This document shows, piece by piece, positions 1 to 64,000 of a stretch of 64,000 nucleotides of DNA. The position numbers were made by a program, and so were the translations under genes. The DNA is taken from NCBI GenBank assembly GCA_959024545.1, contig CAUFFJ010000004.1, positions 12,584 to 76,583 on the forward strand. The letters run 5' to 3'. The notes under the pieces were generated by a model, which was not told where the DNA came from, did not search any database, and saw only the letters and a list, made by a program, of their open reading frames with translations. The DNA is from an uncultured Bacteroidales bacterium (GTDB lineage: Bacteria > Bacteroidota > Bacteroidia > Bacteroidales > Muribaculaceae). Every line of letters begins with the position of its first letter. The first letter of the stretch is position 1.

Positions 1-3000
1 AGCAGCCACACCTCCGGCGCATAGTCCGTAATGCTGCTGGGTGATGTCGCCGAGATTGTAACTGTCGGTAAGGGTCATATATTCCTTGAGGTCGCTGACG
101 ATGCCCGCACACTGTGTATAAGCGCCTTTTACGTTGCCGGTATTATAGAGCCCCGAAGAGACAAGCCTGCGCTCCGACTTGGTCATGATGTCGGAATATA
201 CGCCGAGAGTATGCACGACACCTACGGCACGCTGGTTGGCTGAAGTGATGTCGCCAGTGTTGTAGCAGTCGGTCATGGGCATGTAGCTGGTCAGACCTAC
301 GCCGCTGACGGCGTTCTTGACTGAGAGATTACCTGTGTTGTAGCATCCCTTGATATATCCTGTACCACCTTCGGCAGCGGAATTGAACACGCCGAACACG
401 TTGGAGGCCTCAGGCAGGATGAAGTCGGCTGTATTGGCGCAGTCCTCAAGCACTGCATTGGCAGCCATCGAGCCGACGATGCCGTAGAGATTGGCATTGC
501 CGAGTAAAGTCTTCTCGTTGCGGCACCCGCGGATAGTTCCGGATGTGGAGAGCACGATTCCTGCGTAGTTGCTCTTTAGACGATGGCCTACTTCGCCGCG
601 GTTGATGCAGTTTTCGATAAGGCTGTTCTGGTAAGAATAGTATGCGATACCGGCAGCTGCGGTCTGTCCGCCATCGCTTCCGTTATCGGGCAATACCTTA
701 CCTTCGTTGACGCATCCGCGAATGACGCCTCCGTCATAGAGACGGAATGCTATGCCGCCGACCGAGGTGCTTGAATTGGTGCCTACCAGGCCGCGGTTGA
801 CGCAATTTTCTATAGTACCGTAGACGTGTCCTGCAAATCCACCCATATCACTGTGTCCGCGGATAATTCCGTCGATGGTAAGATTGCGGATTACGCCGGA
901 GTTTCCGAGGCTGCCGAACAGGCCAGTGCCTTTGGCCACGAATTTATTGGGATTATTGGGGTCTATGCGGTTGGCGAATCCGTTGGGATTATCGTAGACG
1001 AATCCTTTCAGGGTCTTGCCGTTGCCGTTGAGGTTGCCCTGGAAGCGGACGCCGTTGTAGGCTACCGGCTGGATGGAGTCGCCTGCGAAGTCGATGTCGC
1101 GTGTAATGATGAAGTGCGAGTTGGGGTATTCCCATCCGGTGGCTGCCACAAACTCGTAGAGCTTTTTCCAGTCGGCTTTGCTCTCGATACGGTATGGATC
1201 AGCCAGAGTGCCTTCGCCGGCAAATACCACGGGCACGGAGTTAATGACGTAAGTCTTCGTGTATCGGCTTCCAAGGTCAGCCGTGAGGGTATCGGCCAGC
1301 ACAGTCGTTCCGGTCGGGGGAACTACATTGAGGGTGCTTCCGGAGATGGAGAAGCCGTTGGAAGTAGCCAGCTCCCATTTGAGACCCGAAGCCTGCGAGA
1401 GCTCTACAGATTCGCGGATATTGGTGCGTATCTGCGAAGGCGCGAATTTCACGAAAATGGAGCGGAGAGCCCTGGAGGCGTCTTCGTTGGCAAACGTCTT
1501 GAGCACGGGATAAGCTCCGGCCTTGAAGTCGAATATATCTGCGCTCAGGCTGCCGACAGTCTTACCACCGGTGAGTTCTGATGTTGAGAGGGGTGTGGTG
1601 CCTTCCACATCGTTGCTCTGCATGCCGCCTGTGAGGTTGATGCTGCCGTCGTAGTAGTTGGCGCTGATTTCTTTTGACGATCCGCGCTGGCCTATGATGG
1701 CTCCGCGGGTTGCGGTCTGGCCGGAGCAGTTGATCTGGCCGTTGTTGATGCAGCCTCTCACTATACCCTCGCATTCGTGCACTACGGCTTTCTGGGGATT
1801 GTTGGGATCGGCTGTCAGATATGATGCCACAGTATAGGCTGCGATACCGCCTACTATTTCATCTCCGTATATCTGTCCGTTGTTGACGCAGTTTTCTATA
1901 AGACCATAGTTGTCGGAAGTAATGCCGCCCACAGAATTCTTTGACTCTTTGGCATTGAACGGAGCTGTGGTGCGGACGGCCACATCGCCGTCGTTCTGGC
2001 ATCGGATTATTCTTGCTCCGTCGTAGTTATAGCCTGAGATACCGCCTGCCACGCTTGTGCCGCAAGTCACGTTGCCGGCGTTGTAGCAGTCAGTGATTAC
2101 GCCTGAGTAATTGATGCCGGCAATGCCGCCTATCTGCCGCTGATGTCCACGCACGTCGGCATAGTTGCGGCAATTCTCGACGCGGCCGCGGTTGAATGCC
2201 ACTATTGCGCCTGAGAATATGTTGAAGTCGAAGCTGCAGTCGGCCGCTATGTTGAGGTTCTTTACGGTAGCGGTCGGATTCAGCTGATTGAAGAGTCCGT
2301 TGTATCCGTTGGGGCAGCTCGGATCGAAGTCGCCGTCAGCCTTGTAGGTGGCCATATCGAGTTTAAGGTTGTGAATCGAGTGTCCGCCGCCGTCGAATGT
2401 GCCTCCGAAACCAGTGCTAATCATAGATCCGTTGCCGAATCCCTTGAAACGTGTGTCGCCGTTGAAGTCGATGTCAGAGGCCATCAGGAAGAAGTCTCCG
2501 GCATGAGGCTGCCGGTGCGTGCTTATGGCTTCATGCAGCTTTACGAAGTCGTCGATAGTCTTGAGCAGATATGGAGAGCGCTCTGTACCGTCGCCGTCAA
2601 AGACTTTGGGCACCACGTCAAGCATATACAGCTTCATGCCGAGGCCGTCGGTAGTGGTGGCACCGACTATGGCCGTGCTGTAGATGTCCTTGACAGTGGC
2701 GAGGCTGCCGTTGAGCGAGAGAGCATCCGATTCAGTGTTGCCTGACTCGCCGTCGAGCGACCATTCCACTTTGGGAGAGCGTCCGAGTACAAACGATACC
2801 TTCACTTTGTTGGCATCGTCGCCTTCGCGCAGTATCAGGGGCACTGATGCCAGTGCTCCGGCGTATGTATCGGCAAAGGTCTTGAGGACGGGATATTTGC
2901 CCGAGGCAATGGCCCAGCGGTCGGCGCTGTATCCTTCCGGCAGGCGGCCGGTGATGTCTCTGGTGTTGCGGCCGAACTTTGCGCAGGGATAGCGGTTTAC

Positions 3001-5319
3001 CTGCTGGTCGAAGAAGCAGTTGGTGAAGCAGATGTCCTCAGGCAGGTCAGGGTATCCTTCTTCGTGGAATGCAAAGCCGAAGAGACCCTTGTTTCCCTCG
3101 GTAGAGGATGACGTGATCTGTCCTGAGTTATAGCAGTTGGTGAAATAGCTCTGCTGTATCATGGATACATTCGGGCCGGAGTGGAGATAGGCGAGCGACA
3201 GCTGTCCGGCGAGACCGCCCACGTTGTCATTGTCGCCGCTCATGATGATTGTGCCCGAGTTCATGCAGTCGTTGACCACGGCTCCTACTGTCAGACCGAA
3301 GAGGCCGCCGGCGTATGAGCTTGTGGACGAGCTGAGGCGGCGTCCGCTGATGGAGGCGGCGTTGATGCAGTTGGTAACAGTGCCGCGTGTGAGCAGACGG
3401 CCTGCCAGGCCACCGATGGCTCCGCGTCCGTAAGTATCTGAAAGTATGCCGATTACCATGCAGTCGCTCATGGTTCCTACCGAGAATACGCCGGCGATGC
3501 CGCCCACGTCGCGGGCCTTGGTCGAGATGAAGCCGTCCATATTGAACTGACCCTCTACCTTGCAGCCGGTGATTTCAGATTCGGATGCCTGCCCGGCGAT
3601 ACCTGCGATGGAGCCCATGCCGGTGATACGGCCGTGGAAAGAGCTGTTCTTCACCGTGCCCTGGAGCAGAGCTCCGCAGATGCCGCCTGTGAGCAGGCCT
3701 GATGTCTGAAGTATGCTGTTGCGTACGGTAACACCTTCGACAGTGCCTTCGCAGCGTCCGGCGACACATCCGATTTCCGTGCCGTTGCCGATAGCCATGA
3801 AGCCATCGAGCACAAGATTGCGCACGGCACCGGCCTTATCGATATAGCCGAACAGTCCGATATAGGGATAGCCCTTGCCGTCGATGCGCAGACCTTTAAC
3901 CGTATGTCCTTTGCCGTCGAAAATACCGGCAAAATGCGTTGTGGCATTTCCGACAGGCACATATTCGGTGACGGGAACTGCCGAGAGGTCGAGGTCAGCG
4001 CCGAGGGCGAAATGGCGTCCTGCGAAAGCATTGCCTCCCTCCACAGCCTGCGAGAGGGCAGTCAGTTCCTTGTAGGTGGATATGAGCCAGGGATCCGCAG
4101 CTGTGCCGCTTCCTTTGAAATCAACGCTTTCGGGCTGGGGGAAAGATATGTCGTAGGTGCCCGTAATCTTTACGTTGGCACGCGCCATCATCAGCATTGA
4201 GGCTGTCTCCTGGTCAGCTACATAGAAGCCTGCAAACGAGAGGGAGCCGTCGGCAGCGGGACGGGCCACAATAGGATTGGCGGTATCGGGCTTGCCGTTA
4301 GCGGTATTGACACCATATATATAAAAGGAGCCGTATATGCTGTGCTGGGCCACAAGCTGTGGCGAAAGTATCACAGTGCCGGCCGTGGTGAGACGGGCGC
4401 TGAGCGATGCCGTCATGCCGTCGAGCAGATGATAGATCATCACCTCATTGGGCGTAGTCTGCTCTACATACATCGGATATGTCACCACGTTGCCGCTTGC
4501 ACCGTCAGTGCCGCTGAATGTGGCATTGGGCACTGCCCATTGGCTGCTTTCGAAAATATTGAATGTAGCTTTGACTTTCTTAGAAGCCTCGTCGATGGCC
4601 ACTACCGCCCATCGGCCGAGAGTTACCTCGCCTTTGTCGTTGATCGTGCCGGCTATGGTGCGGTCGGTGGGTATCGAATATTTACCGTCGGCGCTCACGG
4701 TTACGGCTACTATGTCAATGTTGCCGTAAGCATCATTGTGTCCGAGGGTCTGCTGCGGGAGATAAACGCGCCCGGCAGCCGCGTCGACGGCCATTTTTAC
4801 TTTAGAATCCGTACCCCATTCAAAGAGGTTGGCCACTGTTACAGTGTCTGGGTGCCCGGTGGCTTCGACCGTTACAAGAGCTCCTAACATCTGGCCGTTA
4901 GTCGATTTGTCGCGTGAGATAAACTGTCCCGGCACAGCCTTTCCGGGAGCGCCGGCAGCGGGAGCCTTTATTGGGGCAGGGTCCTGACTGAAAGTGAATG
5001 AAATGCCTTTCAATGGCACGGGTAATGACGGAGAGACCGTAGGCGATTCCATCTGGAAATCGGCTTTTAGTGCCGTGTCGTCTGAGCTTATGGCCATATC
5101 ATCATAGCCAGGTTCCAGGGCGATGGCTTTGGTACGCGTATCCTGTCGGCCGACGGGAGGTGCGGGGATATCCGCAGTCTCGGCAGTCGCAGCTGGCGGA
5201 GCCATGGTCTGACGCAGCTCAGAGATGAAGCCGGTCGAGCCAGGGGCAGTCGTCGCCGCGTAGAGGGCCGGCAACGCCGCCCCCGTAGCAAGCAGGGCAA
5301 TCCTGATTTTTTTATTCAT
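1..5319 (-). CDS. Giant secreted repeat protein (GLUG-type beta-helix modules). It is N-terminally complete, and its C-terminus lies beyond the window start.
   Basis: Manual translation of minus-strand frame from ATG at 5319..5317 gives MNKKIRIALLATGAALPALYAA (signal peptide), then an uninterrupted protein-like reading to position 1. There are at least 3 modules beginning G(S/D/E)GTxxDP(W/Y)xIxT/S..., each followed by many repeats such as IENCVNxGxI / VGG(I/L)AG. No tracked minus ORF uses this frame (low coordinate = 1 mod 3); the track omits it because it has no stop inside the window. Confidence 0.6.
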   Translation of the reverse strand, partial: MNKKIRIALLATGAALPALYAATTAPGSTGFISELRQTMAPPAATAETADIPAPPVGRQDTRTKAIALEPGYDDMAISSDDTALKADFQMESPTVSPSLPVPLKGISFTFSQDPAPIKAPAAGAPGKAVPGQFISRDKSTNGQMLGALVTVEATGHPDTVTVANLFEWGTDSKVKMAVDAAAGRVYLPQQTLGHNDAYGNIDIVAVTVSADGKYSIPTDRTIAGTINDKGEVTLGRWAVVAIDEASKKVKATFNIFESSQWAVPNATFSGTDGASGNVVTYPMYVEQTTPNEVMIYHLLDGMTASLSARLTTAGTVILSPQLVAQHSIYGSFYIYGVNTANGKPDTANPIVARPAADGSLSFAGFYVADQETASMLMMARANVKITGTYDISFPQPESVDFKGSGTAADPWLISTYKELTALSQAVEGGNAFAGRHFALGADLDLSAVPVTEYVPVGNATTHFAGIFDGKGHTVKGLRIDGKGYPYIGLFGYIDKAGAVRNLVLDGFMAIGNGTEIGCVAGRCEGTVEGVTVRNSILQTSGLLTGGICGALLQGTVKNSSFHGRITGMGSIAGIAGQASESEITGCKVEGQFNMDGFISTKARDVGGIAGVFSVGTMSDCMVIGILSDTYGRGAIGGLAGRLLTRGTVTNCINAASISGRRLSSSTSSYAGGLFGLTVGAVVNDCMNSGTIIMSGDNDNVGGLAGQLSLAYLHSGPNVSMIQQSYFTNCYNSGQITSSSTEGNKGLFGFAFHEEGYPDLPEDICFTNCFFDQQVNRYPCAKFGRNTRDITGRLPEGYSADRWAIASGKYPVLKTFADTYAGALASVPLILREGDDANKVKVSFVLGRSPKVEWSLDGESGNTESDALSLNGSLATVKDIYSTAIVGATTTDGLGMKLYMLDVVPKVFDGDGTERSPYLLKTIDDFVKLHEAISTHRQPHAGDFFLMASDIDFNGDTRFKGFGNGSMISTGFGGTFDGGGHSIHNLKLDMATYKADGDFDPSCPNGYNGLFNQLNPTATVKNLNIAADCSFDFNIFSGAIVAFNRGRVENCRNYADVRGHQRQIGGIAGINYSGVITDCYNAGNVTCGTSVAGGISGYNYDGARIIRCQNDGDVAVRTTAPFNAKESKNSVGGITSDNYGLIENCVNNGQIYGDEIVGGIAAYTVASYLTADPNNPQKAVVHECEGIVRGCINNGQINCSGQTATRGAIIGQRGSSKEISANYYDGSINLTGGMQSNDVEGTTPLSTSELTGGKTVGSLSADIFDFKAGAYPVLKTFANEDASRALRSIFVKFAPSQIRTNIRESVELSQASGLKWELATSNGFSISGSTLNVVPPTGTTVLADTLTADLGSRYTKTYVINSVPVVFAGEGTLADPYRIESKADWKKLYEFVAATGWEYPNSHFIITRDIDFAGDSIQPVAYNGVRFQGNLNGNGKTLKGFVYDNPNGFANRIDPNNPNKFVAKGTGLFGSLGNSGVIRNLTIDGIIRGHSDMGGFAGHVYGTIENCVNRGLVGTNSSTSVGGIAFRLYDGGVIRGCVNEGKVLPDNGSDGGQTAAAGIAYYSYQNSLIENCINRGEVGHRLKSNYAGIVLSTSGTIRGCRNEKTLLGNANLYGIVGSMAANAVLEDCANTADFILPEASNVFGVFNSAAEGGTGYIKGCYNTGNLSVKNAVSGVGLTSYMPMTDCYNTGDITSANQRAVGVVHTLGVYSDIMTKSERRLVSSGLYNTGNVKGAYTQCAGIVSDLKEYMTLTDSYNLGDITQQHYGLCAGGVAA

Positions 5320-5540
5320 ACTGATTATTTTTGGTTTGTTAGATAAGGCTTAAGCGGAAAGGGAATTTATCAATTACTTAAGGCTTGTGATAAGATTCGC
5401 AGACAAGCGCCTGACTGCCGAGAGCCGGGCGAAAGGCAACTTATAGTCAACAAAGTTATAAAAAGTGGATTGACTGTGCAAATTCTCCTCAAAAATCTTA
5501 TACTATGATAATAAATTATGTATCTAAATGAAATAGGGAT

Positions 5541-5586
5541 GAAAAAAAGCAGAGCGAATGGCCTGAAAATGGGGCTATTCGCTCTG
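5541..5586 (-). terminator. Rho-independent terminator downstream of rpmE
   Basis: Inverted repeat cagagcgaat/attcgctctg (5550-5559/5577-5586), followed on the minus strand by a U-run (plus-strand A7 at 5542-5548). Confidence 0.55.
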
Positions 5587-5643
5587 TATGGATACCTGCA
5601 TGACCTGTTTGTGAGCCATACGGGTGAAATCCTCTGCGGGGTA

Positions 5644-5895
5644 TCAGTGCTTGCGGTTGCCGTAGCGGCTGCGGAACTTGTCCACACGTCCGGCGGTGTC
5701 GACCAGTTTCTGCTTACCTGTGAAGAAGGGGTGAGATGAGCTGGTGATTTCAAGCTTTACCAGAGGATACTCCTTGCCGTCGATTTCGATGGTCTCGCGT
5801 GAAGCGACAGTAGAACGAGTGATGAAGATCTCATCGTTCGACATATCTTTGAAGACCACTTCCCGATAGTTGGAGGGATGAATGTCTTTTTTCAT
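5644..5895 (-). CDS. rpmE: 50S ribosomal protein L31
   Basis: 83 aa; [17 protein letters not shown]... is the typical L31 N-terminus. Confidence 0.9.
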
Positions 5896-5962
5896 GTTGA
5901 TTTACTGCAGTTTAATTGATTAAATCTTGGCTAAGCAGGTCGCGATCCCGCTTAATGGCCTG

Positions 5963-5970
5963 CAAAATTA
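5963..5970 (-). promoter_or_regulatory. Bacteroidetes sigma-A -7 box (TAATTTTG) for rpmE
   Basis: Plus-strand caaaatta is the reverse complement of TAnnTTTG. A CAAA (-33 TTTG) sits in ggccaaatttccgg at 5988-6001. Confidence 0.5.
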
Positions 5971-6042
5971 GCAATAAATTCTGACCCGGCCAAATTTCCG
6001 GCCTCTTTCACCTCAAAATAACGTGAATTTATTCGCGCATCA

Positions 6043-6572
6043 TTAAATACTATTCGTAGGGATATATTGCTCAATATTGACAGAGGATAGCTTGCTGCCT
6101 TTGGCGATGACCTCCGCTATAAAGGCATTCACATCCTCTTTTGTCATTTTCTTCCTGATGAATGCATAATAGAGAAAATCAATCGTAGTCAGGTATGTTA
6201 TCTGATGATTGGCACAATACTCCCTTATATCCCGGAGATTGCTACTGCCGAGAACATCCTTGCTGTCACGACAATAGACCATGCAGGCACTTTCCCCCTT
6301 GCCTAAAAGAATGTGTTACGAAGTCGCGCATATTCAAATCGAGATTCGCCTTTCGGGTCAAACTTGACATTCACAATGCGTGAGGCAAAGAATTTGAGTG
6401 TATTGTCAATCTGGGTTTTCGTCAACCTGTTTACCGTGACTTCATCATATACCACATCAAGTATCAGATACTGATACTCCGGGAATATGTCAAGGAATAG
6501 GCTGAATTGCCCAGCCTTGACAAAATGGATGATCACATCGGCATCAAGTACGATTTTAGTCTTCGTTGTCAT
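6043..6572 (-). pseudogene. PIN-domain (VapC-like) toxin gene interrupted by a 1-nt frameshift in a T/A homopolymer
   Basis: The N-terminal part is the 89-aa ORF 6303..6572 (MTTKTKIVLDADVIIHF... ...FEYARLRNTFF*). The C-terminal part continues in another frame (HILLGKGESACMVYCRDSKD...ITYLTTIDFLYYAF...) to 6043. One extra T in the tttt run (plus-strand aaaa at ~6297-6300) would join them as ...RNTFFLGKGES... The conserved PIN acidic positions D(9), E(YDEV) and T.D..F are present. Confidence 0.5.
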
Positions 6573-6873
6573 CTATGCCGATTTTGTGTAACAGTTCCAT
6601 GTAGTGCCCTTCGGAAATTTTCTCCTCGTCAAAAAGCCTGCGGGCTTTCTCTCCGAAATCTCCAATCACAAGATTCTCATTGCCCGGCTCATACAAAGCC
6701 GTGTCATAGCCATACTCTCTTGCGGTTTTCTTCACAGGGTATTCCTTGAATGTATCGCGCTCGACACGGTCTATCAGTTTCAGATCATACAGACGGTTGA
6801 GAACGTCTGAGAAAGAAACGGAAAAATAATGTTCTATGCGCAATACCGATGCCAACGACACGCGACCTGCCAT
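6556..6873 (-). CDS. C-terminal domain ORF, in frame with and 3 nt downstream of the ImmA/IrrE peptidase ORF
   Basis: 105 aa. ATG at 6873..6871 lies in the same frame as 6877..7269, separated only by TAA (6879..6877) plus CTG. Confidence 0.4.
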   Translation of the reverse strand: MAGRVSLASVLRIEHYFSVSFSDVLNRLYDLKLIDRVERDTFKEYPVKKTAREYGYDTALYEPGNENLVIGDFGEKARRLFDEEKISEGHYMELLHKIGIDDNED

Positions 6874-6876
6874 CAG

Positions 6877-7269
6877 TTAATCATCAGGAATCATTTGCCT
6901 GACACCATCCGCCGGCATAAGAAACATAAGGGCAAAAGCATCGGCGCACTGCTCCACATCGTTTTTCTTACCCTCTGCCATGCAGTTGTGTGGCATGGGA
7001 TTCGGGTCGATATAAAGATGATAGAGTTCATGGGCTATTGTGAAATGCTGTCGGCATCGGGGATGATTCGAGTTGACAAGCATAAACCGCTTGTCTCCGC
7101 TTTTGAGGCTCATGCCCGAAAAATCTTTTGACAACGGTCTGTATATGGTCAACACGTTCAGTTTCAAGAGCAGGCTTTTGAGATTTACTGCCTCACTGTC
7201 ACTCAACCCTGTCATCTGACGGAATTTAGAGACCTGACTTTCCACAAGATTTAATAACGACGCTTTCAT
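6877..7269 (-). CDS. ImmA/IrrE family Zn-metallopeptidase (COG2856)
   Basis: 130 aa. HEXXH motif (IAHELYHLY) and downstream E..A.AFAL.FLMP motif. Start overlaps the XRE gene stop (ATGA at 7266-7269). Confidence 0.7.
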   Translation of the reverse strand: MKASLLNLVESQVSKFRQMTGLSDSEAVNLKSLLLKLNVLTIYRPLSKDFSGMSLKSGDKRFMLVNSNHPRCRQHFTIAHELYHLYIDPNPMPHNCMAEGKKNDVEQCADAFALMFLMPADGVRQMIPDD

Positions 7270-7601
7270 CTTGCTTCTATTGCCTCCATTTTAAGGTAAG
7301 ACTTTACAATGTCCTTGAAACGCATTATCTCGCCCGCATCCTCAGGGGTAATCCCGTCGATGCGGAACGCGGATGCAAGAATCATGGCATCCACATTATC
7401 GTTTTCCTCAAACATTATTGTCATATCACATCCGAAGAAATCGCTTGCTTTCTCAATGACATCGTAAGGCACCTCTCTGTCGCCCGATTCATAATTGCTG
7501 TAAGCCGAGCGTGTGATGCCAAGAGCCTGTGCCAGTTCATCCTGAGTATAGCGTGAAGTCTCTCTTAATTTCTTTAGATTCTGGGCGATTGTCTTGTCCA
7601 T
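7266..7601 (-). CDS. XRE-family helix-turn-helix transcriptional regulator
   Basis: 111 aa; ...LKKLRETSRYTQDELAQALGITRSAYSNYESGDREVPYDVIEK... is a typical HTH_XRE. Confidence 0.75.
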   Translation of the reverse strand: MDKTIAQNLKKLRETSRYTQDELAQALGITRSAYSNYESGDREVPYDVIEKASDFFGCDMTIMFEENDNVDAMILASAFRIDGITPEDAGEIMRFKDIVKSYLKMEAIEAR

Positions 7602-7780
7602 ATCATGATTGTTTCGTGTGGCAAAGTTACTAAATCTTTTTCATATATCAACGATTTGCCACGCTTAAATGTTGCCGCTTAAATGATGCAAACAGCTTTC
7701 CCCATATTCTTGGAAGTGTTGTAATTACCAATGTGAGATGGTTGGATACAACAAAAGCCTGATTGCTCAGGCTTTATTGC

Positions 7781-7866
7781 GGAGAGACAGGGATTCGAAC
7801 CCTGGGTGCCTAAAAGGCACAACGGTTTTCGAGACCGCCCCGATCGACCACTCCGGCATCTCTCCT
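7781..7866 (-). tRNA. tRNA-Ser (anticodon CGA)
   Basis: Minus-strand sequence GGAGAGATGCCGGAGTGGTCGATCGGGGCGGTCTCGAAAACCGTTGTGCCTTTTAGGCACCCAGGGTTCGAATCCCTGTCTCTCCG. Acceptor stem, 7-nt anticodon loop CTCGAAA, long variable arm and T-arm GGTTCGAATCC are all present. Confidence 0.85.
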
Positions 7867-7889
7867 CGGTCGTTTTTGATAGCGGATGC

Positions 7890-7897
7890 AAAGTTAA
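7890..7897 (-). promoter_or_regulatory. -7 box (TAACTTTG) for tRNA-Ser
   Basis: Plus-strand caaagtta lies 24 nt upstream of the tRNA 5' end. A -33-like CAAA is in gctgccaaattttttt (7915-7927). Confidence 0.5.
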
Positions 7898-8017
7898 GCA
7901 CTTTTTTGTGAGCTGCCAAATTTTTTTGCTTGTTTTTGCGAATGCCGGCGCGATTTGGCCTTGTTTTGGCTTTGTTTCTGTCCGGATATTGCCTCAATGC
8001 TGCCGTCGACAACGCCT

Positions 8018-9433
8018 TCAGGCTGTGGCAGGCGAGGGCTCGAGAGTGAATCCGCGGTGCATCCAGCGGCGTGAACGCCAGCGGCGCATGAAGACTATGC
8101 CGCGCACGTTTTCGTCGAGCGTGAACATCCACCACATACCCAGAATGCCGAATCCCATAGGTATGCCGCATATCCAGGCCCCGACTACGGCTATCGACCA
8201 CATGAATATCAGCCCTACCCAGAATGGATAATTCACGTCGCCTGCTGCCTGAAGCGTATTGACGAACAGGATGTTGACCGGACGTCCCACTTCAAGCACC
8301 ACGTCTATCCAGAGTATGGCCACGGCCAGCGCTATTATCTCGGGATTGTCGGTGAGCGACGAGATTATCATCTCTCCGCAGAGGGCTATGGTGAGTGAGA
8401 AGGCGAGGGTGCAGCTGACGGCTACCCGGAGCAGCCAGCGCCCGAGCACGTATGCTCCCTGCCAGCGTGAAGCTCCGACCAGATGCCCTATTGTAATGGC
8501 TCCGGCATGGGATATGGATATGCAGAAAAGGTAGCCATACATTATTATGTTGACACAGTAGGTGCGGGCGGCGAGCGATTCTATGCCCAGCGAAGTGATG
8601 AAGTATGCTATCACGAGCTGTGAGCAGCTGTAGCTCATTGCCTCTCCGGCGGATGGCAGCCCGATTTTCATCAGGTTGTGAAATTCGCGTGTGGGAAAGC
8701 GGCGGAATATGTGCGTGGGGAAACGGCTTACTGTGGTGCGGAATACGATTACAAACAGTATCGTCATAGCTATTATGCGCGACACCACCGTGGAGAGTGC
8801 GGCTCCGCTGACGCCTAACTTCGGAGCTCCGAGTTCGCCGAAGATAAATGCATAGTTGCCGGCGATATTGAGGATATTGACCACCAGTATCACGAGCATC
8901 GGATATATGGCTTTGTTGTTGCTTCGCAGGGCAGCCGAGAGTGTCATGGCCAGAGCCTGGACGAAGGCTCCGGCTCCTACGATGCGCATATAGCCGGCGC
9001 CTTCCGCCAGAGCTTCTCCCTCAAGGCCCATTGCCTGTAATATCGGGGCCGCGAATAGCAGCAGCGAGAGGCTTATGACGAGGCCGAATACAAGATTGGC
9101 TGCCAGCGATACTCCTACTACGGTCTCCATACGGTCGCGCAGACGCGCTCCGAGATACTGGCTGCAGAGCACGGATGTGCCAAGATTTATTACCTCGAAT
9201 ACAAGGAAGCAGAACGAGAGCACCTGATTGGCGAGGCCGACTGCGGCGACGCTGATATCGCTGTGTCGTGAAAGCATGAATGTGTCTACCGCCCCCAGTG
9301 TCATCACCAGCAGGGTCTCTACCAGAATAGGCCCGGTGAGCTGGGCCACTTCGCGGCGAAGCGGCGACTTGCGCAGGCGGCGGAATGCATGGCTGCGTCC
9401 GGGCGATAAGGATATGGAGGGTGAAAGGTTCAT
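8018..9433 (-). CDS. MATE family efflux transporter
   Basis: 471 aa with ~12 TM segments. Contains ...VGLANQVLSFCFLVFEVINLGTSVLCSQYLGARL... A -7 box (caaagtta, 9491-9498) lies upstream. Confidence 0.7.
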   Translation of the reverse strand: MNLSPSISLSPGRSHAFRRLRKSPLRREVAQLTGPILVETLLVMTLGAVDTFMLSRHSDISVAAVGLANQVLSFCFLVFEVINLGTSVLCSQYLGARLRDRMETVVGVSLAANLVFGLVISLSLLLFAAPILQAMGLEGEALAEGAGYMRIVGAGAFVQALAMTLSAALRSNNKAIYPMLVILVVNILNIAGNYAFIFGELGAPKLGVSGAALSTVVSRIIAMTILFVIVFRTTVSRFPTHIFRRFPTREFHNLMKIGLPSAGEAMSYSCSQLVIAYFITSLGIESLAARTYCVNIIMYGYLFCISISHAGAITIGHLVGASRWQGAYVLGRWLLRVAVSCTLAFSLTIALCGEMIISSLTDNPEIIALAVAILWIDVVLEVGRPVNILFVNTLQAAGDVNYPFWVGLIFMWSIAVVGAWICGIPMGFGILGMWWMFTLDENVRGIVFMRRWRSRRWMHRGFTLEPSPATA

Positions 9434-9692
9434 GTGTCAGCAGTGGGTCAGAAAACGCTTTCCTGACAGTGCGAAAGCGGAAAGCGGCTGCAAAGTTAGC
9501 GATTTTTTCCGCCGGGGGCACACAATCGTGGGGCTGTGGTGCGTTTTTTAAGTAAATTTAAACAACGGCAGTGTAACAAGAATGCGCTGCCTACATCAAC
9601 TATATACGAAGCGAGACTCTCGCTACCGTTTATTGCCTCTGCCCGGGACGTGTCGGCGTTCCGGCTTTAACGGGAGGCAACCCGAAGGCATC

Positions 9693-10190
9693 ATGACCGA
9701 AGAGAATTTCAATCAACTCACGGGGCCGCTACGGCTCAGGATGCTCGCCTGCGCACTCACACTGCTGCATGAGCGTGAAGCGGCGGCCGACTGTGTGCAG
9801 GAGACACTGCTCCGTCTCTGGCAGTCGCGCAGCCGTCTGGCTGCCATCGACCGTCCCGAGGCTTATTGCATCGCAGCTGTGAGGAGAAATGCTCTTGATA
9901 TGCTTCGGCGGACGGCTAAATATCAGCAGGTCGATATTCTTGAGGCCGATGGGGCACTGACCGACGACACTCCAGAGCGGTCGGCCGAGATACGCGACCG
10001 GCTGCGTATGGTGACCGGTCTGCTCGGGCAGCTGCCCGAGCGCCAGAAGATGGTGGTGAGCATGAGTGCCATCGACGGCCTTGACAATGCCGAGATAGCG
10101 CAGGCCACCGGCATCAGCGACGAGAATGTGCGTGTGTTACTCTCGCGCGGACGTTCGAGACTAAAGGAACTTTATTCGCGTTTGCATTGA
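9693..10190 (+). CDS. RNA polymerase sigma-70 factor, ECF subfamily
   Basis: ORF 9582..10190; the likely start is ATG 9693 (MTEENF...). Region 2 (LLHEREAAADCVQETLLRLW) and region 4 (AEIAQATGISDENVRVLLSRGRSRLKE) are present. Confidence 0.75.
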   Translation: MTEENFNQLTGPLRLRMLACALTLLHEREAAADCVQETLLRLWQSRSRLAAIDRPEAYCIAAVRRNALDMLRRTAKYQQVDILEADGALTDDTPERSAEIRDRLRMVTGLLGQLPERQKMVVSMSAIDGLDNAEIAQATGISDENVRVLLSRGRSRLKELYSRLH

Positions 10191-10215
10191 CGCTTAAGAA
10201 GGAATTTTATTTTTT

Positions 10216-11214
10216 ATGCAAAATATATCACGAGATATCGATGACCGGCGGCTAGCGGCTCTGATCGCGAAGTGGGAGAGGGCTGAACTTTCGGCCGAAG
10301 AAGAGCTCCTGCTTGAGGAGATTGCTACGGAATATGTGCTGACACAGTCGGGCGAAAGCTGTCGGGGAGTCCGGGCATCCGCCGATGAAGGGCGGGCGCT
10401 CCATGGAGCGCCCCTACAGGGGTCGGCGTGCCTGAGCCATGATGCTGAGCTGCGCCTGATCGCTGATCTTACGCTTGCCGCCTGTGTATCGGCATCTGCA
10501 GCCGGCAGATGGAGTGAATCGGAACTGTCGGGTCTCGATGCGCGGTTTGACGATGCTATTCATAAGGCTGCTCTTACCGAAAGCATTTCGGATACATCGG
10601 CCAATGCCTTGGCAGGCAAGGCACGACCCTCTAAAGCTTTCCGCAGGAAGTGGCTTCGCTTCGGAGTAGCAGCGGCGGTGGCCTGTCTGCTTTTCGGCGG
10701 CGGCTTGCGACTGATGCAGTATGATGCGGCCGCCCCCGTAGGGGCGCACCATGGTGCGCCCGCCCAAGAATCCGGGGCGCGATTGTCCATCAATGGGGAT
10801 GCGCCCGAGAAAACCAATCCTTTATCCGGGCGCACCATGATGCGTCCCTACCTGGCATCCGCCTCCGATGAAGGACGGGCGCAACATGATGCGCCGAAGC
10901 AGCCATCTGCCGGGGGACGTGAAGAATCGCGACCATACGAACTGGCCTCCGATGAAAGACGGGCGCATCATGATGCGCCCCTACAGTCCCCCGACGTTAT
11001 GGAAGAGGACGAGCCCTCGCAGCCCGTCTGGCTTCCGGCCACGGCATCGCTGCCGGCTACCCGCGACGATGACTCGCCGTTGATCACAGCCAAAGCAATT
11101 ACTTCCACAGCTAATCATCTTGATGATGCTTTCACAAGCGGAGAGAAAAGCGTGGCCCACGTTGCCCTTCTGCTTGAAGATCTTTTCGGCGACGGCATAT
11201 CGCTTGATGAATAA
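10216..11214 (+). CDS. Anti-sigma-factor-like membrane protein whose central part is encoded by palindromic repeat copies
   Basis: 332 aa; positioned between the ECF sigma and the DUF4252 protein. One TM (RFGVAAAVACLLFGGGL). Peptide repeats ASADEGRALHGAPLQ / ASASDEGRAQHDAPKQ / LASDERRAHHDAPLQ / GAHHGAPAQ are encoded by GGGCGCNNCATGNNGCGCCC palindromes at about 10378-10990. Confidence 0.45.
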   Translation: MQNISRDIDDRRLAALIAKWERAELSAEEELLLEEIATEYVLTQSGESCRGVRASADEGRALHGAPLQGSACLSHDAELRLIADLTLAACVSASAAGRWSESELSGLDARFDDAIHKAALTESISDTSANALAGKARPSKAFRRKWLRFGVAAAVACLLFGGGLRLMQYDAAAPVGAHHGAPAQESGARLSINGDAPEKTNPLSGRTMMRPYLASASDEGRAQHDAPKQPSAGGREESRPYELASDERRAHHDAPLQSPDVMEEDEPSQPVWLPATASLPATRDDDSPLITAKAITSTANHLDDAFTSGEKSVAHVALLLEDLFGDGISLDE

Positions 11215-11250
11215 ATACTTACCTTAACAGCCTATAAAATACTTACTTAT

Positions 11251-11718
11251 ATGAAACCTATCCTTACTCTTCTTTGTGCCCTGCTGATGACGGTGGCCAC
11301 TGCTTTTGCCGACGACAACGCCCTCTTCAAGGAGCTGGCCTCGCATAACGACATCCAGTATACTTACTTCTCTCCGGCAATGCTCCAGGCATTTGGCGAC
11401 CGGCAGATACGCACTAAAAATTTCTCGATTTCCGCATCCGATCTTACAAGCGTAGAGACGGTAAAGACCATGGGCGACGGTAAGGCAAATAAGGCCGTGA
11501 TGAACCAGGTGAAAAAAATAATCAAGAATGAGAAGCTGGAGGTGCTTGCCACCAAGACAAGTCAGTTAGGAAGCTATTATACTATCTTAGGACGTCCGCA
11601 GAAGAAAGGGCGCCAGCTCAGCCAGCTGCTCTGTATCGATTTCTCCGCTGCTGAATTTCTGACCGTAACCTATCTCAGAGGCAATATTACCCTCGATGAT
11701 GCCCGGCTGCCTTTCTGA
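11251..11718 (+). CDS. DUF4252 domain protein (secreted)
   Basis: 155 aa with a signal peptide. It has the typical position after an ECF sigma/anti-sigma pair in Bacteroidales. Confidence 0.6.
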   Translation: MKPILTLLCALLMTVATAFADDNALFKELASHNDIQYTYFSPAMLQAFGDRQIRTKNFSISASDLTSVETVKTMGDGKANKAVMNQVKKIIKNEKLEVLATKTSQLGSYYTILGRPQKKGRQLSQLLCIDFSAAEFLTVTYLRGNITLDDARLPF

Positions 11719-11765
11719 AGGCAGCCGCAGGCCGATTATGGCCGGATAACGCTATTTAAGGCCGG

Positions 11766-13937
11766 TCAGTCGGCAAAGTCGACCGAAAGGCCCAGCATCA
11801 GCCGCCGCGGATTGACCGGGTAATGGGGCATCGAGAAATAGTCTTTTGAGAAAAGCCCCTGGTTGACGTGGCTCCAGAGTACATAGAATCGCACCTTGTA
11901 GAGCCGGGCCGTAATATAAGCGTTGCAGAATGCATAGTTGCCCACCTTGGTCTTGTCCTGCGTATGGAATGTCATGGTGGCCGGCTGCAGCTCCAGCCCG
12001 TAGTAGCGGGTATACCAGTCGCAGTCGATTCCTATCTGCAGGTCGAGCACCTTAAAGGCACGGAAGTGCAGAAACATATTGCTGTAGATGCTGAGCGCCG
12101 GCAGCGGTATCACTTCTTTTTTCGACGAGGTCTGATAGGTGATGGTATTATTCCAGTTCCAGATGCCGAACTTCAGCTTCTGGTCAAGCGTGGCCGAGAA
12201 TATCTGCACGCTGCCCCCATATTGGCGCGGCAGCGACTCTGAATCGAAGTATACGTAATTCTGCACGTTCTCCACTCCGGCGCGGAGCACAGTCCGCGTC
12301 CAGGGTATCGTCAGCTCGCCTCCCACGCGGAACGAACGCGTCTTGCCGAAGTCATTGTTCCAGTAGAAATGATTCGATATGTATTTCTGCAGCAGATAGG
12401 GGACGGCCGTGTTGCGGAAGAAGCCGTATGCCCTTATGCTCACCGTATCGCCCAGCATCCTGAACCGTGTCGAGATGTCGCCGTTGATGTCGATATCGCC
12501 GGCCACCGAGCCCATGAGTCCGAATTTGGCGTCGGCGTTATAGCGTATCACTGCCCCTTGCTGCTTATTGATGCGACCTCCCACCCAGAGCAGGTGCGAA
12601 TTAGCTTTCGGGTCGATCCACGTCTCGGGCAGCGGCGTTATCTCGTGCTCGCTCTCGTCAGGGATGTAAAGCTCCGGATTCACCTGGTCATAATGCCGGT
12701 ATTCGTATGTGGCGTATGCTGCCAGCCCGAAGCGGGCCCATTTCCTGAAACCCTCTATCATCGATATGCCGATGCTGTTCGAAAGAGTCCAGTACCGCGT
12801 ATGATCCTCTGTCCGGTCGGCATTGAAGTATGCGTTAGGCCAGAACTCCCGTCCCTGCTCGCCGTCTCGATTCTTGAACTCATGGTGGCCTGCCCGATAG
12901 TCGAGCGAATAGATTATCTTGGTTACCGGTATGTATTTCTTACGTGTAAGCGTATCATTGACCTGCTCCTCCTCCCAGTAGCCTATCTTATAAGCATGGT
13001 TCATATAAAACTCCATGCCGTTTACCCGGTTCTGCGCCCGCGTCAGACGCGTGGGTATGCTTTTGGCCTCAATCTTGTCGACACCTCCCTGAAGCACACC
13101 CGGGTCCATGATGTAAAGGTCGTCGGTGATTCCGCCGTTGGCCTTGATCACAGTATTGAAATGATTCAGGAACGTCTGCGCTTCATATCTGTCGCCTAAG
13201 TAATAGAAGCTCAGTCCGAAATTCAGATTTTTTGCCGCCTGATTCTCATAGCACCCCTTCGAATGCAGATAGTCGATGAACGCCCCTATGCCTATCCGAC
13301 GGTTCACATTGCCTGCGAAGTCGGCCTTAAGCCGGTTCTGCGCATTCTCCTTATTGCCTCCGAAGTTATAGCTCAGTATTGTCGTGGGCACATATACGTT
13401 GTAGAACTTTGTCTTCTCAAATGAAGGTATCCACGGCGCTATGGCATCGTTGAAAAAGAATTTCGAATAATACGGCCTCTCGAAAAAGAGCATATTTATC
13501 CCCTCTCCCCCCAGATTACCCTGCGAGGCGTATGCGTCCGAGATCATCGAGGGGATGGTCTGCCGCTGATAGTTATAGGTAAGTGTATCGATGGTCGAGG
13601 GGAAATGCATGCCCAGCGGCAGGTCGAGCGTCCATGCCGAGCCCTTGCGCGTCTCCGATTCAGGGAGCGACTTAGGCGCCAACTGACGCAAACCACCTGT
13701 TGGAGCGCCCACGGGCTCCTGCGCCGCGGCCGTAGCCGTCACGGCACATATCAGTAGCAGCGCACCATGGTGCACCCGAAAATTGCAGCAATTGCTCGTA
13801 GGGGCGCGATCATCCATTTTTTGGTGCGCCCGCACAGACGGATACCCCGGACTCGGCAGCGACGCTATTATCCGCGACCATGCGCGGATGCTGCGATGGA
13901 GGATACCCCTCAAATGATATTTAAATGCGTCAAACAC
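11766..13937 (-). CDS. Outer-membrane beta-barrel (putative porin-like) protein
   Basis: ~690-723 aa, aromatic/Gly-rich beta-strand pattern. The track's start at 13937 is GTG and lies only 5 nt from a -7 box (caaagtta, 13942-13949). The real start is probably downstream near 13777 (VHHGALLLICAVTATAAAQEP is a signal peptide) and overlaps a repeat copy. Confidence 0.5.
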   Translation of the reverse strand: MFDAFKYHLRGILHRSIRAWSRIIASLPSPGYPSVRAHQKMDDRAPTSNCCNFRVHHGALLLICAVTATAAAQEPVGAPTGGLRQLAPKSLPESETRKGSAWTLDLPLGMHFPSTIDTLTYNYQRQTIPSMISDAYASQGNLGGEGINMLFFERPYYSKFFFNDAIAPWIPSFEKTKFYNVYVPTTILSYNFGGNKENAQNRLKADFAGNVNRRIGIGAFIDYLHSKGCYENQAAKNLNFGLSFYYLGDRYEAQTFLNHFNTVIKANGGITDDLYIMDPGVLQGGVDKIEAKSIPTRLTRAQNRVNGMEFYMNHAYKIGYWEEEQVNDTLTRKKYIPVTKIIYSLDYRAGHHEFKNRDGEQGREFWPNAYFNADRTEDHTRYWTLSNSIGISMIEGFRKWARFGLAAYATYEYRHYDQVNPELYIPDESEHEITPLPETWIDPKANSHLLWVGGRINKQQGAVIRYNADAKFGLMGSVAGDIDINGDISTRFRMLGDTVSIRAYGFFRNTAVPYLLQKYISNHFYWNNDFGKTRSFRVGGELTIPWTRTVLRAGVENVQNYVYFDSESLPRQYGGSVQIFSATLDQKLKFGIWNWNNTITYQTSSKKEVIPLPALSIYSNMFLHFRAFKVLDLQIGIDCDWYTRYYGLELQPATMTFHTQDKTKVGNYAFCNAYITARLYKVRFYVLWSHVNQGLFSKDYFSMPHYPVNPRRLMLGLSVDFAD

Positions 13938-14305
13938 GCTGCAAAGTTACAAAAAAAACGGCATCGCCGCAACCCGGCGCCCAAACAGCGCCGGCCCTCC
14001 TTCCGTAGGGGCGCACCATGGTGCGCCCGCACGCTCCTGCCAGAAGCTCCGGATGCTCCTTTATCTGGCCTTAATCCGCATTAAATCGCGTTACTATCCA
14101 TACCTTGATGTGTTTTCGGGCGCACCATGGTGCGCCTCTACTGATGAGTGGCGAAGCGCAGGATAAGGTCGGCCGCGCGGCTTACCGTACCGGGCCGATG
14201 GTACGGGTTATCTAGCCTACGAACTGAGTATCCGTCTCTTGCCGGCACGGTTTGGGGCGCACCCCATAAATGGATGATCGCGCCTCCTTCGGCCGCACCA
14301 TGGTG
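13757..14305. repeat. Cluster of at least 6 copies of a GC-rich palindromic repeat (core GGGCGCACCATGGTGCGCCC, often flanked GTAGG...CCTAC), including an inverted pair of a variant copy
   Basis: Copies at ~13762-13782, 13798-13835 (variant ggggcgcgatcatccattttttggtgcgccc), 14006-14031, 14112-14131, 14254-14285 (inverted variant ggggcgcaccccataaatggatgatcgcgcc), 14283-14303. Confidence 0.8.
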
Positions 14306-15355
14306 CGCCCCTACTTGGAGCAGTCGCCGCAGTCCGGTCTCGATCTCGGCCTGACCGGCGCCGCAGTCGATCACACTCAGGCCACGCGCACGCCCTGCCT
14401 GACGGTTGCCCACATTCAGCGTCGGCACTCCCAGCGACGGCGCCTCTATCAGTCCGCTCGAACTGTTGCCGGCTACTCCAAGGCTATGCGCCACCGCCGA
14501 GTGATATCGCCGCGCACCCAGCGAGGCCACCGCCCGGGCCCTTTCAGGCCGCGCCGCACACCATTCCTCTATCAGCCGCCGCACAGTCAGGCCGCCGCTG
14601 TCGGAATTGGGAAGCGTGAAGAGCACCTTTACGTCATCGGGCAGCGCCGACTCAAGGGCATCGAGAAAGGCCTGTGTCTGGCTCGCTTCCTCACCCGGCT
14701 CCATCGTCGCCGGATGATACGTAGCCACTATATAGCGCTCTCCGAGCGCGAAACCGATGTCGTTTTCTAACTGCTCAAGCGGCATCGGGCTGAAGCGCGC
14801 AAGCTCATCAGCTGCCGGCGAGCCTATGTAGTGCACCGCCGAGGGGTCTTTGCCCATCGAGATGACGCGCTGCCGATATTCCTCGGTCGAGGTGAGATGC
14901 AGCGAAGCCAGTTGAGTGATGGCATGGCGTATCGAATCGTCGTAAGCGCCTAAGGTAGTCTCCCCACCGTGCAGATGGACTATAGGTATGCCGAATATCA
15001 GTGCCGCCGATGCCGCCGTCAGCATCTCGTAGCGGTCGCCCAGTATCACCACGGCGTCTGGGCGCAGACGTGCCAGCGCATCGGCCATGCCGTCTGCCTC
15101 GCGTCCCATTGCCCTGACGGTCGAGGCCGGCGAGCCATCATCATCTTCAGAGAGCATCTCCACACGCGCGTCTATGCGGAAGCCGTCGGCTTCTATCTCA
15201 CGCCATGTAGAGCCGTAAAGAGGGGAGAGGTGCATATTGGTCGCTATCACCTGCAGCGTAGCCTTCTCTTTTATAAGGCGCATGATAGGCGCCATGATGC
15301 CATAGTCGGCGCGGCTGCCCGTGATGAAGCATATCTTAGGCGTATGCATATCCAT
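14138..15355 (-). CDS. neuC: UDP-N-acetylglucosamine 2-epimerase (hydrolysing), NeuC-like
   Basis: 405 aa; MHTPKICFITGSRADYGIMAPI... ...HLHGGE... The C-terminal ~50 codons run into the repeat cluster. Confidence 0.75.
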   Translation of the reverse strand: MDMHTPKICFITGSRADYGIMAPIMRLIKEKATLQVIATNMHLSPLYGSTWREIEADGFRIDARVEMLSEDDDGSPASTVRAMGREADGMADALARLRPDAVVILGDRYEMLTAASAALIFGIPIVHLHGGETTLGAYDDSIRHAITQLASLHLTSTEEYRQRVISMGKDPSAVHYIGSPAADELARFSPMPLEQLENDIGFALGERYIVATYHPATMEPGEEASQTQAFLDALESALPDDVKVLFTLPNSDSGGLTVRRLIEEWCAARPERARAVASLGARRYHSAVAHSLGVAGNSSSGLIEAPSLGVPTLNVGNRQAGRARGLSVIDCGAGQAEIETGLRRLLQVGAHHGAAEGGAIIHLWGAPQTVPARDGYSVRRLDNPYHRPGTVSRAADLILRFATHQ

Positions 15356-15357
15356 TC

Positions 15358-16365
15358 TCAGATTGTTATAGGCTGGTCAGTATCAAAATCTCTTGTGGCG
15401 CCCCGGCCGTCGATCAGTGGCCAGAGCATCGGCGAGAGGCCGGCGCCGGCACGGCGGGCCACCACATTGTCGACAGTCAGGGGCTCCCCTTTGCGGATAG
15501 GGTATGCGGCGACCAGGCACCGGCGTGCGGCGTCAATATTCTTGGCCTCGGAGGGCGAGACGCATTTGCGTGCCGACCCCAAAGCCGCCTCCACATTGCG
15601 TATGCCGTTTACCAGCTCGCGCAGCTGCGCAGGGTCGAGCGAGGCCGCATGGTCAGGGCCGGCGGCATCTCTGCTGAGTGTGAAATGCTTCTCAATCACT
15701 ACGGCGCCTAAAGCTGCCGCCGCCAGACTCACCTCAATGCCTGCGGTGTGGTCGCTGTAGCCTGTGGGCAGTCCGAATGCTTCGCGCATGGTCAGCATAG
15801 CGCGCAGATTCACGTCGGAGTATGGCGTAGGGTATTCTGTATTACAGTGGAGAAGGGTGATGCTTTCGCGTGGTGTGCCCGAGTCCGTGAGCAAGTCTAT
15901 GGCCGCTTCGATGTCAGCGAGCGTCGACATACCGGTAGATAGCACCACCGGCAGACGGGTGCGTCCTATGGCCTGCAGATAGAAGTAGTCGGTGATTTCC
16001 CCCGAGGGCACTTTCATCATATCCACGCCTAAGTCGACCAGAAAGTGGATGCTTTCTTCGTCAAACGGTGTGGAAAGAAATCTGATGCCGCGCTGCCGGC
16101 AATGGGTAGCTATGGTGCGGAAGTCATCCTCGCTCAGTTCAAGGCGCCGCAGCATCTCCAGCTGGCCCGAGGCGCCGCAGTTGTCGCGCTGATACTGAGC
16201 GGTGGCCGAAGCTGCGGTAACGAGTTTTGAGGCGTGAAACGTCTGGAACTTGACATAGTCTGCTCCGGCTGCGGCCGCTTCGTCCACAAGCCGCAGCGCT
16301 TTCTCCAGCGAGCCGTCGTGGTTCACACCGGCCTCGGCTATGATGATGGTATGATTTCGGTTCAT
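15358..16365 (-). CDS. neuB: N-acetylneuraminate (nonulosonic acid) synthase, NeuB family
   Basis: 335 aa; IIAEAGVNHDGSLEKALRLVDEAAAAGADYVKFQT... The stop overlaps the neuC start. Confidence 0.8.
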   Translation of the reverse strand: MNRNHTIIIAEAGVNHDGSLEKALRLVDEAAAAGADYVKFQTFHASKLVTAASATAQYQRDNCGASGQLEMLRRLELSEDDFRTIATHCRQRGIRFLSTPFDEESIHFLVDLGVDMMKVPSGEITDYFYLQAIGRTRLPVVLSTGMSTLADIEAAIDLLTDSGTPRESITLLHCNTEYPTPYSDVNLRAMLTMREAFGLPTGYSDHTAGIEVSLAAAALGAVVIEKHFTLSRDAAGPDHAASLDPAQLRELVNGIRNVEAALGSARKCVSPSEAKNIDAARRCLVAAYPIRKGEPLTVDNVVARRAGAGLSPMLWPLIDGRGATRDFDTDQPITI

Positions 16366-16416
16366 GTGTCAAAGTATTGGGATAAGGTCGATTAAGGCCG
16401 GATAAGGGGATGCGCC

Positions 16417-17082
16417 CTACAGGGGCCGGAGAGGTGCGGCCGATACGTATACGCCCGACTCGGGGACATCGGCTGTAACTACGGCACCCATACCTATCGT
16501 CACACCCTCGCCGATCCGCACGCCATTGCGTATGCGTGCCCCAAGCCCGATAAAGCTGTCGCAGCCCACCTCCACCTCGCCGCCTAATACCGCCCCGGGG
16601 CCGATGAATACATTATCGCCTATACGGCAGTCGTGTTCCACTATGGCGCCGGTATTCACCACGCAATGCCGCCCGAGATGTGCACGATTGACCACCGCGC
16701 GGTGCATCACGGCACATCCCCCGGCTATCTCTGACCGCGGCGTCACCACGGCTGAAGGAGCCACAAGCGAGGCAAAGGTATAGGCTGAGTATGAGGCGAT
16801 GATGCGTGCACGCAGCCTCAGGTCGGGCCGTCCGCCGTAGACGAATGCGCAAAGTATCTCCACATCCTCGGGCGAGTAGCGCGCGCGGAAAGCTGCATCG
16901 TCTCCGAGCCACGGAAGCGGCATGGCGGCCGATTCGGCAGGGGCTATGTAGCCTGCTATTTCAAGGCCCGCCGGCAGTGCTTCGAGCAGTGACAGCGCAT
17001 GGCCTCCGCCGCCGATGAGCGCTATCGGACGCGCCGGTAGTAATGGTGTCTCCGACATCAGGTTCTCACGTTTTATAGCCAT
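16417..17082 (-). CDS. neuD: Hexapeptide-repeat sugar acetyltransferase (NeuD/PglD-like)
   Basis: 221 aa. N-terminal Rossmann-like IALIGGGGHA, then left-handed beta-helix repeats (IGDNVFIGPGAVLGGEVEVG...). Confidence 0.65.
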   Translation of the reverse strand: MAIKRENLMSETPLLPARPIALIGGGGHALSLLEALPAGLEIAGYIAPAESAAMPLPWLGDDAAFRARYSPEDVEILCAFVYGGRPDLRLRARIIASYSAYTFASLVAPSAVVTPRSEIAGGCAVMHRAVVNRAHLGRHCVVNTGAIVEHDCRIGDNVFIGPGAVLGGEVEVGCDSFIGLGARIRNGVRIGEGVTIGMGAVVTADVPESGVYVSAAPLRPL

Positions 17083-17084
17083 AA

Positions 17085-18773
17085 TTACGGCTGGTAGAGG
17101 AAACGCTTGATCGAGCGTTTGGGCGTCTTCTCAAACTCCTCTTCAAGTATCTTTATTTTAGATACCTTGCTATAGGCAGGCATCTCTTTATTGAGCGCGG
17201 CCAGGTTATCGGCCATTACCCCTTTGAGAGCCTCCCGGTCAAGGCCCTGCGAGCGTGATGCATCGAAATCAGGATGCACCAATGCTACAAGGCGTCCGTT
17301 GTCGTCTATCACCAGCGATTCATTCACGTAGGGCAGATTATTGAGCACCTGCTCTATCTCCTCCGGATAGATATTCTGTCCCGAGGAACCGAGTATCATT
17401 GTCTTGGTGCGTCCGCTGATAAAGATGAATCCCTCCGCATCGATGGTGCACAGGTCGCCCGTATTCATCCATCCCGAGTCCGGGTCGGGTATCACCTCGG
17501 CCGTGGCTTTCGGGTTCTTGTAATAGCCGAGCATCACATTCTCTCCCCTTACCCATAAGTCGCCGGGAATATGCTCCGGGTCGGGCGAGCTGATGCGCCC
17601 CTCCATACGGTCGACAATCCTGCCGCATGAGCGCAGCTTATTCTCGGATGGCGGCGCGTAAGCCACTAAGGGGCCGCACTCGGTCATGCCATAACCCACC
17701 GTATAAGGGAATCCGATGCGCTTCAGGAAGGCTTCCACCTCGGCATTGAGGGCTGCGCCACCGATTATAAGCTCCTGCAGGTGGCCGCCGAAAGCTTCAA
17801 CTAATCCAGCTTTTACCCTGGCCAGCAGCCTGGTGTCAAGATAAGGCACTTTCAGCAGGATTCGCATCAGTGGCTTCTCAAGCATGGGGAAGACCTTTGA
17901 CCGGATTATCTTCTCCAGTATCAGAGGCACCGTGATGATAAGCTTGGGTTTTACCTGCGCGAATGCATTGAGAATGATCTTGGGCGATGGGAGCTTCGTC
18001 AGGAAATTGCAGTGGCATCCGCGGCAGAACGGATGCAGCATATCTATCGTAAGTCCGTAGAGATGGGCTAACGGAAGCATATTTACTATGCCGTCGCCGG
18101 GCTTCAGGAAGCTCAGGTTGTCAAGACAGAAGCGCACATTGCTCCATAGCGAGCCATAGCTTAGCATTACCCCCTTGGAGCTGCCCGTAGAGCCTGATGT
18201 GTAACTTATCAGGGCAAGCTGACAAGGCTCCTCGCGCGGATATGATATGTCGCAGGCATTGAATTCGTAAGGGAAACGTTCGCCAAAGAGCTTGTTGATG
18301 TTGTTGCGGGCGTCGGTCAGCTGCTGCGAGCGCGACAGAGGCATACCGAACTCCGAGATAAAGATGGCACCCACAAGCCCCGGAAGCAGCTTCTCGTCGA
18401 GGTTCTCCCAGATGCCTGCGTCCACAAACAGCAGTTTCGAGTCCGAGTGATTTACCAGATGGTGTATCATGTCGGGCTTGAACTCATGCAGAATAGGCAC
18501 GGCCACTACTTTTGCCGTCAGGCAGGCAAGCAGAGTAACGGCCCATTTGGAAGAGTTCTTTCCGCAGATGGCAACCTTGTCGCCTTCCTTAAGGCCGGCA
18601 GCCTCAAAGAGGATATGCAATTTCTCGATATATGTAGCCACCTCCTTGAACGAGAGGTTGACGCCTCCCATGTCCGACAGGGCCGGAAGCTCACAGTGAG
18701 TGCGTATACTCTGCTCGATGAGACCTATCAGCGACGGCAATGCCTCGCCTGTAGAATTATAGTCTGTATGCAT
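17085..18773 (-). CDS. AMP-dependent synthetase/ligase (acyl-CoA synthetase family)
   Basis: 562 aa; AMP-binding motif YTSGSTGSSKGV. The stop lies 2 nt from the neuD start. Confidence 0.7.
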   Translation of the reverse strand: MHTDYNSTGEALPSLIGLIEQSIRTHCELPALSDMGGVNLSFKEVATYIEKLHILFEAAGLKEGDKVAICGKNSSKWAVTLLACLTAKVVAVPILHEFKPDMIHHLVNHSDSKLLFVDAGIWENLDEKLLPGLVGAIFISEFGMPLSRSQQLTDARNNINKLFGERFPYEFNACDISYPREEPCQLALISYTSGSTGSSKGVMLSYGSLWSNVRFCLDNLSFLKPGDGIVNMLPLAHLYGLTIDMLHPFCRGCHCNFLTKLPSPKIILNAFAQVKPKLIITVPLILEKIIRSKVFPMLEKPLMRILLKVPYLDTRLLARVKAGLVEAFGGHLQELIIGGAALNAEVEAFLKRIGFPYTVGYGMTECGPLVAYAPPSENKLRSCGRIVDRMEGRISSPDPEHIPGDLWVRGENVMLGYYKNPKATAEVIPDPDSGWMNTGDLCTIDAEGFIFISGRTKTMILGSSGQNIYPEEIEQVLNNLPYVNESLVIDDNGRLVALVHPDFDASRSQGLDREALKGVMADNLAALNKEMPAYSKVSKIKILEEEFEKTPKRSIKRFLYQP

Positions 18774-18797
18774 ACCCGTTTAACGCCTGCCGGGAGG

Positions 18798-19817
18798 TTA
18801 TTGTTTTGTGGCGGCTGTCAGCTTCCGGAGCCGTGCGGCGACCTGTTCGGCCGATTCGCCGCGTGAGATGATTATCCCGTCCGGCCCTATCAGCATCAGA
18901 TGAGGTATTCCGGTGAAGCCATATATATCGTAGGGTATACGTTGGGCGCCATACATCACTGGCCAGGTGATGCCATGCTTGGACACAGCATTCTTCGTAT
19001 CCTCTGTCTTATCGCGCACAGCCACGCCCACTATCTCCACACCCTTTGGACCAAGCTCCTGAAGCAATGCCTTGAGCTCCGGAAGTTCCTTGATACAATA
19101 GGGGCACCACGAGGCCCAGAAATCGACCACAGTATATTTGCCGGGTTTGATGAAGCTGCTCAGACTCTGAGTCCGTCCGTCAGGGCCAGGAGCCTGGAAA
19201 TCGACATACTTATTGCCGGGCGATGTCTTGCGTCGTAATTCGGCACTGCGTATGAACCGCGCCGCCTTCTTGCTGTCTGCAATAGATCGGGGCACTACCT
19301 TAAGCAGTGAATCCACCCGTGAGGGCTCAGCAAATTTTATCACCTCCACTGCAAAGTAAGGTGCCAGGGCATTATCTTTATTAAGGGTATACTGACGGTC
19401 GGCATAATCTATATACGCTCCCATGTCATCCAGATCGCCTATAGAGTCGAGGGTGCTCAGCAGGGAGGCGAAGCGGTCGTTGAGCGGGGTTCCGGTGGCC
19501 GCCCTCAGGGTATCGGCAAGCACCATAGCCCCTGGTTCGATTACTGCGAAAGCCTTCACACGTCCGTCGATGGAGAGCTCCACCAGCGTAGGAGTGTCAG
19601 AGAGCAGTTCACTGTTGTCAAACAGCACATGGCCGTCCTTTATTATCCCTGTCTGGAGTATCGCTGAGTCGGCAAACGAAATCATCTCTACCGTCTTGCC
19701 CTCATATTTGTCAGGGAAACGGGCATCAAGGCTGCTCCCCTGTTGCTGGCACGAAGCCAGCATCATGCAGCAGCACAGAAGCGGAGCCGCCGCGTGAAAT
19801 ATCTTATTCATAATCAT
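18798..19817 (-). CDS. TlpA-family thiol:disulfide oxidoreductase lipoprotein (thioredoxin fold)
   Basis: 339 aa. Lipobox LASC, WASWCPYC active site, N-terminal DUF4369-like region. Confidence 0.7.
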   Translation of the reverse strand: MIMNKIFHAAAPLLCCCMMLASCQQQGSSLDARFPDKYEGKTVEMISFADSAILQTGIIKDGHVLFDNSELLSDTPTLVELSIDGRVKAFAVIEPGAMVLADTLRAATGTPLNDRFASLLSTLDSIGDLDDMGAYIDYADRQYTLNKDNALAPYFAVEVIKFAEPSRVDSLLKVVPRSIADSKKAARFIRSAELRRKTSPGNKYVDFQAPGPDGRTQSLSSFIKPGKYTVVDFWASWCPYCIKELPELKALLQELGPKGVEIVGVAVRDKTEDTKNAVSKHGITWPVMYGAQRIPYDIYGFTGIPHLMLIGPDGIIISRGESAEQVAARLRKLTAATKQ

Positions 19818-19830
19818 TGCATATTTTATG

Positions 19831-20172
19831 TCAGAATGCCAAAGCCCGGCATATCATGTCGTAATTCTTGCGGCGTGTGGCATCCATTATCAGAAACCAG
19901 TCGATTATCGCCCATACGCCGCATCCTCCTGCAGTGAGGAGCTTGCCGATACCCTGTCCGATATCGCCTATATAGAAACGGTCTATGCCGAGCTCTCCGA
20001 GGAAGAGGGAGATAATCAGCGCTGTAGTCGGGTTCTTGAAGTCAAGAGCCTGAAGCATCATGTTCTTATTCTCGGGAGCACGGAGCAGCATTTCGTAGAT
20101 TTGAGGTATCATGGCCGGGGGAAACATTCCGGTGTGCGAGGCCATGAAGATGTCAGCCTGTTGTTGTGTCAT
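19831..20172 (-). CDS. TM2 domain membrane protein
   Basis: 113 aa; ...ALIISLFLGELGIDRFYIGDIGQGIGKLLT... Confidence 0.55.
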   Translation of the reverse strand: MTQQQADIFMASHTGMFPPAMIPQIYEMLLRAPENKNMMLQALDFKNPTTALIISLFLGELGIDRFYIGDIGQGIGKLLTAGGCGVWAIIDWFLIMDATRRKNYDMICRALAF

Positions 20173-20231
20173 GATGTAAAGGTGTTAATGATTCGTATTA
20201 CGTAAATACCTATATGACAAAGTATTACATT

Positions 20232-21185
20232 CTAATTCACCCGGTTTTGAGGGTGTCCTTCGATGAATGCCCTCACGTTTGCGGTGGCTATCTCCATCAG
20301 TCGGCGACGCGCTTCGGCAGTAGCCCAGGCGATATGCGGAGTTATGAAGCAGCGCGGTGCCGAGAGCAGTGGATTGTCAGTCTCCGGCGGCTCAGAACAC
20401 ATCACGTCTATGCCGGCCGCATAGATGGTGCCTTTGTGCAGGGCCTCGGCAAGGTCGGCCTCATTTACTACCGGCCCACGCGATGTATTTAGCAGAATGG
20501 CAGTCGGCTTCATCGTCTTCAGCCGGGAGGCATTCACCAGATTATGGGTATCAGGTGTGAGGGGACAGTGCAGGCTCACCACATCGCTTGTAGAGAAGAG
20601 TTCGTCGAGACCCATCTTTAGATATCCCTCGGGCAAAGCCTCCTGAGGCCTGGAGGTGCTTACAGCTATCTTCATTCCCAAAGCGGCAGCAACAGCCGCT
20701 GTGGCGCTTCCGGTGTGTCCGAAGCCTACCACACCCATCTGCTTTCCGGCCAGTTCATGAAGCGGCGTATCTGTATAGCAGAAGTCGGGCGAAGAGCTCC
20801 ATTTCCCCTGCCGGTTTTCATCCGTGTAATGTTCCACCCGTTCGGTGATAGCCAGCAGATGGGCCATAGCCATCTGAGCTACAGACTGAGTCGAATACGA
20901 AGGAATATTGGTTACTACAATCCCTCGCTCGGCTGCCGCCCTGGTGTCCACCACATTATAGCCTGTCGCCAGCACACCTATATACCTAAGGCGTGGCAGC
21001 GCGGCTATAGTGTCCGCATCGAGCACCGTCTTATTTGTGATAACTATTTCAGAGTCCATAGCCCGGTTTAAGCTAAGCGAGGCCGGCGTGCGGTCATAGA
21101 CCGTGAGGTGGCCCAGAGCAGCTATACCATCCCACGAAAGGTCGCCCGGGTTGAGAGTATATCCGTCGAGTACTGTAATATTCAC
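20232..21185 (-). CDS. D-isomer-specific 2-hydroxyacid dehydrogenase (glycerate DH-like)
   Basis: 317 aa; NAD-binding GVVGFGHTGSA; catalytic R/E/H context. Confidence 0.75.
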   Translation of the reverse strand: MNITVLDGYTLNPGDLSWDGIAALGHLTVYDRTPASLSLNRAMDSEIVITNKTVLDADTIAALPRLRYIGVLATGYNVVDTRAAAERGIVVTNIPSYSTQSVAQMAMAHLLAITERVEHYTDENRQGKWSSSPDFCYTDTPLHELAGKQMGVVGFGHTGSATAAVAAALGMKIAVSTSRPQEALPEGYLKMGLDELFSTSDVVSLHCPLTPDTHNLVNASRLKTMKPTAILLNTSRGPVVNEADLAEALHKGTIYAAGIDVMCSEPPETDNPLLSAPRCFITPHIAWATAEARRRLMEIATANVRAFIEGHPQNRVN

Positions 21186-21224
21186 TTTCTTATAATATTT
21201 TGGGGTAAGGATACAGAGCGGTCA

Positions 21225-22187
21225 TCACACCGTATCTGACTCTTGCCTGTCGATAAAGCTTCTGAGATTGGCCGCGGCCAGAGCGATGGCCCGCGCCCGT
21301 GCCTGCCGGGTGGCCCAGGCCACATGAGGTGTTACCAGACAGTTGCGGGCCTGAAGCAGCGGACAGTCTCCGGATGGCGGCTCAGTGGAGAGCACGTCAA
21401 CCGCCGCGCCTCGTATGCGGCCACAGGCAAGGGCTTCGGCAAGAGCCTGCTCATCGACAACCGCTCCGCGAGCCGTATTGACCAGTATTGCATCAGGCTT
21501 CATCAGGGCAATCAGCTCCCTGCTTATCAGCCCTTTCGTGGCCGGCGACAGCGGACAATGTATGCTTACCACGTCGCTGTCTGACATCAGACTGCGCAGA
21601 TCCGCTTTCTCGATGCCGGGCGGCAACTGATCCGCTCGTTTTGACGTGAACGCTGCCACACGCATCCCGAAAGCCTGAGCAATCGCCGCCACACGTGAAC
21701 CGATAGCCCCCAGACCAACTATACCGATGCGGCCTCCGGAAAGCTCCCGGGGAGCGAAGCCGGTATAGTCGAATCCATCCTGCCCGCTCCACATTCCGCT
21801 GTGAGAAAGTGAATTGAAGTAAGCCGGCCCTGAAGTGAGCTCAAGAATGAGAGCCCAGGTCATCTGTGCTACCGAATCAGTGGAGTAGGCCGGGATGTTG
21901 CTTACCGTTATCCCACGCCTGCGGCATTCCTCTTTATCGATAAAGTCCGTACCGGTGGAGAATGTGCCGATATATTTCAGACGGGGCATCATGTCGAGCT
22001 CGACTGCTCCGATGCGGAGACGATTCACTATCAGCGCATCCGCATCCCAGCAGATGTCGGCCAGTTCGCCGGCCGAGGCATTATCGTAAGCCGAGAAGCG
22101 TCCAAGACTCTCCAGAGGCCCCCACGAGAGGTCTCCCGGATTGACGCCGTATGCGTCAGCAGCCACTATCTTAATGCCGTCAGCCAT
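21225..22187 (-). CDS. D-isomer-specific 2-hydroxyacid dehydrogenase, tandem paralog
   Basis: 320 aa; GIVGLGAIGSRVA; same fold as the preceding gene. Confidence 0.75.
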   Translation of the reverse strand: MADGIKIVAADAYGVNPGDLSWGPLESLGRFSAYDNASAGELADICWDADALIVNRLRIGAVELDMMPRLKYIGTFSTGTDFIDKEECRRRGITVSNIPAYSTDSVAQMTWALILELTSGPAYFNSLSHSGMWSGQDGFDYTGFAPRELSGGRIGIVGLGAIGSRVAAIAQAFGMRVAAFTSKRADQLPPGIEKADLRSLMSDSDVVSIHCPLSPATKGLISRELIALMKPDAILVNTARGAVVDEQALAEALACGRIRGAAVDVLSTEPPSGDCPLLQARNCLVTPHVAWATRQARARAIALAAANLRSFIDRQESDTV

Positions 22188-22239
22188 CCTTCAACTCACC
22201 TTTAATTGTCTATCCTTTTAGCCTATATCCGATTGCCTG

Positions 22240-24420
22240 TCAGTTGCCCATTTCAGAGAGAAATTTAACCCGGACAAGGCGTATCTCCTCCTCCGTATAA
22301 TCCTCACCTAATTCCTGTATGGCCTCCTCCACATTATCCTCTTCGCATGAGCGGAAATAATCTATGATGTCTTCCTGCTGCTCATCGTCCAGGATATCGT
22401 TGAGGAAATAATCTATATTAATCTTAGTCCCTAATTCCACTATACCCTCGAGCTCATCGAGCAGCTCAAGAAAGTCGAGTCCCTTCGACTCTGCGAGCTC
22501 ATCAAGAGGCACCTTACGGTCGATGCCCTGTATGAGTGCAATCTTTATATTGCTACGGCTCGGCACCGTGCGGACACGTAGATCCACCGGCCGCTGGATG
22601 TCGTTTTCCTCAACATGCTTTCGGATAAGGTCGACAAATTCCTGACCATATCGTTTAGCCTTGCCTGTGCCGACACCCGGTATGTTCTTCAGCTCATCGA
22701 TGCTTATGGGGTAGGTGGTCGCCATAGCCTCAAGCGAAGGATCCTGGAATATCACGTAAGGGGGCAGACTTTGATGTCGTGCGATTTTCTTGCGCAAATC
22801 CTTTAGGATTGCGAATAGCTCGGGGTCGGCCGCGCAGGCTCCCCCCTCTTTGATTTGCGGTTCTGCGTCGTTTTCTGAAAATTCAGCTTCTTCCACTATC
22901 ATAAACTTAGTAGGGTTGTGTAAGAAATTGGTTCCTTGAGGCGTGATTTTCACCACGCCGTAGTTTTCTAATTCACGTTTCAGGTATCCGGCTATTATTG
23001 CCTGGCGTATGACCGTCGCGATGAAGCGCTCATCAGTTTTGGGCAACGACCCGAAAGCCTCAAGCTTATCATGGCGACGCGAACGTATGTCATCCGTCGG
23101 ACGCCCGGACACCACATCCACTATATATTCTTCTTTAAATTTCTGGCCCACGGCTATCACTGCCTCAAGCACGGCAAGCAACTCGTCGGTGGCGTCAACG
23201 CGCCGCTTCGGATGCAGGCAGTTGTCGCAGTTTCCACAGTTGTCCTGATGGTATTCCTCCCCGAAATAGTGCAGCAGAATCTTGCGGCGGCATACCGACG
23301 AACGGGCATAATTGGCTGTCTCTATGAGCAACTGGCGGCCAATCTCCTGCTCGACAGGCGATTTCCCCTGCATCAGCTTCTCAAGCTTCTGTAGATCTTT
23401 CTGGCTGAAGAATGCTATGCATCGGCCTTCTCCACCGTCTCGCCCGGCCCGGCCCGTCTCCTGATAATAACCTTCAAGGCTTTTGGGAATGTCGTAATGT
23501 ATCACATACCTGACGTCGGGCTTGTCGATACCCATTCCGAAAGCGATTGTGGCAACTATCACGTCTACTTTCTCCATCAGAAAAGCATCCTGGTTGGCCG
23601 AACGTGTGGCAGAATCCAGGCCTGCATGGTAGGGGAGTGCCTTGATGTCGTTAATGCGAAGCACCTCGGTCAGCTCCTCGACACGTTTTCGCGAGAGACA
23701 ATAGATGATGCCGCTCTTGCCAGCATTCTCCTTAATATAATGCACCACGTCACGGTCGACATTGCGGGTCTTGGGCCGCACTTCATAATATAGGTTGGTA
23801 CGGTTGAACGAGAGCTTGAATACATCGGCATCGAGCATACCAAGGTTCTTCTGGATGTCGTGCTGCACCTTTTGCGTGGCCGTGGCCGTGAGGGCTATCA
23901 CAGGGCGCTGACCTATGCGGTCGATGATGGGACGAATACGGCGGTATTCCGGCCGGAAGTCATGGCCCCACTCCGAGATGCAATGTGCCTCATCAACTGC
24001 ATAAAAAGAGATTCTGACACTTTGCAGGAAAGCGATATTCTCCTCCTTGGTGAGCGATTCAGGCGCTACATACAGCAGCTTGGTGCGACCCGACAAGATG
24101 TCGTGTTTCACCTGATCAATCTGGCTCTTATTAAGTGAGGAGTTCAGAAAGTGAGCCACACCGTCGTCCTCGCCATAGTTGCGCATAGCATCGACCTGGT
24201 TCTTCATCAATGCTATCAGAGGCGATATGACGATTGCTGTGCCGTCGAGCATCAGAGCCGGCAGCTGATAGCAGAGCGATTTGCCGCCGCCGGTAGGCAT
24301 AAGGACGAACACATCCCTGCCATCGAGCAGCGAACAAATTATCTGCTCCTGGTTTCCTTTGAACTTCTCAAAACCGAAGTTCTGCTTAAGGGCCCTGTAT
24401 ATTGCATTGATGTCAGCCAT
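22240..24420 (-). CDS. recQ: ATP-dependent DNA helicase RecQ
   Basis: ORF to 24546; the likely start is MADINAIYRALKQNFGFEKFKGNQEQII at 24420. Helicase motifs (LMPTGGGKSLCYQ), Zn-binding region and HRDC region are present. Confidence 0.85.
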   Translation of the reverse strand: MADINAIYRALKQNFGFEKFKGNQEQIICSLLDGRDVFVLMPTGGGKSLCYQLPALMLDGTAIVISPLIALMKNQVDAMRNYGEDDGVAHFLNSSLNKSQIDQVKHDILSGRTKLLYVAPESLTKEENIAFLQSVRISFYAVDEAHCISEWGHDFRPEYRRIRPIIDRIGQRPVIALTATATQKVQHDIQKNLGMLDADVFKLSFNRTNLYYEVRPKTRNVDRDVVHYIKENAGKSGIIYCLSRKRVEELTEVLRINDIKALPYHAGLDSATRSANQDAFLMEKVDVIVATIAFGMGIDKPDVRYVIHYDIPKSLEGYYQETGRAGRDGGEGRCIAFFSQKDLQKLEKLMQGKSPVEQEIGRQLLIETANYARSSVCRRKILLHYFGEEYHQDNCGNCDNCLHPKRRVDATDELLAVLEAVIAVGQKFKEEYIVDVVSGRPTDDIRSRRHDKLEAFGSLPKTDERFIATVIRQAIIAGYLKRELENYGVVKITPQGTNFLHNPTKFMIVEEAEFSENDAEPQIKEGGACAADPELFAILKDLRKKIARHQSLPPYVIFQDPSLEAMATTYPISIDELKNIPGVGTGKAKRYGQEFVDLIRKHVEENDIQRPVDLRVRTVPSRSNIKIALIQGIDRKVPLDELAESKGLDFLELLDELEGIVELGTKINIDYFLNDILDDEQQEDIIDYFRSCEEDNVEEAIQELGEDYTEEEIRLVRVKFLSEMGN

Positions 24421-24667
24421 ATATGAAAATAGTTGAGTTGAGAGTGCCGCCTGTGTGACAGCCTTGAGTGCAGGCACAGACGCGGGCTGTCTGAAAGCGA
24501 TGGCTTTCAGCAATACAAAGATATAAAAAATATTTGGAACGGCCAAAAATAGGGCACCCCCTTCAGGCTTTTTGCCTATGGTCTGCGTCGTAGCTGCATG
24601 AGAAACGTAAGGATAAAAGAAGACCGCAATCAGCTAATGTAATAACTGACTGCGGTCTAAAAAAGAG

Positions 24668-24751
24668 TGTCCGGGATGAGACTCGAACTCACACGGCCAA
24701 ACGGCCACTACCCCCTCAAAGTAGCGCGTCTACCAATTCCGCCACCTGGAC
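24668..24751 (-). tRNA. tRNA-Leu (anticodon GAG)
   Basis: GTCCAGGTGGCGGAATTGGTAGACGCGCTACTTTGAGGGGGTAGTGGCCGTTTGGCCGTGTGAGTTCGAGTCTCATCCCGGACA; long variable arm; anticodon loop TTGAGGG. Confidence 0.8.
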
Positions 24752-24774
24752 ATTCTAACCGCTTGAAAAGGGCT

Positions 24775-24850
<76 letters not shown>

Positions 24851-24907
24851 GAATGAGGATTTCAGTAATCCACTGCCAGTATTTCATTGTTCTCTCTTGG
24901 AGCGAAA

Positions 24908-24973
<66 letters not shown>

Positions 24974-25153
24974 GTCAAAGTCTGCGCTCTTGCAAACTGC
25001 TCCGCGGGGCTGTTCCCGTTTTGCGAGTACAAAATTACTGCCTTTTTCCGGACTGACCAAATTTTTTAGCCAAAAAATCAATTAAAAATGCAATAATTTT
25101 ACTAACCAATTTATTTACAGTCAGTTGCAAGAATGCTCTTTCTGAGGCCTCTT

Positions 25154-26524
25154 TCAGCAGCTTTCTTCTGTCTGTGGCTGTTCATCTTTTGGCAGTGTAA
25201 GGTAGAGCATCAGCCAACCGAGTATGCCGGCAGTCAGAGAGCCTATCAGGATGCCGAGTTTCGATTCGTTGAGCACGATGCTCATGTAGGGATCTCCTGT
25301 GCCGAAAGAGAGGTTGGCTATAAAGAGAGATACAGTGAAGCCGATTCCGCCCAGCATCGATATCGATGCCATGCGTTTCCAGTTGCCGCCTTTGGGCATG
25401 GGAGCCAGACCGCATTTGATAGCTAAGAATGCAAAGAGGAATATGCCGATGAATTTACCGGCGACCAGGCCGCACATAGTGGCCAGACTCACTCCGGAGA
25501 AAGCCATGCCGATACTCATATCGCCCAGATATATGCCTGCATTGGCAAAAGCGAAAAGAGGGACAATCAGATAGTTGACTACAGGATGCAGGGAATCCTC
25601 CATATCCTGTAACGGAGAAATCACCTTGTCGGAGGCCGATTCTATTTCTTTCAGATGGTCGAGCTGATCATCTGTAAGTATGGTGCGCGAGTCGAGCGTA
25701 TCGTCCGCATCCTCGGCAAAGTAGCCGATATTCGTGCGTATAGTCTGGATATATTTCTTGGGCGCATATACGGGCTTGGCCGGTATGGTAAAGGCAATCA
25801 GTACTCCGGCGATAGTCGGGTGTATGCCGGCATTGAGGAAGAGAAACCATACTACCGCTCCGAGCAACAGATAGAAGAGTTTACTCTGTATCTTCAGCCA
25901 TGCGCCGCCGAGAGCGAGCACTCCCAGTATGCCGGCAGCCGCTATAAGCATCCAGTAGTCGATATGCGACGAATAAAAGATGGCTATTACCAGGATGCCG
26001 CCTATGTCATCGACTACGGCAAGAGTTGTCAGGAAAACTTTCAGACCGATCGGCACCCGGTTGCCCAGCATCGCAAGCACTCCCAGTGAGAAGGCTATGT
26101 CTGTGGCCATGGGAATAGCGCATCCGTTGGCATAATCCGTGCCTTTGGCCAGAAGATAGAAAATCGCCACAGGCACTATCATGCCTCCGCAAGCCCCGAT
26201 GATGGGCAGAAGGGCCTTGCGTACGGAATGCAGTTCACCTACCAGCACTTCGCGTTTTATCTCCAGCCCGACGGAAAAGAAGAAGATGGCCATCAGCGCA
26301 TCGTTGATGAAAGCCATCACGCTCATTGGCTCGCCATGATGGCTGAAGAGGTTGAAACTGCCTATCTGCAACGCCATCTCATGCGTCCACAATGAATTGT
26401 AGAAATCAGTGGAGAATGGCAGGTTTACTACAAGCAGAGCCAATACGGTGGCAAGCATCAGCATATTGCCTCCGTTGGCATACCGTGTGAAAATCTTCTT
26501 GAATGTGAAGAACATGTTTGCCAT
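25154..26524 (-). CDS. nhaA: Na+/H+ antiporter NhaA
   Basis: 456 aa; ...AFINDALMAIFFFSVGLEIKREV... ...FLTTLAVVDDIG... are NhaA signatures. Confidence 0.8.
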   Translation of the reverse strand: MANMFFTFKKIFTRYANGGNMLMLATVLALLVVNLPFSTDFYNSLWTHEMALQIGSFNLFSHHGEPMSVMAFINDALMAIFFFSVGLEIKREVLVGELHSVRKALLPIIGACGGMIVPVAIFYLLAKGTDYANGCAIPMATDIAFSLGVLAMLGNRVPIGLKVFLTTLAVVDDIGGILVIAIFYSSHIDYWMLIAAAGILGVLALGGAWLKIQSKLFYLLLGAVVWFLFLNAGIHPTIAGVLIAFTIPAKPVYAPKKYIQTIRTNIGYFAEDADDTLDSRTILTDDQLDHLKEIESASDKVISPLQDMEDSLHPVVNYLIVPLFAFANAGIYLGDMSIGMAFSGVSLATMCGLVAGKFIGIFLFAFLAIKCGLAPMPKGGNWKRMASISMLGGIGFTVSLFIANLSFGTGDPYMSIVLNESKLGILIGSLTAGILGWLMLYLTLPKDEQPQTEESC

Positions 26525-26573
26525 AGTGGAAAAGTTGGATTAAGGGAATTTTTATATAAACAGCATCTTAGGA

Positions 26574-28361
<1,788 letters not shown>

Positions 28362-28461
28362 TTACAGCTTTTGTTGATTATAGCCGGTTTTCCGGGAATC
28401 AGAGTGCAAATTTACAAAAAAATTCTCAGCATTTAAAATTGCGGGAAACACTTGGCGGCGG

Positions 28462-29244
28462 TTACTTCTGACAAAGCCAGATGAAGCCGTCGCGGGCATC
28501 GGGTGACGAGACGGGCTGGAAATCGGGATGGTCGGTAATCCGGAGCAGACCGGCGGCATCGCTTATGCCGCGCGTCACAATCTCTTTCACCAGTTTGCCC
28601 CGCATTTCCTTAAGCTTGCCGGCCGTAGGAGTACGTAGGACACCTCCGGGCCCATATTCCTTGAAAAGAGGCGTAATCAGCCGGCCATAGTGCTTTATCA
28701 GTTTGCGGTCGAGGCATTTCATGGCTTCTCCGGGCAGCAGGTTGAGTATCGCGGCTTCTGGTGTAGGGGAAAGCAGAGATGCCAGATCTACAGTGCATTT
28801 GGGTCGCCAGAAAGTCTGAAGGGGAATGTTGCCCGGTGCAGCTTTTGCGGAATAGTCAAGCCGGTAAGGCTTTATTATGTCTGACGGACGGAGCAGTCCA
28901 TATAGCGAGGATACTATTCTCAGATGTTTATCGGCGAAGCTTCGCATACCCTCATTCCATCTACTGAGGCCCAGATGGCGGAATACTACACCGGTATATG
29001 CTTCAATAGCCGGGCAGCCGCAAAGCTTATCGGGAAAATCATAGATCATGCGCCGGCATTGCCGCGCGAGTGCTGCCGAGCATCCGAGCATATCCATTAT
29101 TTGCTGTTCGGTATACTGACGCAGATTCCACATTATTTCCTCTGCCTGAAGTTCGCCTCCGGGCGTATGCGCGGCATATTGCGTGTCGTTAACCGGTCGC
29201 TGGTCGGCCGACATGGTTTTCGATTCAGCTATAAGTATGATCAT
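28462..29244 (-). CDS. yaaA: Peroxide stress protein YaaA (UPF0246)
   Basis: ORF to 29310; the likely start is MIILIAESKTM... YaaA-like throughout. Confidence 0.65.
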   Translation of the reverse strand: MIILIAESKTMSADQRPVNDTQYAAHTPGGELQAEEIMWNLRQYTEQQIMDMLGCSAALARQCRRMIYDFPDKLCGCPAIEAYTGVVFRHLGLSRWNEGMRSFADKHLRIVSSLYGLLRPSDIIKPYRLDYSAKAAPGNIPLQTFWRPKCTVDLASLLSPTPEAAILNLLPGEAMKCLDRKLIKHYGRLITPLFKEYGPGGVLRTPTAGKLKEMRGKLVKEIVTRGISDAAGLLRITDHPDFQPVSSPDARDGFIWLCQK

Positions 29245-29513
29245 TGGCTGATGCTGATGTTTTTTGAGGGGTGTAAGAAAAATGGAGCCGGGCCGCAGCC
29301 GGAGCTCCATTTTGTCGCTAAGCTTGTTTTATTATTTTAAGAAGCAATTACGCCTGGCGACAATTGCCTTTGTATATACGACAAATCCGGCATCCCGAAA
29401 GTTTAATCATTGATTCATTTTTTTTATGGGAAATTTGCGCCGGAATGACTGGCTGCGTTGTTAAGATTTTATGAAATGTCGCCTGAGCGTGTATGCATGA
29501 AGTGAATTATGTG

Positions 29514-29521
29514 TAATTTTG
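29514..29521 (+). promoter_or_regulatory. -7 box TAATTTTG upstream of the response regulator
   Basis: 47 nt upstream of ATG 29568. Confidence 0.4.
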
Positions 29522-29567
29522 CCGAATAATTTATCAAATCGGTTTGCGATAATTTCAATACTTACTT

Positions 29568-30263
29568 ATGACAGCAGAGAAAAAGCGGATACTTGTGGTG
29601 GATGATGAAGAGACGTTATGCGAGGTGCTTCGTTTCAATCTTGAGGCGGCAGGCTATGAGGTCGAGACAGCATTGAGTGCCGAGGAAGCTCTTGCCCGCG
29701 GGGTCGATGGATTCGATCTGGTGCTTCTCGACATAATGATGGGCGAAATATCGGGGCTGCAGATGGCCGCCATTCTCAGGAAGCATCCGCATACAGCTGC
29801 CATACCGATCATTTTCTGCACGGCGCGCGACACGGAAGACGATATGGTGGAAGGCCTTGATATCGGTGCGGATGATTACATCGCCAAACCATATTCGATG
29901 CGTAATCTGCTGGCTCGGGTACGCAGTGTGTTGCGGCGTGCCGAGACATCGGAGCCGGCAATCAGACGCGCCGATTCGGTTTCCTTCCAGGGATTGACTC
30001 TGGATATGGAGGCAAAAAGGTGTATAATCGATGGTGAAGAGGTCAGGCTTCCGCGTAAGGAGTTTGAAATACTTGCTATGTTGCTTTCAAACAAGGGACG
30101 TATCTTCTCACGCGAGGAGTTGCTTCATAAGATATGGCCGGAGGAGGTTGTAGTGGTGGATCGTGTAGTGGATGTCAATATTACCCGTCTGCGTCGCAAA
30201 CTTGGCCCATACGGCAAAAATATCGTTACACGTTCAGGTTACGGATATGGCTTTATGGAATAA
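29568..30263 (+). CDS. OmpR-family two-component response regulator
   Basis: 231 aa; receiver domain (VVDDEETL...LDIMMGEISG) plus winged-helix output domain (RLRRKLG). Confidence 0.85.
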   Translation: MTAEKKRILVVDDEETLCEVLRFNLEAAGYEVETALSAEEALARGVDGFDLVLLDIMMGEISGLQMAAILRKHPHTAAIPIIFCTARDTEDDMVEGLDIGADDYIAKPYSMRNLLARVRSVLRRAETSEPAIRRADSVSFQGLTLDMEAKRCIIDGEEVRLPRKEFEILAMLLSNKGRIFSREELLHKIWPEEVVVVDRVVDVNITRLRRKLGPYGKNIVTRSGYGYGFME

Positions 30264-31707
30264 AAAACTGCGTTACCATCAGCGTCTCTTTTTATGGCTG
30301 CTTCTGTATTCATTGCTTTTTACCGGATGCTTCACGGCATTTCAGTATAGCAGGGAGAAAGAATTTAAGCAACAGGAATTGAATCTGCGTCTTCAGCTGG
30401 TCAATATGCATTTATTGAAAGAAGTGGAGGCAGGTCGTCCCATCCGGGGTAAAAATGCTGTGGATGCGGGTTCTATATACTGCGCTCCCGCGGGCTTTGA
30501 CGATGCTTTGCGCATAAGCGTGATTGATAGTCTCGGTCGTGTGGTATATGATAACTCTCTCGATTCACTTCCCTCCGGTAATCATCTAAGCCGCGAAGAG
30601 ATAAGAGAGGCTGTTGCCGAAGGAGAGGGTTACACGGTACGACGCCATAGCGAAAGCACCGGGGCTACGTATTTTTACTCGGCAAGACTGGGGCATAATG
30701 GCACGGTGGTGCGGACTGCTGTGCCGTATTCCGCCAGTCTGGGTGAAATGCTTCGTGCCGACTACCGGTTTATCTGGCTCACTTCCGGCACAGCACTGAT
30801 GCTGTGCATACTTGGTTTCTTTGTAACCCGGCGCATAGGTGTTTATGTGGGTCGTCTCCGTTCTTTTGCAGAAAAGGCCGAAAAAGGCGAGCGGATATCA
30901 GATTCCGAACCGTTCCCCCACGATGAACTGGGGGATATTTCAAACCACATCGTCAGTCTGTATGCCAGTCTGCAGCAGGCCATTTCCGACCGCGACCGGG
31001 AGCACCGCGAGGCATTGCACCAGCAAAGCGAGAAAGAGCGCATCAAGAAGCAACTTACCAACAATATCAATCATGAGCTGAAGACACCTGTGGCATCGGT
31101 CCATTCCTGCCTGGAGACTATGCTCGGCCATCCGGATATGTCGCCTGAAAAGCGCCGCGAATTTTTAGAGCGCTGCATTGCCGGCACTGACAGGCTACGC
31201 AGTCTGTTGGCTGATGTGGCGCTTATCACACGTATCGATGACGGGGGCGATGCCATCCGAAAGGAGGAAGTATGCATAGATGCGATAGCCCGTAAATCTG
31301 TCGAACAGATCGAAGTGAGGGCTGAAAACGCAGGATTCTTAATTTCGTTAAAGAGTGCTGAGAATATCAGGATAAACGGCAATCCCCAGTTGCTTTCATC
31401 CATATTCGACAATCTGCTGGCCAACGCCCTGGCCTACAGCGGAGGCACACGCATCTACATCCGCATAGAAAGACTCTCTGACGGCACGGTTGAAGTGATT
31501 TTGGCCGACAACGGCATCGGCATCAGAGATGAGCATCTGCCGCATATCTTCGAGCGCTTTTACCGTATAGACAAAGGCCGGTCGCGCGCTGCCGGAGGCA
31601 CCGGACTGGGGCTTGCCATCGTAAAAAATGCAGTCATTTTCCATGGCGGCACTATACGCGCGTATAATCTGCCCGGCGGGGGACTCGGCTTCAGGATCCG
31701 TATCTGA
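30247..31707 (+). CDS. Sensor histidine kinase
   Basis: The ORF starts at 30172, but ATG 30247 overlaps the response-regulator stop. Two TMs, H-box NNINHELKTPVASV, and N/G boxes (DNGIGI, GGTGLGLAIVK). Confidence 0.8.
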   Translation: MALWNKKLRYHQRLFLWLLLYSLLFTGCFTAFQYSREKEFKQQELNLRLQLVNMHLLKEVEAGRPIRGKNAVDAGSIYCAPAGFDDALRISVIDSLGRVVYDNSLDSLPSGNHLSREEIREAVAEGEGYTVRRHSESTGATYFYSARLGHNGTVVRTAVPYSASLGEMLRADYRFIWLTSGTALMLCILGFFVTRRIGVYVGRLRSFAEKAEKGERISDSEPFPHDELGDISNHIVSLYASLQQAISDRDREHREALHQQSEKERIKKQLTNNINHELKTPVASVHSCLETMLGHPDMSPEKRREFLERCIAGTDRLRSLLADVALITRIDDGGDAIRKEEVCIDAIARKSVEQIEVRAENAGFLISLKSAENIRINGNPQLLSSIFDNLLANALAYSGGTRIYIRIERLSDGTVEVILADNGIGIRDEHLPHIFERFYRIDKGRSRAAGGTGLGLAIVKNAVIFHGGTIRAYNLPGGGLGFRIRI

Positions 31708-31848
31708 TATTTTTTGTCCGGATATAAAATTTTTGTAATTTTGTATCTGCAAACCGGAATTCATAAGTAATTGGTTGAGTTCAATTCAATTATTTACTCA
31801 TGCCGGTCAGTTTTCAAACATAATAACCTTATCAATAATTTGTATCAG

Positions 31849-33081
31849 ATGAAAACAAGACTTATGCTTTTTATCGCCTGCCTGTCATGGTCAGTTCCGG
31901 CCATTTGCTCAGGGATTTATTTTGGCACAGGCGATCTTATGTATCAGATCTTTCCTGATGCTGGCAACGCATGCGTAATAGGGCTGAATGGCCCCTCCCT
32001 TCAGGAGACAATCAAGTCTGCCACCATTTTGTCAGAGGTCAATTACGAGGGAAAGAAGTTCACCGTTACCTCGATTGATAATGCATTTAACCATTGTCCC
32101 TGTCTGGAGTCTGTTACTATTCCTAATACAATAACTTCAATAGAAGGAAGCTCTTTTATCGGCTGTCCCATGTTGAAATCCATATCGCTTCCTCCGTCTG
32201 TCACTCGGATTGGCCCGCGTGCTTTCGAGGACTGCACAGGGCTGACGTCCATATCAATTCCGGATGGAATAAATGAAATTGAACCCTGGTGCTTCTCAGG
32301 GTGTGGTTCGTTATCGTCTGTCAGATTCGGAAACGCTGTGGGTTCTATTAAGACTGAAGCATTCCGGTTCTGTTCCTCTCTCAAGTCCCTGATTGTACCG
32401 CTGGAGTGTACCAGTATCGGTACGCAGGCTTTTGAAGGATGCACTGCTCTTCAAGATGTTATCTTTAACGAAGAGCTCGCTGAGATTGGTAGCAGTGCGT
32501 TTGGCAGTTGCACGTCCCTGAAGTCAATAGTGATTCCTCCTTCGGTTCAAGAGCGTTTAGGCAACGCCGCTTTCCAATATTGTGATTCTCTGGTCAGTGT
32601 TACAGTGGGAGACTATGTACCTGTCATGGGAAGTTATTGTTTTCAGTATTGCAAGTCCTTGAAGACGGTTGTCCTTGGCAGTTCTCTCAGGGAGATGGGA
32701 TATCAGGTATTTCAGTTCTGCCCCGGAATTGAGTCTGTGACTGTAAAGGCTGTTGCTCCTCCTTTTGTATATGAAAATGAAACCGCGCAATTCGACCAGT
32801 TTGATCAGATAGTTTACGACACTGCGGTTCTCACGGTACCTGCCGAATCGATTGAGGCATATCGTCAGCATGATGTCTGGGGCAAATTCCGACATATCCA
32901 GTCTGCTTCGGGTATTGATGAAGTCATATCGGACTCAGCCTTCGATGTCTCTATCCCCGTTGACGTGTATTTGCTTTCGGGAGAAAAAGTATTTGAAGGA
33001 ATGATGAAGGATTCTTCGCTTCAGCCGGGAACATACTTAATAAGACAGGGGGATATTGCTGTGAAGAAGATTGTTAGGTAG
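31849..33081 (+). CDS. Leucine-rich-repeat (BspA/TpLRR-like) surface protein with a T9SS-type C-terminal sorting tail
   Basis: Start MKTRLMLFIACLSWSVPAICSG (signal peptide). Repeated ~23-aa LRR_5 units (..CxxLxSIxIPxSVTxIGxxAFxxC..). C-terminal ...GTYLIRQGDIAVKKIVR. AT-richer than its surroundings. A -7 box lies at 31736-31743. Confidence 0.6.
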   Translation: MKTRLMLFIACLSWSVPAICSGIYFGTGDLMYQIFPDAGNACVIGLNGPSLQETIKSATILSEVNYEGKKFTVTSIDNAFNHCPCLESVTIPNTITSIEGSSFIGCPMLKSISLPPSVTRIGPRAFEDCTGLTSISIPDGINEIEPWCFSGCGSLSSVRFGNAVGSIKTEAFRFCSSLKSLIVPLECTSIGTQAFEGCTALQDVIFNEELAEIGSSAFGSCTSLKSIVIPPSVQERLGNAAFQYCDSLVSVTVGDYVPVMGSYCFQYCKSLKTVVLGSSLREMGYQVFQFCPGIESVTVKAVAPPFVYENETAQFDQFDQIVYDTAVLTVPAESIEAYRQHDVWGKFRHIQSASGIDEVISDSAFDVSIPVDVYLLSGEKVFEGMMKDSSLQPGTYLIRQGDIAVKKIVR

Positions 33082-33469
33082 CCCGATACAAGTCTCTGAA
33101 TCTGGCTTTCGACTGGCTCGGTGTTTAAGGAGACTCAATGACGAAGTCAGACGCCGACCGACTGTTTCCTTCCGAAAAGAGAGCCGTGGCAGTGCAATGT
33201 CTGGATGATATATAAAGCTAAGTGATTGATACACAGAAAGGAGGGACGCTTCCACAACGCCCCTCCCGCGATTCCACTATAAACTATATCTAACTAAACT
33301 TAAACCGTAATCAAGCTTTCTCACGAAACCCTGAATACTCTTTCCTTATTGCTTTGTATCATGAAAACGTTTGAATAATGGCGGAAGTTGTCCGCTTTAT
33401 ACAGGTTTATACTTATTCTATATCTCTTAACATTAGGCCGACACGTGTCAGCTGCCATATCCAGAGGTG

Positions 33470-34735
33470 TCAGGCAGTAGGAACAGTATCGGCGAAATGC
33501 GCCTCCTCGAGCTTTTGACGCGCATAGTCGGCATCGACGGTGAATGTCTTGACGGGCTTTGACGGCACTTCATACATGGCATCGACCATGATAGCTTCGA
33601 CAATCGAGCGCAGGCCGCGGGCTCCGAGTTTGTATTCTATGGCTTTGTCTACGATGAAATCAAGGGCATCATCGGTAAACTCCAGTTCCACACCGTCCAT
33701 TCTGAACAGACTCTTGTATTGGCGTGTGATAGCGTTTTTAGGCTCGGTCAGTATCCGGCGCAGTGCTTCGCGGTCAAGAGGATTGAGACTTGTCAGTATC
33801 GGCAGACGGCCGATGATTTCCGGTATGAGCCCGAAGGACTTGAGATCCTGCGGCTGCACATAGCGCATCAGATTGTCGCGTTCACGTTTTTTCTTTGAAG
33901 CGTCGTGGCCGTATCCCACTATCTGATGGTTGAGCCGCGATGCTATCTTACGCTCAATGCCATCGAAAGCTCCGCCGCAGATGAACAGGATATTTTTGGT
34001 ATCCACCGGAATCATCTTTTGGTCGGGATGCTTGCGGCCCCCCTGCGGCGGGACGAGCACCACGCTGCCTTCGAGCAGCTTGAGCAGGCCCTGCTGCACA
34101 CCCTCGCCGCTGACGTCGCGCGTGATGGAGGGATTATCGCTCTTGCGCGCAATCTTATCTATTTCGTCAATAAATACGATGCCTTTCTGGGCGCGTTCCA
34201 CATCGTAGTCGCAGGCCTGGAGCAGTCGGGTGAGCAGCGATTCTATATCCTCGCCCACATAGCCGGCCTCGGTCAGTACAGTGGCATCGACTATAGTGAA
34301 CGGCACATCAAGCAGTCTGGCTATAGTCTTGGCCAGCAGGGTCTTGCCGGTACCGGTAGGCCCAACCATCACAATATTGCTTTTCTCTATGTCGACGTCA
34401 TCGTCTCCTGAGGCCTCATGCTTCTCCATTCGGGCGATACGCTTGTAATGGTTGTATACGGCCACTGCGAGGTATTTTTTCGCCTCGTCCTGTCCGATCA
34501 CGTATTGGTCGAGAAACTCATTGATTTCTTTAGGCTTTGGAATCTTGCCGCCGGCCTTCTTCTCTTTTGCCTCGTTTTTCTTATGAATCGACTTGAGCTG
34601 TTCGTCTCTTGTCTGGTCGATGAATTTGATGCAGTCGGTGCAGAGGTCGAGGCCCGGCAGGATGCTTACCACCGGAGTTGCGGTGCTATCCTCGGAGCCG
34701 CACATCGAGCAACGTATGTCTCTTTTTTTAGCCAT
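33470..34735 (-). CDS. clpX: ATP-dependent Clp protease ATP-binding subunit ClpX
   Basis: Likely start [13 protein letters not shown] (Zn-binding CxxC...CxxC). Walker A GPTGTGKT. Confidence 0.9.
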
Positions 34736-34847
34736 ATCCGTTAATTGAATGAGAAAAAGTCTGCCGGGCAATAAAAATGTGTCAGGCAGACGTATGATAT
34801 TGTCATGTCAGTGGCTGCATTCGGAACGCCGGCGCCACGCGACAAAA

Positions 34848-35576
34848 TCATTCATTTTCCTTTTTCTTTTTCTCGTTGACAAGTATGCGGTCGATCATAC
34901 CATATTCCTTGGCTTCGCGGGCAATCATCCAGTAGTCGCGGTCGCTGTCGGCCTCGACTTTCTCGAACGGCTGTCCTGAATGGTCGGAAATAATCCGGTA
35001 GAGTTCCTCCTTGAGTTTGAGAATCTCACGGGCAGTGATTTCAATGTCGGAAGCCTGTCCCTGGATACCTCCCATGGGCTGATGAATCATCACACGCGAG
35101 TGGGGCAGTGCGAAGCGCTTGCCTTTCTCACCTGCCACAAGCAGCACAGCAGCCATCGAGGCGGCCATGCCCGTGCAGATAGTAGACACGTCGGAGTTCA
35201 CATACTGCATGGTATCGTAGATGCCCAAGCCGGCATATACGCTGCCGCCGGGGGAATTGATGTAGAGTGATATATCCTTTTCAGGGTCTACCGAGTCGAG
35301 ATAGAGCAGCTGCGCCTGGATAATGTTGGCGCTCTGGTCAGAGACCTGGGTGCCCATGAATATGATGCGGTCCATCATCAGACGTGAGAATACGTCCATC
35401 TGGGTGACATTGAGCTGACGCTCTTCGAGGATATAGGGGTTAAGGTAATCGGCGGTTGGCGTCTGTGTCATGCTCACCGATGGAGCGGCGGCATTGATAT
35501 GGCGCATATATCCGTCGAGTGTATTTGAATTGAGGCCGAGATGATTGACGGCGAAATTTCTGAAGTCGTTGTTCAT
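34848..35576 (-). CDS. clpP: ATP-dependent Clp protease proteolytic subunit ClpP
   Basis: 242 aa; ...[11 protein letters not shown]... HSRVMIHQP...; -7 box caaaatta at 35602-35609. Confidence 0.85.
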
Positions 35577-35735
35577 ATATTGTAAGTGTGTATTATTCAG
35601 ACAAAATTATATTCCGCTGAGCGCGGCTCAACGTTTATATAACAAATAGCGTGCCAAAAAGTAGGCAAAAAAGTATTGACGCCCAATTTTTTGCGCCGGT
35701 GAAAAGAAAATATTAATTTTGCTAAAAATTATACA

Positions 35736-36272
35736 ATGCCAATGATCAGCGAAGAAGACCTGAGAAAAAGGATGCTTGAGGCCGTGGCTACTGCGGCACG
35801 ATACTGCGTGGCCGTGGAAAATGCCCGCGAGACCGATAAAGAGACTTTCGTGCGTGAGATGACGGCGTGCCTGCCTCGGCTCTATACAGAGTTTGCCGAA
35901 GTGCCGGCCGAGGATGTGATGGCAGACGAGCTCTCGCTCGGACTCTCGTATGTCGACGAGGATTATTACGAAAGCATACGCCGGCGTGTCGAGACACTGC
36001 TTGGCCCTGATGATACTTATCTGGAGACATTCGAGGAAGATATGAAATATAGCGATACTCCCATCGCCGCATCAGTGGCAGAGGGCGTTGCCGATATTTT
36101 TCAGGATCTGTATAATTTCGCCACCCGTGTGAAGGAATCGGAAGGTCTTGCTCTCGAGTCTGCATTCGCCGAATGTCGCGAAAACTTCGACGCTTATTGG
36201 AGCCGTACGCTCTGCAACGTGATGCGGCCGCTCAACGCCATGCGCATCGAACGTCCTGTTGCCGATGACTGA
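35736..36272 (+). CDS. DUF5063-like hypothetical protein
   Basis: 178 aa, acidic, no TM. -7 box TAATTTTG at 35714-35721. Confidence 0.4.
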   Translation: MPMISEEDLRKRMLEAVATAARYCVAVENARETDKETFVREMTACLPRLYTEFAEVPAEDVMADELSLGLSYVDEDYYESIRRRVETLLGPDDTYLETFEEDMKYSDTPIAASVAEGVADIFQDLYNFATRVKESEGLALESAFAECRENFDAYWSRTLCNVMRPLNAMRIERPVADD

Positions 36273-36322
36273 GACGTCGCCAAAGCACGACATTATTAGA
36301 AATTTAATCACAACTACATACC

Positions 36323-37618
36323 ATGGACATAAACCGCCTACTCAATTGGCTTGACGCCTCTACCTGCAACTTTCTTGCCGTAGACACCATACGCCGCGAG
36401 CTCGAAGCCGCCGGCTTCACACGCCTGCTTCCCGGCGAGAGCTGGAACCTTAAAAAGAACGGCCGATATTATCTGACCAAAAACGACAGTGCCATATTCG
36501 CTTTCATCGTCGGCAACAGACCGGCCGAGGAAGCCGGATTCCGCATCATTGCCGCGCACAGCGATTCGCCCTGCTTCAAGATAAAGCCCAATGCCGAGAT
36601 ATACGGCGACGGCGGTGTAGTCTCCCTCAATGTAGAGAAATACGGAGGAGGCATAATGTACACCTGGTTTGACCGTCCGCTGTCCATTTCAGGCCGCGTT
36701 ATGACAGCCGGCGACGATGCGCTGCACCCTGTGACCCATCTTGTCGATCTCAAGCGTCCCGTGGCCTTTATCCCGCACCTGGCCATTCACTTCAATCGCG
36801 CTGTCAATGAAGGCAACCCTCTCTCGGTACAGAAAGACATGAAGCCTGTGGTGGGCTACTATGATGCCGACACCATAGCCGACCTGAAGAAAAAAGGAGG
36901 AATAGTCAAGACTCTGGTAGCTGATCACCTTGGCATAAATCCGGCTGAAATACTCGAATACGAGCTGTGTCTGTATCCATTCGAACCTGCCTCCACAGCC
37001 GGAGCAAGCGGAGAATACTTCCAGTCGGCCCGTATCGACGACCTCTCGATGGCATTCGCCGGCCTTGACGCAATGCTGGCCTCGGCCGATGTGGAAGCAG
37101 ACTATACGCGAGTGCTCGCCATATTCGACAACGAAGAGACAGGCTCCGGCACCAAGCAGGGAGCCGCATCGCCCGTGCTGGCCGAAATGCTCGCCCGCAT
37201 GGCCGGACAAGGCGAGAACTACTACCGCGCCGTGGCAAAGAGCTTCATGATTTCGGCAGATGACGCGCACGCATGGCATCCCAATTATAATGAGAAATAC
37301 GACCCGACCAACCATCCGGTAATCGGAGGAGGCCCTGTGATAAAAATCAATGCCAACTGCAAATATATGACCGATGCCGAGGGCGCCGCTGTATTCCGCC
37401 AGCTCTGCAACGAGGCCGGTGTGAAATGTCAGTACTTTGTCAACCACAGCGATGTGGCCGGCGGCTCCACACTGGGCAATATTCTCACATCGCAGATACC
37501 GCTCAGCGGCGTGGATATGGGCAACGCCATCTGGGCCATGCACTCGGCCCGCGAGACGGCAGGAGTGGCCGATCATTTCTCCACCGTGCGCGTGTTCTCT
37601 AAATTCTTCGGCAAATAA
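36323..37618 (+). CDS. M18 family aminopeptidase
   Basis: 431 aa; ...AAHSDSPCFKIKPN... ...FDNEETGSGT... are M18 signatures. Confidence 0.8.
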   Translation: MDINRLLNWLDASTCNFLAVDTIRRELEAAGFTRLLPGESWNLKKNGRYYLTKNDSAIFAFIVGNRPAEEAGFRIIAAHSDSPCFKIKPNAEIYGDGGVVSLNVEKYGGGIMYTWFDRPLSISGRVMTAGDDALHPVTHLVDLKRPVAFIPHLAIHFNRAVNEGNPLSVQKDMKPVVGYYDADTIADLKKKGGIVKTLVADHLGINPAEILEYELCLYPFEPASTAGASGEYFQSARIDDLSMAFAGLDAMLASADVEADYTRVLAIFDNEETGSGTKQGAASPVLAEMLARMAGQGENYYRAVAKSFMISADDAHAWHPNYNEKYDPTNHPVIGGGPVIKINANCKYMTDAEGAAVFRQLCNEAGVKCQYFVNHSDVAGGSTLGNILTSQIPLSGVDMGNAIWAMHSARETAGVADHFSTVRVFSKFFGK

Positions 37619-37800
37619 GCCTTTATCAAAAAGGCCGGGCAAGAGGCGAAATTGCGCCGTTTTGCCTATATCAGAAATTTTTACTACCTTTGCATCCGCT
37701 TTGGAGCGAACGGATTATCTGCCTATACGCAGTCCGTGAACTCCAAGGCGTTGCGTAATGTTTAAACCCAAGAGAATAAACAACATCCCACAATAAAAAG

Positions 37801-39162
37801 ATGGACATAAAATTCGACAGACTCAACGACGTGAACGGCCAGATCACCGTGACACTCGTGGAAGCAGATTATGCCGATGAGCTCAAGAAGCAGCTCAAGA
37901 AAGTGGCCCAGACACACACAGAGCCCGGTTTCCGACCCGGGCACACTCCTGCTGGCCTGATTCAGAAGAAGTACGGCACAGCCGTCAAATATGATGTCAT
38001 CAATAAGATGGTGTCCGACGCGCTGTTCAATTATATCAAGGAGCAGAAGCTCTCAGTGCTCGGCAATCCGATGCCCGAGGCTAACGATAACTTCGACATT
38101 CAGAATACAGAATTCAAGTTTGTATTCAATGTAGGTCTCGCTCCCGACTTTGAGACACACGTTGACAAAGACCTCAAGGTGCCCTATTACGTTATCGAGG
38201 TTACCGACGAGATGACCGATAACCAGAGCAACGGCCTGCGGCGCCGTATGGGCGAGCAGGTGAAGGGCGACACCGTCGAGCCTGACGCACTCGTCAAAGG
38301 CGACATCTTCGAGCTTGACGCCGAAGGCAAGCCTCTCGAAGGCGGCGTGAACCAGCCTAACGGCATCCTTGCTCCCAAATACTTCAAGAGCGAAGAGCAG
38401 CGCAAGCTCTTCGAGGGCAAGCACGTAGGCGACGAAGTGGTGTTCAACCCCTGGGCAACCTGCGACGGCAACCCCACTGAAATGTCGTCGATGCTCAATA
38501 TCGACAAAAACGACATTGAGGCTCACAAGGGTGATTTCGGTATGAGCATCAAGGAAATAATCGTGCTCCGTCCGGCCGAGCTCAATCAGGAGTATTACGA
38601 CGAGGTATTCGGCAAAGACAAGGTGCACAACGAAGAGGAATACCGCGCAGCCCTCAAGGAGATGATCGCCAATCAGCTCAAGGCCGACCAGAACTACCGC
38701 TTCACCATCGATGCAAGAGAAGCCATCACAAAAGCCGTCGGCGACATCGATCTGCCCGACGACATCCTGGTGGAATTCCTCAAGCAGCAGAACGAATCGC
38801 TTACCGACGAGACAGCCGAAGAGGAGTACAAGAAAGCCCGTCCCGACCTGGTATGGCAGATTATCCGTGACAAAGTGGCCGAACAGCTCGGCGTGAAGGT
38901 TGACGACAACGACGTGGAGAATGTAGCCATGCTAATGGCCCGTAACCAGTTCATGCAGTATGGCATGACGAATGCTCCAGAGGAATCGCTCAAGCGTCTT
39001 GCCGATGAAATCCTCAAGGACAAAAAGAGCCGCGAGCGTGTAATTGACCAGGCTGTAGACATGAAATTCTACGAAGCTGTCCACAATACCGTTACTCCTG
39101 AAGAGAAACAGGTCAGCGTAGAGCAGTTCAACGCTCTCTTCACTGACGATGCCAAAGCCTGA
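37801..39162 (+). CDS. tig: Trigger factor
   Basis: 453 aa; MDIKFDRLNDVNGQITVTL...GFRPGHTP... Confidence 0.85.
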   Translation: MDIKFDRLNDVNGQITVTLVEADYADELKKQLKKVAQTHTEPGFRPGHTPAGLIQKKYGTAVKYDVINKMVSDALFNYIKEQKLSVLGNPMPEANDNFDIQNTEFKFVFNVGLAPDFETHVDKDLKVPYYVIEVTDEMTDNQSNGLRRRMGEQVKGDTVEPDALVKGDIFELDAEGKPLEGGVNQPNGILAPKYFKSEEQRKLFEGKHVGDEVVFNPWATCDGNPTEMSSMLNIDKNDIEAHKGDFGMSIKEIIVLRPAELNQEYYDEVFGKDKVHNEEEYRAALKEMIANQLKADQNYRFTIDAREAITKAVGDIDLPDDILVEFLKQQNESLTDETAEEEYKKARPDLVWQIIRDKVAEQLGVKVDDNDVENVAMLMARNQFMQYGMTNAPEESLKRLADEILKDKKSRERVIDQAVDMKFYEAVHNTVTPEEKQVSVEQFNALFTDDAKA

Positions 39163-39237
39163 TGCATTCTTAATAGACAGATTACCTCTCATACCTTCAA
39201 CGCATGCCTGCCGGCAGCCTTGAAGAATAAATAAACC

Positions 39238-39288
39238 CCGGCCGGAGCCGACTCAGACAGCTATCCGCTGCTGACGCTGCTCCGGCCG
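39238..39288 (+). terminator. Long stem-loop downstream of tig (11-bp GC stem CCGGCCGGAGC / GCTCCGGCCGG)
   Basis: Perfect 11-bp inverted repeat around a ~29-nt loop, 76 nt past the tig stop. It is followed by cgctttaattcc, a weak U-tract. Confidence 0.4.
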
Positions 39289-39305
39289 GCGCTTTAATTC
39301 CCCCG

Positions 39306-39369
39306 TTCCTAATGTTTCCCAGGGGAACATTGAAAGAAACATTAGGGAAACATTAAGGAAACATTAAAG
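39306..39369 (+). repeat. Array of 11-12-bp GAAACATTA(R)RG repeats: 4 direct copies plus 1 inverted
   Basis: ttcctaatgtttccc | aggggaacattgaaa | gaaacattaggg | aaacattaagg | aaacattaaag. Confidence 0.75.
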
Positions 39370-39472
39370 CCCTTTCACTCCTCTTTTATATAATAGATAT
39401 AAGATAAAATAAAAGGGGCATTTTATAAGTATTGTTTTTGGAGAGGCTATTGTAGGTTAGCGGAATTTTTAT

Positions 39473-39480
39473 TATCTTTG
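39473..39480 (+). promoter_or_regulatory. -7 box TATCTTTG upstream of the DAP dehydrogenase gene
   Basis: 72 nt upstream of ATG 39552. Confidence 0.4.
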
Positions 39481-39551
39481 CAGGTCAATTCGGGACGTAT
39501 TCCTGCGGCATATTTGCGCCGGGCACGCATTCCGACAAAAACGTATCTACA

Positions 39552-40448
39552 ATGGAAAAGATAAGAGCAGCAGTAGTGGGCTACGGCAATATCGGGCGCT
39601 TTACGCTCGAAGCGCTTCAGGCCGCTCCTGATTTCGAAATAGCAGGCGTGGTACGCCGCAACCCGGCCGACCGCGCCGACATCCCGGCATCAACACCAGT
39701 AGTCGGTAATATCGGAGAACTGGACAACGTAGACGTAGCCATTCTGGCCACTCCCACACGCAAAGTGGAGGAAACAGCCCGCGACATACTTGCCCGCGGC
39801 ATCAATACCGTAGACAGCTTCGATATACACAGCAAGATACCCGAGCTGCGCGATGCTCTCGGACGTGCTGCAATAGCACATGGGGCCGTCTCGATTATCT
39901 CGGCCGGCTGGGATCCGGGAAGTGATTCTGTGGTACGCACCTTGCTTGAGGCAATAGCGCCCAAAGGCCTTACCTACACTAACTTCGGTCCGGGCATGAG
40001 CATGGGCCACACAGTGGCAGTCAAGGCTAAAGAAGGAGTGAAAGCAGCTCTTTCGATGACTATACCGCTGGGCACAGGCATTCACCGCCGCATGGTATAT
40101 GTGGAGCTGCTGCCGGGATATGAGCTTGAAAAGGTAGCCGCCGATATCAAGGCCGACCCATATTTCGCCTCAGATGAGACTCACGTATTCGAGGTAGAAT
40201 CAGTAGATATGGTCAAGGATATGGGACATGGCGTAAACCTGACCCGCAAAGGTGTCAGCGGAGCCACACAGAACCAGTTGTTTGAATTTGATATGAAAAT
40301 CAACAATCCTGCTCTCACAGGCCAGGTGCTGGTATGCGTAGCCCGCGCCTCGATGCGTCAGCGTCCCGGATGCTACACCATGATTGAGATACCGGTGGTG
40401 GATCTTCTTCCGGGAGACCGCGACAAATGGGTGGCACGCCTTGTGTAA
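39552..40448 (+). CDS. ddh: meso-diaminopimelate D-dehydrogenase
   Basis: 298 aa; MEKIRAAVVGYGNIGR... Confidence 0.75.
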   Translation: MEKIRAAVVGYGNIGRFTLEALQAAPDFEIAGVVRRNPADRADIPASTPVVGNIGELDNVDVAILATPTRKVEETARDILARGINTVDSFDIHSKIPELRDALGRAAIAHGAVSIISAGWDPGSDSVVRTLLEAIAPKGLTYTNFGPGMSMGHTVAVKAKEGVKAALSMTIPLGTGIHRRMVYVELLPGYELEKVAADIKADPYFASDETHVFEVESVDMVKDMGHGVNLTRKGVSGATQNQLFEFDMKINNPALTGQVLVCVARASMRQRPGCYTMIEIPVVDLLPGDRDKWVARLV

Positions 40449-40487
40449 CAACTCATAATCCTCTTAACCGTAAGCCTCTTACCCTCT

Positions 40488-41525
40488 TTGATAGAAATGA
40501 TAGACAGAATTAACGCACTCACAGCCGAAATAGAGGCTTTGCAGCCCTGCACAGCCGAACAGGCCGAGCAGCTCCGCATAAAATATCTGAGCAAGAAAGG
40601 ACTGGTGAGCGAGCTTTTCAATGACTTCCGCACCGTTCCGGCCGAACAGAAACGCGAAGTAGGTCAGGCGCTCAATAAGCTCAAGACCTTAGCTACTGAC
40701 AAAATCAACGCTCTCAAGGCCGGAGCAGCCGCAGCCGGGGAAGCCGCAGAGCTTGCCGAAATCGATCTGACCCGCTCGGCCACCCGTATGCCGCTCGGCA
40801 CACGCCATCCGCTGTCGCTGGTAAAAAACGAAATCATAGATATCTTCGGGCGCATGGGATTCACCATTGCCGAAGGGCCTGAGATAGAGGATGACTGGCA
40901 CGTATTCTCATCGCTCAATTTCCCGCCTGACCACCCGGCACGCGATATGCAGGATACATTCTTCATCTCGCGCAATCCGGTGGATGTGTTGCTGCGTACG
41001 CACACCTCTTCGGTGCAGACCCGCACAATGGAATCGGTAAAACCTCCTATCAGGATAGTCTGTCCGGGACGCGTATACCGCAACGAGGCTATCTCGGCCC
41101 GCGCCCATTGCTTCTTCCATCAGGTAGAGGGACTTTATATCGACCGCAACGTATCGTTTGCCGACCTCAAGCAGGCTCTGCTCTACTTCGCACGGCAGAT
41201 GTTCGGTCCTCAGACCAGCATCCGTCTGCGGCCCAGTTATTTCCCGTTTACAGAGCCTTCAGCCGAAATGGACATCAGCTGCGACCTTTGCGGCGGCAAG
41301 GGCTGCGCATTCTGCAAAGGTACGGGCTGGGTAGAAATCCTCGGTTGCGGAATGGTCGACCCAAATGTGCTTGAGGCCTGTGGCATCGACTCTTCAGTTT
41401 ATTCGGGATACGCCTTCGGAATGGGCGTGGAACGCATCGCCAATCTAAAATATCGCGTGAAGGATCTGCGTATGTTCTCTGAGAATGACCTGCGTTTCCT
41501 GCGCGAGTTTGAGGCCGCACACTGA
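40488..41525 (+). CDS. pheS: Phenylalanine--tRNA ligase alpha subunit
   Basis: 345 aa; class II aaRS motifs (...FPFTEPSAEMDI... GMGVERI...). Confidence 0.9.
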   Translation: MIEMIDRINALTAEIEALQPCTAEQAEQLRIKYLSKKGLVSELFNDFRTVPAEQKREVGQALNKLKTLATDKINALKAGAAAAGEAAELAEIDLTRSATRMPLGTRHPLSLVKNEIIDIFGRMGFTIAEGPEIEDDWHVFSSLNFPPDHPARDMQDTFFISRNPVDVLLRTHTSSVQTRTMESVKPPIRIVCPGRVYRNEAISARAHCFFHQVEGLYIDRNVSFADLKQALLYFARQMFGPQTSIRLRPSYFPFTEPSAEMDISCDLCGGKGCAFCKGTGWVEILGCGMVDPNVLEACGIDSSVYSGYAFGMGVERIANLKYRVKDLRMFSENDLRFLREFEAAH

Positions 41526-41538
41526 TATGTTTTAGCTG

Positions 41539-42183
41539 ATGACTATCAAAGAACGCTATGCAGGCGTCATCGAGTGGTTCTCGGCCAATATGCCTGACCC
41601 TAAGACCGAGTTGCATTACGACACGCCTTTCCATCTGCTTCTGGCCGTGATACTCTCGGCTCAGTGCACTGACAAGCGCGTGAACCAGTATGCGCCCGCT
41701 CTGTTTGAGGCTTATCCCACTCCGGAATCGCTCGCTTACGCCACGGAAGAGGAGGTATTTCCCTACATCAAAAGCATCTCATTCCCCAATAACAAGACCC
41801 GGCACATCATCCGCGCCGCGCGGACACTGGTCGAGGAATTTGGGGGCGAGATGCCGTCTGATATCGATTCGCTCATGCGGCTGCCCGGCGTAGGGAGGAA
41901 AACGGCCAACGTGATGCTGGCCGTAGTATGGGACAAGGCAGCCATGGCTGTCGATACCCACGTATTCCGTGTGAGCAACCGCATAGGTCTGACCGACAAC
42001 AGCAAGACTCCGCTCGCCACAGAAAAGACTCTGGTGAAATATTTTCCGGAAGAATTGCTGCCGAAGGCCCACCACTGGCTTATACTGCACGGGCGCTATG
42101 TATGCACCGCCCGGCGCCCTCACTGTGAAGAATGCGGAGTGCGTCCGTATTGCCGCACATTTCAGAGCGCCGGGAGCAAATAA
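41539..42183 (+). CDS. nth: Endonuclease III
   Basis: 214 aa; HhH-GPD (LPGVGRKTANVML); 4Fe-4S cluster C-x6-C-x2-C-x5-C. Confidence 0.9.
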   Translation: MTIKERYAGVIEWFSANMPDPKTELHYDTPFHLLLAVILSAQCTDKRVNQYAPALFEAYPTPESLAYATEEEVFPYIKSISFPNNKTRHIIRAARTLVEEFGGEMPSDIDSLMRLPGVGRKTANVMLAVVWDKAAMAVDTHVFRVSNRIGLTDNSKTPLATEKTLVKYFPEELLPKAHHWLILHGRYVCTARRPHCEECGVRPYCRTFQSAGSK

Positions 42184-42192
42184 ATTCTCTTA

Positions 42193-44478
42193 TCATGCCT
42201 CGGCCATTGCCGGCACAGGCATGGAGCGGCTGTTGAAGTCTGCATCGCGGAGCTTAGCGTATGCACGGATGTATTTGCGGACAGACGACACCATTTCCTG
42301 CGTCTCCTCAAGAAGATTGATGTATACATAAATCACCGACATGGCTTTCGGGTTATCCTCGCGCAGACTCTGATGCAAATCGTGGCGAAGGGTAGCCAGA
42401 CTGTCTTTGAGATGATCGCAGCCTGACCGAAGCATTCTCGCGCCCTCCGGAGTATAATCCTGCGTGAGGGCAATCGTGTCGTTGAGCAGTGTCTCCATAC
42501 GCAGGCATACGCGTGAATACCCGTCGTGATAATGCTCCGGCAATGGTAGCAGATTATCGGCGCAATGCTCCCGACAGACTTCATTTATGCGGATGAGATT
42601 ATACATTATGCCCATACAGCAGTTATTGCTCAGATGAAACCAGGTATTCTTTTCCAGCGCCTCGCGACGGTCTATGCTGCGCAGGCATAGTGTCTCCTTG
42701 CGGCGCAAATTTTTCATTACAGCTTTCTGCCGTTCCAGCCGACCGCGCATCTTCCCGAGCATACCGCTGTTGTCAGAGATAAAAGCATACGTTATCTTAC
42801 TGTACGCATCGGCCGCAAAGCCGAGATAATCCTGCTGGTGATCGGAGATATAGAGCATCAGCCTTGGCCACAGGTTCTCTTTGCTGTCGCTATTGACAAT
42901 CGACTGGAAAAGCAGGTCTCCGTTTTCCTCCTTTGCATCGGCTATCGACCGGCGGTTGCTTCTTACGATTATCACTATTGTTACCACTGCCAGCGCCAGC
43001 ATTACCCAATGGCCGCCCAGATGCATCAGCATCACTATGATGCCGGCACAGATGAAAGCAGCTCCGGCGGTGATAAACCATCCGCCGATAACTGAAATCA
43101 CACCTGTAACGCGGAATACGGCGCTCTCACGTCCCCATGCTCGGTCTGCCAGAGAGCTTCCCATCGCTACCATGAATGTAACGAATGTAGTGGATAGAGG
43201 CAGCTTTAGCGATGTTCCGAGAGCAATCAGAGCCCCGGCCAGAACAAGATTGACAGATCCGCGGATAAGATCGAAAGCCGCGCCCTGTTCCATAATGGTC
43301 TCTTCGGGATTAAAACGGCGGTCTATCCACTTCATCATACGCTGAGGCAACAGTCGTCTCGTTCCTTCCACAATTCTGATAGACAGGCGCACAATGCCGC
43401 GCGACAGCCGCGACGAGCCAAACATTTCTTCTCCTCCCTGCTGGCTTCCCAGCCCCACTTCGGTCTTTGTTACGCGCCGGGCTTTAGGAGACTTGGCCAA
43501 TGCCACCACCATAAACAGTCCGGCACCGATCAGGATGTATATCGGTGTCTGAGCCGGTCCGTTGAGCGCGCCCATCAGATAGCCGTGCGCATCGCCCGCA
43601 CCGTTGGCTGAATAATCTGCAAATGAGGATAGCCCGCTGAGAGGAACTCCTATGAAGTTGACAAGGTCATTACCTGCGAATGCCATTGCCAAAGAGAATG
43701 TGCCCGTCAGCACTATCCCTTTCAGCACATTCACTTTGAGGATGTAGAGCAATTGCATCAGCAGAGTGAAAAAGACCAGGCAGGCACCCACTATCAGCAG
43801 GGTATTGCTTTTGATCCAATCCTTCACCTCCGGAGTCATGAACACAAGATCCTTGGCTCCTTTGAGCAGCAGGAAATAGACGATTGCCGTAAGACAAAGG
43901 CCTCCGAAGATACCTATCTTCCATTTGAGGCGGCTGCGGTAGTTGAAACTGAATATCAGTCGCGTAATTGCCTGCACCACAGTGCCGAAGAAGAATGCTA
44001 TCGCCACCGAAAGGAAAATGCCCAATATCACCGACAAGGCTTTCTCTGTGTTCAGCAGTTCGCTGAATCCCAGTTCAGAGCCCCCGGTCATCTTTATTAT
44101 GGCCACCACAAACGTGGCGCCGAGAAGCTCGAATACCATCGAGACAGTGGTCGATGTAGGCATTCCCAGAGTGTTGAACACATCGAGAAGAATGACGTCG
44201 GTAACCATTACGGCCATGAATATGCAGATCAGATCGTAGAAAGAGAAATATTCCGGCCGGAATATACCGTGCCGGGCAATATCCATCATTCCGTTGCTCA
44301 TGGCGGCGCCAATGAAGACGCCTATCGAAGCCACGATAATCACGCGTTTGAACGGAGCGGCTTTCGACCCGATAGCCGAGTTGAGGAAGTTCACCGCATC
44401 ATTGCTCACGCCCACCATCAGGTCGAACACGGCAAGAATAAAAAGGAAAATAATTACAAATAGAAATACTGTTTCCAT
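42193..44478 (-). CDS. Inorganic phosphate transporter (PiT/PHO4 family), long form
   Basis: 761 aa; N-terminal GVSNDAVNFLNSAIGS... PHO4 repeat and multiple TMs. Confidence 0.7.
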   Translation of the reverse strand: METVFLFVIIFLFILAVFDLMVGVSNDAVNFLNSAIGSKAAPFKRVIIVASIGVFIGAAMSNGMMDIARHGIFRPEYFSFYDLICIFMAVMVTDVILLDVFNTLGMPTSTTVSMVFELLGATFVVAIIKMTGGSELGFSELLNTEKALSVILGIFLSVAIAFFFGTVVQAITRLIFSFNYRSRLKWKIGIFGGLCLTAIVYFLLLKGAKDLVFMTPEVKDWIKSNTLLIVGACLVFFTLLMQLLYILKVNVLKGIVLTGTFSLAMAFAGNDLVNFIGVPLSGLSSFADYSANGAGDAHGYLMGALNGPAQTPIYILIGAGLFMVVALAKSPKARRVTKTEVGLGSQQGGEEMFGSSRLSRGIVRLSIRIVEGTRRLLPQRMMKWIDRRFNPEETIMEQGAAFDLIRGSVNLVLAGALIALGTSLKLPLSTTFVTFMVAMGSSLADRAWGRESAVFRVTGVISVIGGWFITAGAAFICAGIIVMLMHLGGHWVMLALAVVTIVIIVRSNRRSIADAKEENGDLLFQSIVNSDSKENLWPRLMLYISDHQQDYLGFAADAYSKITYAFISDNSGMLGKMRGRLERQKAVMKNLRRKETLCLRSIDRREALEKNTWFHLSNNCCMGIMYNLIRINEVCREHCADNLLPLPEHYHDGYSRVCLRMETLLNDTIALTQDYTPEGARMLRSGCDHLKDSLATLRHDLHQSLREDNPKAMSVIYVYINLLEETQEMVSSVRKYIRAYAKLRDADFNSRSMPVPAMAEA

Positions 44479-44760
44479 CTATTCAGTTGATATTTTATGA
44501 GTTGAAGCCGATAAGATGTGGCGCCACATCATTTGTTGACTTTCACACTACAAAATAACAAGCAGAATATGACGTGGTTGTTTCCAAAATATTAAATAAA
44601 TATGAAATGCTCAGGGATGGAAATCAGGGACAGATAGATACTCATCTAAATGATAAGCCCGTGCAGGCTTCGCGCTTGCACGGGCTGTATGATTCGGATA
44701 ATCTTTCCGCTGCCCGATGTGGGTGGGTATGCGGAGATGATTTGTGTATATGGCCGGGAA

Positions 44761-46098
44761 TCAGATGATGCCCTGAGCCATCATGGCGTCGGCCACCTTC
44801 ATGAAGCCGGCGATGTTGGCGCCCTTCATGTAGTTGATGTAGCCGTCAGCCTGCTTGCCATATTTCACGCAGTTCTCGTGGATATCGTGCATGATGGTGT
44901 GCAGACGGTCGTCAACTTCCTTGGCTGACCACTGGAGATGCTCGGCGTCCTGCGACATTTCGAGGCCGGAAACGGCAACACCACCTGCGTTGACAGCCTT
45001 ACCGGGAGCGTAAGGAACTTTAGCAGCGAGGAAAGCGTCGATGGCTTCAGCCTGGCAACCCATGTTGGATACCTCGGCTACCATGAGCACCTTGTTGTCG
45101 ATAAGAGCCTTTGCGTCGGCGGGACCAACCTCGTTCTGGGTAGCGCAGGGAAGAGCGATGTCAACTTTCTGCTCCCAGGGCTTTTTGCCTGCAAAGAACT
45201 GTGAGCCGGGGAATTTGTCGGCATAGGGAGCCACGATGTCGTTGCCGCTGGCGCGGAGCTCGAGCATATAGGCGATTTTCTCCTCGTTGAGGCCGGCGGG
45301 ATCGTAGATGTATCCGTCGGGGCCGGAGATGGTAACGACTTTACCGCCGAGTTCAGTAGCCTTTGTGGCTGCGCCCCATGCTACGTTGCCGAAGCCTGAG
45401 ATAGCGATGGTCTTGCCCTTGATGTCGGTGCCGAGGTCTTTGAGCATATCTTCTACGAAGTAGAGAGCGCCGAAACCTGTAGCCTCGGGACGGATGCGTG
45501 AGCCGCCGAACGAGAGGCCTTTGCCGGTGAATGTACCGGTGTTCTCACGGGCGAGCTTCTTGTACATACCGTACATGTAGCCAACTTCGCGGCCGCCTAC
45601 GCCTATGTCGCCGGCGGGTACGTCGCGGTCGGGACCGAGGTTGCGCCAGAGCTCCATAACGAATGCCTGGCAGAAACGCATGATTTCAGCGTCGCTCTTG
45701 CCGCGCGGGCTGAAGTCGGAGCCGCCTTTGCCACCGCCCATGGGCAGAGTGGTGAGGGCGTTTTTGAATGTCTGCTCGAAGCCGAGGAATTTCAGGATCG
45801 AGAGGTTGACGGAAGCGTGGAAACGGATACCGCCTTTGTAGGGGCCAATGGCGTTGTTGAACTGTACGCGATAGCCTATGTTGTTTTGAACCTCACCCTT
45901 GTCGTCGACCCAGGTTACACGGAATGTGAAGATGCGGTCGGGCTCTACCATGCGCTCGATGATGCGGGCTTTCTCGTATTCGGGGTGCTGGTTGTAGACG
46001 TCTTCTACGCAGAGGAGCACTTCTTTTACAGCCTGGAGGAATTCCTTCTCACCGGGATGCTTGGCCTCGAGGTTGGCCATGATTTCATTAATGTTCAT
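44761..46098 (-). CDS. gdhA: NADP-specific glutamate dehydrogenase
   Basis: 445 aa; ...LPMGGGKGGSDF... Glu/Leu/Phe/Val dehydrogenase signature. Confidence 0.9.
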   Translation of the reverse strand: MNINEIMANLEAKHPGEKEFLQAVKEVLLCVEDVYNQHPEYEKARIIERMVEPDRIFTFRVTWVDDKGEVQNNIGYRVQFNNAIGPYKGGIRFHASVNLSILKFLGFEQTFKNALTTLPMGGGKGGSDFSPRGKSDAEIMRFCQAFVMELWRNLGPDRDVPAGDIGVGGREVGYMYGMYKKLARENTGTFTGKGLSFGGSRIRPEATGFGALYFVEDMLKDLGTDIKGKTIAISGFGNVAWGAATKATELGGKVVTISGPDGYIYDPAGLNEEKIAYMLELRASGNDIVAPYADKFPGSQFFAGKKPWEQKVDIALPCATQNEVGPADAKALIDNKVLMVAEVSNMGCQAEAIDAFLAAKVPYAPGKAVNAGGVAVSGLEMSQDAEHLQWSAKEVDDRLHTIMHDIHENCVKYGKQADGYINYMKGANIAGFMKVADAMMAQGII

Positions 46099-46388
46099 GT
46101 CAGTCAGTTTTAGATTTATGGGTTAAAACTTGTGTCTTTCTGTATAAAAGCGAGGGACGCTAACGGGTATCGGCCTCCTTCACCTTAATTCGCTGCAAAA
46201 GTACAACGAAATTTGTTATCGGCCAAAGAAAAACTAATTTATTTTCGGAAATTTTTTTGGCAAAATGCAATTAGTGCGGTGCGTGGAGACCCTGAAGGCG
46301 TCCCCGTCGGTTGCACTATGCCATTTTAGAGCAGTTTTTCAGATAGACGTAGTCTGTGGCCAGGGGTGAATGGCTGTGCTGAGTGCGC

Positions 46389-47720
46389 CTATTCGAGCAC
46401 GAATGTCATTGATGTGGGCTTGTTTTTCTTACCCCACTCGCCCGAATACTGATAGGCGGAGCCGCGTCGGAATTCGGAGTGGAGCGTCCAGTAAGATGTC
46501 TCCGAGCCGTGCCCTAAGCGTATCTTCACATCGCCGGTATATGAGTCGACATAGCCGTTCACATCGAGGCTGATGCCGTTCTCATTATGATAGCGGCCTA
46601 CGATTGAGCCATTGGGCAGAAGCACTCCGTTTACAGCTACGTTGTGGTCGCTAATGTAGCCCTCGCCGCGTATCACGCGCACATTGTCGCGCGATGCGAG
46701 TTCGTCGAGTTCGTAGCTATAGTCTGAGCCTATGTTGTAATTGGGATATTTGTTTGCTGCATGGCCCGAGATGGGGAGCGCGTTTGAGTCGTAGGTGTAC
46801 TGACGGTGAGGCGTTTCGTCGGCCTCTTTGGTCTCCTCTTCCACCTCCATAGGTTTGTCTGACTCAGTGGTAACCGTAATGGAATCGGTCTCAGTCTCTG
46901 AATAATAGTATGGTTTGGGCGAATCGTCGCCGAAAGCACCTCCGAGGCCTGCCAGACCCAGCACTACAGCTATCGCAGCTGCCACAGTGATAATCCAGTC
47001 TGTGAGCTTGAAGCGCGATGGAGCCGTCTGCGATCTGGTATCAATCCCAGGTTGGCAGAAAAATATGAGAAGTATGATGGAGCCCACGCCCGGGATAAGC
47101 GAGAGGAAAAACATCGGCCAGCTATGTCCTGCATCGCGCAGACGGCGAATCTCGAAAGCGAGACCTGGAATAAACAGAGCCAGACCGTAAATGCCGCCTG
47201 CGATGCAGAGTGCGATGAGCGCATCCGTACTTCCTCCGCAAAGCGCTCCGATGAACATTGCCACGCCATAGAGGCCGTAACAGACCACCATATTGGCTAC
47301 CACGCTGTGCCAGAAATCGCCACGTGAGATGCGCGATGTGAAGTCGGCATATTGCCGGAAAAATGTGCCGGCGAAATATTTATTGAAGAAAGCCATCGGA
47401 GTTTCCCGGGTCTCCTCGATGAAATAGCCGCCTCCGACTTCCTGACCAGAATATATCGGGGTTTGTGGGGGTTGCTGAGGTTGTGGGCTTTGCGGGACTT
47501 GCTCGTATAGCGTTTCTGCTATTACAGTTTGCGGGGGAGCAGGAACAGCAGGTTGTTGGGCAGGGAAAGGCGGAGGTGTCGGGGACATGGGTTCTTCCGA
47601 TGCTGCGGGTCGGGCAGGCTGGTCAGCAGAGTGACCGGCATCGTCGAGCCATTCGCCGCAATACCGGCATTTTTTCGCTTCGTCGCGGATTTCTTCGCCG
47701 CAGTAGGGGCAGTGTTTCAT
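46389..47720 (-). CDS. DUF805 membrane protein with N-terminal zinc-ribbon and Pro/Gln-rich linker
   Basis: 443 aa; CPYCG..(x)..CRYCG; DUF805 hallmark ...RRLRDAGHSWPMFFLSLIPGVGSIILLIFFC... Confidence 0.6.
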   Translation of the reverse strand: MKHCPYCGEEIRDEAKKCRYCGEWLDDAGHSADQPARPAASEEPMSPTPPPFPAQQPAVPAPPQTVIAETLYEQVPQSPQPQQPPQTPIYSGQEVGGGYFIEETRETPMAFFNKYFAGTFFRQYADFTSRISRGDFWHSVVANMVVCYGLYGVAMFIGALCGGSTDALIALCIAGGIYGLALFIPGLAFEIRRLRDAGHSWPMFFLSLIPGVGSIILLIFFCQPGIDTRSQTAPSRFKLTDWIITVAAAIAVVLGLAGLGGAFGDDSPKPYYYSETETDSITVTTESDKPMEVEEETKEADETPHRQYTYDSNALPISGHAANKYPNYNIGSDYSYELDELASRDNVRVIRGEGYISDHNVAVNGVLLPNGSIVGRYHNENGISLDVNGYVDSYTGDVKIRLGHGSETSYWTLHSEFRRGSAYQYSGEWGKKNKPTSMTFVLE

Positions 47721-47892
47721 GATTCAGGCAAATTTGTAATGAGTTTATAGGGCAGCCACAATGAGTGGTTGAATGGGGGAACCGGAGTAGGAAAAAGGGC
47801 AGCGGCCCTGGGGCACGAGGCTGGTATGTGCCTCGCGGACCTCAAGACCGCCGTTCAGAGTTTCTCAGTGCAACGTTATGTCATTGACTGGC

Positions 47893-48243
47893 TCAGGCGT
47901 TCTTTACCTTGTCAACGATAGCCTTGAAAGCCTCGGGATTGTTCATGGCCAGGTCGGCGAGCACCTTGCGGTTGATCTCTATTCCGGCTTTGTGAATCAG
48001 GCCCATGAGCTTGGAGTAGGAGAGATCTTCGAGGCGTGCGGCGGCATTGATACGCTGTATCCAGAGAGCGCGGAAGTTGCGCTTTTTCTGCTTGCGGTCG
48101 CGATAGGCGTATGTCAGACCTTTCTCCCAGGTATTTTTGGCGACGGTCCAGACGTTGCGGCGGCTACCGTAGTAACCGCGTGTGAGTTTCAGTATTTTTT
48201 TTCTTTTTGCACGTGATGCGACGTGGTTTACTGATCTTGGCAT
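47893..48243 (-). CDS. rplT: 50S ribosomal protein L20
   Basis: 116 aa; [26 protein letters not shown]... Confidence 0.9.
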
Positions 48244-48357
48244 CTTTTTTTGTTTTTTGGACGTGGGCGGCCTTGCAATGTATGTTTAAGCTCTTAGGTG
48301 CCCGGCATCCGGTTAATAAAAAAAATTGTTATTGTGTCAGAGGCGAGAGGAGGTTGC

Positions 48358-48555
48358 TTATCGCAGGTTGAGCAGTTCGCGCACGGCCTTGCGGTTGGCA
48401 TCGTTCACCAGAGCGGTGTGGTCGAGGTTGCGTTTGCGCTTGGTCGATTTCTTTGTCAGAATGTGGCTGTGATAAGCGTGTTTTCTTTTGATTTTGCCTG
48501 TGCCGGTGAGCGCGAAACGCTTTTTGCTGGCACAGTTGGTCTTAACCTTTGGCAT
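48358..48555 (-). CDS. rpmI: 50S ribosomal protein L35
   Basis: 65 aa; [14 protein letters not shown]... Confidence 0.9.
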
Positions 48556-48616
48556 GAGTTTTGAAAAATTTAGTTGGTTGTCATTTCACCTCAGCACATG
48601 GTGCTTACGGTCTCAT

Positions 48617-49363
48617 TTATTTTTGATTGGAAGAATCTTCTGTCTTGTCGGGCGCATCGGCATCCGCAGGCTTCGTTTCCTCTGCTTCGGGGCCTTTAGG
48701 GGCTTTGGCGGCTGCCTTGGCCTCGCCTTTCTTGTCAGGTGCCTCGGCTTTGGCTTCCTTCTTGGGAGCGGTCTTGAGCGGCGAGAGCATGATAGTCATG
48801 CGTTTGCCCTCAAGCACGGGCATCATCTCTACCTTACCGTATTCCTCAAGGTCGTTGGCGAATCTGAGCAGGAGCACCTCGCCTTGTTCCTTAAAGAGGA
48901 TGGAGCGGCCGCGGAAGAATACGTAAGCCTTCACTTTCGAGCCTTCCTGAAGGAAGCCCTTGGCGTGCTTGAGCTTGAAGTTGTAGTCGTGGTCGTCGGT
49001 CTGCGGGCCGAATCGGATTTCCTTGACCACAACTTTGGCTGCCTTGGCCTTCTGCTCTTTCTGGCGCTTCTTCTGCTGATAGAGGAATTTCTGATAGTCG
49101 ATGATGCGGCACACGGGGGGCTCGGCGGTCGGGGAGATCTCGACCAGGTCGAGTTCCTGCTGGCGCGCCATGCGCAGAGCCTTGTCGATGGGATATATTC
49201 CCTGCTCCACGTTATCGCCGACTACGCGCACCTCGCGGGCACGAATCTGCTCGTTGATGTAATGAGGGTATTGTTTGCCCTGGCCGGGGCGCGGGCGCTG
49301 CGAGGGACGGGGGCGTGAGCCTCCGGGACGGCGAGATCCGCTGAATTGTGGTTTTTTCTCCAT
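48617..49363 (-). CDS. infC: Translation initiation factor IF-3 (with low-complexity N- and C-terminal extensions as predicted)
   Basis: IF3 core [43 protein letters not shown]... plus a C-terminal [25 protein letters not shown] tail. The true (possibly non-ATG) start is uncertain. Confidence 0.8.
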
Positions 49364-49422
49364 TCGGTAGGTTTAGCCGGCCTGTGATACTATTTATTGG
49401 CCGGGGGTGTGGTTTGATTATA

Positions 49423-51369
49423 TTAGCCGATCATTTGTTCAACTTCGGAATTGATGAGAGCGGCAAATTCGCCGATCGACATCTTGCCTTTGTCTCCTTC
49501 GCCCTGACGGCGCACAGCCACCTGCGAGTCGGCCATTTCCTGCTCGCCGACTATCAGCAGATAGGGCACTTTCTTAAGCTCATTGTCGCGGATTTTCTTG
49601 CCGATTTTCTCGTTGCGGTCATCCACGTATGCGCGTACGCCGTCCTTATCGAGGCGCTTGGCCACTTCGTAGGCGTAATCGTTGAACTTCTCGCTTATGG
49701 GGAGTATCACGGCCTGCTCGGGGATGAGCCACAGCGGCAGTTTGCCGGCGGTATGCTCAAGCAGCACGGCCACGAAGCGCTCCATTGAGCCGAAGGGCGC
49801 GCGGTGTATCATCACCGGACGGTGCTTCTGGTTGTCGGCGCCGGTATATTCCAGACCGAAGCGCTCGGGCAGATTGTAATCCACCTGAATGGTTCCGAGC
49901 TGCCAGCGGCGTCCGATGGCGTCCTTTACCATGAAGTCGAGCTTAGGCCCGTAGAAAGCGGCTTCGCCTTCTACCTGACGTGCCTTGAGCCCCTTTTCGG
50001 CGCAAGCCTCTATAATGGCGTTCTCGGCGAGATGCCAGTTCTCGTCGCTGCCGATGTATTTTGTCTTGTTGTCGGGGTCGCGCAGAGAGATCTGAGCCTC
50101 GAAGTTGTCGAATTTCAGAGCCTTGAAGATGTAGAGGATTATGTCCATCACTTTGAGGAACTCATCCTTGATCTGCTCGGGGGCACAGAAGATGTGCGCG
50201 TCGTCCTGCGTGAATCCGCGCACACGTGTCAGGCCGTGGAGCTCGCCGCTCTGCTCGTAGCGGTAGACGGTGCCGAACTCGGCCAGCCGCAGCGGCAGCT
50301 CGCGGTATGAGCGCGGCGAAGTCTTATAGATTTCGCAGTGGTGAGGGCAGTTCATGGGCTTGAGCATATACTCTTCGCCCTCCTCGGGAGTGCGGATGGG
50401 CTGGAACGAATCCTTGCCGTATTTGGCCCAGTGGCCTGAGGTTACGTACAGGTTCTTGTTGCCGATATGCGGGGTGATTACCTGCAGGTAGCCGTATTGT
50501 TTCTGAATCTTGCGGAGGAACTGCTCCAGACGGTCGCGCAGGGCGGCTCCTTTGGGAAGCCAGAGGGGAAGTCCCTGGCCTACTGTCGGAGAGAAGGCGA
50601 AGAGCTCCATCTCCTTGCCGAGCTTGCGGTGGTCGCGCTTCTTGGCCTCTTCGAGCAATACGAGGTATTCGTCGAGCATCTTCTTCTTGGGGAAAGTGAT
50701 GCCGTATACGCGCACAAGCTGCTGGCGCTTCTCATCGCCGCGCCAGTATGCGCCTGCGAGTGAGAGCACTTTCACGGCTTTGATAGGTGCTGTGGAGGGA
50801 AGATGCGGGCCGCGGCAGAGGTCGGTGAAGGCGCCCTGCGTGTATGTAGTGATGTGGCCGTCTTCAAGCTCGCTTATCAGTTCGCATTTGTATACTTCGC
50901 CACGGTCGCCAAACATCTTGAGGGCGTCGGCCTTCGAGATGTCGGCACGGCGTATTTCCTCCTTTTTGGCCACAAGCTCCATCATCTTCTTCTCGATTTT
51001 CGGGAAATCTTCCGAAGTGATTTTGTGCTCGCCCGGGTCGATGTCGTAATAGAAGCCGTTTTCGATGGCCGGGCCTATTCCGAACTTGACGCCGGGGTAT
51101 AGTTCCTGGAGCGCTTCAGCGAGAAGATGGGCCGAAGAGTGCCAGAAAGCGTGCTTGCCCTCGGGGTTGTCCCATTTGAAGAGCTCGATAGAGGCATCCG
51201 AATCGATGGGGCGGGAGATGTCCCACTCCTCTCCGTTCACCTTGGCTGCGAGCACGTCGGCCGCAAAGCGCGGGCTGATGCTTTCAGCTATCTCTCTGGG
51301 AGTAACGCTGGGCTCATACTGCCTCTGGTTACCGTCCGGGAAAGTTATATTTATCATATTGATATTCAA
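49423..51369 (-). CDS. thrS: Threonine--tRNA ligase
   Basis: 648 aa; TGS domain N-terminus; class II core. Confidence 0.9.
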
Positions 51370-51531
51370 GAATTTACATGGTTATTGCAGTCGCGGCGGC
51401 ACACATTTGCGCCGTCGAGACCGCTATAAATCGCGCAAAGATACGAATAATTCGGCAGATACCCAAATTTTTTAATCTTTTTTGAAAAGATCCGGGTATG
51501 GATTCCATTAAACGGATTCCATCTATATCAG

Positions 51532-52821
51532 TTATCCCGTTACAGACAGATATGTGTTATGTTCCTGTGCGATAAATTCTTTTAATGATTGTATTGCCTT
51601 TTTCTTAATGGCAGAGACAAAAGTCTCGATCAGAGAGTAATCAATCTCACCCGATAAATCAACGGGAAGTGGGATTGATTCGTTCCTGACTCGGTTCCAG
51701 GTCGCTTTCTTATCGTAGCTAAAGATTGATTTGATGGACTTTTGTATGGTGCAAGCCATAAAAAGGAGTGAGTTCTCTGTGTCGTTGTGTGTTCGTGCTT
51801 TAATCAAATATGCATCCCACAATACTCCCGTCCTTTGGGGCTGCGCATAAACATTCCCGGTTGCTATCGCTCCATTCTGCACAATGTCAATTGTCATTTC
51901 AGAAGAATCGAAGATGTCCGATTTGCCATAAAACATTATGCCGTTGTCGCCGTGTTTGGCATTGACCAGAGGGATAGTGAACTTTTCGTCTGGGGTTGTG
52001 GAGGTGTCTCTCCTCTTGTCGAACGTTTTGTTCTTTAATTCAAGTTTATCATACAGAGTCCCCATTTTGAAGTGTTTCCACTCGATTTTGCCGCTTTTAA
52101 AGAGTGAAAGAGTATCTGCCTCAGATTGAGAAAGTTCACAATTCTCGAAGCCTGCCTCGGAGAGGTAGGCTTCGAGTTCGCGTATACGCGACTCTTCGAG
52201 TTCGCGTATACGCGACTCCATAAACCGGTAGTTTATTTCGCCATCCTTGTCCAACGGCAATGGAATTTCAAAAGAGGATGCTATCTTCCGGTTGAATTTG
52301 TTCGCATAATCGAATCTGTGGGCTGCAGCCTTCTTGAAAAGAGCGACAAAATATAACATAGAGTGCTCAGACCATCCGGAAGATAATGGATATAATCCCT
52401 GAATATGTGAATAACCGATAAAGGGATCTGGCTGATAAAAGACGGCATCGGAGGTTGTGGTGTCACTATATGTTATTATTCCGCCATTCTCGGTAGACGG
52501 CAGATCAACATAACCCGATACACCATTATTTGAACTTGTATTTGTTATGACAGGAGTGTCACCGATAGTTTCAAATAATTTTGTATTTGTATACTTGTAC
52601 GCGGTAGTGGGATGTATGTCAAATAGTTGAGAAACAGAAAACAATTTGTAGCCGCCCTCGGGCAATGGCCATGACCGAGGGCTTACTGTTTTCCCAGGCT
52701 TTGTTCTCCTCTCTGTTTTAGAACCTGACTTACGCGCCAGGAGAGATAGTCCCTGACTACTTTCTGAAAATCTTCCATAGACGGGATGACATTGAATTTT
52801 CGATGCTGTTGAACAGTCCAA
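51532..52821 (-). CDS. Restriction-modification specificity subunit (HsdS-like; two target-recognition domains)
   Basis: Two TRD-like halves joined by a central conserved helical spacer containing ESRIRELE x2. The first ~45 codons overlap the upstream gene, so the true start is probably near 52700 (..WPLPEGGYKLFSV..). AT-rich. Confidence 0.65.
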   Translation of the reverse strand: MDCSTASKIQCHPVYGRFSESSQGLSLLARKSGSKTERRTKPGKTVSPRSWPLPEGGYKLFSVSQLFDIHPTTAYKYTNTKLFETIGDTPVITNTSSNNGVSGYVDLPSTENGGIITYSDTTTSDAVFYQPDPFIGYSHIQGLYPLSSGWSEHSMLYFVALFKKAAAHRFDYANKFNRKIASSFEIPLPLDKDGEINYRFMESRIRELEESRIRELEAYLSEAGFENCELSQSEADTLSLFKSGKIEWKHFKMGTLYDKLELKNKTFDKRRDTSTTPDEKFTIPLVNAKHGDNGIMFYGKSDIFDSSEMTIDIVQNGAIATGNVYAQPQRTGVLWDAYLIKARTHNDTENSLLFMACTIQKSIKSIFSYDKKATWNRVRNESIPLPVDLSGEIDYSLIETFVSAIKKKAIQSLKEFIAQEHNTYLSVTG

Positions 52822-54752
52822 TCGTTGCCCGTCAATGTGATATGGTCTTCAAAATAAGTTTCGCCCTCAACGAAATAGTGGAGGTTGTCATTGTTAAGAC
52901 CTTTACCAAAACGAACGAGTTTCACAACCTCGGCATACCGTTCTTTTGCGTGGTCGGTGTCACGAAGATTGACACTTTGACTTGATTTTTTACGATTCTG
53001 ACGAGTGTATCCGTCATTTGAAAAATCTATGAATTTAACGATTGATTCGGTGCTATGAGGTTCACCGACACGAAAAACGTATATAGCAGTCTGAACACTC
53101 GCTTTGCCGCAGAAAATATCGCTCATGCGTATAGAGGCGACAAGTGTGTTGTTTTTCAGAATATTTTCCGTATAAGGCATTCCGTTACCGCTGCCTGCAT
53201 TTTCCTGAATAAGGACTGCAGCCATACCTCCGTGAGTCATCAGGGATAATGCTTTTTCTACGAATATGAAGCCTTTTCCCTCGGCTGAGTATGGAGGATT
53301 GAGAAGGAAGACGTTAGCCGGAAATTCTTCGCCCTTGTGCCTGCCTTGTTCGTAAGTGCCTTCAAATTCAGTAAGCGAGTTTCCTTTGATTATGTTTGCA
53401 CTTCCATCCTTCATGAGAATCATGTTGAGGACAGCCAGCATATAAATTTCCGACAATTTCTCGATGCCGAGAAGCTGTTCCATTTTTATTCTGGCGATTT
53501 TAGCTTCCTGTTCTGCCGGACTCTTGATTTTCTCCTTTGCGTCGGCAATCATCTCGTGCATTGCCGAGATAAGGAAGCCGCCTGAACCGGTCGCGAAGTC
53601 CCATACATAACTGTTCATATTAACGTTGCAGAGTTTAGCCATAAGCTCTGTAACGTAACGAGGGGTGAGAACGACATCGTTCTTATCTCCATCGGGGACG
53701 TCTACCCAGGCGTTGAGAACGTTGAACATTCGGCCTGTAAAGTCCAGATTGTGGAGTTCTCCTGTCAGGAAAGGAATAATATTTGCCTTTACATCGGCAT
53801 ACGTTGTGTGAAGCTTGCTCTCGCCATTTATTGGGCGGTAAAGTGAACTATTATTGAATACGCCCTTAAGTTCGGTTTCAATAATCAATCTTTTTTCCGT
53901 GGGAAGGTCTTTTGCCTGCAGATATTCGGAAATACGGCTCATGATGATTGCTCCGTCGTTTATCTGCGAGCCGAGTTCTCCTCTCAGATCGTCAACTTTG
54001 AGAGGACTGACTTTACCCTTAACGCCGAGACCGGCCATTACCAGACCGGCAATAAGTTTAACGCGGGAACCCACGACAATATCTTGCTCGTCGTGTAGTT
54101 TCTGGTTAATCTCCTTGAGTTTACGCTCTATATCATCTTCGAGCTGAAGCTTCTTCGCTTCGATTTCTTCTTCCGTTAAGGAAAGATTGGTGATATTGTT
54201 GAGAAGCTGACCTAAGTTTTCGGGAAGAAGAAATGAAAGATCGGTATATTCAGCAATCTTTTTCGGAACAAAAAGATTATTCTTACTAACGTAGTAAGCA
54301 CCAATCTCATATTTGATTGTGCCGTCTGCAAGATGAAATCCGTTAACGCCGACAGCGATAACTTTATCGTAAGATTCGGTATAGTCAAGAATGGCTTTAG
54401 CATAATGAGCAGCACCATTGACGGCAAAGCCTGCTATATTGGTATACAGCGGTTCGCCTTTTGCATTAGTGTTTAGGATTTCTCCATGTTCATCACATTT
54501 GATTAAATCGCCCTGACGACCTTTAACCTCAATCATAACGGGTATATGCTCCATCTGAGGGGTTTCGATGAAGCACTGAATATCGGGATAGTTCCTGCCA
54601 TCACCCCCTTTTTTACTCGGAGCTTTGCGCAGTGCGTTGCCGATCTCATGGTTAATCTCCTCGGTTTTAGTATAGTAACGAGTGGTTGAAAGTTGATGCT
54701 TGCACCAATCTTCAACCTTTTCTTCGATGCTGTGTTTTGACTTTTTCGCCAT
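52683..54752 (-). CDS. Restriction-modification A subunit: N-terminal PD-(D/E)xK nuclease-like motif plus gamma-class N6-adenine DNA methyltransferase (BcgI-like Type IIB candidate, or atypical HsdM)
   Basis: Likely start MAKKSKHS (the ORF extends to 54824). Nuclease-like motif NYPDIQCFIETPQMEHIPVMIEVKG (PD...EVK). MTase motif I VWDFATGSGGFL, then motif IV NPPYS. A -7 box lies at 54899-54906. Confidence 0.55.
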   Translation of the reverse strand: MAKKSKHSIEEKVEDWCKHQLSTTRYYTKTEEINHEIGNALRKAPSKKGGDGRNYPDIQCFIETPQMEHIPVMIEVKGRQGDLIKCDEHGEILNTNAKGEPLYTNIAGFAVNGAAHYAKAILDYTESYDKVIAVGVNGFHLADGTIKYEIGAYYVSKNNLFVPKKIAEYTDLSFLLPENLGQLLNNITNLSLTEEEIEAKKLQLEDDIERKLKEINQKLHDEQDIVVGSRVKLIAGLVMAGLGVKGKVSPLKVDDLRGELGSQINDGAIIMSRISEYLQAKDLPTEKRLIIETELKGVFNNSSLYRPINGESKLHTTYADVKANIIPFLTGELHNLDFTGRMFNVLNAWVDVPDGDKNDVVLTPRYVTELMAKLCNVNMNSYVWDFATGSGGFLISAMHEMIADAKEKIKSPAEQEAKIARIKMEQLLGIEKLSEIYMLAVLNMILMKDGSANIIKGNSLTEFEGTYEQGRHKGEEFPANVFLLNPPYSAEGKGFIFVEKALSLMTHGGMAAVLIQENAGSGNGMPYTENILKNNTLVASIRMSDIFCGKASVQTAIYVFRVGEPHSTESIVKFIDFSNDGYTRQNRKKSSQSVNLRDTDHAKERYAEVVKLVRFGKGLNNDNLHYFVEGETYFEDHITLTGNDWTVQQHRKFNVIPSMEDFQKVVRDYLSWRVSQVLKQRGEQSLGKQ

Positions 54753-55186
54753 TGTAAGAATAAATTCCAGCGTAGCAATGCGGGGCCGACCAAAGCCTTT
54801 AAGCGACTCTGCCGGAGCTTCCAATGTTTTTGGTTACGGCTGTCGCCGTTATGCCGTTGTGATGTTCATGGTCATTTCGCATGACAATGCTTAGATTGCA
54901 AAGGTAGCAATTTTTCGCGAGATAACGGTATGCAATCCTAAAAATCTGCGAATTGATTCAAACGAACTATGTTTCCTATGTTTCTTCAACATATCTCCCG
55001 AGTAACACACATCTCATCAAACGGCTTATATGGCACACCAAGGATGTTTGATTGAGAGAACTTCTAATGTTGTTGACGGGATATCAAAATTAGATATTTA
55101 AGTAGCTGTTGAAAATTAAACGATATATGCAGACTCTAAAATCCTGAACCATAAAACTTGTGCTTTTTGGCGGCTTCGGTGTTGTC

Positions 55187-55250
55187 GCTGCAGGGTCGCA
55201 CCATGGTGCGACCGGCACTGGCAGCGGGCGCTTCATGAAGCGCCCCTACG
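55187..55250. repeat. Two more copies of the palindromic repeat family (gggtcgcaccatggtgcgaccg; gggcgcttcatgaagcgcccctacgg)
   Basis: Same core palindrome as at 10.4-11.0 kb and 13.8-14.3 kb, intergenic between the RM insert and the C10 peptidase gene. Confidence 0.75.
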
Positions 55251-55343
55251 GCTCCCTCGTTCCGGCGCCGGATCAGCTCAAAAATCAAGGCGTTTTATGC
55301 GTTCATTAATTTTACCATCTGCTTAACTTTAATCAGTCTGTTA

Positions 55344-58300
55344 TTATCTGACGAGGAGGGGACGGGTGCCGATGAGGTAGAGGCCGGGCGAAAGACGCGC
55401 GATGTCGTCTCTGCCGGCTCCGCGCATCACGAGCGTGCCGCTGATGGTGTATATGTCGAAAGTGCCGTCAATGTCGGCTTCGGCAGAGTCAATGGCATTG
55501 TAGCCCTTTTCAGAGCAGAGGTAAAGCCGGGCTGTGCGCCCATGCAATGCCGGGAGCTGAATTGAGCCGTCGCCTGTCAGCGTGCTGACCTCCCCGTCAA
55601 TCACAATGTCGGCGCGCAGGCGCGAACCGTCAGACGTAACTGCCTGAATCACCGGAGATTCATCGTAGCTTACGTAATAGGGATTATATGGCGTCTCTCC
55701 GTCCCCGGCCAGTCCGCTGAGCGAGGTGATGCTCCCGTCGATATAAAGCTGCCATTGGCCGAAACCAAACCGTTCCCATTCGGGTGAGCGTTTGTAGACG
55801 TTAGCTTTGCCGTCAGGCACCGTTATCTTCACCTCTTCGGGCTGCAAATCCTCGAAAGCTTCGGGGGAAAGCACCGGCGGCTCTGAGGAGAGCAGAGTCA
55901 GTGTCTCAAGACCGGCCGCGGAATAAAACTGTCCGGGCCCGATGCTGCGGAGACCTGAGGGAAGCGTCAGTTCGCGGATGCCGTCAGCAAAAGTGAATGC
56001 GTCGGGCCAGAGCCGGCATACCTCTTTGCCGCCTGCGGAGTCGGGTACAATAACGTTTTGGCCAATGGAGCTGAATCGGTTTTCGACTATGACGCTTTCA
56101 TTGTCAAAGGGGATATATCCGAGGCGGCTCTCTCCGGCCTCTATGTTATTGTCGCGATAGAAATAGAAGGGACATGAGCGTGAGAGAATCACCTCCCTGT
56201 CATTTATCATCTGGGCAAGCTGCCAGCGGTATTTGCCCGGTTTCAGCAATGTATCAACACGTAGGCTGTATTCAATCTTTGAGTCCATTCTCCTCAATGT
56301 TACAGGTTTGGGTGTGCTCCATCTGACTGTGTCGTTGCCGTTTTCCGGGATCAGGCGGATGATCAGCGGGCCGGTCTGCGATGAAACTTCCGAATCGGGA
56401 TTACGTGCGAAACCTGCCGAAAAACGCAGTACATCAGTGGGTGTACTCATATAAGGGAGTATAGATACGGCTTCTGCACAGGTACCGGAATCTATAGCCG
56501 GATCCGGGCTTTCCTCCACTACAATGTCTGTCTCGCTTCTGGTGGAGGGACCGCCGTTGAAGAGTGCAAATTCCAGATGATATTTCCCGGGGGAAGTCAG
56601 CCGGAGCGACCCGAACTCCAGTGTCTCGGAGTAGCCGGGCGCTATCGTCAGTGGAAACTCATTGATATAGTCAGGGTCGAGATCATAATGGTATCGTCCT
56701 GTTTCATCGATAATATCCAGTAACACCGTGCCTGTGAAGACATCGTTTCCTACATTGGAAAAGACTATTGACACAGGCGAGGGGCCGTTGGCGTAGAAGC
56801 GCCCGTCGGGTGAGGTTATACCGTTGAATATAACCTTTGCCTCGGTCTTCTCGGCCGGCGGTGTTGTAAAAGAGACTCTGCCGTTTTTGAAGCTGCAGAC
56901 CACATAGTTTGGCTTTCCTGCGGGGGCAGGTACCTCTTCTAATTCGCCTGACGCTGCATGAGTGGCCATAAAGAATTTATAATCTCCGTCGGCAATGCCG
57001 TTCACAGGCTCCATGGTGAGATTTCTGAAGCCGTAAATCGGTTTCAGGTTCTCGATCACAAGCGAGTCAAGACAAATGGTGTCGGCCTCGTTGGTGAGGG
57101 ATTTCAGATAAATCCAAGCTGTCAGTGATTGCGGAGCACAGGTGTAATTGTAGAGCGCTCCGTCTCTGAAAGTTATATTCCAGGCGCCTTCCGGCGTGAG
57201 ACGGATTTCAGGCGAGTCGGTCATCACCAGGCCCGTCTGCGGCTGTGATTCGCCGTCGCCACGCGGTTTTATGCCGGTGATGCACATCTGATTGAGATTG
57301 TAGCCGCCCGAGGATGAGCCGATGCCGCCACCCATCGGATTGAGCGCGAAGAGCCGGAAATATCCGTCGCCAAGTCCGCCCCAGCCCCAGTTGAAATGGA
57401 AATAGCCGTTTCCTTCGTAGCCGTCGCAGACGAAAGCATGCCCCGCTTTATCATTTGAGCCGCATATAAACACGGGTGAGCCGTCGGCCAGACCTCTGTA
57501 AACAATGTTTTCCCATTCATTCTGGTTGTAGAAAGCGTGATTATACAGACGTATGGAGGCATCGTAATCAAAATAACTGAGGAGAGCCACACCCATTTGC
57601 TCTCCCGGCGCGCCACTGGCCGTGGAGGTATAGTGCATTCCCACCGATTTGCCGCAATGGAGCATAAGCGTGGCCACGGCATTTGCCTGCTGTTGGGAGT
57701 ATTTGCCGTCCTGATATATGTCGGCCATATTGTCCCAGTCATATTTTGTGCCTTCAAATGGGAAGCCGTCCCCGGTGGTGCCGTGTGCTGTCGGCGGCCA
57801 TTTGTGAAAGTTCATGACCTGCGCCATCGCCGTCGCCACGCAGCCGGTAACGCTTCTGGCATTTGTCTTAGGGTCAACAGGGCAAAGATTGTTGAATGGC
57901 TCACTCTGATTCCACCGGGATGTAACCATCGGGGCGATTGCCTCAAAATTATACGTCCGGGCATAGAGCCTTGGCTGCTGGTCTGCGGCTTCTGCCTGTG
58001 TAAGAAAACTGTCAATCTGCCGCTGCCAGGCATCGAGCCATGCTTTCATATTGCAGGGGATGGCCCCGGCCGGGAAATGTCCCTCTTTCGAGTAACCGAG
58101 TATCTGCGGCAAGCGGTCATCGGCGCTCACAATAGTAAATCCATCAGGGCGCGGTGAGCTGACCACATAGAAGCCTGTGCCCTGCGGGCTTTGAGAAGTG
58201 TAGGTGATAGTGTAACCGGCAGACGGTGACGGAGCTTTGGCCGGTGCGGTATCATCTGAATTAAAACTTGCAGCCGCGGCTATAGCCTCATCGGGCGTTA

Positions 58301-58370
58301 TCGGCGCTCCTGAAATATTTATAGCGGCCAGAATGGCTGCAAAGCATGAAAGAAAGGATTTTATGTTCAT
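55344..58370 (-). CDS. C10-family (streptopain/SpeB-like) cysteine peptidase with T9SS-type C-terminal sorting tail
   Basis: 1008 aa; signal peptide; catalytic region ...CPVDPKTNARSVTGCVATAMAQVMNFHKWP... ...GHAFVCDGYEGNGYFHFNWGWGG... The C-terminal tail is ...GTFDIYTISGTLVMRGAGRDDIARLSPGLYLIGTRPLLVR. A -7 box lies at 58408-58415. Confidence 0.75.
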   Translation of the reverse strand: MNIKSFLSCFAAILAAINISGAPITPDEAIAAAASFNSDDTAPAKAPSPSAGYTITYTSQSPQGTGFYVVSSPRPDGFTIVSADDRLPQILGYSKEGHFPAGAIPCNMKAWLDAWQRQIDSFLTQAEAADQQPRLYARTYNFEAIAPMVTSRWNQSEPFNNLCPVDPKTNARSVTGCVATAMAQVMNFHKWPPTAHGTTGDGFPFEGTKYDWDNMADIYQDGKYSQQQANAVATLMLHCGKSVGMHYTSTASGAPGEQMGVALLSYFDYDASIRLYNHAFYNQNEWENIVYRGLADGSPVFICGSNDKAGHAFVCDGYEGNGYFHFNWGWGGLGDGYFRLFALNPMGGGIGSSSGGYNLNQMCITGIKPRGDGESQPQTGLVMTDSPEIRLTPEGAWNITFRDGALYNYTCAPQSLTAWIYLKSLTNEADTICLDSLVIENLKPIYGFRNLTMEPVNGIADGDYKFFMATHAASGELEEVPAPAGKPNYVVCSFKNGRVSFTTPPAEKTEAKVIFNGITSPDGRFYANGPSPVSIVFSNVGNDVFTGTVLLDIIDETGRYHYDLDPDYINEFPLTIAPGYSETLEFGSLRLTSPGKYHLEFALFNGGPSTRSETDIVVEESPDPAIDSGTCAEAVSILPYMSTPTDVLRFSAGFARNPDSEVSSQTGPLIIRLIPENGNDTVRWSTPKPVTLRRMDSKIEYSLRVDTLLKPGKYRWQLAQMINDREVILSRSCPFYFYRDNNIEAGESRLGYIPFDNESVIVENRFSSIGQNVIVPDSAGGKEVCRLWPDAFTFADGIRELTLPSGLRSIGPGQFYSAAGLETLTLLSSEPPVLSPEAFEDLQPEEVKITVPDGKANVYKRSPEWERFGFGQWQLYIDGSITSLSGLAGDGETPYNPYYVSYDESPVIQAVTSDGSRLRADIVIDGEVSTLTGDGSIQLPALHGRTARLYLCSEKGYNAIDSAEADIDGTFDIYTISGTLVMRGAGRDDIARLSPGLYLIGTRPLLVR

Positions 58371-58497
58371 AAGGCAATATTTATAAGGTCATTATGACTG
58401 TTGAGTGCAAAGTTACGCAAAATTGCCGGAATAAAAAATTGACACCCGAAAAAATCGGGTGCCGATATGGGGCAATCACTAATTTTGAATCGGGAGG

Positions 58498-59184
58498 TTA
58501 CTCCCAGGAGTAGTGGTAGAAGTCGTGGGTGCCGCAGGCGTTGCCCATGGCTTCGAATGCTTCCCTGATGAATTTAGATGTCTTGGCGGTGCAGCTGAAC
58601 TGGAGCAGTGAATGGAAATCGGCGTCAGCGGGGTCGCAGGCTATCTCTACTTTGGCTATGTCGTGGCGCGCGAGCCTTGAGGCGAGATACTTGAGGGTGC
58701 TCCAGGCGTTGAAACGGTCGGTGCCTATCTCTTCCACGGCGCTGCTGAAAGTGGCATCTTCAATGCTGATGAATCCGTCGATAACAGTGTCGTCGGCCTG
58801 AATCTGGAGTACGGGCGATGCGAACCATTCCCCGTTGGAGAATGTGATGCGTGCCATTATCTGGCAGTCTTTATGCCGTGCCCGTTCAGCGGTAATCTGA
58901 TTAATTATTTGTTCGCCGAAAAGGTAGTCGAAGCAGATGCCGAGCATTATCTTCCTGTTGTTGAAGAGCATTGTTAGCCCGGTAAGCTCCTGCTTGTCAG
59001 AGTTGTCGGGGGTAACCATGAAGAAGTGTGACTCGGTCATGCAGTTGTCGGTCTGCTTGTTGTAGATGACTTCAGGGGCATTGTCTGACTGTGGCGCAGC
59101 GTAAGCTTTATTGTAAGTTAAAAGTGTTGAAAGGATTATGGCTGCCAAGGCAAAGCAGCGTGTATTTGTGTGAAAAAGTATCAT
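58498..59184 (-). CDS. Small secreted hypothetical protein immediately upstream of the C10 peptidase (candidate cognate inhibitor/partner)
   Basis: 228 aa with a signal-peptide-like N-terminus (FALAAIILSTLLTYNKAYAAPQ); no recognisable motif. Confidence 0.35.
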   Translation of the reverse strand: MILFHTNTRCFALAAIILSTLLTYNKAYAAPQSDNAPEVIYNKQTDNCMTESHFFMVTPDNSDKQELTGLTMLFNNRKIMLGICFDYLFGEQIINQITAERARHKDCQIMARITFSNGEWFASPVLQIQADDTVIDGFISIEDATFSSAVEEIGTDRFNAWSTLKYLASRLARHDIAKVEIACDPADADFHSLLQFSCTAKTSKFIREAFEAMGNACGTHDFYHYSWE

Positions 59185-59222
59185 TGAAAAAATCCGTTAT
59201 AAAAGATTTGAGAGAGAAGGGT

Positions 59223-59669
59223 TTAGCTGTCAGTTTCTTCGTCATCCATGTCGTCGTCATCCTCCCAGTCGAGGAAGAAATTGTCGGCGTATGAATCTTC
59301 CTTGAAGCGGCTGAGTTCACGGCTGTCGCGTTTGGTGGGGCGCCCGAGACCTTTCCGGCGGTCGACGAAACCGGATATTTTAGTCATTTCGAGCAGGTCG
59401 TATTGCGACTGAGGCGTGATGTTCTCCAGATATTCGGGCACGAGTTTTGCGCCGAGGCGATTCTCTGTCAGTGCTTTCACGCGGAACGTATATGTTACGG
59501 GCGGCTTGCGAACGTCGATTATATCTCCTGCTTTTATGGCCCTGGATGGCTTGACGGGGTTGCCTGCCATCATCACGCGACCTTTCTTGCAGGCATCGGT
59601 GGCTATGGTGCGGGTCTTGAATACGCGCATTGCCCAGAGCCATTTGTCGATTCTTACTTCAGATTTCAT
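59223..59669 (-). CDS. S4-domain RNA-binding protein (Hsp15/HslR-like) with acidic tail
   Basis: 148 aa; MKSEVRIDKWLWAMRVFKTRT... Confidence 0.75.
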   Translation of the reverse strand: MKSEVRIDKWLWAMRVFKTRTIATDACKKGRVMMAGNPVKPSRAIKAGDIIDVRKPPVTYTFRVKALTENRLGAKLVPEYLENITPQSQYDLLEMTKISGFVDRRKGLGRPTKRDSRELSRFKEDSYADNFFLDWEDDDDMDDEETDS

Positions 59670-59680
59670 ATAGGTGCGTC

Positions 59681-60271
59681 TTATTGAGCTTTGGCAGGCG
59701 GTTTGGGATTGGAATTGAAATGCGTCATGGCAAATTGGGGGCCCGAGAGGCAGAACGCTTTCACTGCATCGGCAGCTTTGTCGAGCAGCGGCGGGAGTTC
59801 GTTGCGCTCTTCAGTCGGGAATTTGCCGAGCACATAGTCAATCTGACCTCCGCGCGGGAAATCGTTGCCCACTCCGAAGCGCAGACGGCAGTAAGCCTGT
59901 GTGCCGAGTTGCTCGGCGATATTTTTGAGCCCGTTGTGTCCGGCATCAGCCCCGGAAGTGCGTAGCCGGATTGCTCCGAAGGGGAGGGCTATGTCGTCGA
60001 CGAGCACAAGCAGATTCTCAAGAGGCAGCTTCTCATGGTTCATCCAGTAGCGTACGGCCACGCCCGAGAGATTCATGAATGTTGATGGTTTGAGCACCAT
60101 CAGCTCGCAGTTTTTCACGCGTATGGTGGCCATGTCGCCGTAACGGCAGGATGACCACGAGCCGGAAGAGAGTTCCACAAGACGATCGGCTATCATGAAG
60201 CCGATATTGTGGCGTGTTCCGACGTATTCCGGACCGATGTTGCCGAGGCCGACAATCAGGTATTTTTTCAT
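59681..60271 (-). CDS. pth: Peptidyl-tRNA hydrolase
   Basis: Likely start MKKYLIVGLGNIGPEYVGTRHNIGF (the ORF extends to 60340). Confidence 0.9.
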   Translation of the reverse strand: MKKYLIVGLGNIGPEYVGTRHNIGFMIADRLVELSSGSWSSCRYGDMATIRVKNCELMVLKPSTFMNLSGVAVRYWMNHEKLPLENLLVLVDDIALPFGAIRLRTSGADAGHNGLKNIAEQLGTQAYCRLRFGVGNDFPRGGQIDYVLGKFPTEERNELPPLLDKAADAVKAFCLSGPQFAMTHFNSNPKPPAKAQ

Positions 60272-60450
60272 ATCCGTGTCTTGAGAAGAGTCAGAAGGGT
60301 TGCGGCGACAAAGAGAGTCGAGCCAGCGAAGAAAGCTCATTGTGAGAGAGTAATAAAAAGAGAGGGGGATGATAATATGTCAATATGGGACCGCGACATA
60401 TAAGCAGCGGCCCCATAGTATTCGGTTAATGTATGAAGTCAGGGAGCGAA

Positions 60451-61104
60451 TTACTCGGCATCGGCTTTTGCAGCGGCACCGCGAGCGGCACGTGTGAGCT
60501 GTACGCCGCAGACCACAGCGTTGCGGGCGTTCATCAGCTCGAGGCCCTCGAAGTGGAGGTCGCCTACTGAGAGAGATTTGCCCAGACCGAGGTTGTCCAC
60601 ATTGATTACGAGGCGCTCGGGGATTTCTGAGTAGATGGCTTTCACTTTGAGCTTGCGCATCATCAGATTGAGCTTACCACCGGCTTTCACACCTTCGGCG
60701 TGGCCTTCGATCTTGACGGGCACTTCCATCACGATGGGCTTATCGGGGAATACCTCGAGGAAGTCGATATGGAGCACGGTGTCCTTTACGGGCTGGAACT
60801 GGAGTTCTTTCATCACAGCCTTGCGTGTCTCGCCGTTGATCTCGAGGTTAATCTCGAATATGTCAGGGGTATAGATGAGTTTGCGTACGTCTTCAGCCTT
60901 TACTACGATGTCAGTAGTGATAAGACCGCGGCCGTCAGCGATTTCGACCAGCTTCTCGCCGGGTTTGAGAGTGCCCTTGAAGGGGAGTTCCACTACTTTT
61001 CCGCCATTGAGGACAGCGGGAATCTTTTCGGCGGCGCGAAGGGCCTTGACTGCCTTTTTGCCCAGTTCCACACGGGGCTCGGCTTTGAGTTCGTAAGTCT
61101 TCAT
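60451..61104 (-). CDS. rplY: 50S ribosomal protein L25 / general stress protein Ctc
   Basis: 217 aa; L25 N-terminal beta-barrel plus Ctc C-terminal domain. -7 box caaagtta at 61241-61248. Confidence 0.85.
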   Translation of the reverse strand: MKTYELKAEPRVELGKKAVKALRAAEKIPAVLNGGKVVELPFKGTLKPGEKLVEIADGRGLITTDIVVKAEDVRKLIYTPDIFEINLEINGETRKAVMKELQFQPVKDTVLHIDFLEVFPDKPIVMEVPVKIEGHAEGVKAGGKLNLMMRKLKVKAIYSEIPERLVINVDNLGLGKSLSVGDLHFEGLELMNARNAVVCGVQLTRAARGAAAKADAE

Positions 61105-61379
61105 TTGATTGAAAAAAGTCTTTTAATGATTAATGTGTTACTCAAAATCAGCTAAATAAAGCCGAAGGCTTTCATAGAGCTGAATTGGCTGCGGAAGGCC
61201 AGCTGATTTCCCATCACACTGTCCAATCACAAAAGCGGCGCAAAGTTAATCAAAATTTCCGGGACGGCCAAATTTCGGGACTGCTATTTTAATAAGTGTT
61301 GATGATGAAAGAAAACAGTCATTTTTTATGGGCGAAAATTTGGCGGGACGAACTTTTTGAATTATCTTTGCGTTGTAAA

Positions 61380-61745
61380 AACAAAGCGAGAGAGCAAAGG
61401 GCCACAGCCGCAAGGTGATGGTGAGGAAAGGTATCGTTGCAAATGCCTCAGGGCCGTGAGTAATGAGCCTTCCGAAGATATTCAGACAAGATAAATCTTC
61501 TACCACATCAAAGTAGACTGGGAAACTCATCAAATCTTATAGAAATACCGAGACAAGCTTGCTTTGTCAATGGCGGGCCGCGACATCTGAAAGGGTGTTG
61601 TTCCGGATGACGGGACACGGCGGATTACAAAGATGGGGAAGCACTCAAATCCTGTCACTCGGAGTTTCATCGCATCCTTTGATGTGGACCCTATAGGCCG
61701 ACGGTCGACGCATTTACAGGCGGCCGTCGGCTTTCTCTTATTGAA
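61380..61745 (+). ncRNA. Candidate structured RNA or cis-regulatory leader ending in a Rho-independent terminator
   Basis: 11-bp long-range complement ccacatcaaag (~61499) / ctttgatgtgg (~61677). Terminator hairpin ccgacgg...ccgtcgg followed by ctttctcttatt at ~61697-61745, 32 nt before the nfsA start. No convincing ORF. Confidence 0.25.
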
Positions 61746-61776
61746 AAATCCGTTTGAAAAAATCCCTAATTAGATA

Positions 61777-62532
61777 ATGATGAAAGATGTGAAAACCGCG
61801 CTACTGGAGCGCACGAGCGTGCGCCGCTATGAGCGCGAGCCGATTCCGGCCGAGACTATGGACTTCATATATAAGGCTGTGGAGAATACGCCGACAAGCT
61901 ATAACGGCCAGCAGTTCTCCGTAATCGATATTGATGACCAACAGCTGAAAGAGACTCTCTATGAGTTGACCGGCCAGAAACAGCTCAAGACCTGCAACCG
62001 GCTTCTGATTTTCTGCTCTGACTATAATAAGATCACCCGTCTGGCCGAGAAGAAGGGCTTTGAAGTGCCTGCCTTCACCAATACGATGGACGGCGTGATG
62101 ATAGGCGTGATCGATGCCTCGCTGGCTATGATGAGCGCTGTGGTAGCCGCTCAGGCAGCCGGTCTGGGCAGCAACTGCGTGGGCTATCTGCGTACCGTCG
62201 ACCCGGCCAAGGTGGCTGAGCTTCTGAAGCTGCCTAAAGGGGTATTCGTGGTGTGCGGCCTGGCTCTCGGTGTGCCCCGCGAGCAGCCCGACCTCAAGCC
62301 CAAGGAGCCGACTTCGCTCGTATTCCACCGCAACTGTTACCGTCAGGATACCGACCGTATGGTAGCCGAACTGGAGGCTTACGACGATGTGGTGAAAAAA
62401 TATAATCAGACACGTTCGGGCGGCACCACCGACAATGACTGGTGCGACCACATCCTCGACTACTACCGCCATGCCATGGCCTACCGTATTCTCGGCTATC
62501 TGAAGGCGCAGGGCTACGATGTGAAGTGGTGA
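61777..62532 (+). CDS. nfsA: NfsA/FRP-family NADPH-dependent nitroreductase
   Basis: 251 aa; ...LTGQKQ..LLIFCSDYN...DLKPKEP... resembles E. coli NfsA. Confidence 0.75.
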   Translation: MMKDVKTALLERTSVRRYEREPIPAETMDFIYKAVENTPTSYNGQQFSVIDIDDQQLKETLYELTGQKQLKTCNRLLIFCSDYNKITRLAEKKGFEVPAFTNTMDGVMIGVIDASLAMMSAVVAAQAAGLGSNCVGYLRTVDPAKVAELLKLPKGVFVVCGLALGVPREQPDLKPKEPTSLVFHRNCYRQDTDRMVAELEAYDDVVKKYNQTRSGGTTDNDWCDHILDYYRHAMAYRILGYLKAQGYDVKW

Positions 62533-62633
62533 CAGATAGTATATAGATAAAGAAGCGGAGGAGTGCCCTGCGGCATCCCTCCGTTTTTTTTAGCGGACTA
62601 TATGGCCGTCCGTTCAATCTCCCGGCCGTGAGA

Positions 62634-63503
62634 TCAGTTGTCGGCGGCGCGTGTGAGCTCGAGCACTACTTTGCCGTCATCGTCGAGCAGAAGCACTTTG
62701 GTCGGGCTGATGGGGCGCGCGTAAGCGGCATCTTCAAGAGCCACTACGAATTCCGTCTCATGGCTCTCGTCGGGGCAGGCCATGCGCGTGGTGGCTATTT
62801 TCTGAAACGAAATGCTATTGGCCCGTTCCATATCGGTGGTGAAATCACCGTTGAGCAGATTGCAACCCGTGTTGCCGTGCAGTTTGCCCTCGTCCACGTC
62901 GATAACAATCTTCATGTCGGGAACGTTGACCGGTTCTTCATTGATGGCCGTGACGCTCCAGGTGCCGTTGAGAAACTGGAAGTTCTGATGCATGAGCGTC
63001 ATAATCTTGCGGTGGCCTGAATCGAACAGATAGAGATAATACTGTGAATCCTTGAGCTCCCACGAATAGTAGCGTGTGGCGTCGAGAGCGATGTTGATTT
63101 CAGTATCGGTGATGCCTTGTGTGGCGCAGGCACGCATGGTGGATATTACGTTTGAGAAACTGAGTGTGCTGTCAGCAGGGTTGTAGGTATATGAGGCATT
63201 GATGACGTTGCAGCCATTGTTGCCATAGACGCGTTTCTCGGCCGGTACGAATTTTAGGAAAGGCGCGTCCTCACCTTTTGCAGGCTTGCCGCCGACTTCT
63301 TCAATGGCCCAGTCGCCTCTCACAATACCCTTGGCGAGTTCTTCGGGAGTGTAGGTCTTGGCCGACTTGTCTTTAAGTATCTGTTCCCGGTCAGTAGGGA
63401 GTACGGCAGGCTGCCTGGCTTCCTTCTTGAATAGCGAACAGCCGGATAGTGCTATCAGGGCTATTGCCGGAGCGGCAATGGTCAATATTCTTGTTGTTTT
63501 CAT
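62634..63503 (-). CDS. Lipoprotein with two META (HslJ-like, DUF306) domains
   Basis: 289 aa; lipobox LSGCS; the META motif ...GNNGCNVINASY... / ...GNTGCNLLNGDF... is duplicated. Confidence 0.65.
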   Translation of the reverse strand: MKTTRILTIAAPAIALIALSGCSLFKKEARQPAVLPTDREQILKDKSAKTYTPEELAKGIVRGDWAIEEVGGKPAKGEDAPFLKFVPAEKRVYGNNGCNVINASYTYNPADSTLSFSNVISTMRACATQGITDTEINIALDATRYYSWELKDSQYYLYLFDSGHRKIMTLMHQNFQFLNGTWSVTAINEEPVNVPDMKIVIDVDEGKLHGNTGCNLLNGDFTTDMERANSISFQKIATTRMACPDESHETEFVVALEDAAYARPISPTKVLLLDDDGKVVLELTRAADN

Positions 63504-63604
63504 ATTGAAACGTGTTTTTTATCGCCTGAAGACGAGGCGAAGCGAATGCAAAATTAACAAAATATTCTGTCAGACCCAAATGGGATAGACAAATCGGGTC
63601 ACGG

Positions 63605-64000
63605 TCAGTCGCCCCAGTGGCGGCGTTCCGGGAATCGTGTCGGGCGCAGCAACAGCCGCAACGAAGTGGAATAGGTAAGATAATTCCACGTCCAGTTGAG
63701 CAGCACGATTATGCGGTTGCGCATACCCAGAATCGATATGAGATGAATGAGCATCCATATCATCCAGGCAAACCAGCCGTCGAAGAATGTATGTCCCAGA
63801 TCGACCACGGCGCGGTTTTTGCCGACGGTAGCCATCGAGCCTTTGTCGTTGTATACAAATTTCTTTTTCCGGTCGGGGTCGTTAAGGTTGCGTGCGAGAT
63901 TGCGTGCCTGCTGTATGGCCGGCTGAGCTACCTGAGGGTGTCCGTAAGGATATTTTTCCGTAGTCATCAGAGCTATGTCGCCCAGGGCGAAAGCATCCTG
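63605..64000 (-). CDS. Type II NADH dehydrogenase (NDH-2)-like FAD-dependent oxidoreductase, C-terminal part (gene continues past the window end)
   Basis: ...FVYNDKGSMATVGKNRAVVDL... is the C-terminal NDH-2 signature. The frame stays open to 64000. Confidence 0.6.
   Translation of the reverse strand, partial: QDAFALGDIALMTTEKYPYGHPQVAQPAIQQARNLARNLNDPDRKKKFVYNDKGSMATVGKNRAVVDLGHTFFDGWFAWMIWMLIHLISILGMRNRIIVLLNWTWNYLTYSTSLRLLLRPTRFPERRHWGD

What the first reader, a model, noticed from the sequence alone, without database searches (positions are those of the whole stretch)
6043..7601. Decayed XRE / ImmA(IrrE) Zn-peptidase / PIN three-component toxin-antitoxin-like module next to tRNA-Ser
Four overlapping minus-strand ORFs form one operon: XRE HTH, then ImmA/IrrE HEXXH peptidase (COG2856), then an in-frame C-terminal ORF, then a PIN nuclease. 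By eye they sit in an AT-richer patch between rpmE and tRNA-Ser(CGA). COG2856 peptidase plus XRE antitoxin plus a toxin is a computationally predicted three-component TA/abortive-infection architecture. Here both the peptidase (nonsense codon) and the toxin (frameshift) appear disrupted. This suggests a decaying or recently inactivated module, possibly the remnant of an element that targeted the tRNA.
Basis: partly seen in the sequence, partly recalled or inferred. Interest (0 to 1): 0.55.

Follow-up and report, generated by a model that had tools for sequence, protein, structure and literature searches.

The report
Decayed XRE–ImmA–PIN stress/defence cassette
This is a broken copy of a small three-gene cassette (repressor, zinc peptidase, PIN-fold nuclease) that is common and normally intact in gut Bacteroidales; related strains show the same site empty, intact, and half-broken, so it is a tidy but ordinary example of an accessory toxin/defence module decaying.

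Summary
Window 6043-7601 (minus strand) holds an XRE repressor (111 aa), an ImmA/IrrE M78 zinc peptidase cut by an in-frame TAA (6877-6879), and a third gene split by a 1-nt deletion (between 6310 and 6309). Restoring both lesions gives 111/237/176-aa proteins. These match an intact, tightly overlapping triad found in 78 of the 80 Bacteroidales species representatives examined. The third protein fails Pfam PIN HMMs, but a confident AlphaFold model (pLDDT 96.7) matches only PIN/VapC structures, and the acidic residues are family-invariant. All three proteins hit PADLOC's untested candidate system PDC-M69, and the first two also hit CapH/CapP. The same MATE–tRNA-Ser–rpmE locus in closely related strains occurs in four states: empty, intact, frameshift only (most contigs, 10 haplotypes), and frameshift plus nonsense (this window). 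So this is a strain-variable 1.7-kb AT-rich insert (GC 0.44 against 0.55), decaying toxin first. The window has no tRNA-derived direct repeats and no integrase. In other species the cassette often sits just after tRNA-Ser, sometimes bracketed by repeats of the tRNA 3' end. It is a new, pseudogenised member of a predicted but experimentally untested kind. Interest is modest.

The parts
6035..7744 (-). Strain-variable inserted segment (1710 nt, GC 0.439). It holds the whole cassette plus about 70 nt of non-conserved leader on the tRNA side and 8 nt after the last stop codon.
   Evidence: The empty allele L023 matches window 8100-7745 and 6034-5600 and has 50 unrelated nt in between. GC.
7618..7662 (-). 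Promoter/operator. Inverted repeat GTGGCAA (7662-7656) - N31 - TTGCCAC (7624-7618). The right arm overlaps a Bacteroidetes-type -7 box TAACTTTG (7629-7622).
   Evidence: The repeat is present with a 30-32 nt spacer in 72 of 75 cassettes from other genomes, while the spacer sequence itself varies. TAnnTTTG is present in 72 of 75. Conservation between cassettes begins about 75 nt upstream of the XRE ATG. Assignment as the XRE operator is an inference.
7266..7601 (-). XRE-family HTH repressor, 111 aa, intact. HTH at residues 5-61; the C-terminal tail carries the invariant A78-F79-R80.
   Evidence: Pfam HTH_3 2.7e-14. PADLOC capH 6.2e-10 over residues 2-98, and PDC-M69A 8.5e-4. AFR is >=97% conserved in 78 sequences.
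6556..7269 (-). ImmA/IrrE-type M78 zinc peptidase, 237 codons, a pseudogene here. H80-E81-x-x-H84 and E106 are present. The TAA at 6877-6879 replaces invariant Glu131.
   Evidence: Pfam Peptidase_M78 2.5e-15 across the stop codon. PADLOC PDC-M69B 1e-22 and capP 2.8e-20. G at 6879 in all 24 other same-locus contigs that carry the insert except L033. E131 is invariant.
6877..6879 (-). Nonsense codon TAA (GAA in sister alleles). It is private to this strain.
   Evidence: Also present in L033.
6043..6572 (-). PIN-fold (VapC-like) nuclease gene, 176 codons when repaired, a pseudogene here. A 1-nt deletion between 6310 and 6309 creates a TAG at 6303-6305. The invariant G93-E94 lies between the two pieces and is lost from both.
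   Evidence: The repaired protein matches 1667 homologues, mostly 176 aa, at up to 91% identity and 100% coverage. AF2 pLDDT 96.7. The listed Foldseek matches are almost all PIN-domain proteins, mostly VapC toxins. The intact allele L025 has the extra A.
7779..7865 (-). tRNA-Ser(CGA), upstream neighbour. It is not part of the insert but is a recurrent neighbour of this cassette family.
   Evidence: ARAGORN. tRNA-Ser lies directly upstream on the same strand in 9 of 80 other species.

Best explanation
The region is a pseudogenised copy of a compact, self-regulated three-gene cassette that is widespread in Bacteroidales. In its intact form the XRE protein most likely binds the two conserved half-sites that bracket the cassette's own promoter and keeps the operon nearly off. 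The ImmA/IrrE-type zinc peptidase, when activated by a stress or infection signal, would cut XRE in its C-terminal tail at the invariant Ala-Phe|Arg. By analogy with CapP, IrrE and ImmA, that signal would be DNA damage or single-stranded DNA. Cleavage would derepress the operon and free or overproduce the PIN-fold nuclease, which would degrade RNA and arrest the cell, acting as an abortive-infection or toxin effector. In this lineage the cassette arrived as a 1.7-kb AT-rich insert just downstream of tRNA-Ser(CGA). The nuclease was then inactivated by a 1-nt deletion that is now the common allele. In this particular strain the peptidase was later hit by a nonsense mutation. What is shown: gene identities, the PIN fold, the lesions, the allelic series, the conserved operator and the conserved AFR motif. 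What is inferred: the cleavage event, its trigger, the RNase activity, and any role in phage defence.
For: Domains: HTH_3 and Peptidase_M78. PADLOC profiles capH/capP and PDC-M69A/B/C match in the same gene order. PIN fold: AF2 pLDDT 96.7, pTM 0.91. Foldseek top hits are VapC toxins, 2mdt (COG2405), FitB, Nob1 and SMG6, with probability 1.0 and E down to 9e-5. D10, E44, E94, D115 and D132 are conserved across a 30-60%-identity family. Triad architecture: the same order and overlaps in about 78 of 80 species representatives. Third-codon-position bias shows purifying selection in intact copies. Operator: GTGGCAA-N31-TTGCCAC in 72 of 75 cassettes, overlapping the -7 box. Cleavage motif: A78-F79-R80 is invariant. 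CapP cuts CapH between F82 and R83 and is activated by ssDNA (bioRxiv 10.1101/2022.04.27.489752; 10.64898/2026.05.16.725639). Published predictions of the architecture: Makarova 2009 (PMC2701414) and Matelska 2017 (PMC5499597). Decay series: empty L023, intact L025, frameshift in 10 haplotypes, frameshift plus nonsense in the window and L033.
Against: No experiment exists for this family; PDC-M69 is only a PADLOC candidate. Pfam PIN models do not detect the third protein. The capP profile match covers only the peptidase domain (positions 6-153 of 242). The remaining roughly 75 aa are too short for CapP/IrrE's HTH+GAF sensor, so the trigger may differ. All three genes share one operon, unlike CapH/CapP, which sit beside the operon they regulate. 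It is therefore unclear whether XRE also neutralises the nuclease by direct binding. The equivalence of F79|R80 with CapH F82|R83 rests on profile coordinates, not on a residue-level alignment to the E. coli protein.
Confidence: 0.72

Rival explanations
1. XRE and ImmA form the immunity/induction switch of a mobile element, like ImmR/ImmA of ICEBs1. On this reading the PIN-fold gene is cargo or an element-maintenance factor rather than a stress-released toxin or defence effector.
For: In some genomes the cassette lies inside or next to mobile DNA. There is a tyrosine-integrase-like ORF next to it in L039, L090 and L094. Neighbours shared between L086, L088 and L089, and between L036, L037, L046 and L084, look relaxase- or conjugation-like from their sequences only (not checked with HMMs). 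There are tRNA 3'-end direct repeats around it in L063, L010 and L039. ImmR/ImmA is the founding example of this peptidase/repressor pair (PMC2701414).
Against: No gene family other than the three cassette genes recurs among 84 loci. The conserved DNA stops at the promoter on one side and at the third gene's stop codon on the other. The operator sits on the cassette's own promoter. In most loci, including the window, no integrase or conjugation genes are nearby.
Confidence: 0.13
2. The two interruptions are not inactivating. The third gene would be expressed by -1 ribosomal frameshifting or as two polypeptides that reassemble, and the peptidase by stop-codon readthrough or re-initiation at the ATG two codons after the stop.
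For: The downstream ORFs remain open. An ATG follows each lesion closely (6873 for ImmA, 6282 for the nuclease). The frameshift allele is the common one in this lineage.
Against: The frameshift is a derived 1-nt deletion relative to the sister allele L025, which is 99.5% identical. 78 of 80 species have one uninterrupted ORF. There is no X XXY YYZ slippery heptamer at TTC TTT TAG (direct reading). The family-invariant G93-E94 falls between the stop and the restart ATG and would be missing from both pieces. The break lies in the middle of the PIN alpha/beta core. TAA replaces an invariant Glu.
Confidence: 0.05
3. One or both lesions are sequencing or assembly errors in the window genome.
For: The nonsense codon is seen only in the window and in L033. 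L033 comes from run SRR13494517, which also yielded MAGs in the genome collection (for example L111), so the two may share reads.
Against: The frameshift is present in 23 of the 24 other same-locus contigs that carry the cassette, from many samples and assemblers, in 10 haplotypes. It is not in a long homopolymer. The nonsense codon is a G->T substitution reproduced by an independent assembler (Logan) at 100% identity over 5 kb.
Confidence: 0.04

Closest known systems
PADLOC candidate system PDC-M69 (three genes A/B/C; computational candidate, not validated)
   Same: All three proteins match the A, B and C profiles in the same order (E = 8.5e-4, 1e-22, 2.8e-6). The sizes are similar: profile lengths 113/272/188 against proteins of 111/237/176 aa.
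   Different: The matches to A and C are weak, and the C match covers only residues 5-68. No paper in the searchable library names PDC-M69. The window copy is non-functional.
Predicted three-component HTH + DUF955/COG2856 protease + PIN-like (COG2405/DUF3368, DUF4411) systems (Makarova 2009, PMC2701414; Matelska 2017, PMC5499597)
   Same: The same three domains are co-transcribed, with the PIN-like protein as the presumed toxin and the protease presumed to cleave the XRE protein. Precomputed annotation gives homologues a weak PF11848 (DUF3368) hit.
   Different: Here HTH and peptidase are separate proteins, not the frequent fusion. The current Pfam models do not reach significance on this subfamily. 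The cited systems are themselves untested predictions.
CapH/CapP (DNA-damage-responsive regulators of CBASS and other defence operons) and IrrE/DdrO of Deinococcus
   Same: An XRE repressor with a C-terminal oligomerisation tail is paired with an M78 peptidase. The capH and capP profiles match (6.2e-10, 2.8e-20). An invariant Phe-Arg lies in the XRE tail where CapP cuts CapH (F82|R83).
   Different: The peptidase here is 237 aa, and the capP match ends at profile position 153 of 242, so the HTH+GAF ssDNA-sensing part appears to be absent or replaced. Regulator and effector share one operon. The effector is a single small PIN protein.
VapBC type II toxin-antitoxin systems
   Same: The effector has the VapC PIN fold with conserved acidic residues. 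The operon is small, autoregulated and horizontally mobile.
   Different: The antitoxin candidate is an XRE protein rather than an AbrB/RHH/Phd type. A dedicated peptidase replaces Lon/Clp. Sequence identity to solved VapCs is only 10-18%.
ImmR/ImmA of ICEBs1, and integrase-less islands flanked by att sites (CIME-like elements)
   Same: The repressor/peptidase pair is the same. In relatives the cassette is bracketed by repeats of a tRNA 3' end without its own integrase (L063).
   Different: In the window there are no att-like repeats and no element genes. The link to mobile elements is inconsistent across loci.

Membership tests
Peptidase M78 / COG2856 (ImmA/IrrE) | HEXXH zinc-binding motif plus a downstream Glu ligand; significant match to the family HMM | tested here: met
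   H80-E81-L-Y-H84 and E106 are present and >=97% conserved. PF06114 E=2.5e-15, 56.8 bits against a cut-off of 22.
Peptidase M78 / COG2856 (ImmA/IrrE) | Uninterrupted coding sequence (functional member) | tested here: not met
   TAA at 6877-6879 replaces invariant Glu131. Sister alleles have GAA.
CapH/CapP-type regulator pair | XRE repressor with a C-terminal oligomerisation domain that carries the peptidase cleavage site (Phe|Arg in CapH) | tested here: inconclusive
   The capH profile matches residues 2-98 (6.2e-10). A78-F79-R80 is invariant. Residue-level equivalence to CapH F82|R83 was not established and cleavage was not tested.
CapH/CapP-type regulator pair | Peptidase with central HTH and C-terminal GAF domain that senses ssDNA; cysteine-switch loop in a subset | tested here: not met
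   The capP profile is matched only at positions 6-153 of 242. Only about 75 residues remain after the peptidase domain. The structure of the C-terminal part was not modelled.
PIN domain (VapC-like) nucleases | PIN alpha/beta/alpha fold | tested here: met
   The AF2 model of the intact homologue P0001 has pLDDT 96.7. The listed Foldseek PDB matches are almost all PIN-domain proteins, mostly VapC toxins, with probability 1.0 and target-normalised TM 0.6-0.7.
PIN domain (VapC-like) nucleases | Conserved acidic residues forming the metal site | tested here: met
   D10, E44, E94, D115 and D132 are invariant or nearly so across 77-80 diverse family members. Their positions in the active site were not inspected in 3D.
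PIN domain (VapC-like) nucleases | Significant match to a curated PIN-clan HMM (PF01850, PF11848/DUF3368 and others) | tested here: not met
   No hit at E<=1 for the repaired protein or 43 close homologues. 2 of 80 distant members hit PF01850 at 1e-3. Only a precomputed 'weak' PF11848 hit exists.
PIN domain (VapC-like) nucleases | Intact ORF in this window | tested here: not met
   The 1-nt deletion between 6310 and 6309 splits the gene into 89-aa and 79-aa pieces and removes G93-E94.
PADLOC PDC-M69 candidate defence system | Three adjacent genes matching profiles A, B and C | tested here: met
   E = 8.5e-4 (A), 1e-22 (B) and 2.8e-6 (C), same order. The A and C matches are weak.
PADLOC PDC-M69 candidate defence system | Protection against phage | not testable with these tools
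   No experimental report was found.
Type II toxin-antitoxin module | Toxin neutralised by direct binding of the co-encoded antitoxin; autoregulated operon | not testable with these tools
   Autoregulation is suggested by the conserved inverted repeat on the promoter. Binding and neutralisation are untested.
tRNA-targeting integrative island (or its remnant) | Direct repeat of the tRNA 3' end at the far border of the insert | tested here: not met
   In the window the 24-mer (<=3 mismatches) and the 14-mer (<=2 mismatches) of the tRNA-Ser 3' end occur only in the tRNA itself. The insert begins 35 nt past the tRNA. The feature is met in relatives: L063 (19-mer three times, the third copy 18/19), L010 (15/16), L039 and L066.
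tRNA-targeting integrative island (or its remnant) | Integrase gene within the island | tested here: not met
   The 1710-nt insert holds only the three cassette genes. No integrase-like family recurs next to the cassette; it appears in 3 of 84 loci, and in L039 it lies beyond the repeat.

The most novel reading that the evidence does not exclude
The three-gene cassette may be the sole cargo of an integrase-less mini-island that is inserted at, and occasionally excised from, the 3' end of tRNA-Ser genes by integrases supplied in trans from co-resident elements. The toxin-first order of decay seen here would then reflect selection to disarm the nuclease while keeping the XRE/ImmA switch, for instance as anti-addiction immunity against incoming copies.
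Probability: 0.25. Interest if true: 0.5.

Novelty: new member of a known kind. Interest (0 to 1): 0.3.

Why it matters
The HTH–COG2856 peptidase–PIN architecture has been predicted since 2009 and is listed as a defence candidate, but it has never been tested. This work supplies a well-bounded, very compact family for such a test. The family is about 1.65 kb, with a conserved operator, an invariant putative cleavage motif, and a confident PIN model that the Pfam-A PIN models searched here do not detect. It occurs across gut Bacteroidales. A natural allelic series (empty, intact, toxin-null, toxin- and peptidase-null) exists within one Muribaculaceae lineage. That series gives ready-made controls for testing whether the nuclease is toxic, whether XRE or ImmA matter without it, and whether the cassette affects phage sensitivity in the gut. 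For the window itself the message is simpler: these are pseudogenes and should be annotated as such.

Tried and rejected
(1) Pfam and NCBIfam searches on the third protein, alone and for 43 and 80 family members, gave no usable PIN hit.

(2) Profile searches against PDB sequences found nothing meaningful. phmmer of ImmA against PDB found nothing.

(3) The first AlphaFold run, on a shallow alignment (>=75% identity), gave pLDDT 64.8 and a non-significant fold search. I rejected it in favour of the diverse alignment.

(4) I looked for tRNA-derived direct repeats and terminal inverted repeats around the window insert. No repeat of the tRNA 3' end is present. The 11-nt inverted repeat at 7689-7679 / 6047-6037 is not conserved in other cassettes and was rejected as chance.

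(5) An exact-product look-up of the 130-aa ImmA fragment returned nothing, although L033 carries it. I treat this as an index limitation, not as evidence.

(6) L010 looked like a second species carrying the same frameshift inside a 535-bp tract 100% identical to the window. However, L013/L022 from the same metagenome carries a reciprocal patch of L010-like SNPs. I therefore treat the mosaic as a probable assembly chimera and draw no conclusion from it.

(7) A programmed frameshift was considered and rejected; see the rival explanations.

(8) A weak ImmA-like tblastn hit at about 18.1-18.7 kb lies in a 562-aa ORF. From its sequence this looks like an acyl-CoA/AMP-dependent ligase (not checked with HMMs). 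I judged the hit spurious.

(9) I searched for a phage origin. Only 3 hits came from 2.9 million viral contigs, two of the three close to a contig end, so the cassette is not typically phage-borne.

(10) rpmE and MATE were not found next to the cassette in any of the 80 species representatives, so this exact location is specific to the window's lineage.
Full report
**1. What is in the window**

On the minus strand between tRNA-Ser(CGA) (7779-7865) and rpmE (5644-5895) lie five ORF pieces that belong to three genes.

- Gene 1 (7266-7601, 111 aa) is an XRE-family HTH protein (Pfam HTH_3, E=2.7e-14).
- Gene 2 is an ImmA/IrrE-type M78 zinc peptidase. Its N-terminal piece (6877-7269, 130 aa) carries HELYH and matches Peptidase_M78 (7.6e-13). 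After a TAA (6877-6879) and one codon, the same frame continues for 105 aa (6556-6873). With the stop masked, the Pfam match extends across it (residues 37-160, E=2.5e-15).
- Gene 3 is in two pieces (6303-6572, 89 aa; 6043-6282, 79 aa) whose frames differ by one base.
- The genes overlap: XRE/ImmA by 4 nt and ImmA/gene 3 by 17 nt.
- The segment is AT-rich, with GC 0.439 against 0.55-0.56 in the flanks.

**2. The lesions are real mutations of a normally intact triad**

The repaired gene-3 protein (176 aa) finds 1667 homologues. The best 120 are mostly 176 aa, cover 91-100% of the query and are 71-91% identical; the source names, where given, are mostly Muribaculaceae or Duncaniella. Their genomic contexts always show genes of 111, 237 and 176 aa with the same overlaps.

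- A MAG of the same lineage (L008, GCA_900761855.1) differs from the window by one base in 2501. It has G instead of T at 6879, so the nonsense codon is GAA (Glu131) -> TAA.
- Another strain (L025) has a cassette 99.5% identical to the window's, with an extra A between 6310 and 6309. The frameshift is therefore a 1-nt deletion (TTA CTT -> TT CTT) and does not lie in a long homopolymer.
- The 89-aa truncated product is listed in 88 blocks of the public collection.
- Among 28 contigs of this locus there are about 11 cassette haplotypes. Ten share the deletion and only L025 is intact. The nonsense codon occurs only in the window and in L033.
- L033 is a Logan assembly of run SRR13494517 and is 100% identical to the window over 5 kb. 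It may be a re-assembly of the same reads. It rules out an assembler artefact but is not an independent strain.

**3. The locus is polymorphic for the whole cassette**

Contigs that encode the same rpmE protein include an empty allele (L023 plus five similar places). There, MATE and tRNA-Ser are followed directly by rpmE. Alignment places the borders at window 7745/7744 and 6035/6034. The window has 1710 nt where the empty allele has 50 unrelated nt.

There is no target-site duplication, no repeat of the tRNA 3' end and no conserved terminal inverted repeat. The insert starts 35 nt beyond the tRNA, after its terminator hairpin.

One lineage therefore shows all four states: empty, intact, nuclease-null, and nuclease- plus peptidase-null. 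In the rpmE-anchored sample the rough proportions were 12 frameshift, 6 empty and 1 intact. The order of decay is nuclease first, then peptidase. XRE is still intact everywhere.

**4. What the third gene is**

Sequence models do not identify it.

- Pfam gives no hit at E<=1 for the repaired protein or 43 close homologues.
- Only 2 of 80 distant members reach PF01850, at 1e-3.
- PDB sequence profiles give nothing.
- The collection's precomputed annotation lists a weak PF11848 (DUF3368) hit. That family belongs to the COG2405 PIN-like cluster of Matelska et al. (PMC5499597).

A full search of 1.84 billion representatives gave 579 relatives. An alignment of 80 of them (29-61% identity to the query) gave an AlphaFold model with pLDDT 96.7 and pTM 0.91.

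Almost all of the listed Foldseek matches in the PDB are PIN-domain proteins. They include Pyrococcus VapC4 (5h4g), Shigella, Rickettsia, Salmonella and Mycobacterium VapCs, FitB, Nob1, SMG6, and 2mdt, the solved COG2405 member. Probability is 1.0, E is down to 9e-5, and target-normalised TM is 0.6-0.7.

D10, E44, E94, D115 and D132 are invariant or nearly so. So the PIN assignment stands on fold and conserved acidic residues, not on HMMs.

The deletion cuts the fold in the middle. It also leaves the invariant G93-E94 outside both pieces.

**5. The family and its cis-elements**

A scan of one genome per species found the triad in Muribaculaceae, Bacteroides, Parabacteroides, Phocaeicola, Paraprevotella, Butyricimonas, Odoribacter and others. 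Order and spacing are the same in about 78 of 80 loci. Two or three loci show decay (L084, L085).

DNA conservation between cassettes in unrelated contexts (80-83% identity) begins about 75 nt upstream of XRE and ends at the stop codon of gene 3. Differences are concentrated at third codon positions, which indicates purifying selection on intact copies.

Upstream of XRE, the inverted repeat GTGGCAA-N31(±1)-TTGCCAC is present in 72 of 75 cassettes, although the spacer sequence varies. Its right arm overlaps a Bacteroidetes -7 box TAnnTTTG. In the window the arms are at 7662-7656 and 7624-7618. This is best read as the XRE operator on the cassette's own promoter, which is an inference.

No other gene family recurs beside the cassette in 84 loci. 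Only 3 of 2.9 million viral contigs carry a relative.

**6. How the intact system most likely works**

PADLOC profiles tie the first two proteins to CapH (6.2e-10, nearly full length) and to CapP (2.8e-20, peptidase domain only). All three proteins match the candidate system PDC-M69 A/B/C (8.5e-4, 1e-22, 2.8e-6).

In CapH/CapP, IrrE/DdrO and ImmR/ImmA, the peptidase cleaves the C-terminal oligomerisation region of the XRE repressor after a DNA-damage signal. CapP cuts CapH between F82 and R83 and is switched on by single-stranded DNA.

In the present family, A78-F79-R80 in the XRE tail is invariant across 78 sequences.

My best model has three steps:

- XRE represses its own promoter.
- Activated ImmA cuts XRE at F79|R80.
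- The operon is derepressed and the PIN nuclease accumulates or is released, arresting the cell.

This is the three-component scheme predicted by Makarova et al. 2009 and Matelska et al. 2017.

Two things differ from CapP. The peptidase is short, with no room for the HTH+GAF sensor, so the trigger is uncertain. The regulator and effector also share one operon, so XRE may additionally act as a direct antitoxin. None of this has been tested for any member.

**7. The tRNA question**

In the window the evidence is negative (section 3). Across the family the association is real.

- In 9 of 80 other species, tRNA-Ser (CGA or TGA) lies 175-2150 nt upstream of XRE on the same strand. By chance one would expect roughly 5e-4 per locus.
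- In L063 the 19-mer CGAATCCCTGTCTTTCCGC occurs three times: in the tRNA, 103 nt later as a scar, and 50 nt after the cassette (18/19 identity). The cassette is thus bracketed as a 1.8-kb unit.
- L010 has 15/16 and 23/24 repeats around an IS plus the cassette.
- L039 has two repeats after the cassette, followed by a tyrosine-integrase-like gene.
- L041 has a scar between the tRNA and the cassette.
- In one strain of the window's own lineage (L011/L020), a foreign element with a primase-like gene is inserted at the tRNA-Ser 3' end. Identity to the window resumes at 7794, within the last 16 nt of the tRNA.

So tRNA-Ser is an integration hotspot, and in some genomes the cassette behaves as cargo of an integrase-less mini-island. 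In this window the borders give no sign of that mechanism. The insert could equally have arrived by homologous recombination.

**8. Caveat on L010**

L010 carries the same frameshift inside a 535-bp tract identical to the window (6698-6163), while the rest of its cassette is 8-10% diverged. L013/L022, from the same metagenome, carries a reciprocal patch of L010-like SNPs at 7126-7174. This pattern is what graph-path switching in a metagenome assembly would produce. I do not use it as evidence for spread of the null allele.

**9. Verdict**

The thing is a pseudogenised, strain-variable copy of a widespread Bacteroidales XRE–M78 peptidase–PIN cassette. That kind is already predicted in the literature and listed as a defence candidate, but it is untested.

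It is a new member of a known kind. Interest in the window copy itself is low to moderate. The family, with its clean boundaries, conserved operator and cleavage motif, and natural allelic series, would be a convenient system for the first experimental test of this architecture.

Noticed in passing
L011/L020 (Logan SRR31841378), junction equivalent to window 7794: In one strain of the same lineage a foreign element replaces the MATE–tRNA side. It carries a 1079-aa DnaG-primase-like gene, a GerE/LuxR-type regulator and small ORFs. Identity to the window resumes within the last 16 nt of tRNA-Ser, as expected for an element integrated into the tRNA 3' end upstream of the cassette.
   Followed up: partly
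L010 (3972-5530) and L013/L022, both from sample ERZ28514630; window 6163-6698 and 7126-7174: There are reciprocal mosaic patches between two diverged cassettes assembled from one metagenome. L010 has a 535-bp tract identical to the window, including the frameshift. L013/L022 has 8 L010-like SNPs. This is either recombination between co-resident strains or, more likely, an assembly chimera.
   Followed up: partly
L038, L041, L063 intergenic regions between tRNA-Ser and the cassette (e.g. L063 4670-4760 and 4810-4870): A pseudo-tRNA-like scar motif recurs (GGGATGAGAAYCC...GGGTTCGTNAYCGCGAAGCGC..., sometimes ending in the tRNA-Ser 3' 19-mer). This suggests repeated integration and excision at tRNA-Ser in Muribaculaceae.
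   Followed up: partly
window 7662-7689: A tandem 14-nt duplication (CGCTTAAATGTTGC / CGCTTAAATGATGC on the plus strand) lies at the upstream edge of the conserved cassette DNA. It overlaps the first base of the left operator arm. It was not seen in the other cassettes examined, and its meaning is unknown.
   Followed up: no
window 1-5420 (minus strand; gene runs off the window start): Downstream of rpmE, relatives encode a 2128-2131-aa protein with a faint Glug-repeat hit. This flank is more diverged between strains (92.5% identity) than the MATE flank (97.3%), as expected for a variable surface protein.
   Followed up: no
L084 5462-6348 (Muribaculaceae MAG SRR18940306_bin.28); compare window 24667-24973: A decayed, peptidase-less fragment of the PIN-like gene lies about 1 kb from a tRNA-Leu(GAG)–tRNA-Gly(GCC)x2 cluster in another Muribaculaceae genome. 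The window has the same tRNA cluster at 24667-24973 but no cassette remnant there (tblastn).
   Followed up: partly
L005-L007, about 700 nt downstream of the cassette: In one genomic context the intact cassette sits next to a HicA/HicB toxin-antitoxin pair, which hints at a small TA/defence islet.
   Followed up: no
window 11200-11600: There is a second AT-rich dip (GC about 0.46 against 0.55-0.62 around it). It was not examined.
   Followed up: no

Follow-up and report, generated by a model that had tools for sequence, protein, structure and literature searches.

Probable GTAG-tagged REP elements, most of them in frame within genes, in a DNA segment of an uncultured Bacteroidales bacterium

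The GC-rich repeats in the window (the whole stretch of DNA that was analyzed, 64 kb) are very probably REP elements of the GTAG-tagged superfamily, i.e., of the type that is copied by RAYTs (REP-associated tyrosine transposases of the HUH/Y1 type), and they are closest to the canonical long REP of RAYT subclass 2.4 (Bertels group 4). We observed the anatomy of the units, the covariation of their paired positions, and their dispersal, and saw that hairpins of this class accompany RAYT genes in other phyla; we infer that a RAYT mobilised the copies in this genome. Judged from its LepA protein, which is 97% identical to that of a named MAG, the host belongs to the uncultured Muribaculaceae of the gut. 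The element is of a known kind, but as most copies lie in frame within genes, the window represents an unusual local case of it.

Relaxed and oriented searches yielded a total of 14 repeat elements, 11 short A-type and 3 long-loop B-type units, which are found in three clusters. A sequence-only reading had recognized a family of at least 13 copies; the family was recovered, and the count is now 14, including the B-type unit at 10775-10806 that had been missed. When up to two mismatches were allowed, GGGCGCNNCATGNNGCGCCC had 10 matches in the window, compared with 0.09 ± 0.32 in shuffled sequences, and none of 100 shuffles reached 10. The repeats are thus confirmed to be real. The oriented repeat unit is 5′-GTAG-GGGCGCAC-CATG-GTGCGCCC-G-3′. 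The A-type unit of 25 nt consists of GTAG, a GC-rich 8-bp stem starting with GGG, and a 4-nt CATG loop. The B-type unit keeps the A-type stem GGGCGC/GCGCCC, has a loop of about 19 nt (GATyrTCCAnnnAnGGrGT), and lacks the A-type centre. The tag is GTAG in 9 of the 11 A-type copies and GCAG in one; it is single-sided, and the 3′ end carries an invariant G, with CTAC never seen there. The full 28-bp perfect palindrome that had been described is not present in any window copy; in each of them, GTAG/CTAC stands on a single side, with G on the other. The arrangement GTAG-GGG...CCC, with three G-C pairs at the foot, occurs in the consensus and in 8 of the 11 A-type copies. The 14 elements are:

10393-10417, minus strand: A type, GTAG GGGCGCTC CATG GAGCGCCC G, perfect stem, -9.9 kcal/mol; in frame in the anti-sigma-like ORF, read as RALHGAPL
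10738-10762, plus strand: A type, matching the consensus GTAGGGGCGCACCATGGTGCGCCCG exactly; in frame in the anti-sigma-like ORF, read as VGAHHGAP
10775-10806, plus strand: B type, GGGCGCGATTGTCCATCAATGGGGATGCGCCC; head-to-tail composite with 10738-10762, in the anti-sigma-like ORF
10827-10851, minus strand: A type, two mismatches; in frame in the anti-sigma-like ORF, read as GRTMMRPY
10876-10900, minus strand: degenerate A type, tag lost; in frame in the anti-sigma-like ORF, read as RAQHDAPK
10960-10984, minus strand: A type, loop ATCATGAT, perfect stem, -9.7 kcal/mol, z = -3.8; in frame, read as RAHHDAPL
13754-13778, plus strand: degenerate A type; within the 5′ end of the Porin_10 ORF, signal-peptide region, RVHHGALLL
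13798-13832, plus strand: B type with its own GTAG tag; the loop holds the annotated Porin_10 ATG (13815-13817, minus strand)
14005-14029, plus strand: A type, identical to the consensus, -12.1 kcal/mol; intergenic, left half of the pair with 14117-14141
14117-14141, minus strand: A type; neuC takes its TAG stop codon (14138-14140, minus strand) from the GTAG tag
14255-14285, minus strand: B type; part of an in-frame NeuC insertion, GGAIIHLWGAP
14290-14314, minus strand: A type; part of the same in-frame NeuC insertion as 14255-14285, VGAHHGAA
55190-55214, plus strand: A type, tag GCAG, compensated stem GGTCGC...GCGACC; left half of a head-to-head dimer
55225-55249, minus strand: A type, loop TTCATGAA; right half of the head-to-head dimer

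Nine of these copies lie in frame inside ORFs, two overlap a start or stop codon, and three are intergenic. The genes concerned in the first two clusters are:

10216-11214, plus strand: lineage-specific ORF that follows an ECF sigma factor gene downstream, with six repeats in frame
11766-13817, minus strand: Porin_10 gene, with two repeats overlapping its 5′ end
14138-15355, minus strand: neuC-like UDP-GlcNAc 2-epimerase gene (Epimerase_2 at aa 31-348), with a repeat composite insertion and a repeat-derived stop

The lineage-specific ORF, which has no Pfam or NCBIfam match, is one that we take to be an anti-sigma factor; its alleles carry indels of 12, 21, and 45 nt at the repeat sites. Compared with eight homologues, NeuC has an extra segment of about 24 aa that contains the 60-nt repeat composite, and the homologues run about 15-20 aa beyond the repeat-derived stop. 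The NeuC insertion and the allele indels show that in-frame copies are tolerated in genes. The first cluster had been placed in a coding region, which was verified for 10.4-11.0 kb, but this cluster is not exclusive in that respect, as the 13.75-14.3 kb cluster overlaps coding sequence as well. In all, 11 of the 14 copies overlap ORFs, and the predominantly extragenic location expected of GTAG-tagged REPs was not found in the window. This weakens how typical the copies are as REPs, but not their identity, because intragenic REPs are a documented minority (PMC3733652, PMC6006769). A 5′ extension, CCGATGAAGGRCGG, had been taken to define a subfamily. It occurs only three times, always in the same ORF, and is absent from the other loci fetched, and thus represents a local intragenic duplication and not a dispersed subfamily.

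The in-frame copies could raise the idea that a protein motif (GAHHGAP or similar) is selected in secreted or envelope proteins and that the DNA repeat is a by-product. Three ASDEGRAxHxAPxQ units of the anti-sigma-like ORF are indeed in one frame, duplicated along with their flank. However, the DNA unit is read in several frames (VGAHHGAP/RAHHGAPL, GRTMMRPY, and, in a spurious ORF, GAPWCAP), copies lie on both strands and also between genes, and the unit is present at non-coding positions in many phyla. A protein motif is hardly credible as the origin of the repeats, and the way in which the copies are distributed over frames and strands already contradicts it.

The stems of the copies were compared with one another. 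In the 8-bp stem, 89.6% of the cells are paired across copies, and both-side changes were found at three of the eight pairs. The stem covariation score was 0.18 versus 0.068 in shuffles, only 1 of 500 of which reached 0.18, and slid controls gave at most 0.07. The bases of the stem are not conserved, but their changes are compensated (GGTCGC/GCGACC; TC/GA, AT/AT, TT/AA), a pattern that fits selection on pairing and not on a single fixed sequence. The hairpins are stable in DNA folding, at -8.8 to -12.1 kcal/mol (z scores between -2 and -3.8). This compensation, which conserves pairing and not sequence, argues against double-stranded palindromic sites for a dimeric regulator, a restriction-modification enzyme, or DNA uptake. 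Such sites would be in line with the perfectly palindromic core and its CCATGG or CATG centre, and with the type I restriction-modification methylase gene beside one dimer, but the element is asymmetric with a single-sided GTAG, the long-loop variants hold the stem and lose the centre, and copies are found within unrelated ORFs. We regard double-stranded sites as very improbable.

Two head-to-head pairs are present, one with a 10-nt spacer (55190-55249) and one with an 87-nt spacer (14005-14141), together with three head-to-tail A-to-B composites (10738-10806, 13754-13832, and 14255-14314). The flanks of different copies are unrelated to one another. A type I restriction-modification methylase gene adjoins one dimer. 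The dimer at 55190-55249 is located 95 nt downstream of the stop of a Peptidase_C10 gene, between two same-strand genes, and the pair at 14005-14141 is downstream of neuC. Both positions would suit elements that are selected at the transcript level as 3′-end stabilisers, terminators, or attenuators of adjacent genes and that are not mobile DNA, and such roles have been ascribed to REPs in published work (PMC3733652). Nevertheless, a role of this kind is unlikely to account for the repeats. The hairpins are not followed by T-runs; a terminator scan flagged only 10961-10980, with a weak tail, and its totals in the window were not above those of shuffles (8 versus 5.2 ± 2.2), while 13958-13970 holds a distinct hairpin that is terminator-like and has a T8 run. 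In addition, nine copies are within ORFs, where both strands and several frames are represented, and neither the GTAG tag nor the association with RAYTs elsewhere would be explained. The sequence-only reading had likened the repeats to REP/BIME or MITE-like elements. The first likeness is upheld by the one-sided GTAG at the foot of an 8-bp hairpin, the dimers and composites, and the RAYT association elsewhere. The second is not supported: a MITE has a body of 100-400 bp with terminal inverted repeats and target-site duplications, whereas the unit measures only 25-35 nt, is not built as a body between inverted repeats, and lies in unrelated flanks.

The exact 24-mer was found on at least 17 non-overlapping metagenome contigs of window-like composition (tetranucleotide correlation with the window of 0.82-0.95, compared with 0.94 for positive controls and at most 0.76 for loci from other phyla). 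This indicates that the repeat family is dispersed, and the possibility raised before, of a family restricted to the window, does not hold. Many of the metagenome copies show the 25-nt consensus without any change. GTAG-tagged REPs typically have more than 100 copies in a genome; the present figures are 14 copies per 64 kb plus the at least 17 metagenome contigs. A derivation from rRNA, tRNA, or phage had also been considered, but the repeats match no tRNA, rRNA, Rfam family, or phage-like contig of window-like composition. At the gathering threshold, Rfam 15 detected nothing at the repeats, and its matches were tRNAs and the Bacteroidales-1 RNA only. A phage-derived origin was ruled out, as no phage-like contig of window composition carries the repeats.

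The association with RAYTs was seen in other phyla, where RAYT ORFs at three loci (L013, L045, and L134) are flanked and/or invaded in frame by this hairpin class. In L045, palindromes at 6971-6998 and 7611-7638 surround a RAYT ORF at 7003-7602, and the stem, tag, and CATG centre are as in the window. In L013 and L134, hairpins also occur in frame within the RAYT ORF, and the L134 hairpin has the loop ACCATGGT, as in the window. All three ORFs match NF047646 REP_Tyr_transpos with E values of 1e-17 to 1e-19, at scores of 62-68 bits that are under the NCBIfam equivalog cut-off of 80. The L045 ORF matches Pfam Y1_Tnp above the cut-off, homologues of the three ORFs carry the name RayT, and the motifs NHVH or DHVH, WQ, and YIxxNP are present. 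Among the best 120 RAYT homologues, 34 contain the translated GGGCGCAGCATGCTGCGCCC hairpin. A search of the 64-kb window and the 10 kb past its right end (about 74 kb, or about 2-3% of a typical genome) yielded no RAYT gene, and neither did the related loci L001-L006 and L181-L185. Of 51 metagenome loci, L134 alone has one; this locus is GC-rich, and the closest named homologue of its RAYT comes from Anaerolineales.

Among strains that are 99.2-99.99% identical, presence/absence polymorphism of copies was not found, and this fixation of the sites gives no sign of recent mobility. SNP 10845 breaks the stem of the window element 10827-10851, and the consensus C is present in two of four compared assemblies (L002 and L003). 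At SNP 14293, in element 14290-14314, the window has C, and L001-L004 have G, as in the consensus. In other alleles, the site orthologous to 10393-10417 has long-loop variants (L181 and L183), 10738-10762 is absent or replaced (P0122 and P0125), and 10775-10806 is tandemly duplicated by 45 nt (L183). The alleles thus differ by indels in loops, by a tandem duplication, and by replaced segments, with no clean insertions.

It is possible, albeit rather doubtful, that the copies are relics. In that case, a RAYT seeded an ancestor and was then lost, and the copies would persist passively or as RNA or DNA structural elements, changed only by slippage, duplication, and recombination. RAYTs have been lost after seeding REPs in many E. 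coli strains. The fixation of every site among the close strains, the degenerate copies (e.g., 10876 and 13754), the two SNPs that break stems, the kinds of allele differences, and the outcome of the RAYT search in about 74 kb all agree with relics, and some species are devoid of REPtrons, in which REPs and their cognate RAYT share a genome (Di Nocera 2013, PMC3733652). However, the many metagenome copies identical to the consensus suggest recent copying or homogenisation, and the RAYT search spanned only a small fraction of a genome.

If the repeats are REPs copied by a RAYT, as we favour, the units would be non-autonomous DNA hairpins that are bound and cut as single-stranded DNA by the HUH/Y1 enzyme. 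GTAG at the hairpin foot would be the recognition tetranucleotide, and the units would thereby be copied to new sites. In this Muribaculaceae lineage, copies are fixed in close strains, and turnover between more distant alleles proceeds through loops that expand or contract, tandem duplication, and replacement. Many copies have become in-frame parts of coding sequences, to which they contribute linker residues and a stop codon, and possibly a start codon as well.

The general mechanism would be common to these repeats and to E. coli REP/BIME with TnpA_REP (RayT/YafM; structure 4ER8, PMC3479197), i.e., a single-stranded DNA hairpin, a GTAG guide tetranucleotide, and an HUH/Y1 enzyme. The inverted dimers of the BIMEs are found in the window as well, but the stems of E. 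coli REPs are longer and bulged, and these REPs fall into RAYT subclass 2.2. Inverted REP doublets with a short spacer, like 55190-55249 and 14005-14141, are known as REPINs (Bertels & Rainey 2011, PMC3116915); they have been described for group 2/3 RAYTs, mostly in Gammaproteobacteria, whereas the window type is group 4-like. The two window doublets differ in their spacer, and a second copy was seen for neither of them. There is no sign of a doublet as the replicating unit; instead, head-to-tail A-to-B composites recur, in the window and in L146.

In the GTAG-tagged REP superfamily (PMC3733652; Nunvar et al. 2010, PMC2817692), the 20-40-bp GC-rich stem-loop has an unpaired GTAG at one end, as here, and the stems of 6-9 bp with complementary variants, the head-to-head dimers, and the clusters resemble those of the window. 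The tag gives a TAG stop codon to flanking ORFs, and occasional in-frame intragenic copies exist (Di Nocera 2013, PMC3733652); both were found here. The superfamily is predominantly extragenic, in contrast to the window copies, which mostly overlap ORFs. The survey in PMC3733652 lists GTAG tags for the PVC group, Proteobacteria, Cyanobacteria, and Chloroflexi and, for Bacteroidetes, CGTC tags alone, whereas GTAG is found here in Muribaculaceae. It gives 24 family consensus sequences, one of which may equal that of the window. The sequence-only reading knew of no described Bacteroidales family for the repeat, and our literature search likewise found no paper naming it there.

The REP type itself has been described for RAYT subclass 2.4 (Quentin 2018, PMC6006769), which equals RAYT group 4 (Bertels et al. 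2017, bioRxiv 10.1101/119735) and is reported to be plentiful in both Cyanobacteria and Bacteroidetes and scattered across many phyla (PMC6006769). A cognate RAYT of this type was not found for the window organism in the window plus 10 kb. The loop is ACCATGGT in the window, while AGCATGCT is dominant in other phyla among the matches listed, and 'double-foot' versions occur in other genomes, whereas the window copies are single-foot throughout. Subclass 2.4 REPs have a 5′ GT[AG]G that is directly followed by a hairpin with a foot of three G-C pairs, and they are inserted into genes in frame and without disruption, in both respects as observed here.

With up to two mismatches allowed, the relaxed core GGGCGCNNCATGNNGCGCCC was found 10 times in the 64-kb window. 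The chance level was 0.09 ± 0.32, and none of 100 dinucleotide-preserving shuffles reached 10 matches. Repeat finding and oriented fuzzy matching yielded a total of 14 elements, 11 short copies with a CATG loop (A copies) and 3 long-loop copies (B copies). All of them lie in the three hot spots in which the sequence-only reading had counted at least 13 copies; its list had overlooked the B copy at 10775-10806.

Repeat elements in the window
10393-10417, A copy, cluster 1
10738-10762, A copy, cluster 1
10775-10806, B copy, cluster 1
10827-10851, A copy, cluster 1
10876-10900, A copy, cluster 1
10960-10984, A copy, cluster 1
13754-13778, A copy, cluster 2
13798-13832, B copy, cluster 2
14005-14029, A copy, cluster 2
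14117-14141, A copy, cluster 2
14255-14285, B copy, cluster 2
14290-14314, A copy, cluster 2
55190-55214, A copy, cluster 3
55225-55249, A copy, cluster 3

When all A copies are oriented alike, their consensus is 5'-GTAG GGGCGCAC CATG GTGCGCCC G-3'. The tag is one-sided (GTAG in 9 of the 11 copies, GCAG in one), and the opposite end is a G in every copy. Because of this asymmetry, the 28-bp perfect palindrome described earlier is absent from all window copies; it was found in other genomes. The B copies share the GGGCGC/GCGCCC stem of the A copies and have a loop of about 19 nt.

Folded as single-stranded DNA, the units were predicted to form a stem of 8 bp that is capped by a 4-nt loop, with energies between -8.8 and -12.1 kcal/mol and z values of -2 to -3.8. 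In an alignment of 14 copies, 12 of which are distinct, 89.6% of the stem cells were paired. Changes on both sides were observed at three of the eight stem pairs, namely GGTCGC/GCGACC in the copy at 55190 and the replacement of AC/GT by TC/GA, AT/AT, and TT/AA. The covariation score of the stem was 0.18 versus 0.068 after shuffling, a single one of 500 shuffles reached 0.18, and sliding of the pairing partners lowered the score to 0.07 or less. The units are hairpins that are constrained to pair.

No T-run follows the hairpins, and a function as terminators is in poor agreement with the data. Operators, uptake sites, restriction-modification sites, and protein motifs also fitted poorly, and the MITE and CRISPR readings were rejected. 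Of the earlier proposal of REP/BIME or MITE-like elements, therefore, the REP part was retained and the MITE part was dropped. A derivation from rRNA or tRNA, which had been named as a possible objection, found no backing, as an Rfam search of the repeats returned no matching family.

The exact 24-mer of the window was present at 51 loci in a metagenome scan. About 17 distinct contigs with this 24-mer (samples ERZ1106943 and ODUU01) had tetranucleotide correlations with the window of 0.82–0.95. As a positive control, the 9.5 kb flanking the window gave 0.94, 5-kb pieces of the window itself gave 0.70–0.92, and the best value among the 119 listed loci from other phyla was 0.76. The REPs were the only sequence that these contigs shared with the window, so the family is dispersed and did not arise by local duplication; a confinement to the window, another objection raised earlier, does not apply. 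The contigs have the same single-foot A consensus as the window, and several contain an adjoining B element. No viral contig had the ACCATGGT-loop form or the composition of the window, which also disposes of a phage origin, a further objection named earlier.

LepA, which is encoded in the window, shares 97% identity with a database protein under the name "MAG: Muribaculaceae bacterium", and the locus also occurs in the MAG GCA_900761855.1 and in several ENA and Logan metagenome assemblies. The window further contains a Bacteroidales-1 RNA, a suggested 6S RNA (61501-61695, plus strand, 119 bits), and tRNA genes at 7780-7865, 24668-24751, 24778-24850, and 24901-24973, the last two of which are identical copies.

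Cluster 1 (10.4-11.0 kb) is located within an ORF of 332 amino acids directly 3' of an ECF sigma factor gene. From this position and a central hydrophobic segment, we infer that the ORF may encode an anti-sigma factor; no match was found in Pfam or NCBIfam. All six elements are in frame, and the unit is read in two frames (RALHGAPL and VGAHHGAP; GRTMMRPY). Only six allele clusters of the ORF are present in the database (84-98% identity), and they differ mainly at the REP sites, through indels whose lengths (12, 21, and 45 nt) are all divisible by three. The first REP site is occupied by a short A copy in the window and by long-loop versions in the alleles L183 and L181. At the second REP site, the A copy is missing from the alleles P0122 and P0125, and the B copy is tandemly duplicated in L183. 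The 5' extension noted earlier, CCGATGAAGGRCGG, occurs three times, exclusively in this ORF, and was absent from the other loci compared. It is thus a local duplication of a REP and its flank, not a dispersed subfamily.

Cluster 2 (13.75-14.3 kb) reaches from the 5' end of a Porin_10 gene across intergenic DNA into the 3' end of a neuC-like epimerase gene. For comparison with NeuC, 8 homologues were taken from 1.84 billion representative proteins that had been searched. The alignment extends to about residue 345, where the window protein has about 24 extra residues (VGAHHGAAEGGAIIHLWGAP...) that include a 60-nt composite of an A and a B copy; homology resumes at an NPY motif. The ORF stops 15–20 residues early at a TAG, which is the tag of the REP at 14117-14141 read on the minus strand. 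Exactly this donation of a TAG stop to a flanking ORF by a REP tag has been described by Di Nocera et al. (PMC3733652). On the other side, the annotated ATG of Porin_10 (13815-13817, minus strand) lies within the loop of the B copy at 13798-13832. It is possibly the true start, in which case the REP would have donated a start codon as well. The degenerate A copy at 13754-13778 encodes part of the signal-peptide region of the porin. Between the two genes, 3' of neuC, the region 13941-13993 (minus strand) contains a hairpin, CCGGCGCCCAAACAGCGCCGG, followed by a terminator-like GCGGCGATGCCGT with eight T residues and a TAACTTTG motif, which we take to resemble the Bacteroidetes -7 promoter element. 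If it were a promoter, both porin-proximal REPs would be situated in the 5' leader or start region of the porin.

In cluster 3 (55190-55249), two copies are arranged head to head, with a 10-nt spacer between them. This dimer is found 95 nt 3' of a Peptidase_C10 gene and precedes a type I methylase gene that has the same orientation. This N6_Mtase gene of a type I restriction-modification system (52683-54824 and downstream; 20837 onward in the locus L184) follows immediately after the dimer and an AT-rich spacer and precedes a Methylase_S specificity subunit gene. In the aligned locus L185, a run of N (18157-18166) falls exactly on the dimer; the apparent loss is a scaffold gap and not a deletion. 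REP hairpins can break or gap short-read assemblies.

All REPs were at identical positions in six assemblies with 99.2–99.99% identity to the window, and no presence/absence polymorphism was found among these six. In the window, stems are disrupted by two SNPs, at 10845 and 14293; L002 and L003 have kept the consensus base at 10845, and L001-L004 have kept it at 14293. In a diverged allele (L181/L182), the place of the REP pair 14005-14141 is taken by an insertion sequence whose ORFs are DUF772 and DDE_Tnp_1_6 (L181 13892-15426 and the same position in L182, equivalent to window 13975-14141; inverted repeats AGGGTGTTGCrGAACTCCCT), and the NeuC C-terminus of this allele differs. A REP-targeted insertion was considered and rejected: the junctions showed that the whole pair is replaced and that the flanks have diverged, and therefore, no clean target can be stated. 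REP sites turn over between alleles. As they are fixed in the closely related assemblies and differ only in more distant alleles, the data document turnover, but not recent transposition.

Other differences between strains were also observed. Between the L31 and MatE genes (~6040-7600), a module about 1.7 kb long, with an HTH_3 regulator, a Peptidase_M78 ImmA/IrrE-like protein, and two small ORFs, is missing from L181/L182 and is thus a strain-variable cassette. SNPs relative to L001-L004 (about 99.4–99.99% identical) cluster at 5000-5500 and 12000-13000, with 79 in a single 500-bp bin close to the end of a gene for a 2128-aa Glug-domain protein and 58 within the Porin_10 gene. This distribution points to recombination or to surface proteins being under diversifying selection.

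The best-supported reading is that the repeats are REPs that would have been made and spread by a RAYT, an enzyme that would recognize the folded single strand together with the GTAG tetranucleotide. Biochemical and structural work on E. coli TnpA_REP has established such recognition (PMC3479197, PMC8266576). For the window family, the mechanism is deduced from the shared anatomy and from the association of REPs and RAYTs in other phyla. Phmmer searches with E. coli YafM and then with the ORFs of L013 and L045 revealed no RAYT in the window or related loci; the sole window match was the anti-sigma-like ORF, due to its REP-encoded peptides. The 10 kb beyond the right end of the window and the viral contigs also yielded no RAYT or relative. 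The main variant of this reading is a relic REP population without an active enzyme.

In other phyla, an association of hairpin and enzyme was observed. A scan for GTAGGGGCGCNNCATGNNGCGCCC in one genome per species returned at least 119 loci, and those listed belong to Chloroflexota, Gemmatimonadota, Acidobacteriota, Planctomycetota, Desulfobacterota, Binatia, Cyanobacteria, Armatimonadota, Zixibacteria, Serratia/Erwinia, a Bacteroidetes MAG, and others, with no Muribaculaceae locus among them. The loop was AGCATGCT in 131 of 170 listed matches, and many of these 131 are the full "double-foot" palindrome GTAGGGGCGCAGCATGCTGCGCCCCTAC. More than 100 genome loci (L007-L125), representing at least 15 phylum-level lineages, have this identical 28-bp sequence, as do 28 contigs of a viral collection (IMG/VR, L187-L214). 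REP sequences are usually lineage-specific, and therefore, the striking near-identity of a 24–28-nt hairpin over many phyla may be due to group-4 RAYTs that have spread horizontally or to a tightly constrained recognition element. At three loci, the palindromes bracket a RAYT-like ORF, and at two of them, they also occur in frame inside it.

RAYT-like ORFs bracketed by palindromes
L045 7003-7602, palindromes at 6971-6998 and 7611-7638
L013 3516-4367
L134 121-741, internal copy with the ACCATGGT loop of the window

The three proteins have NHVH or DHVH, WQRNY, and YIxxNP motifs. They matched NF047646 (REP-associated tyrosine transposase; E = 1e-17 to 1e-19) without reaching its equivalog cut-off, and for the L045 protein, Pfam Y1_Tnp was matched as well, above the cut-off. 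More than 8000 relatives were retrieved with the RAYT profile, many named "REP element-mobilizing transposase RayT", and the best 120 (P0001-P0120) are from environmental lineages. In 53 of these 120, a REP that is translated in frame lies between the HUH motif and the Tyr motif; it is the GGGCGCAGCATGCTGCGCCC hairpin (GCGCAG type) in 34 and a sister hairpin, GTAGGGGCACGGCATGCCGTGCCCCTAC (GCACGG type, also with a CATG center; example, L186 4280-4330), in 19. Two abundant candidates, P0108 and P0099, were found in unrelated contexts.

We regard it as rather unlikely that GTAG-GGGCGC-(N2)CATG(N2)-GCGCCC and group-4 RAYTs are one horizontally spreading system that actively remodels coding sequences in Muribaculaceae. 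If they were, a recognition element of 24–28 nt would have remained near-identical over at least 15 lineages of phylum rank, which range from Chloroflexota and Gemmatimonadota of soil to Muribaculaceae of the gut. In Muribaculaceae, the system would donate in-frame linkers, a stop codon, and perhaps also a start codon with the N-terminus of a signal peptide, and the same site would switch between short and long loops.

REP/RAYT studies have mostly been performed in Proteobacteria, and the results extend the host range with concretely described GTAG-tagged REPs to an abundant, largely uncultured gut family. The REPs explain recurring odd peptides (GAHHGAP, GRTMVRPY, GAPWCAPT) and discrepancies of start, stop, and length in gene calls of these MAGs, and they mark sequences prone to break assemblies. 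The in-frame copies and allelic loop-length variants represent a small natural experiment on the uptake of mobile hairpins by proteins.

No paper that we found names this repeat sequence or deals with REPs of Bacteroidales or Muribaculaceae. GTAG repeats of Bacteroidetes were not listed by Di Nocera et al. 2013 (PMC3733652), but Quentin et al. 2018 (PMC6006769) reported subclass 2.4 RAYTs and their REPs in this phylum. Taken together, the feature is real and the kind of element is already known, and the current understanding of REP biology is unaltered. Peculiar to this locus are the many in-frame intragenic copies, the donation of a stop and possibly a start codon, and the alternation of loop forms at one orthologous site. 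Subclass 2.4, which equals group 4 of Bertels (bioRxiv 10.1101/119735), occurs abundantly among Cyanobacteria and Bacteroidetes and scattered elsewhere; its REPs have GT[AG]G, a foot of three G-C pairs, and "double-foot" forms, and are inserted in frame into their own transposase gene (PMC6006769). The hairpins and RAYTs of L013, L045, and L134 reproduce this description.

Follow-up and report, generated by a model that had tools for sequence, protein, structure and literature searches.

The 332-codon ORF located at positions 10216..11214 of a 64-kb stretch of DNA (the whole stretch analysed, hereafter the window) is very probably a genuine gene that has been colonised in frame by GTAG-tagged REP hairpins, which would most likely form a neutral, disordered spacer in the encoded protein. 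REPs are short palindromes, normally intergenic, that are mobilised by RAYT tyrosine transposases in other bacteria (PMC2817692, PMC3116915, PMC3733652). The host protein belongs to a very small uncharacterised family, and its gene occupies the place of the anti-sigma gene in a PG0214-type ECF sigma / DUF4252 cluster. From the N-terminus onwards, the protein would consist of a helical cytoplasmic part, a single membrane helix, a variable linker and, at the C-terminus, a conserved domain of ~70 aa. REPs appear to have supplied between about a quarter and a third of the codons.

The gene cluster and its REP elements

The ORF had been placed by an earlier note between an ECF sigma factor gene and a DUF4252 gene, and matches in Pfam and NCBIfam identify both neighbours:

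9693..10190, + strand: ECF sigma factor gene, 165 aa, first in the cluster (Pfam Sigma70_r2 and Sigma70_r4_2)
10216..11214, + strand: single-pass membrane protein gene, 332 aa, REP host, putative anti-sigma (the ORF)
11251..11718, + strand: DUF4252 gene, third in the cluster (Pfam PF14060, E = 6e-8)

The stop codon of the sigma factor gene is separated by 25 nt from the co-directional ORF, which is followed after 36 nt by the DUF4252 gene. The sigma factor matches the NCBIfam equivalog NF058625 (sigma_PG0214) with 140.4 bits for a cutoff of 130, and gene callers agree on the start of its gene across the strain loci. The order sigma factor, membrane protein, DUF4252 is kept in all seven strain loci and in contig L058. 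The related contigs were assembled from shotgun metagenomes, and the housekeeping genes on them are ordinary ones for Bacteroidota. A scan of genome contigs anchored on the ECF sigma factor yielded only distant sigma factors of other phyla (≤43% identity).

In P. gingivalis, PG_0214 (ECF sigma), PG_0215 and PG_0216 (DUF4252) form a co-regulated cluster (PMC10101095, PMC11018363), in which PG_0215 is described as 'putative anti-sigma' (PMC10101095). The cluster of the window is similar in that its sigma factor passes the PG0214 equivalog and is followed by a hypothetical membrane protein and a DUF4252 protein. However, this likeness is one of gene position, and no repeat insertions are reported for the P. 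gingivalis cluster. An anti-sigma-like layout is present, a single membrane helix parting the cytoplasmic from the extracytoplasmic portion. Sequence searches of Pfam, NCBIfam and PDB gave no match for the ORF protein or its family, and detected no anti-sigma domain (zf-HC2, RskA-type or similar) in this protein or in nine relatives. The earlier description of the gene as anti-sigma-like thus holds for its position, which matches the P. gingivalis cluster, but not for any known anti-sigma domain, and gene position points to a putative anti-sigma function.

The repeat unit is a 20-nt palindrome (core GGGCGCACCATGGTGCGCCC, also given as GGGCGCNCCATGRTGCGCCC). With up to three mismatches, GGGCGCNCCATGRTGCGCCC has 11 sites in the window, where 0.02 are expected, and five of them lie inside the ORF, with cores at 10394, 10742, 10828, 10877 and 10961. 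A long-loop variant of ~33 nt is present in three copies beyond these 11 short ones, and the copies of the window are grouped into three clusters. GTAG or CTAC stands next to the copies at 10414, 10738, 10848, 10981, 13754, 13798, 14005, 14138, 14311 and 55246; in this strain, the tag has decayed at copy 4 and at the long-loop copy within the ORF, whereas alleles P0004 and P0005 do have it there. As RNA, the hairpins fold at −11 to −18 kcal/mol. With the GTAG head, unit lengths are 24 and 36 nt, both multiples of three, and the palindrome core contains zero stop codons in any frame. The copies within the ORF, and the conserved domain downstream of them, are as follows:

10354..10422, + strand: site-1 insertion, aa 47-69, ~23 codons, containing REP copy 1 and its shared 5' extension
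10394..10417, − strand: REP copy 1, core 10394-10413 with CTAC tail (GTAG head on the minus strand), encoding RALHGAPLQ
10738..10761, + strand: REP copy 2, GTAG head 10738-10741 and perfect core, encoding PVGAHHGAP
10774..10806, + strand: long-loop REP, the sixth copy, SGARLSINGDAPE / GGGGCGCGATTGTCCATCAATGGGGATGCGCCC, encoding GARLSINGDAP
10828..10851, − strand: REP copy 3, core with CTAC tail, in a different reading frame, encoding GRTMMRPY
10862..10896, − strand: REP copy 4, with the shared 5' extension CCTCCGATGAAGGAC and a decayed tail, encoding ASDEGRAQHDAP
10912..10938, − strand: possible decayed REP, a tentative seventh copy, GGGGGACGTGAAGAATCGCGACCATAC, corresponding to copy 3 but within the second 84-nt unit
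10946..10984, − strand: REP copy 5, with the shared 5' extension and CTAC tail, encoding ASDERRAHHDAPLQ
10987..11214, + strand: conserved C-terminal domain, aa 258-332, 75 codons, downstream of all repeats

The other copies of the family in the window, used for comparison with those of the ORF, are:

13754-13777, 13798-13832 (long-loop) and 14005-14028: REP cluster, three forward copies
14118-14141, 14254-14286 (long-loop) and 14291-14314: REP cluster, three reverse copies, the cluster spanning 13754..14314
55194..55249: intergenic REP pair of the same family

The five palindromes reported earlier within an unbroken 332-codon frame were all located by their cores, and the sixth, long-loop copy, which resembles the intergenic long-loop copies 13802-13832 and 14254-14286, had been missed. 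Predicted RNA hairpins reach −17.9 kcal/mol for copy 1, −17.1 kcal/mol for copy 2, −17.1 kcal/mol for the long-loop copy and −14.7 kcal/mol (z = −4.2) for copy 5. For the decayed candidate at 10912-10938, similarity is weak when only the first half is compared, as 4 of 500 shuffles score as high. DEGRA..AP.Q-type peptides occur on both sides of the membrane helix as the earlier note had indicated, namely DEGRALHGAPLQ (aa 57-68, before the helix), DEGRAQHDAPKQ (aa 218-229) and DERRAHHDAPLQ (aa 246-257). However, only three of the five copies encode them: copy 2 has the reverse orientation (PVGAHHGAPAQ), and a different frame is used for copy 3 (GRTMMRPY). An example of a peptide across a REP-unique junction is SASDEGRAQHDAPK.

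By its sequence, the palindrome is a GTAG-tagged REP element. Like GTAG REPs and REPINs, it is a GC-rich hairpin of 20-36 nt with GTAG at one end, its copies are dispersed and its clusters contain opposite orientations. An exact 24-mer of the REP was found in 51 metagenome contigs, and on one of them (L067, 65% GC, another organism) the identical REP flanks a RAYT-family gene matching NCBIfam REP_Tyr_transpos (E = 4e-17). RAYT genes, which encode Y1 HUH transposases, are as a rule flanked by REPs of their own. Using tblastn with an E. coli RAYT sequence and then with the L067 protein, we found no RAYT gene in the 64-kb window or in ~60 kb of strain loci, so mobilisation by a RAYT in this genome is putative. 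Rfam gave no match over 9400-14500 at E ≤ 1, no mention of the exact palindrome was found in the literature, and no REP peptides were found in the supplements of PMC3733652. The repeats had also been called MITEs, with which they have in common that they are small, non-autonomous, multi-copy and able to land in genes. This label is not retained: the units are GTAG-tagged hairpins of 24-36 nt instead of 70-300 bp, and neither terminal inverted repeats nor target-site duplications were seen at the polymorphic REP sites.

Variation at the REP sites and nature of the repeat-encoded segments

Among strains, seven alleles of 325-351 codons were compared. All remain open, with gap lengths in the alignment always divisible by three. 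The indels range from 3 to 75 nt and are concentrated at REP sites, and no other part of the protein differs as much from strain to strain as the repeat-encoded segments. Site 1 exists in three allelic states, and the linker array holds one to three REP units depending on the strain, including a 45-nt in-frame copy-number polymorphism whose unit is the long-loop REP (1-2 units). REP copy 2 is present in three of the seven alleles; in the four others, it is replaced by unrelated sequence (three alleles) or deleted (one allele).

The host family itself is small. An exhaustive HMMER search, whose profile included the repeat columns, retrieved only nine family representatives, and word-indexed homolog searches with the repeats masked and with the profile gained only P0007. 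Following the check suggested in the earlier note, we did find relatives lacking the repeats: P0007-P0014, eight proteins with the same architecture as the ORF, are each encoded as a single protein with no REP. In the ortholog P0007, the gene neighbours are the same and the palindrome is absent. Site 1 corresponds in the alignment to a gap of ~23 residues in P0007-P0014, and their linkers contain no REP peptides and consist of unrelated low-complexity sequence of similar length. Judged from these alignments, the REP insertion is lineage-specific.

Several copies within the ORF have a local origin. Copies 1, 4 and 5 have in common ~14-22 nt of extra 5' sequence, and positions 10819-10902 are repeated in tandem at 10903-10986. 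The two 84-nt units agree at 60/84 positions in the alignment and are too diverged for Tandem Repeats Finder, which reported no array. The shared extensions and the tandem units thus show that several copies arose by local duplication, not by independent insertion or transposition.

A single hydrophobic helix is detected in the protein (Kyte-Doolittle peak of 1.83 at aa 149-167; aa 140-172 in the AF2 model). AF2 gives pLDDT values of 80-85 for helices 10-44, 30-41 across site 1, which is a coil between helices 27-44 and 76-94, and 25-35 for the coil of aa 173-287. All REP copies fall in coil with a pLDDT of 25-41, in a model that is weak overall (mean pLDDT 44, 8-sequence alignment), so that the call of disorder is only indicative. 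The model thereby indicates that the REPs may occupy a predicted inter-helix loop and a disordered linker after the membrane helix.

We propose that GTAG REP hairpins entered two permissive places in this species lineage, the loop between two N-terminal helices (site 1) and the linker directly after the membrane helix. The linker REPs would have multiplied locally via 84-nt and 45-nt in-frame tandem duplications, and the REPs would have toggled between the short and long-loop forms, 12 nt apart, while selection on the C-terminal domain would weed out frame-breaking variants. Given the stop-free core, the lengths divisible by three and the selection on the downstream domain, only in-frame, stop-free arrangements would therefore persist. 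We infer that the repeats are translated and that a RAYT mobilised the REPs in this genome. The 12-nt difference between the two forms is not counted as evidence of frame selection, because the same switch is seen at an intergenic REP and is thus silent on selection.

In the ORF frame, the REP segments have coding log-odds of −0.21 to −0.25 per codon, as compared with +0.11 to +0.47 in the rest of the gene, which speaks for a foreign origin of these segments, and the consistency of codon usage across the repeats that the earlier note proposed to check is not observed. Since the REP segments are strain-variable, made of non-native codons and low in predicted order, they look like tolerated insertions rather than an acquired function. 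These same properties speak against the earlier suggestion of a domestication of the repeats, and the REP segments most likely constitute a neutral disordered spacer, not a new functional module.

It is nevertheless conceivable, if rather improbable, that the REPs have been exapted, either as a linker cassette of variable length that tunes signalling in the manner of a contingency locus, or as mRNA hairpins regulating the translation or stability of the operon. The focusing of strain differences on REP sites, with one to three units in the linker and three states at site 1, would fit exaptation, as would the stability of the hairpins. Moreover, an AraC-type regulator on contig L081, a second membrane-anchored regulator, has these REPs too, likewise in the linker that follows its membrane helix. 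However, the intergenic REP undergoes the same type switching, and in-frame REPs are also held by unrelated proteins, namely the epimerase encoded at 14138..15355 and a DUF3078 protein on another contig. The unrelated sequences of similar length in the linkers of the REP-free relatives suggest that the region tolerates any sequence. As for RNA-level functions, scanning the ORF for terminators gave none on the sense strand, which also has no terminator-like T tract, in line with the negative Rfam search. That the in-frame arrays act as copy-number-variable linker cassettes in membrane-anchored regulators, such as the ORF protein and the AraC-type protein of L081, is quite unlikely. If they did, REP duplication, deletion, type switching and loop inversion would generate heritable diversity in signal-transduction proteins, and a selfish element would have become a protein-diversification device.

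Coding status of the ORF

The pattern of sequence conservation indicates that ORF 10216..11214 is a genuine gene whose C-terminal domain is under strong purifying selection. Among strains, nine codons of this domain have synonymous-only polymorphism for one with a replacement, and comparison with P0007 gives a dN/dS of ~0.07. Its coding log-odds is 0.47 per codon, as compared with 0.55 for reference genes, and it contains the motif PV(F/W)LPA.ASLPA.R.DDS...E.SVA.VAL.LED(I/L)F, which is common to all relatives. By comparison, the N-terminal and middle parts evolve fast (dN/dS of ~0.44; 40 replacement and 26 synonymous polymorphic codons), and constraint on the whole protein is therefore modest.

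These data bear on the alternative, raised in the earlier note, of a shorter true gene with an ORF that runs on by chance. The anti-sigma protein would then end near the membrane helix, the REPs would be intergenic, as they usually are, and the last 75 codons would be separate or non-coding; the non-native codon usage of the REP segments and the presence of an ATG (Met262) after the last repeat are compatible with such an arrangement. However, the purifying selection on the C-terminal domain is in frame, and in the linker zone of all alleles the ORF frame has zero stops whereas the two other forward frames have 2-3 and 5-8. This one open frame is maintained in all seven alleles despite the indels. 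Moreover, P0007-P0014 encode the N-terminal part, helix, linker and C-terminal domain as one protein, and REP copy 1 precedes the membrane helix, in a region where variation is biased to third codon positions. We therefore regard an over-extended or fused ORF as refuted.

It is similarly hard to credit that the REP invasion reflects relaxed selection on a pseudogene in the making. The N-terminal and middle regions evolve fast, the REP load is unusually high and the family is very rare in databases, as might be expected of a decaying gene, but none of the seven alleles carries a frameshift or a stop, every locus has intact neighbours in the operon, and the C-terminal domain is strongly constrained both within the species and in comparison with P0007. 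Finally, an ancient protein repeat, with the peptide motif as the selected unit and the DNA palindrome as incidental, is contradicted and extremely unlikely: although three copies give a near-identical 12-aa motif, DE(G/R)RA.H.AP.Q, the same DNA is found between genes, and within the gene it occurs in either orientation and is read in two frames, the motif is missing from the relatives, where the earlier note had proposed to look for the same peptides on diverged DNA, and the exhaustive profile search found no other proteins with the motif as a domain.

Relation to known in-frame repeats and implications

In-frame insertion of REP or RPE elements is already known in Rickettsia, Opitutus and Thauera and is an uncommon route into proteins. 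In the survey of GTAG REPs (Di Nocera 2013), none was found in Bacteroidota, where only CGTC REPs were present (PMC3733652). By contrast, the host here is apparently a member of the Bacteroidota from its gene content, no RAYT gene is found in the window or strain loci, and a large share of the copies of this window overlap coding sequence. As in that survey, one copy of the window supplies a TAG stop to a flanking gene.

In Opitutus terrae and Thauera sp. MZ1T, GTAG REPs are found within ORFs, where they occur singly, as dimers or in clusters; the clusters encode 43-82 aa and a flexible-linker location was argued by the authors (PMC3733652). The situation is comparable here, with a linker array of ~67-85 aa. 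However, the hosts of those insertions are mainly DNA repair and replication genes, and PMC3733652 contains no strain-level evidence of in-frame copy-number variation.

In Rickettsia, RPEs also lie in frame in protein genes, RPE-1 being ~100-150 bp long and encoding 30-50 aa (Ogata et al., as cited in PMC3733652). They resemble the present elements as in-frame palindromic selfish repeats that are absent in orthologs and presumed to lie in loops or linkers without harm to the protein, but differ in size, are presumably unrelated in sequence and belong to a different phylum. Furthermore, judging from the related contigs, the host here is apparently not an obligate intracellular organism, and the short units are arrayed, with a strain-variable copy number.

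With the present case, in-frame GTAG-REP insertion is also seen in what is probably a lineage of Bacteroidota from the gut or the environment. Attention is further drawn to a small family that has no annotation and whose members are probable anti-sigma factors paired with PG0214-type ECF sigma factors. For annotation, peptides such as GAHHGAP and GRTMVRPY in metagenome proteins should be recognised as REP-derived, belonging either to spurious ORFs or to real inserts, and truncation of genes at the repeats by gene callers should be avoided. Finally, the strain comparison offers population-level evidence that REP hairpins can form at least a quarter of a functional bacterial gene, in arrays that are kept in frame by selection while they expand, contract and switch type.

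A real gene running through palindromic repeats

The ORF had been placed between an ECF sigma factor and a DUF4252 gene, which is borne out by Pfam and NCBIfam matches on the sigma neighbour and by the short gaps on both sides:

9693..10190, ECF sigma gene (Pfam Sigma70_r2 and r4_2; NCBIfam equivalog sigma_PG0214, 140 bits, cutoff 130)
10216..11214, +, the ORF, 332 aa, starting 25 nt past the sigma stop codon
11251..11718, DUF4252 gene, beginning 36 nt past the ORF end

The gene order MatE, sigma, ORF, DUF4252, Porin_10 is common to the window and to the loci of six close homologs (P0001-P0006, 84-98% identity to the ORF protein), whose DNA was retrieved. Porin_10, DUF4252 and the PG0214-type sigma point to a host from the Bacteroidota. 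The protein has a single hydrophobic helix (Kyte-Doolittle peak at aa 149-167), and Pfam, NCBIfam and PDB sequence searches detected no known anti-sigma domain in it. By its position, its topology and analogy to P. gingivalis PG_0215, itself named only "putative anti-sigma factor" (PMC10101095), the product is a putative anti-sigma factor; the P. gingivalis PG0214-18 cluster is co-regulated (PMC11018363).

The earlier note had considered that the true gene might be shorter, the ORF being extended through the repeats by chance. This explanation is refuted. The frame is open in all seven strain alleles (325-351 codons), and each gap in their alignment is a multiple of three (3, 9, 12, 45 and 75 nt). 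Over the stretch running from the membrane helix to the last of the repeats, no allele has a stop in the ORF frame, against 2-3 in the +1 frame and 5-8 in the +2 frame. Finally, the 75 codons located 3' of all repeats are constrained, with 9 synonymous-only polymorphic codons versus 1 replacement among the strain alleles, a dN/dS of ∼0.07 relative to the repeat-free ortholog P0007 and a codon usage of 0.47 log-odds per codon versus 0.55 for the window reference genes. The ORF is a real gene running through the repeats. The two ends of the gene vary differently: the N-terminal half (10216-10743) differs by up to ∼20% between strains, with many replacements, and the C-terminal 75 codons (10987-11214) encode the same protein save one replacement, at residue 258. 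This mosaic suggests either recombination between strains or a very different constraint on the two halves.

The REP element and its copies

The 20-nt palindrome GGGCGCNCCATGRTGCGCCC is present at 11 sites in the window at ≤3 mismatches, versus 0.02 expected from shuffles: five in the ORF (cores at 10394, 10742, 10828, 10877 and 10961), four at 13758-14310 and two at 55194-55245. A looser search for hairpins (GGCGC, 2-26 nt, GCGCC) revealed a long-loop variant (∼33 nt), once in the ORF (10774-10806) and twice elsewhere (13802-13832 and 14254-14286). With five short sites and one long-loop copy, the ORF thus holds six clear copies and a possible decayed seventh (10912-10938). The five copies previously counted in an unbroken 332-codon frame are the short ones; the frame is indeed intact, but the count was too low. 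The copies are read as follows:

Copy 1, reverse, RALHGAPLQ (frame "GAHHGAP")
Copy 2, forward, PVGAHHGAP
Long-loop copy, forward, GARLSINGDAP
Copy 3, reverse, GRTMMRPY (a different frame)
Copy 4, reverse, RAQHDAP (frame "GAHHGAP")
Copy 5, reverse, RAHHDAPLQ (frame "GAHHGAP")

A DEGRA-type peptide repeat flanking the helix therefore describes copies 1, 4 and 5, found on both sides of it, but not the others. Since the palindrome is also present outside coding sequence, runs in either orientation and is read in two frames within the ORF, the repeats are a DNA family and not a protein motif. Most copies carry at one end the tetranucleotide GTAG (CTAC in reverse-orientation copies), which characterises the GTAG super-family of REPs (PMC3733652). 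Besides this tag, the window element has the hairpin, the multiple copies and the mixture of orientations that define such REPs. A scan of 9400-14500 against Rfam gave no match at E ≤ 1. The label "MITE" given earlier does not apply, because these elements have neither terminal inverted repeats nor target-site duplications and measure only 24-36 nt.

An AlphaFold2 model built from an 8-sequence alignment was weak overall (mean pLDDT 44) and informative in outline:

aa 10-21 and 27-44, helices, pLDDT 80-85
aa 46-69, site 1, coil, pLDDT 30-41
aa 76-94 and 101-127, helices, pLDDT ∼70 and ∼35-50
aa 140-172, membrane helix, pLDDT ∼35-45
aa 173-287, coil, pLDDT 25-35
aa 288-324, two C-terminal helices

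In this model, every REP copy maps to one of the two coil stretches predicted with low confidence. REP-derived sequence represents ∼240-320 of the 996 coding nt, and it shows a non-native codon usage when read in the ORF frame (log-odds per codon of -0.21 to -0.25 versus +0.11 to +0.47 for the flanking gene parts), which fits recently acquired, formerly non-coding sequence.

Repeat-free relatives and strain variation

P0007 (308 aa) was found with a repeat-masked query; on its contig (L058), sigma, ORF ortholog and DUF4252-like gene follow each other as in the window, and the palindrome is absent. The family is very small, as an exhaustive HMMER search of its profile against 1.84 billion representative proteins gave only nine hits at E ≤ 1e-3. 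Its aligned members consist of N-terminal helices, a conserved LDADLRLIAA-like motif, the membrane helix, a low-complexity linker whose sequence is unrelated, and a conserved C-terminal motif, PV(F/W)LPA.ASLPA.R.DDS...E.SVARVALLLEDIF. The relatives lacking the repeats, P0007-P0014, keep this architecture; all eight lack ∼23 residues, a gap that falls precisely on site 1 (window aa 47-69), and none has REP peptides in the linker. The repeats are thus insertions specific to the window lineage.

In the DNA alignment, differences among the seven alleles concentrate at the repeat sites. Site 1 exists in three states, and the linker starts with an array of 36- or 45-nt REP units:

Site 1, short palindrome: four alleles
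Site 1, long-loop hairpin, 12 nt longer: P0003, P0006
Site 1, long-loop hairpin, loop in opposite orientation: P0005 (loop alignment score 2 in the same orientation, 10 as reverse complement)
Linker, short + long: window, P0001
Linker, short + long + long: P0003
Linker, long + long: P0004
Linker, long only, 33 nt of unrelated sequence ahead: P0002, P0005
Linker, half-copy of the short unit remaining after a 75-nt deletion, then long: P0006

A diverged tandem duplication of 84 nt (28 codons) covers 10819-10902 and 10903-10986 (60/84 identical; alignment score 30, shuffle maximum 6), and copies 1, 4 and 5 have 14-22 nt of extra 5' sequence in common. Copy number in the ORF thus owes much to local duplication and conversion, and not only to independent insertions. 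The 12-nt short/long switch is also seen at the intergenic REP 14118-14137 relative to strain L007 (alignment columns 419-450), where neighbouring bases changed too; this change suggests conversion between types rather than simple deletion. Because it occurs there, the switch is a property of the element itself and does not argue for selection on the frame; the 3, 9, 45, 45 and 75-nt events and the stop-free frame still do.

REPs in other genes and the proposed mechanism

Neighbouring genes also contain REPs. A NeuC/WecB-like UDP-GlcNAc 2-epimerase gene (14138..15355, -) carries a long-loop and a short REP in frame (14254-14314), encoding QVGAHHGAAEGGAIIHLWGAPQ (aa 347-368); its alignment to the solved homolog 5xvs_A ends exactly at aa 346, and the insert is retained in the most divergent strain (L110:6177-7388). 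Its TAG stop codon on the minus strand is provided by the tag GTAG (14138-14141) that belongs to the REP at 14118-14137, a common arrangement in the 2013 REP survey (PMC3733652). In the Porin_10 gene (11766..13817, -), the predicted ATG (13815-13817) is located in the loop of a long-loop REP (13802-13832), with an A-rich run ahead of it, and the signal-peptide region includes RVHHGAL, the translation of a decayed short REP (13758-13777). Either this start has been called wrongly, or REPs have contributed both it and the N-terminus. In the P0005 strain (L001 6892-6978), a DUF772 (IS4/IS5-type) transposase gene begins beside Porin_10, at the place occupied in other strains by the REP cluster and the epimerase, which points to an IS insertion or rearrangement at that REP cluster.

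The exact 24-mer GTAGGGGCGCACCATGGTGCGCCC is found on 51 metagenome contigs (L059-L109) from many environments, with GC contents of 47 to 71%, so that nearly identical REPs seem common to phylogenetically diverse organisms. One 65% GC contig (Ga0105103_10117083), clearly from an organism other than the window source, carries a 204-aa gene (L067:118-732, -) with the 24-mer on both sides, matching NCBIfam REP_Tyr_transpos (NF047646, REP-associated tyrosine transposase, RAYT; E = 4e-17), the classical "REPtron" arrangement. This gene is split by an in-frame head-to-head REP doublet (VTVGAHDRAPRTGVPTRAHHGAPLP) and therefore scores below the curated cutoff. As tblastn found no RAYT gene in the window or strain loci, we can only infer mobilisation by a RAYT in this genome. 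Two contigs of ERZ1106943 hold further in-frame REPs: a 589-aa TPR/membrane-helix/AraC-HTH regulator (L081:208-1977, -; 52% GC) has two forward short and one reverse long-loop copies in the linker that follows its membrane helix, matching their linker position in the anti-sigma-like protein, and a DUF3078 protein (L075:316-1863, +) has one (SVGAHHGAPP) in its N-terminal region.

Most likely, GTAG REPs first inserted at two places of a real gene that tolerate them, and multiplied locally afterwards. The palindrome core is stop-free in every frame, as is the reverse tag CTAC; the G-to-A variant CATGATG gains TGA in one frame, not the one used, and the forward tag gives TAG in one frame only, avoided by copy 2 (CCC GTA GGG). 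With the GTAG head counted, units measure 24 or 36 nt and preserve the frame, and purifying selection on the downstream domain would remove all other arrangements. The proposal of mobile palindromes domesticated in a protein holds as far as their in-frame presence in a real gene, but we found no evidence of domestication: the inserts most likely act as a neutral, disordered spacer, and a regulatory or diversity-generating role is improbable.

Real genes that carry palindromic repeats in frame have been described before: Rickettsia conorii has its RPE elements, and GTAG and CGTC REPs occur in ORFs of Opitutus terrae, Thauera and other bacteria, where clusters encode 43-82 aa and the authors argue for a location of the inserts in flexible linkers (PMC3733652). 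The window case works the same way, and the phenomenon is already described in other phyla. However, only CGTC-type REPs were listed for Bacteroidota in the 2013 survey (PMC3733652), whereas those of the window are of the GTAG type. Two points deserve mention here: an in-frame REP array could be compared from strain to strain, and the proportion of REPs lying inside genes appears high in this organism.
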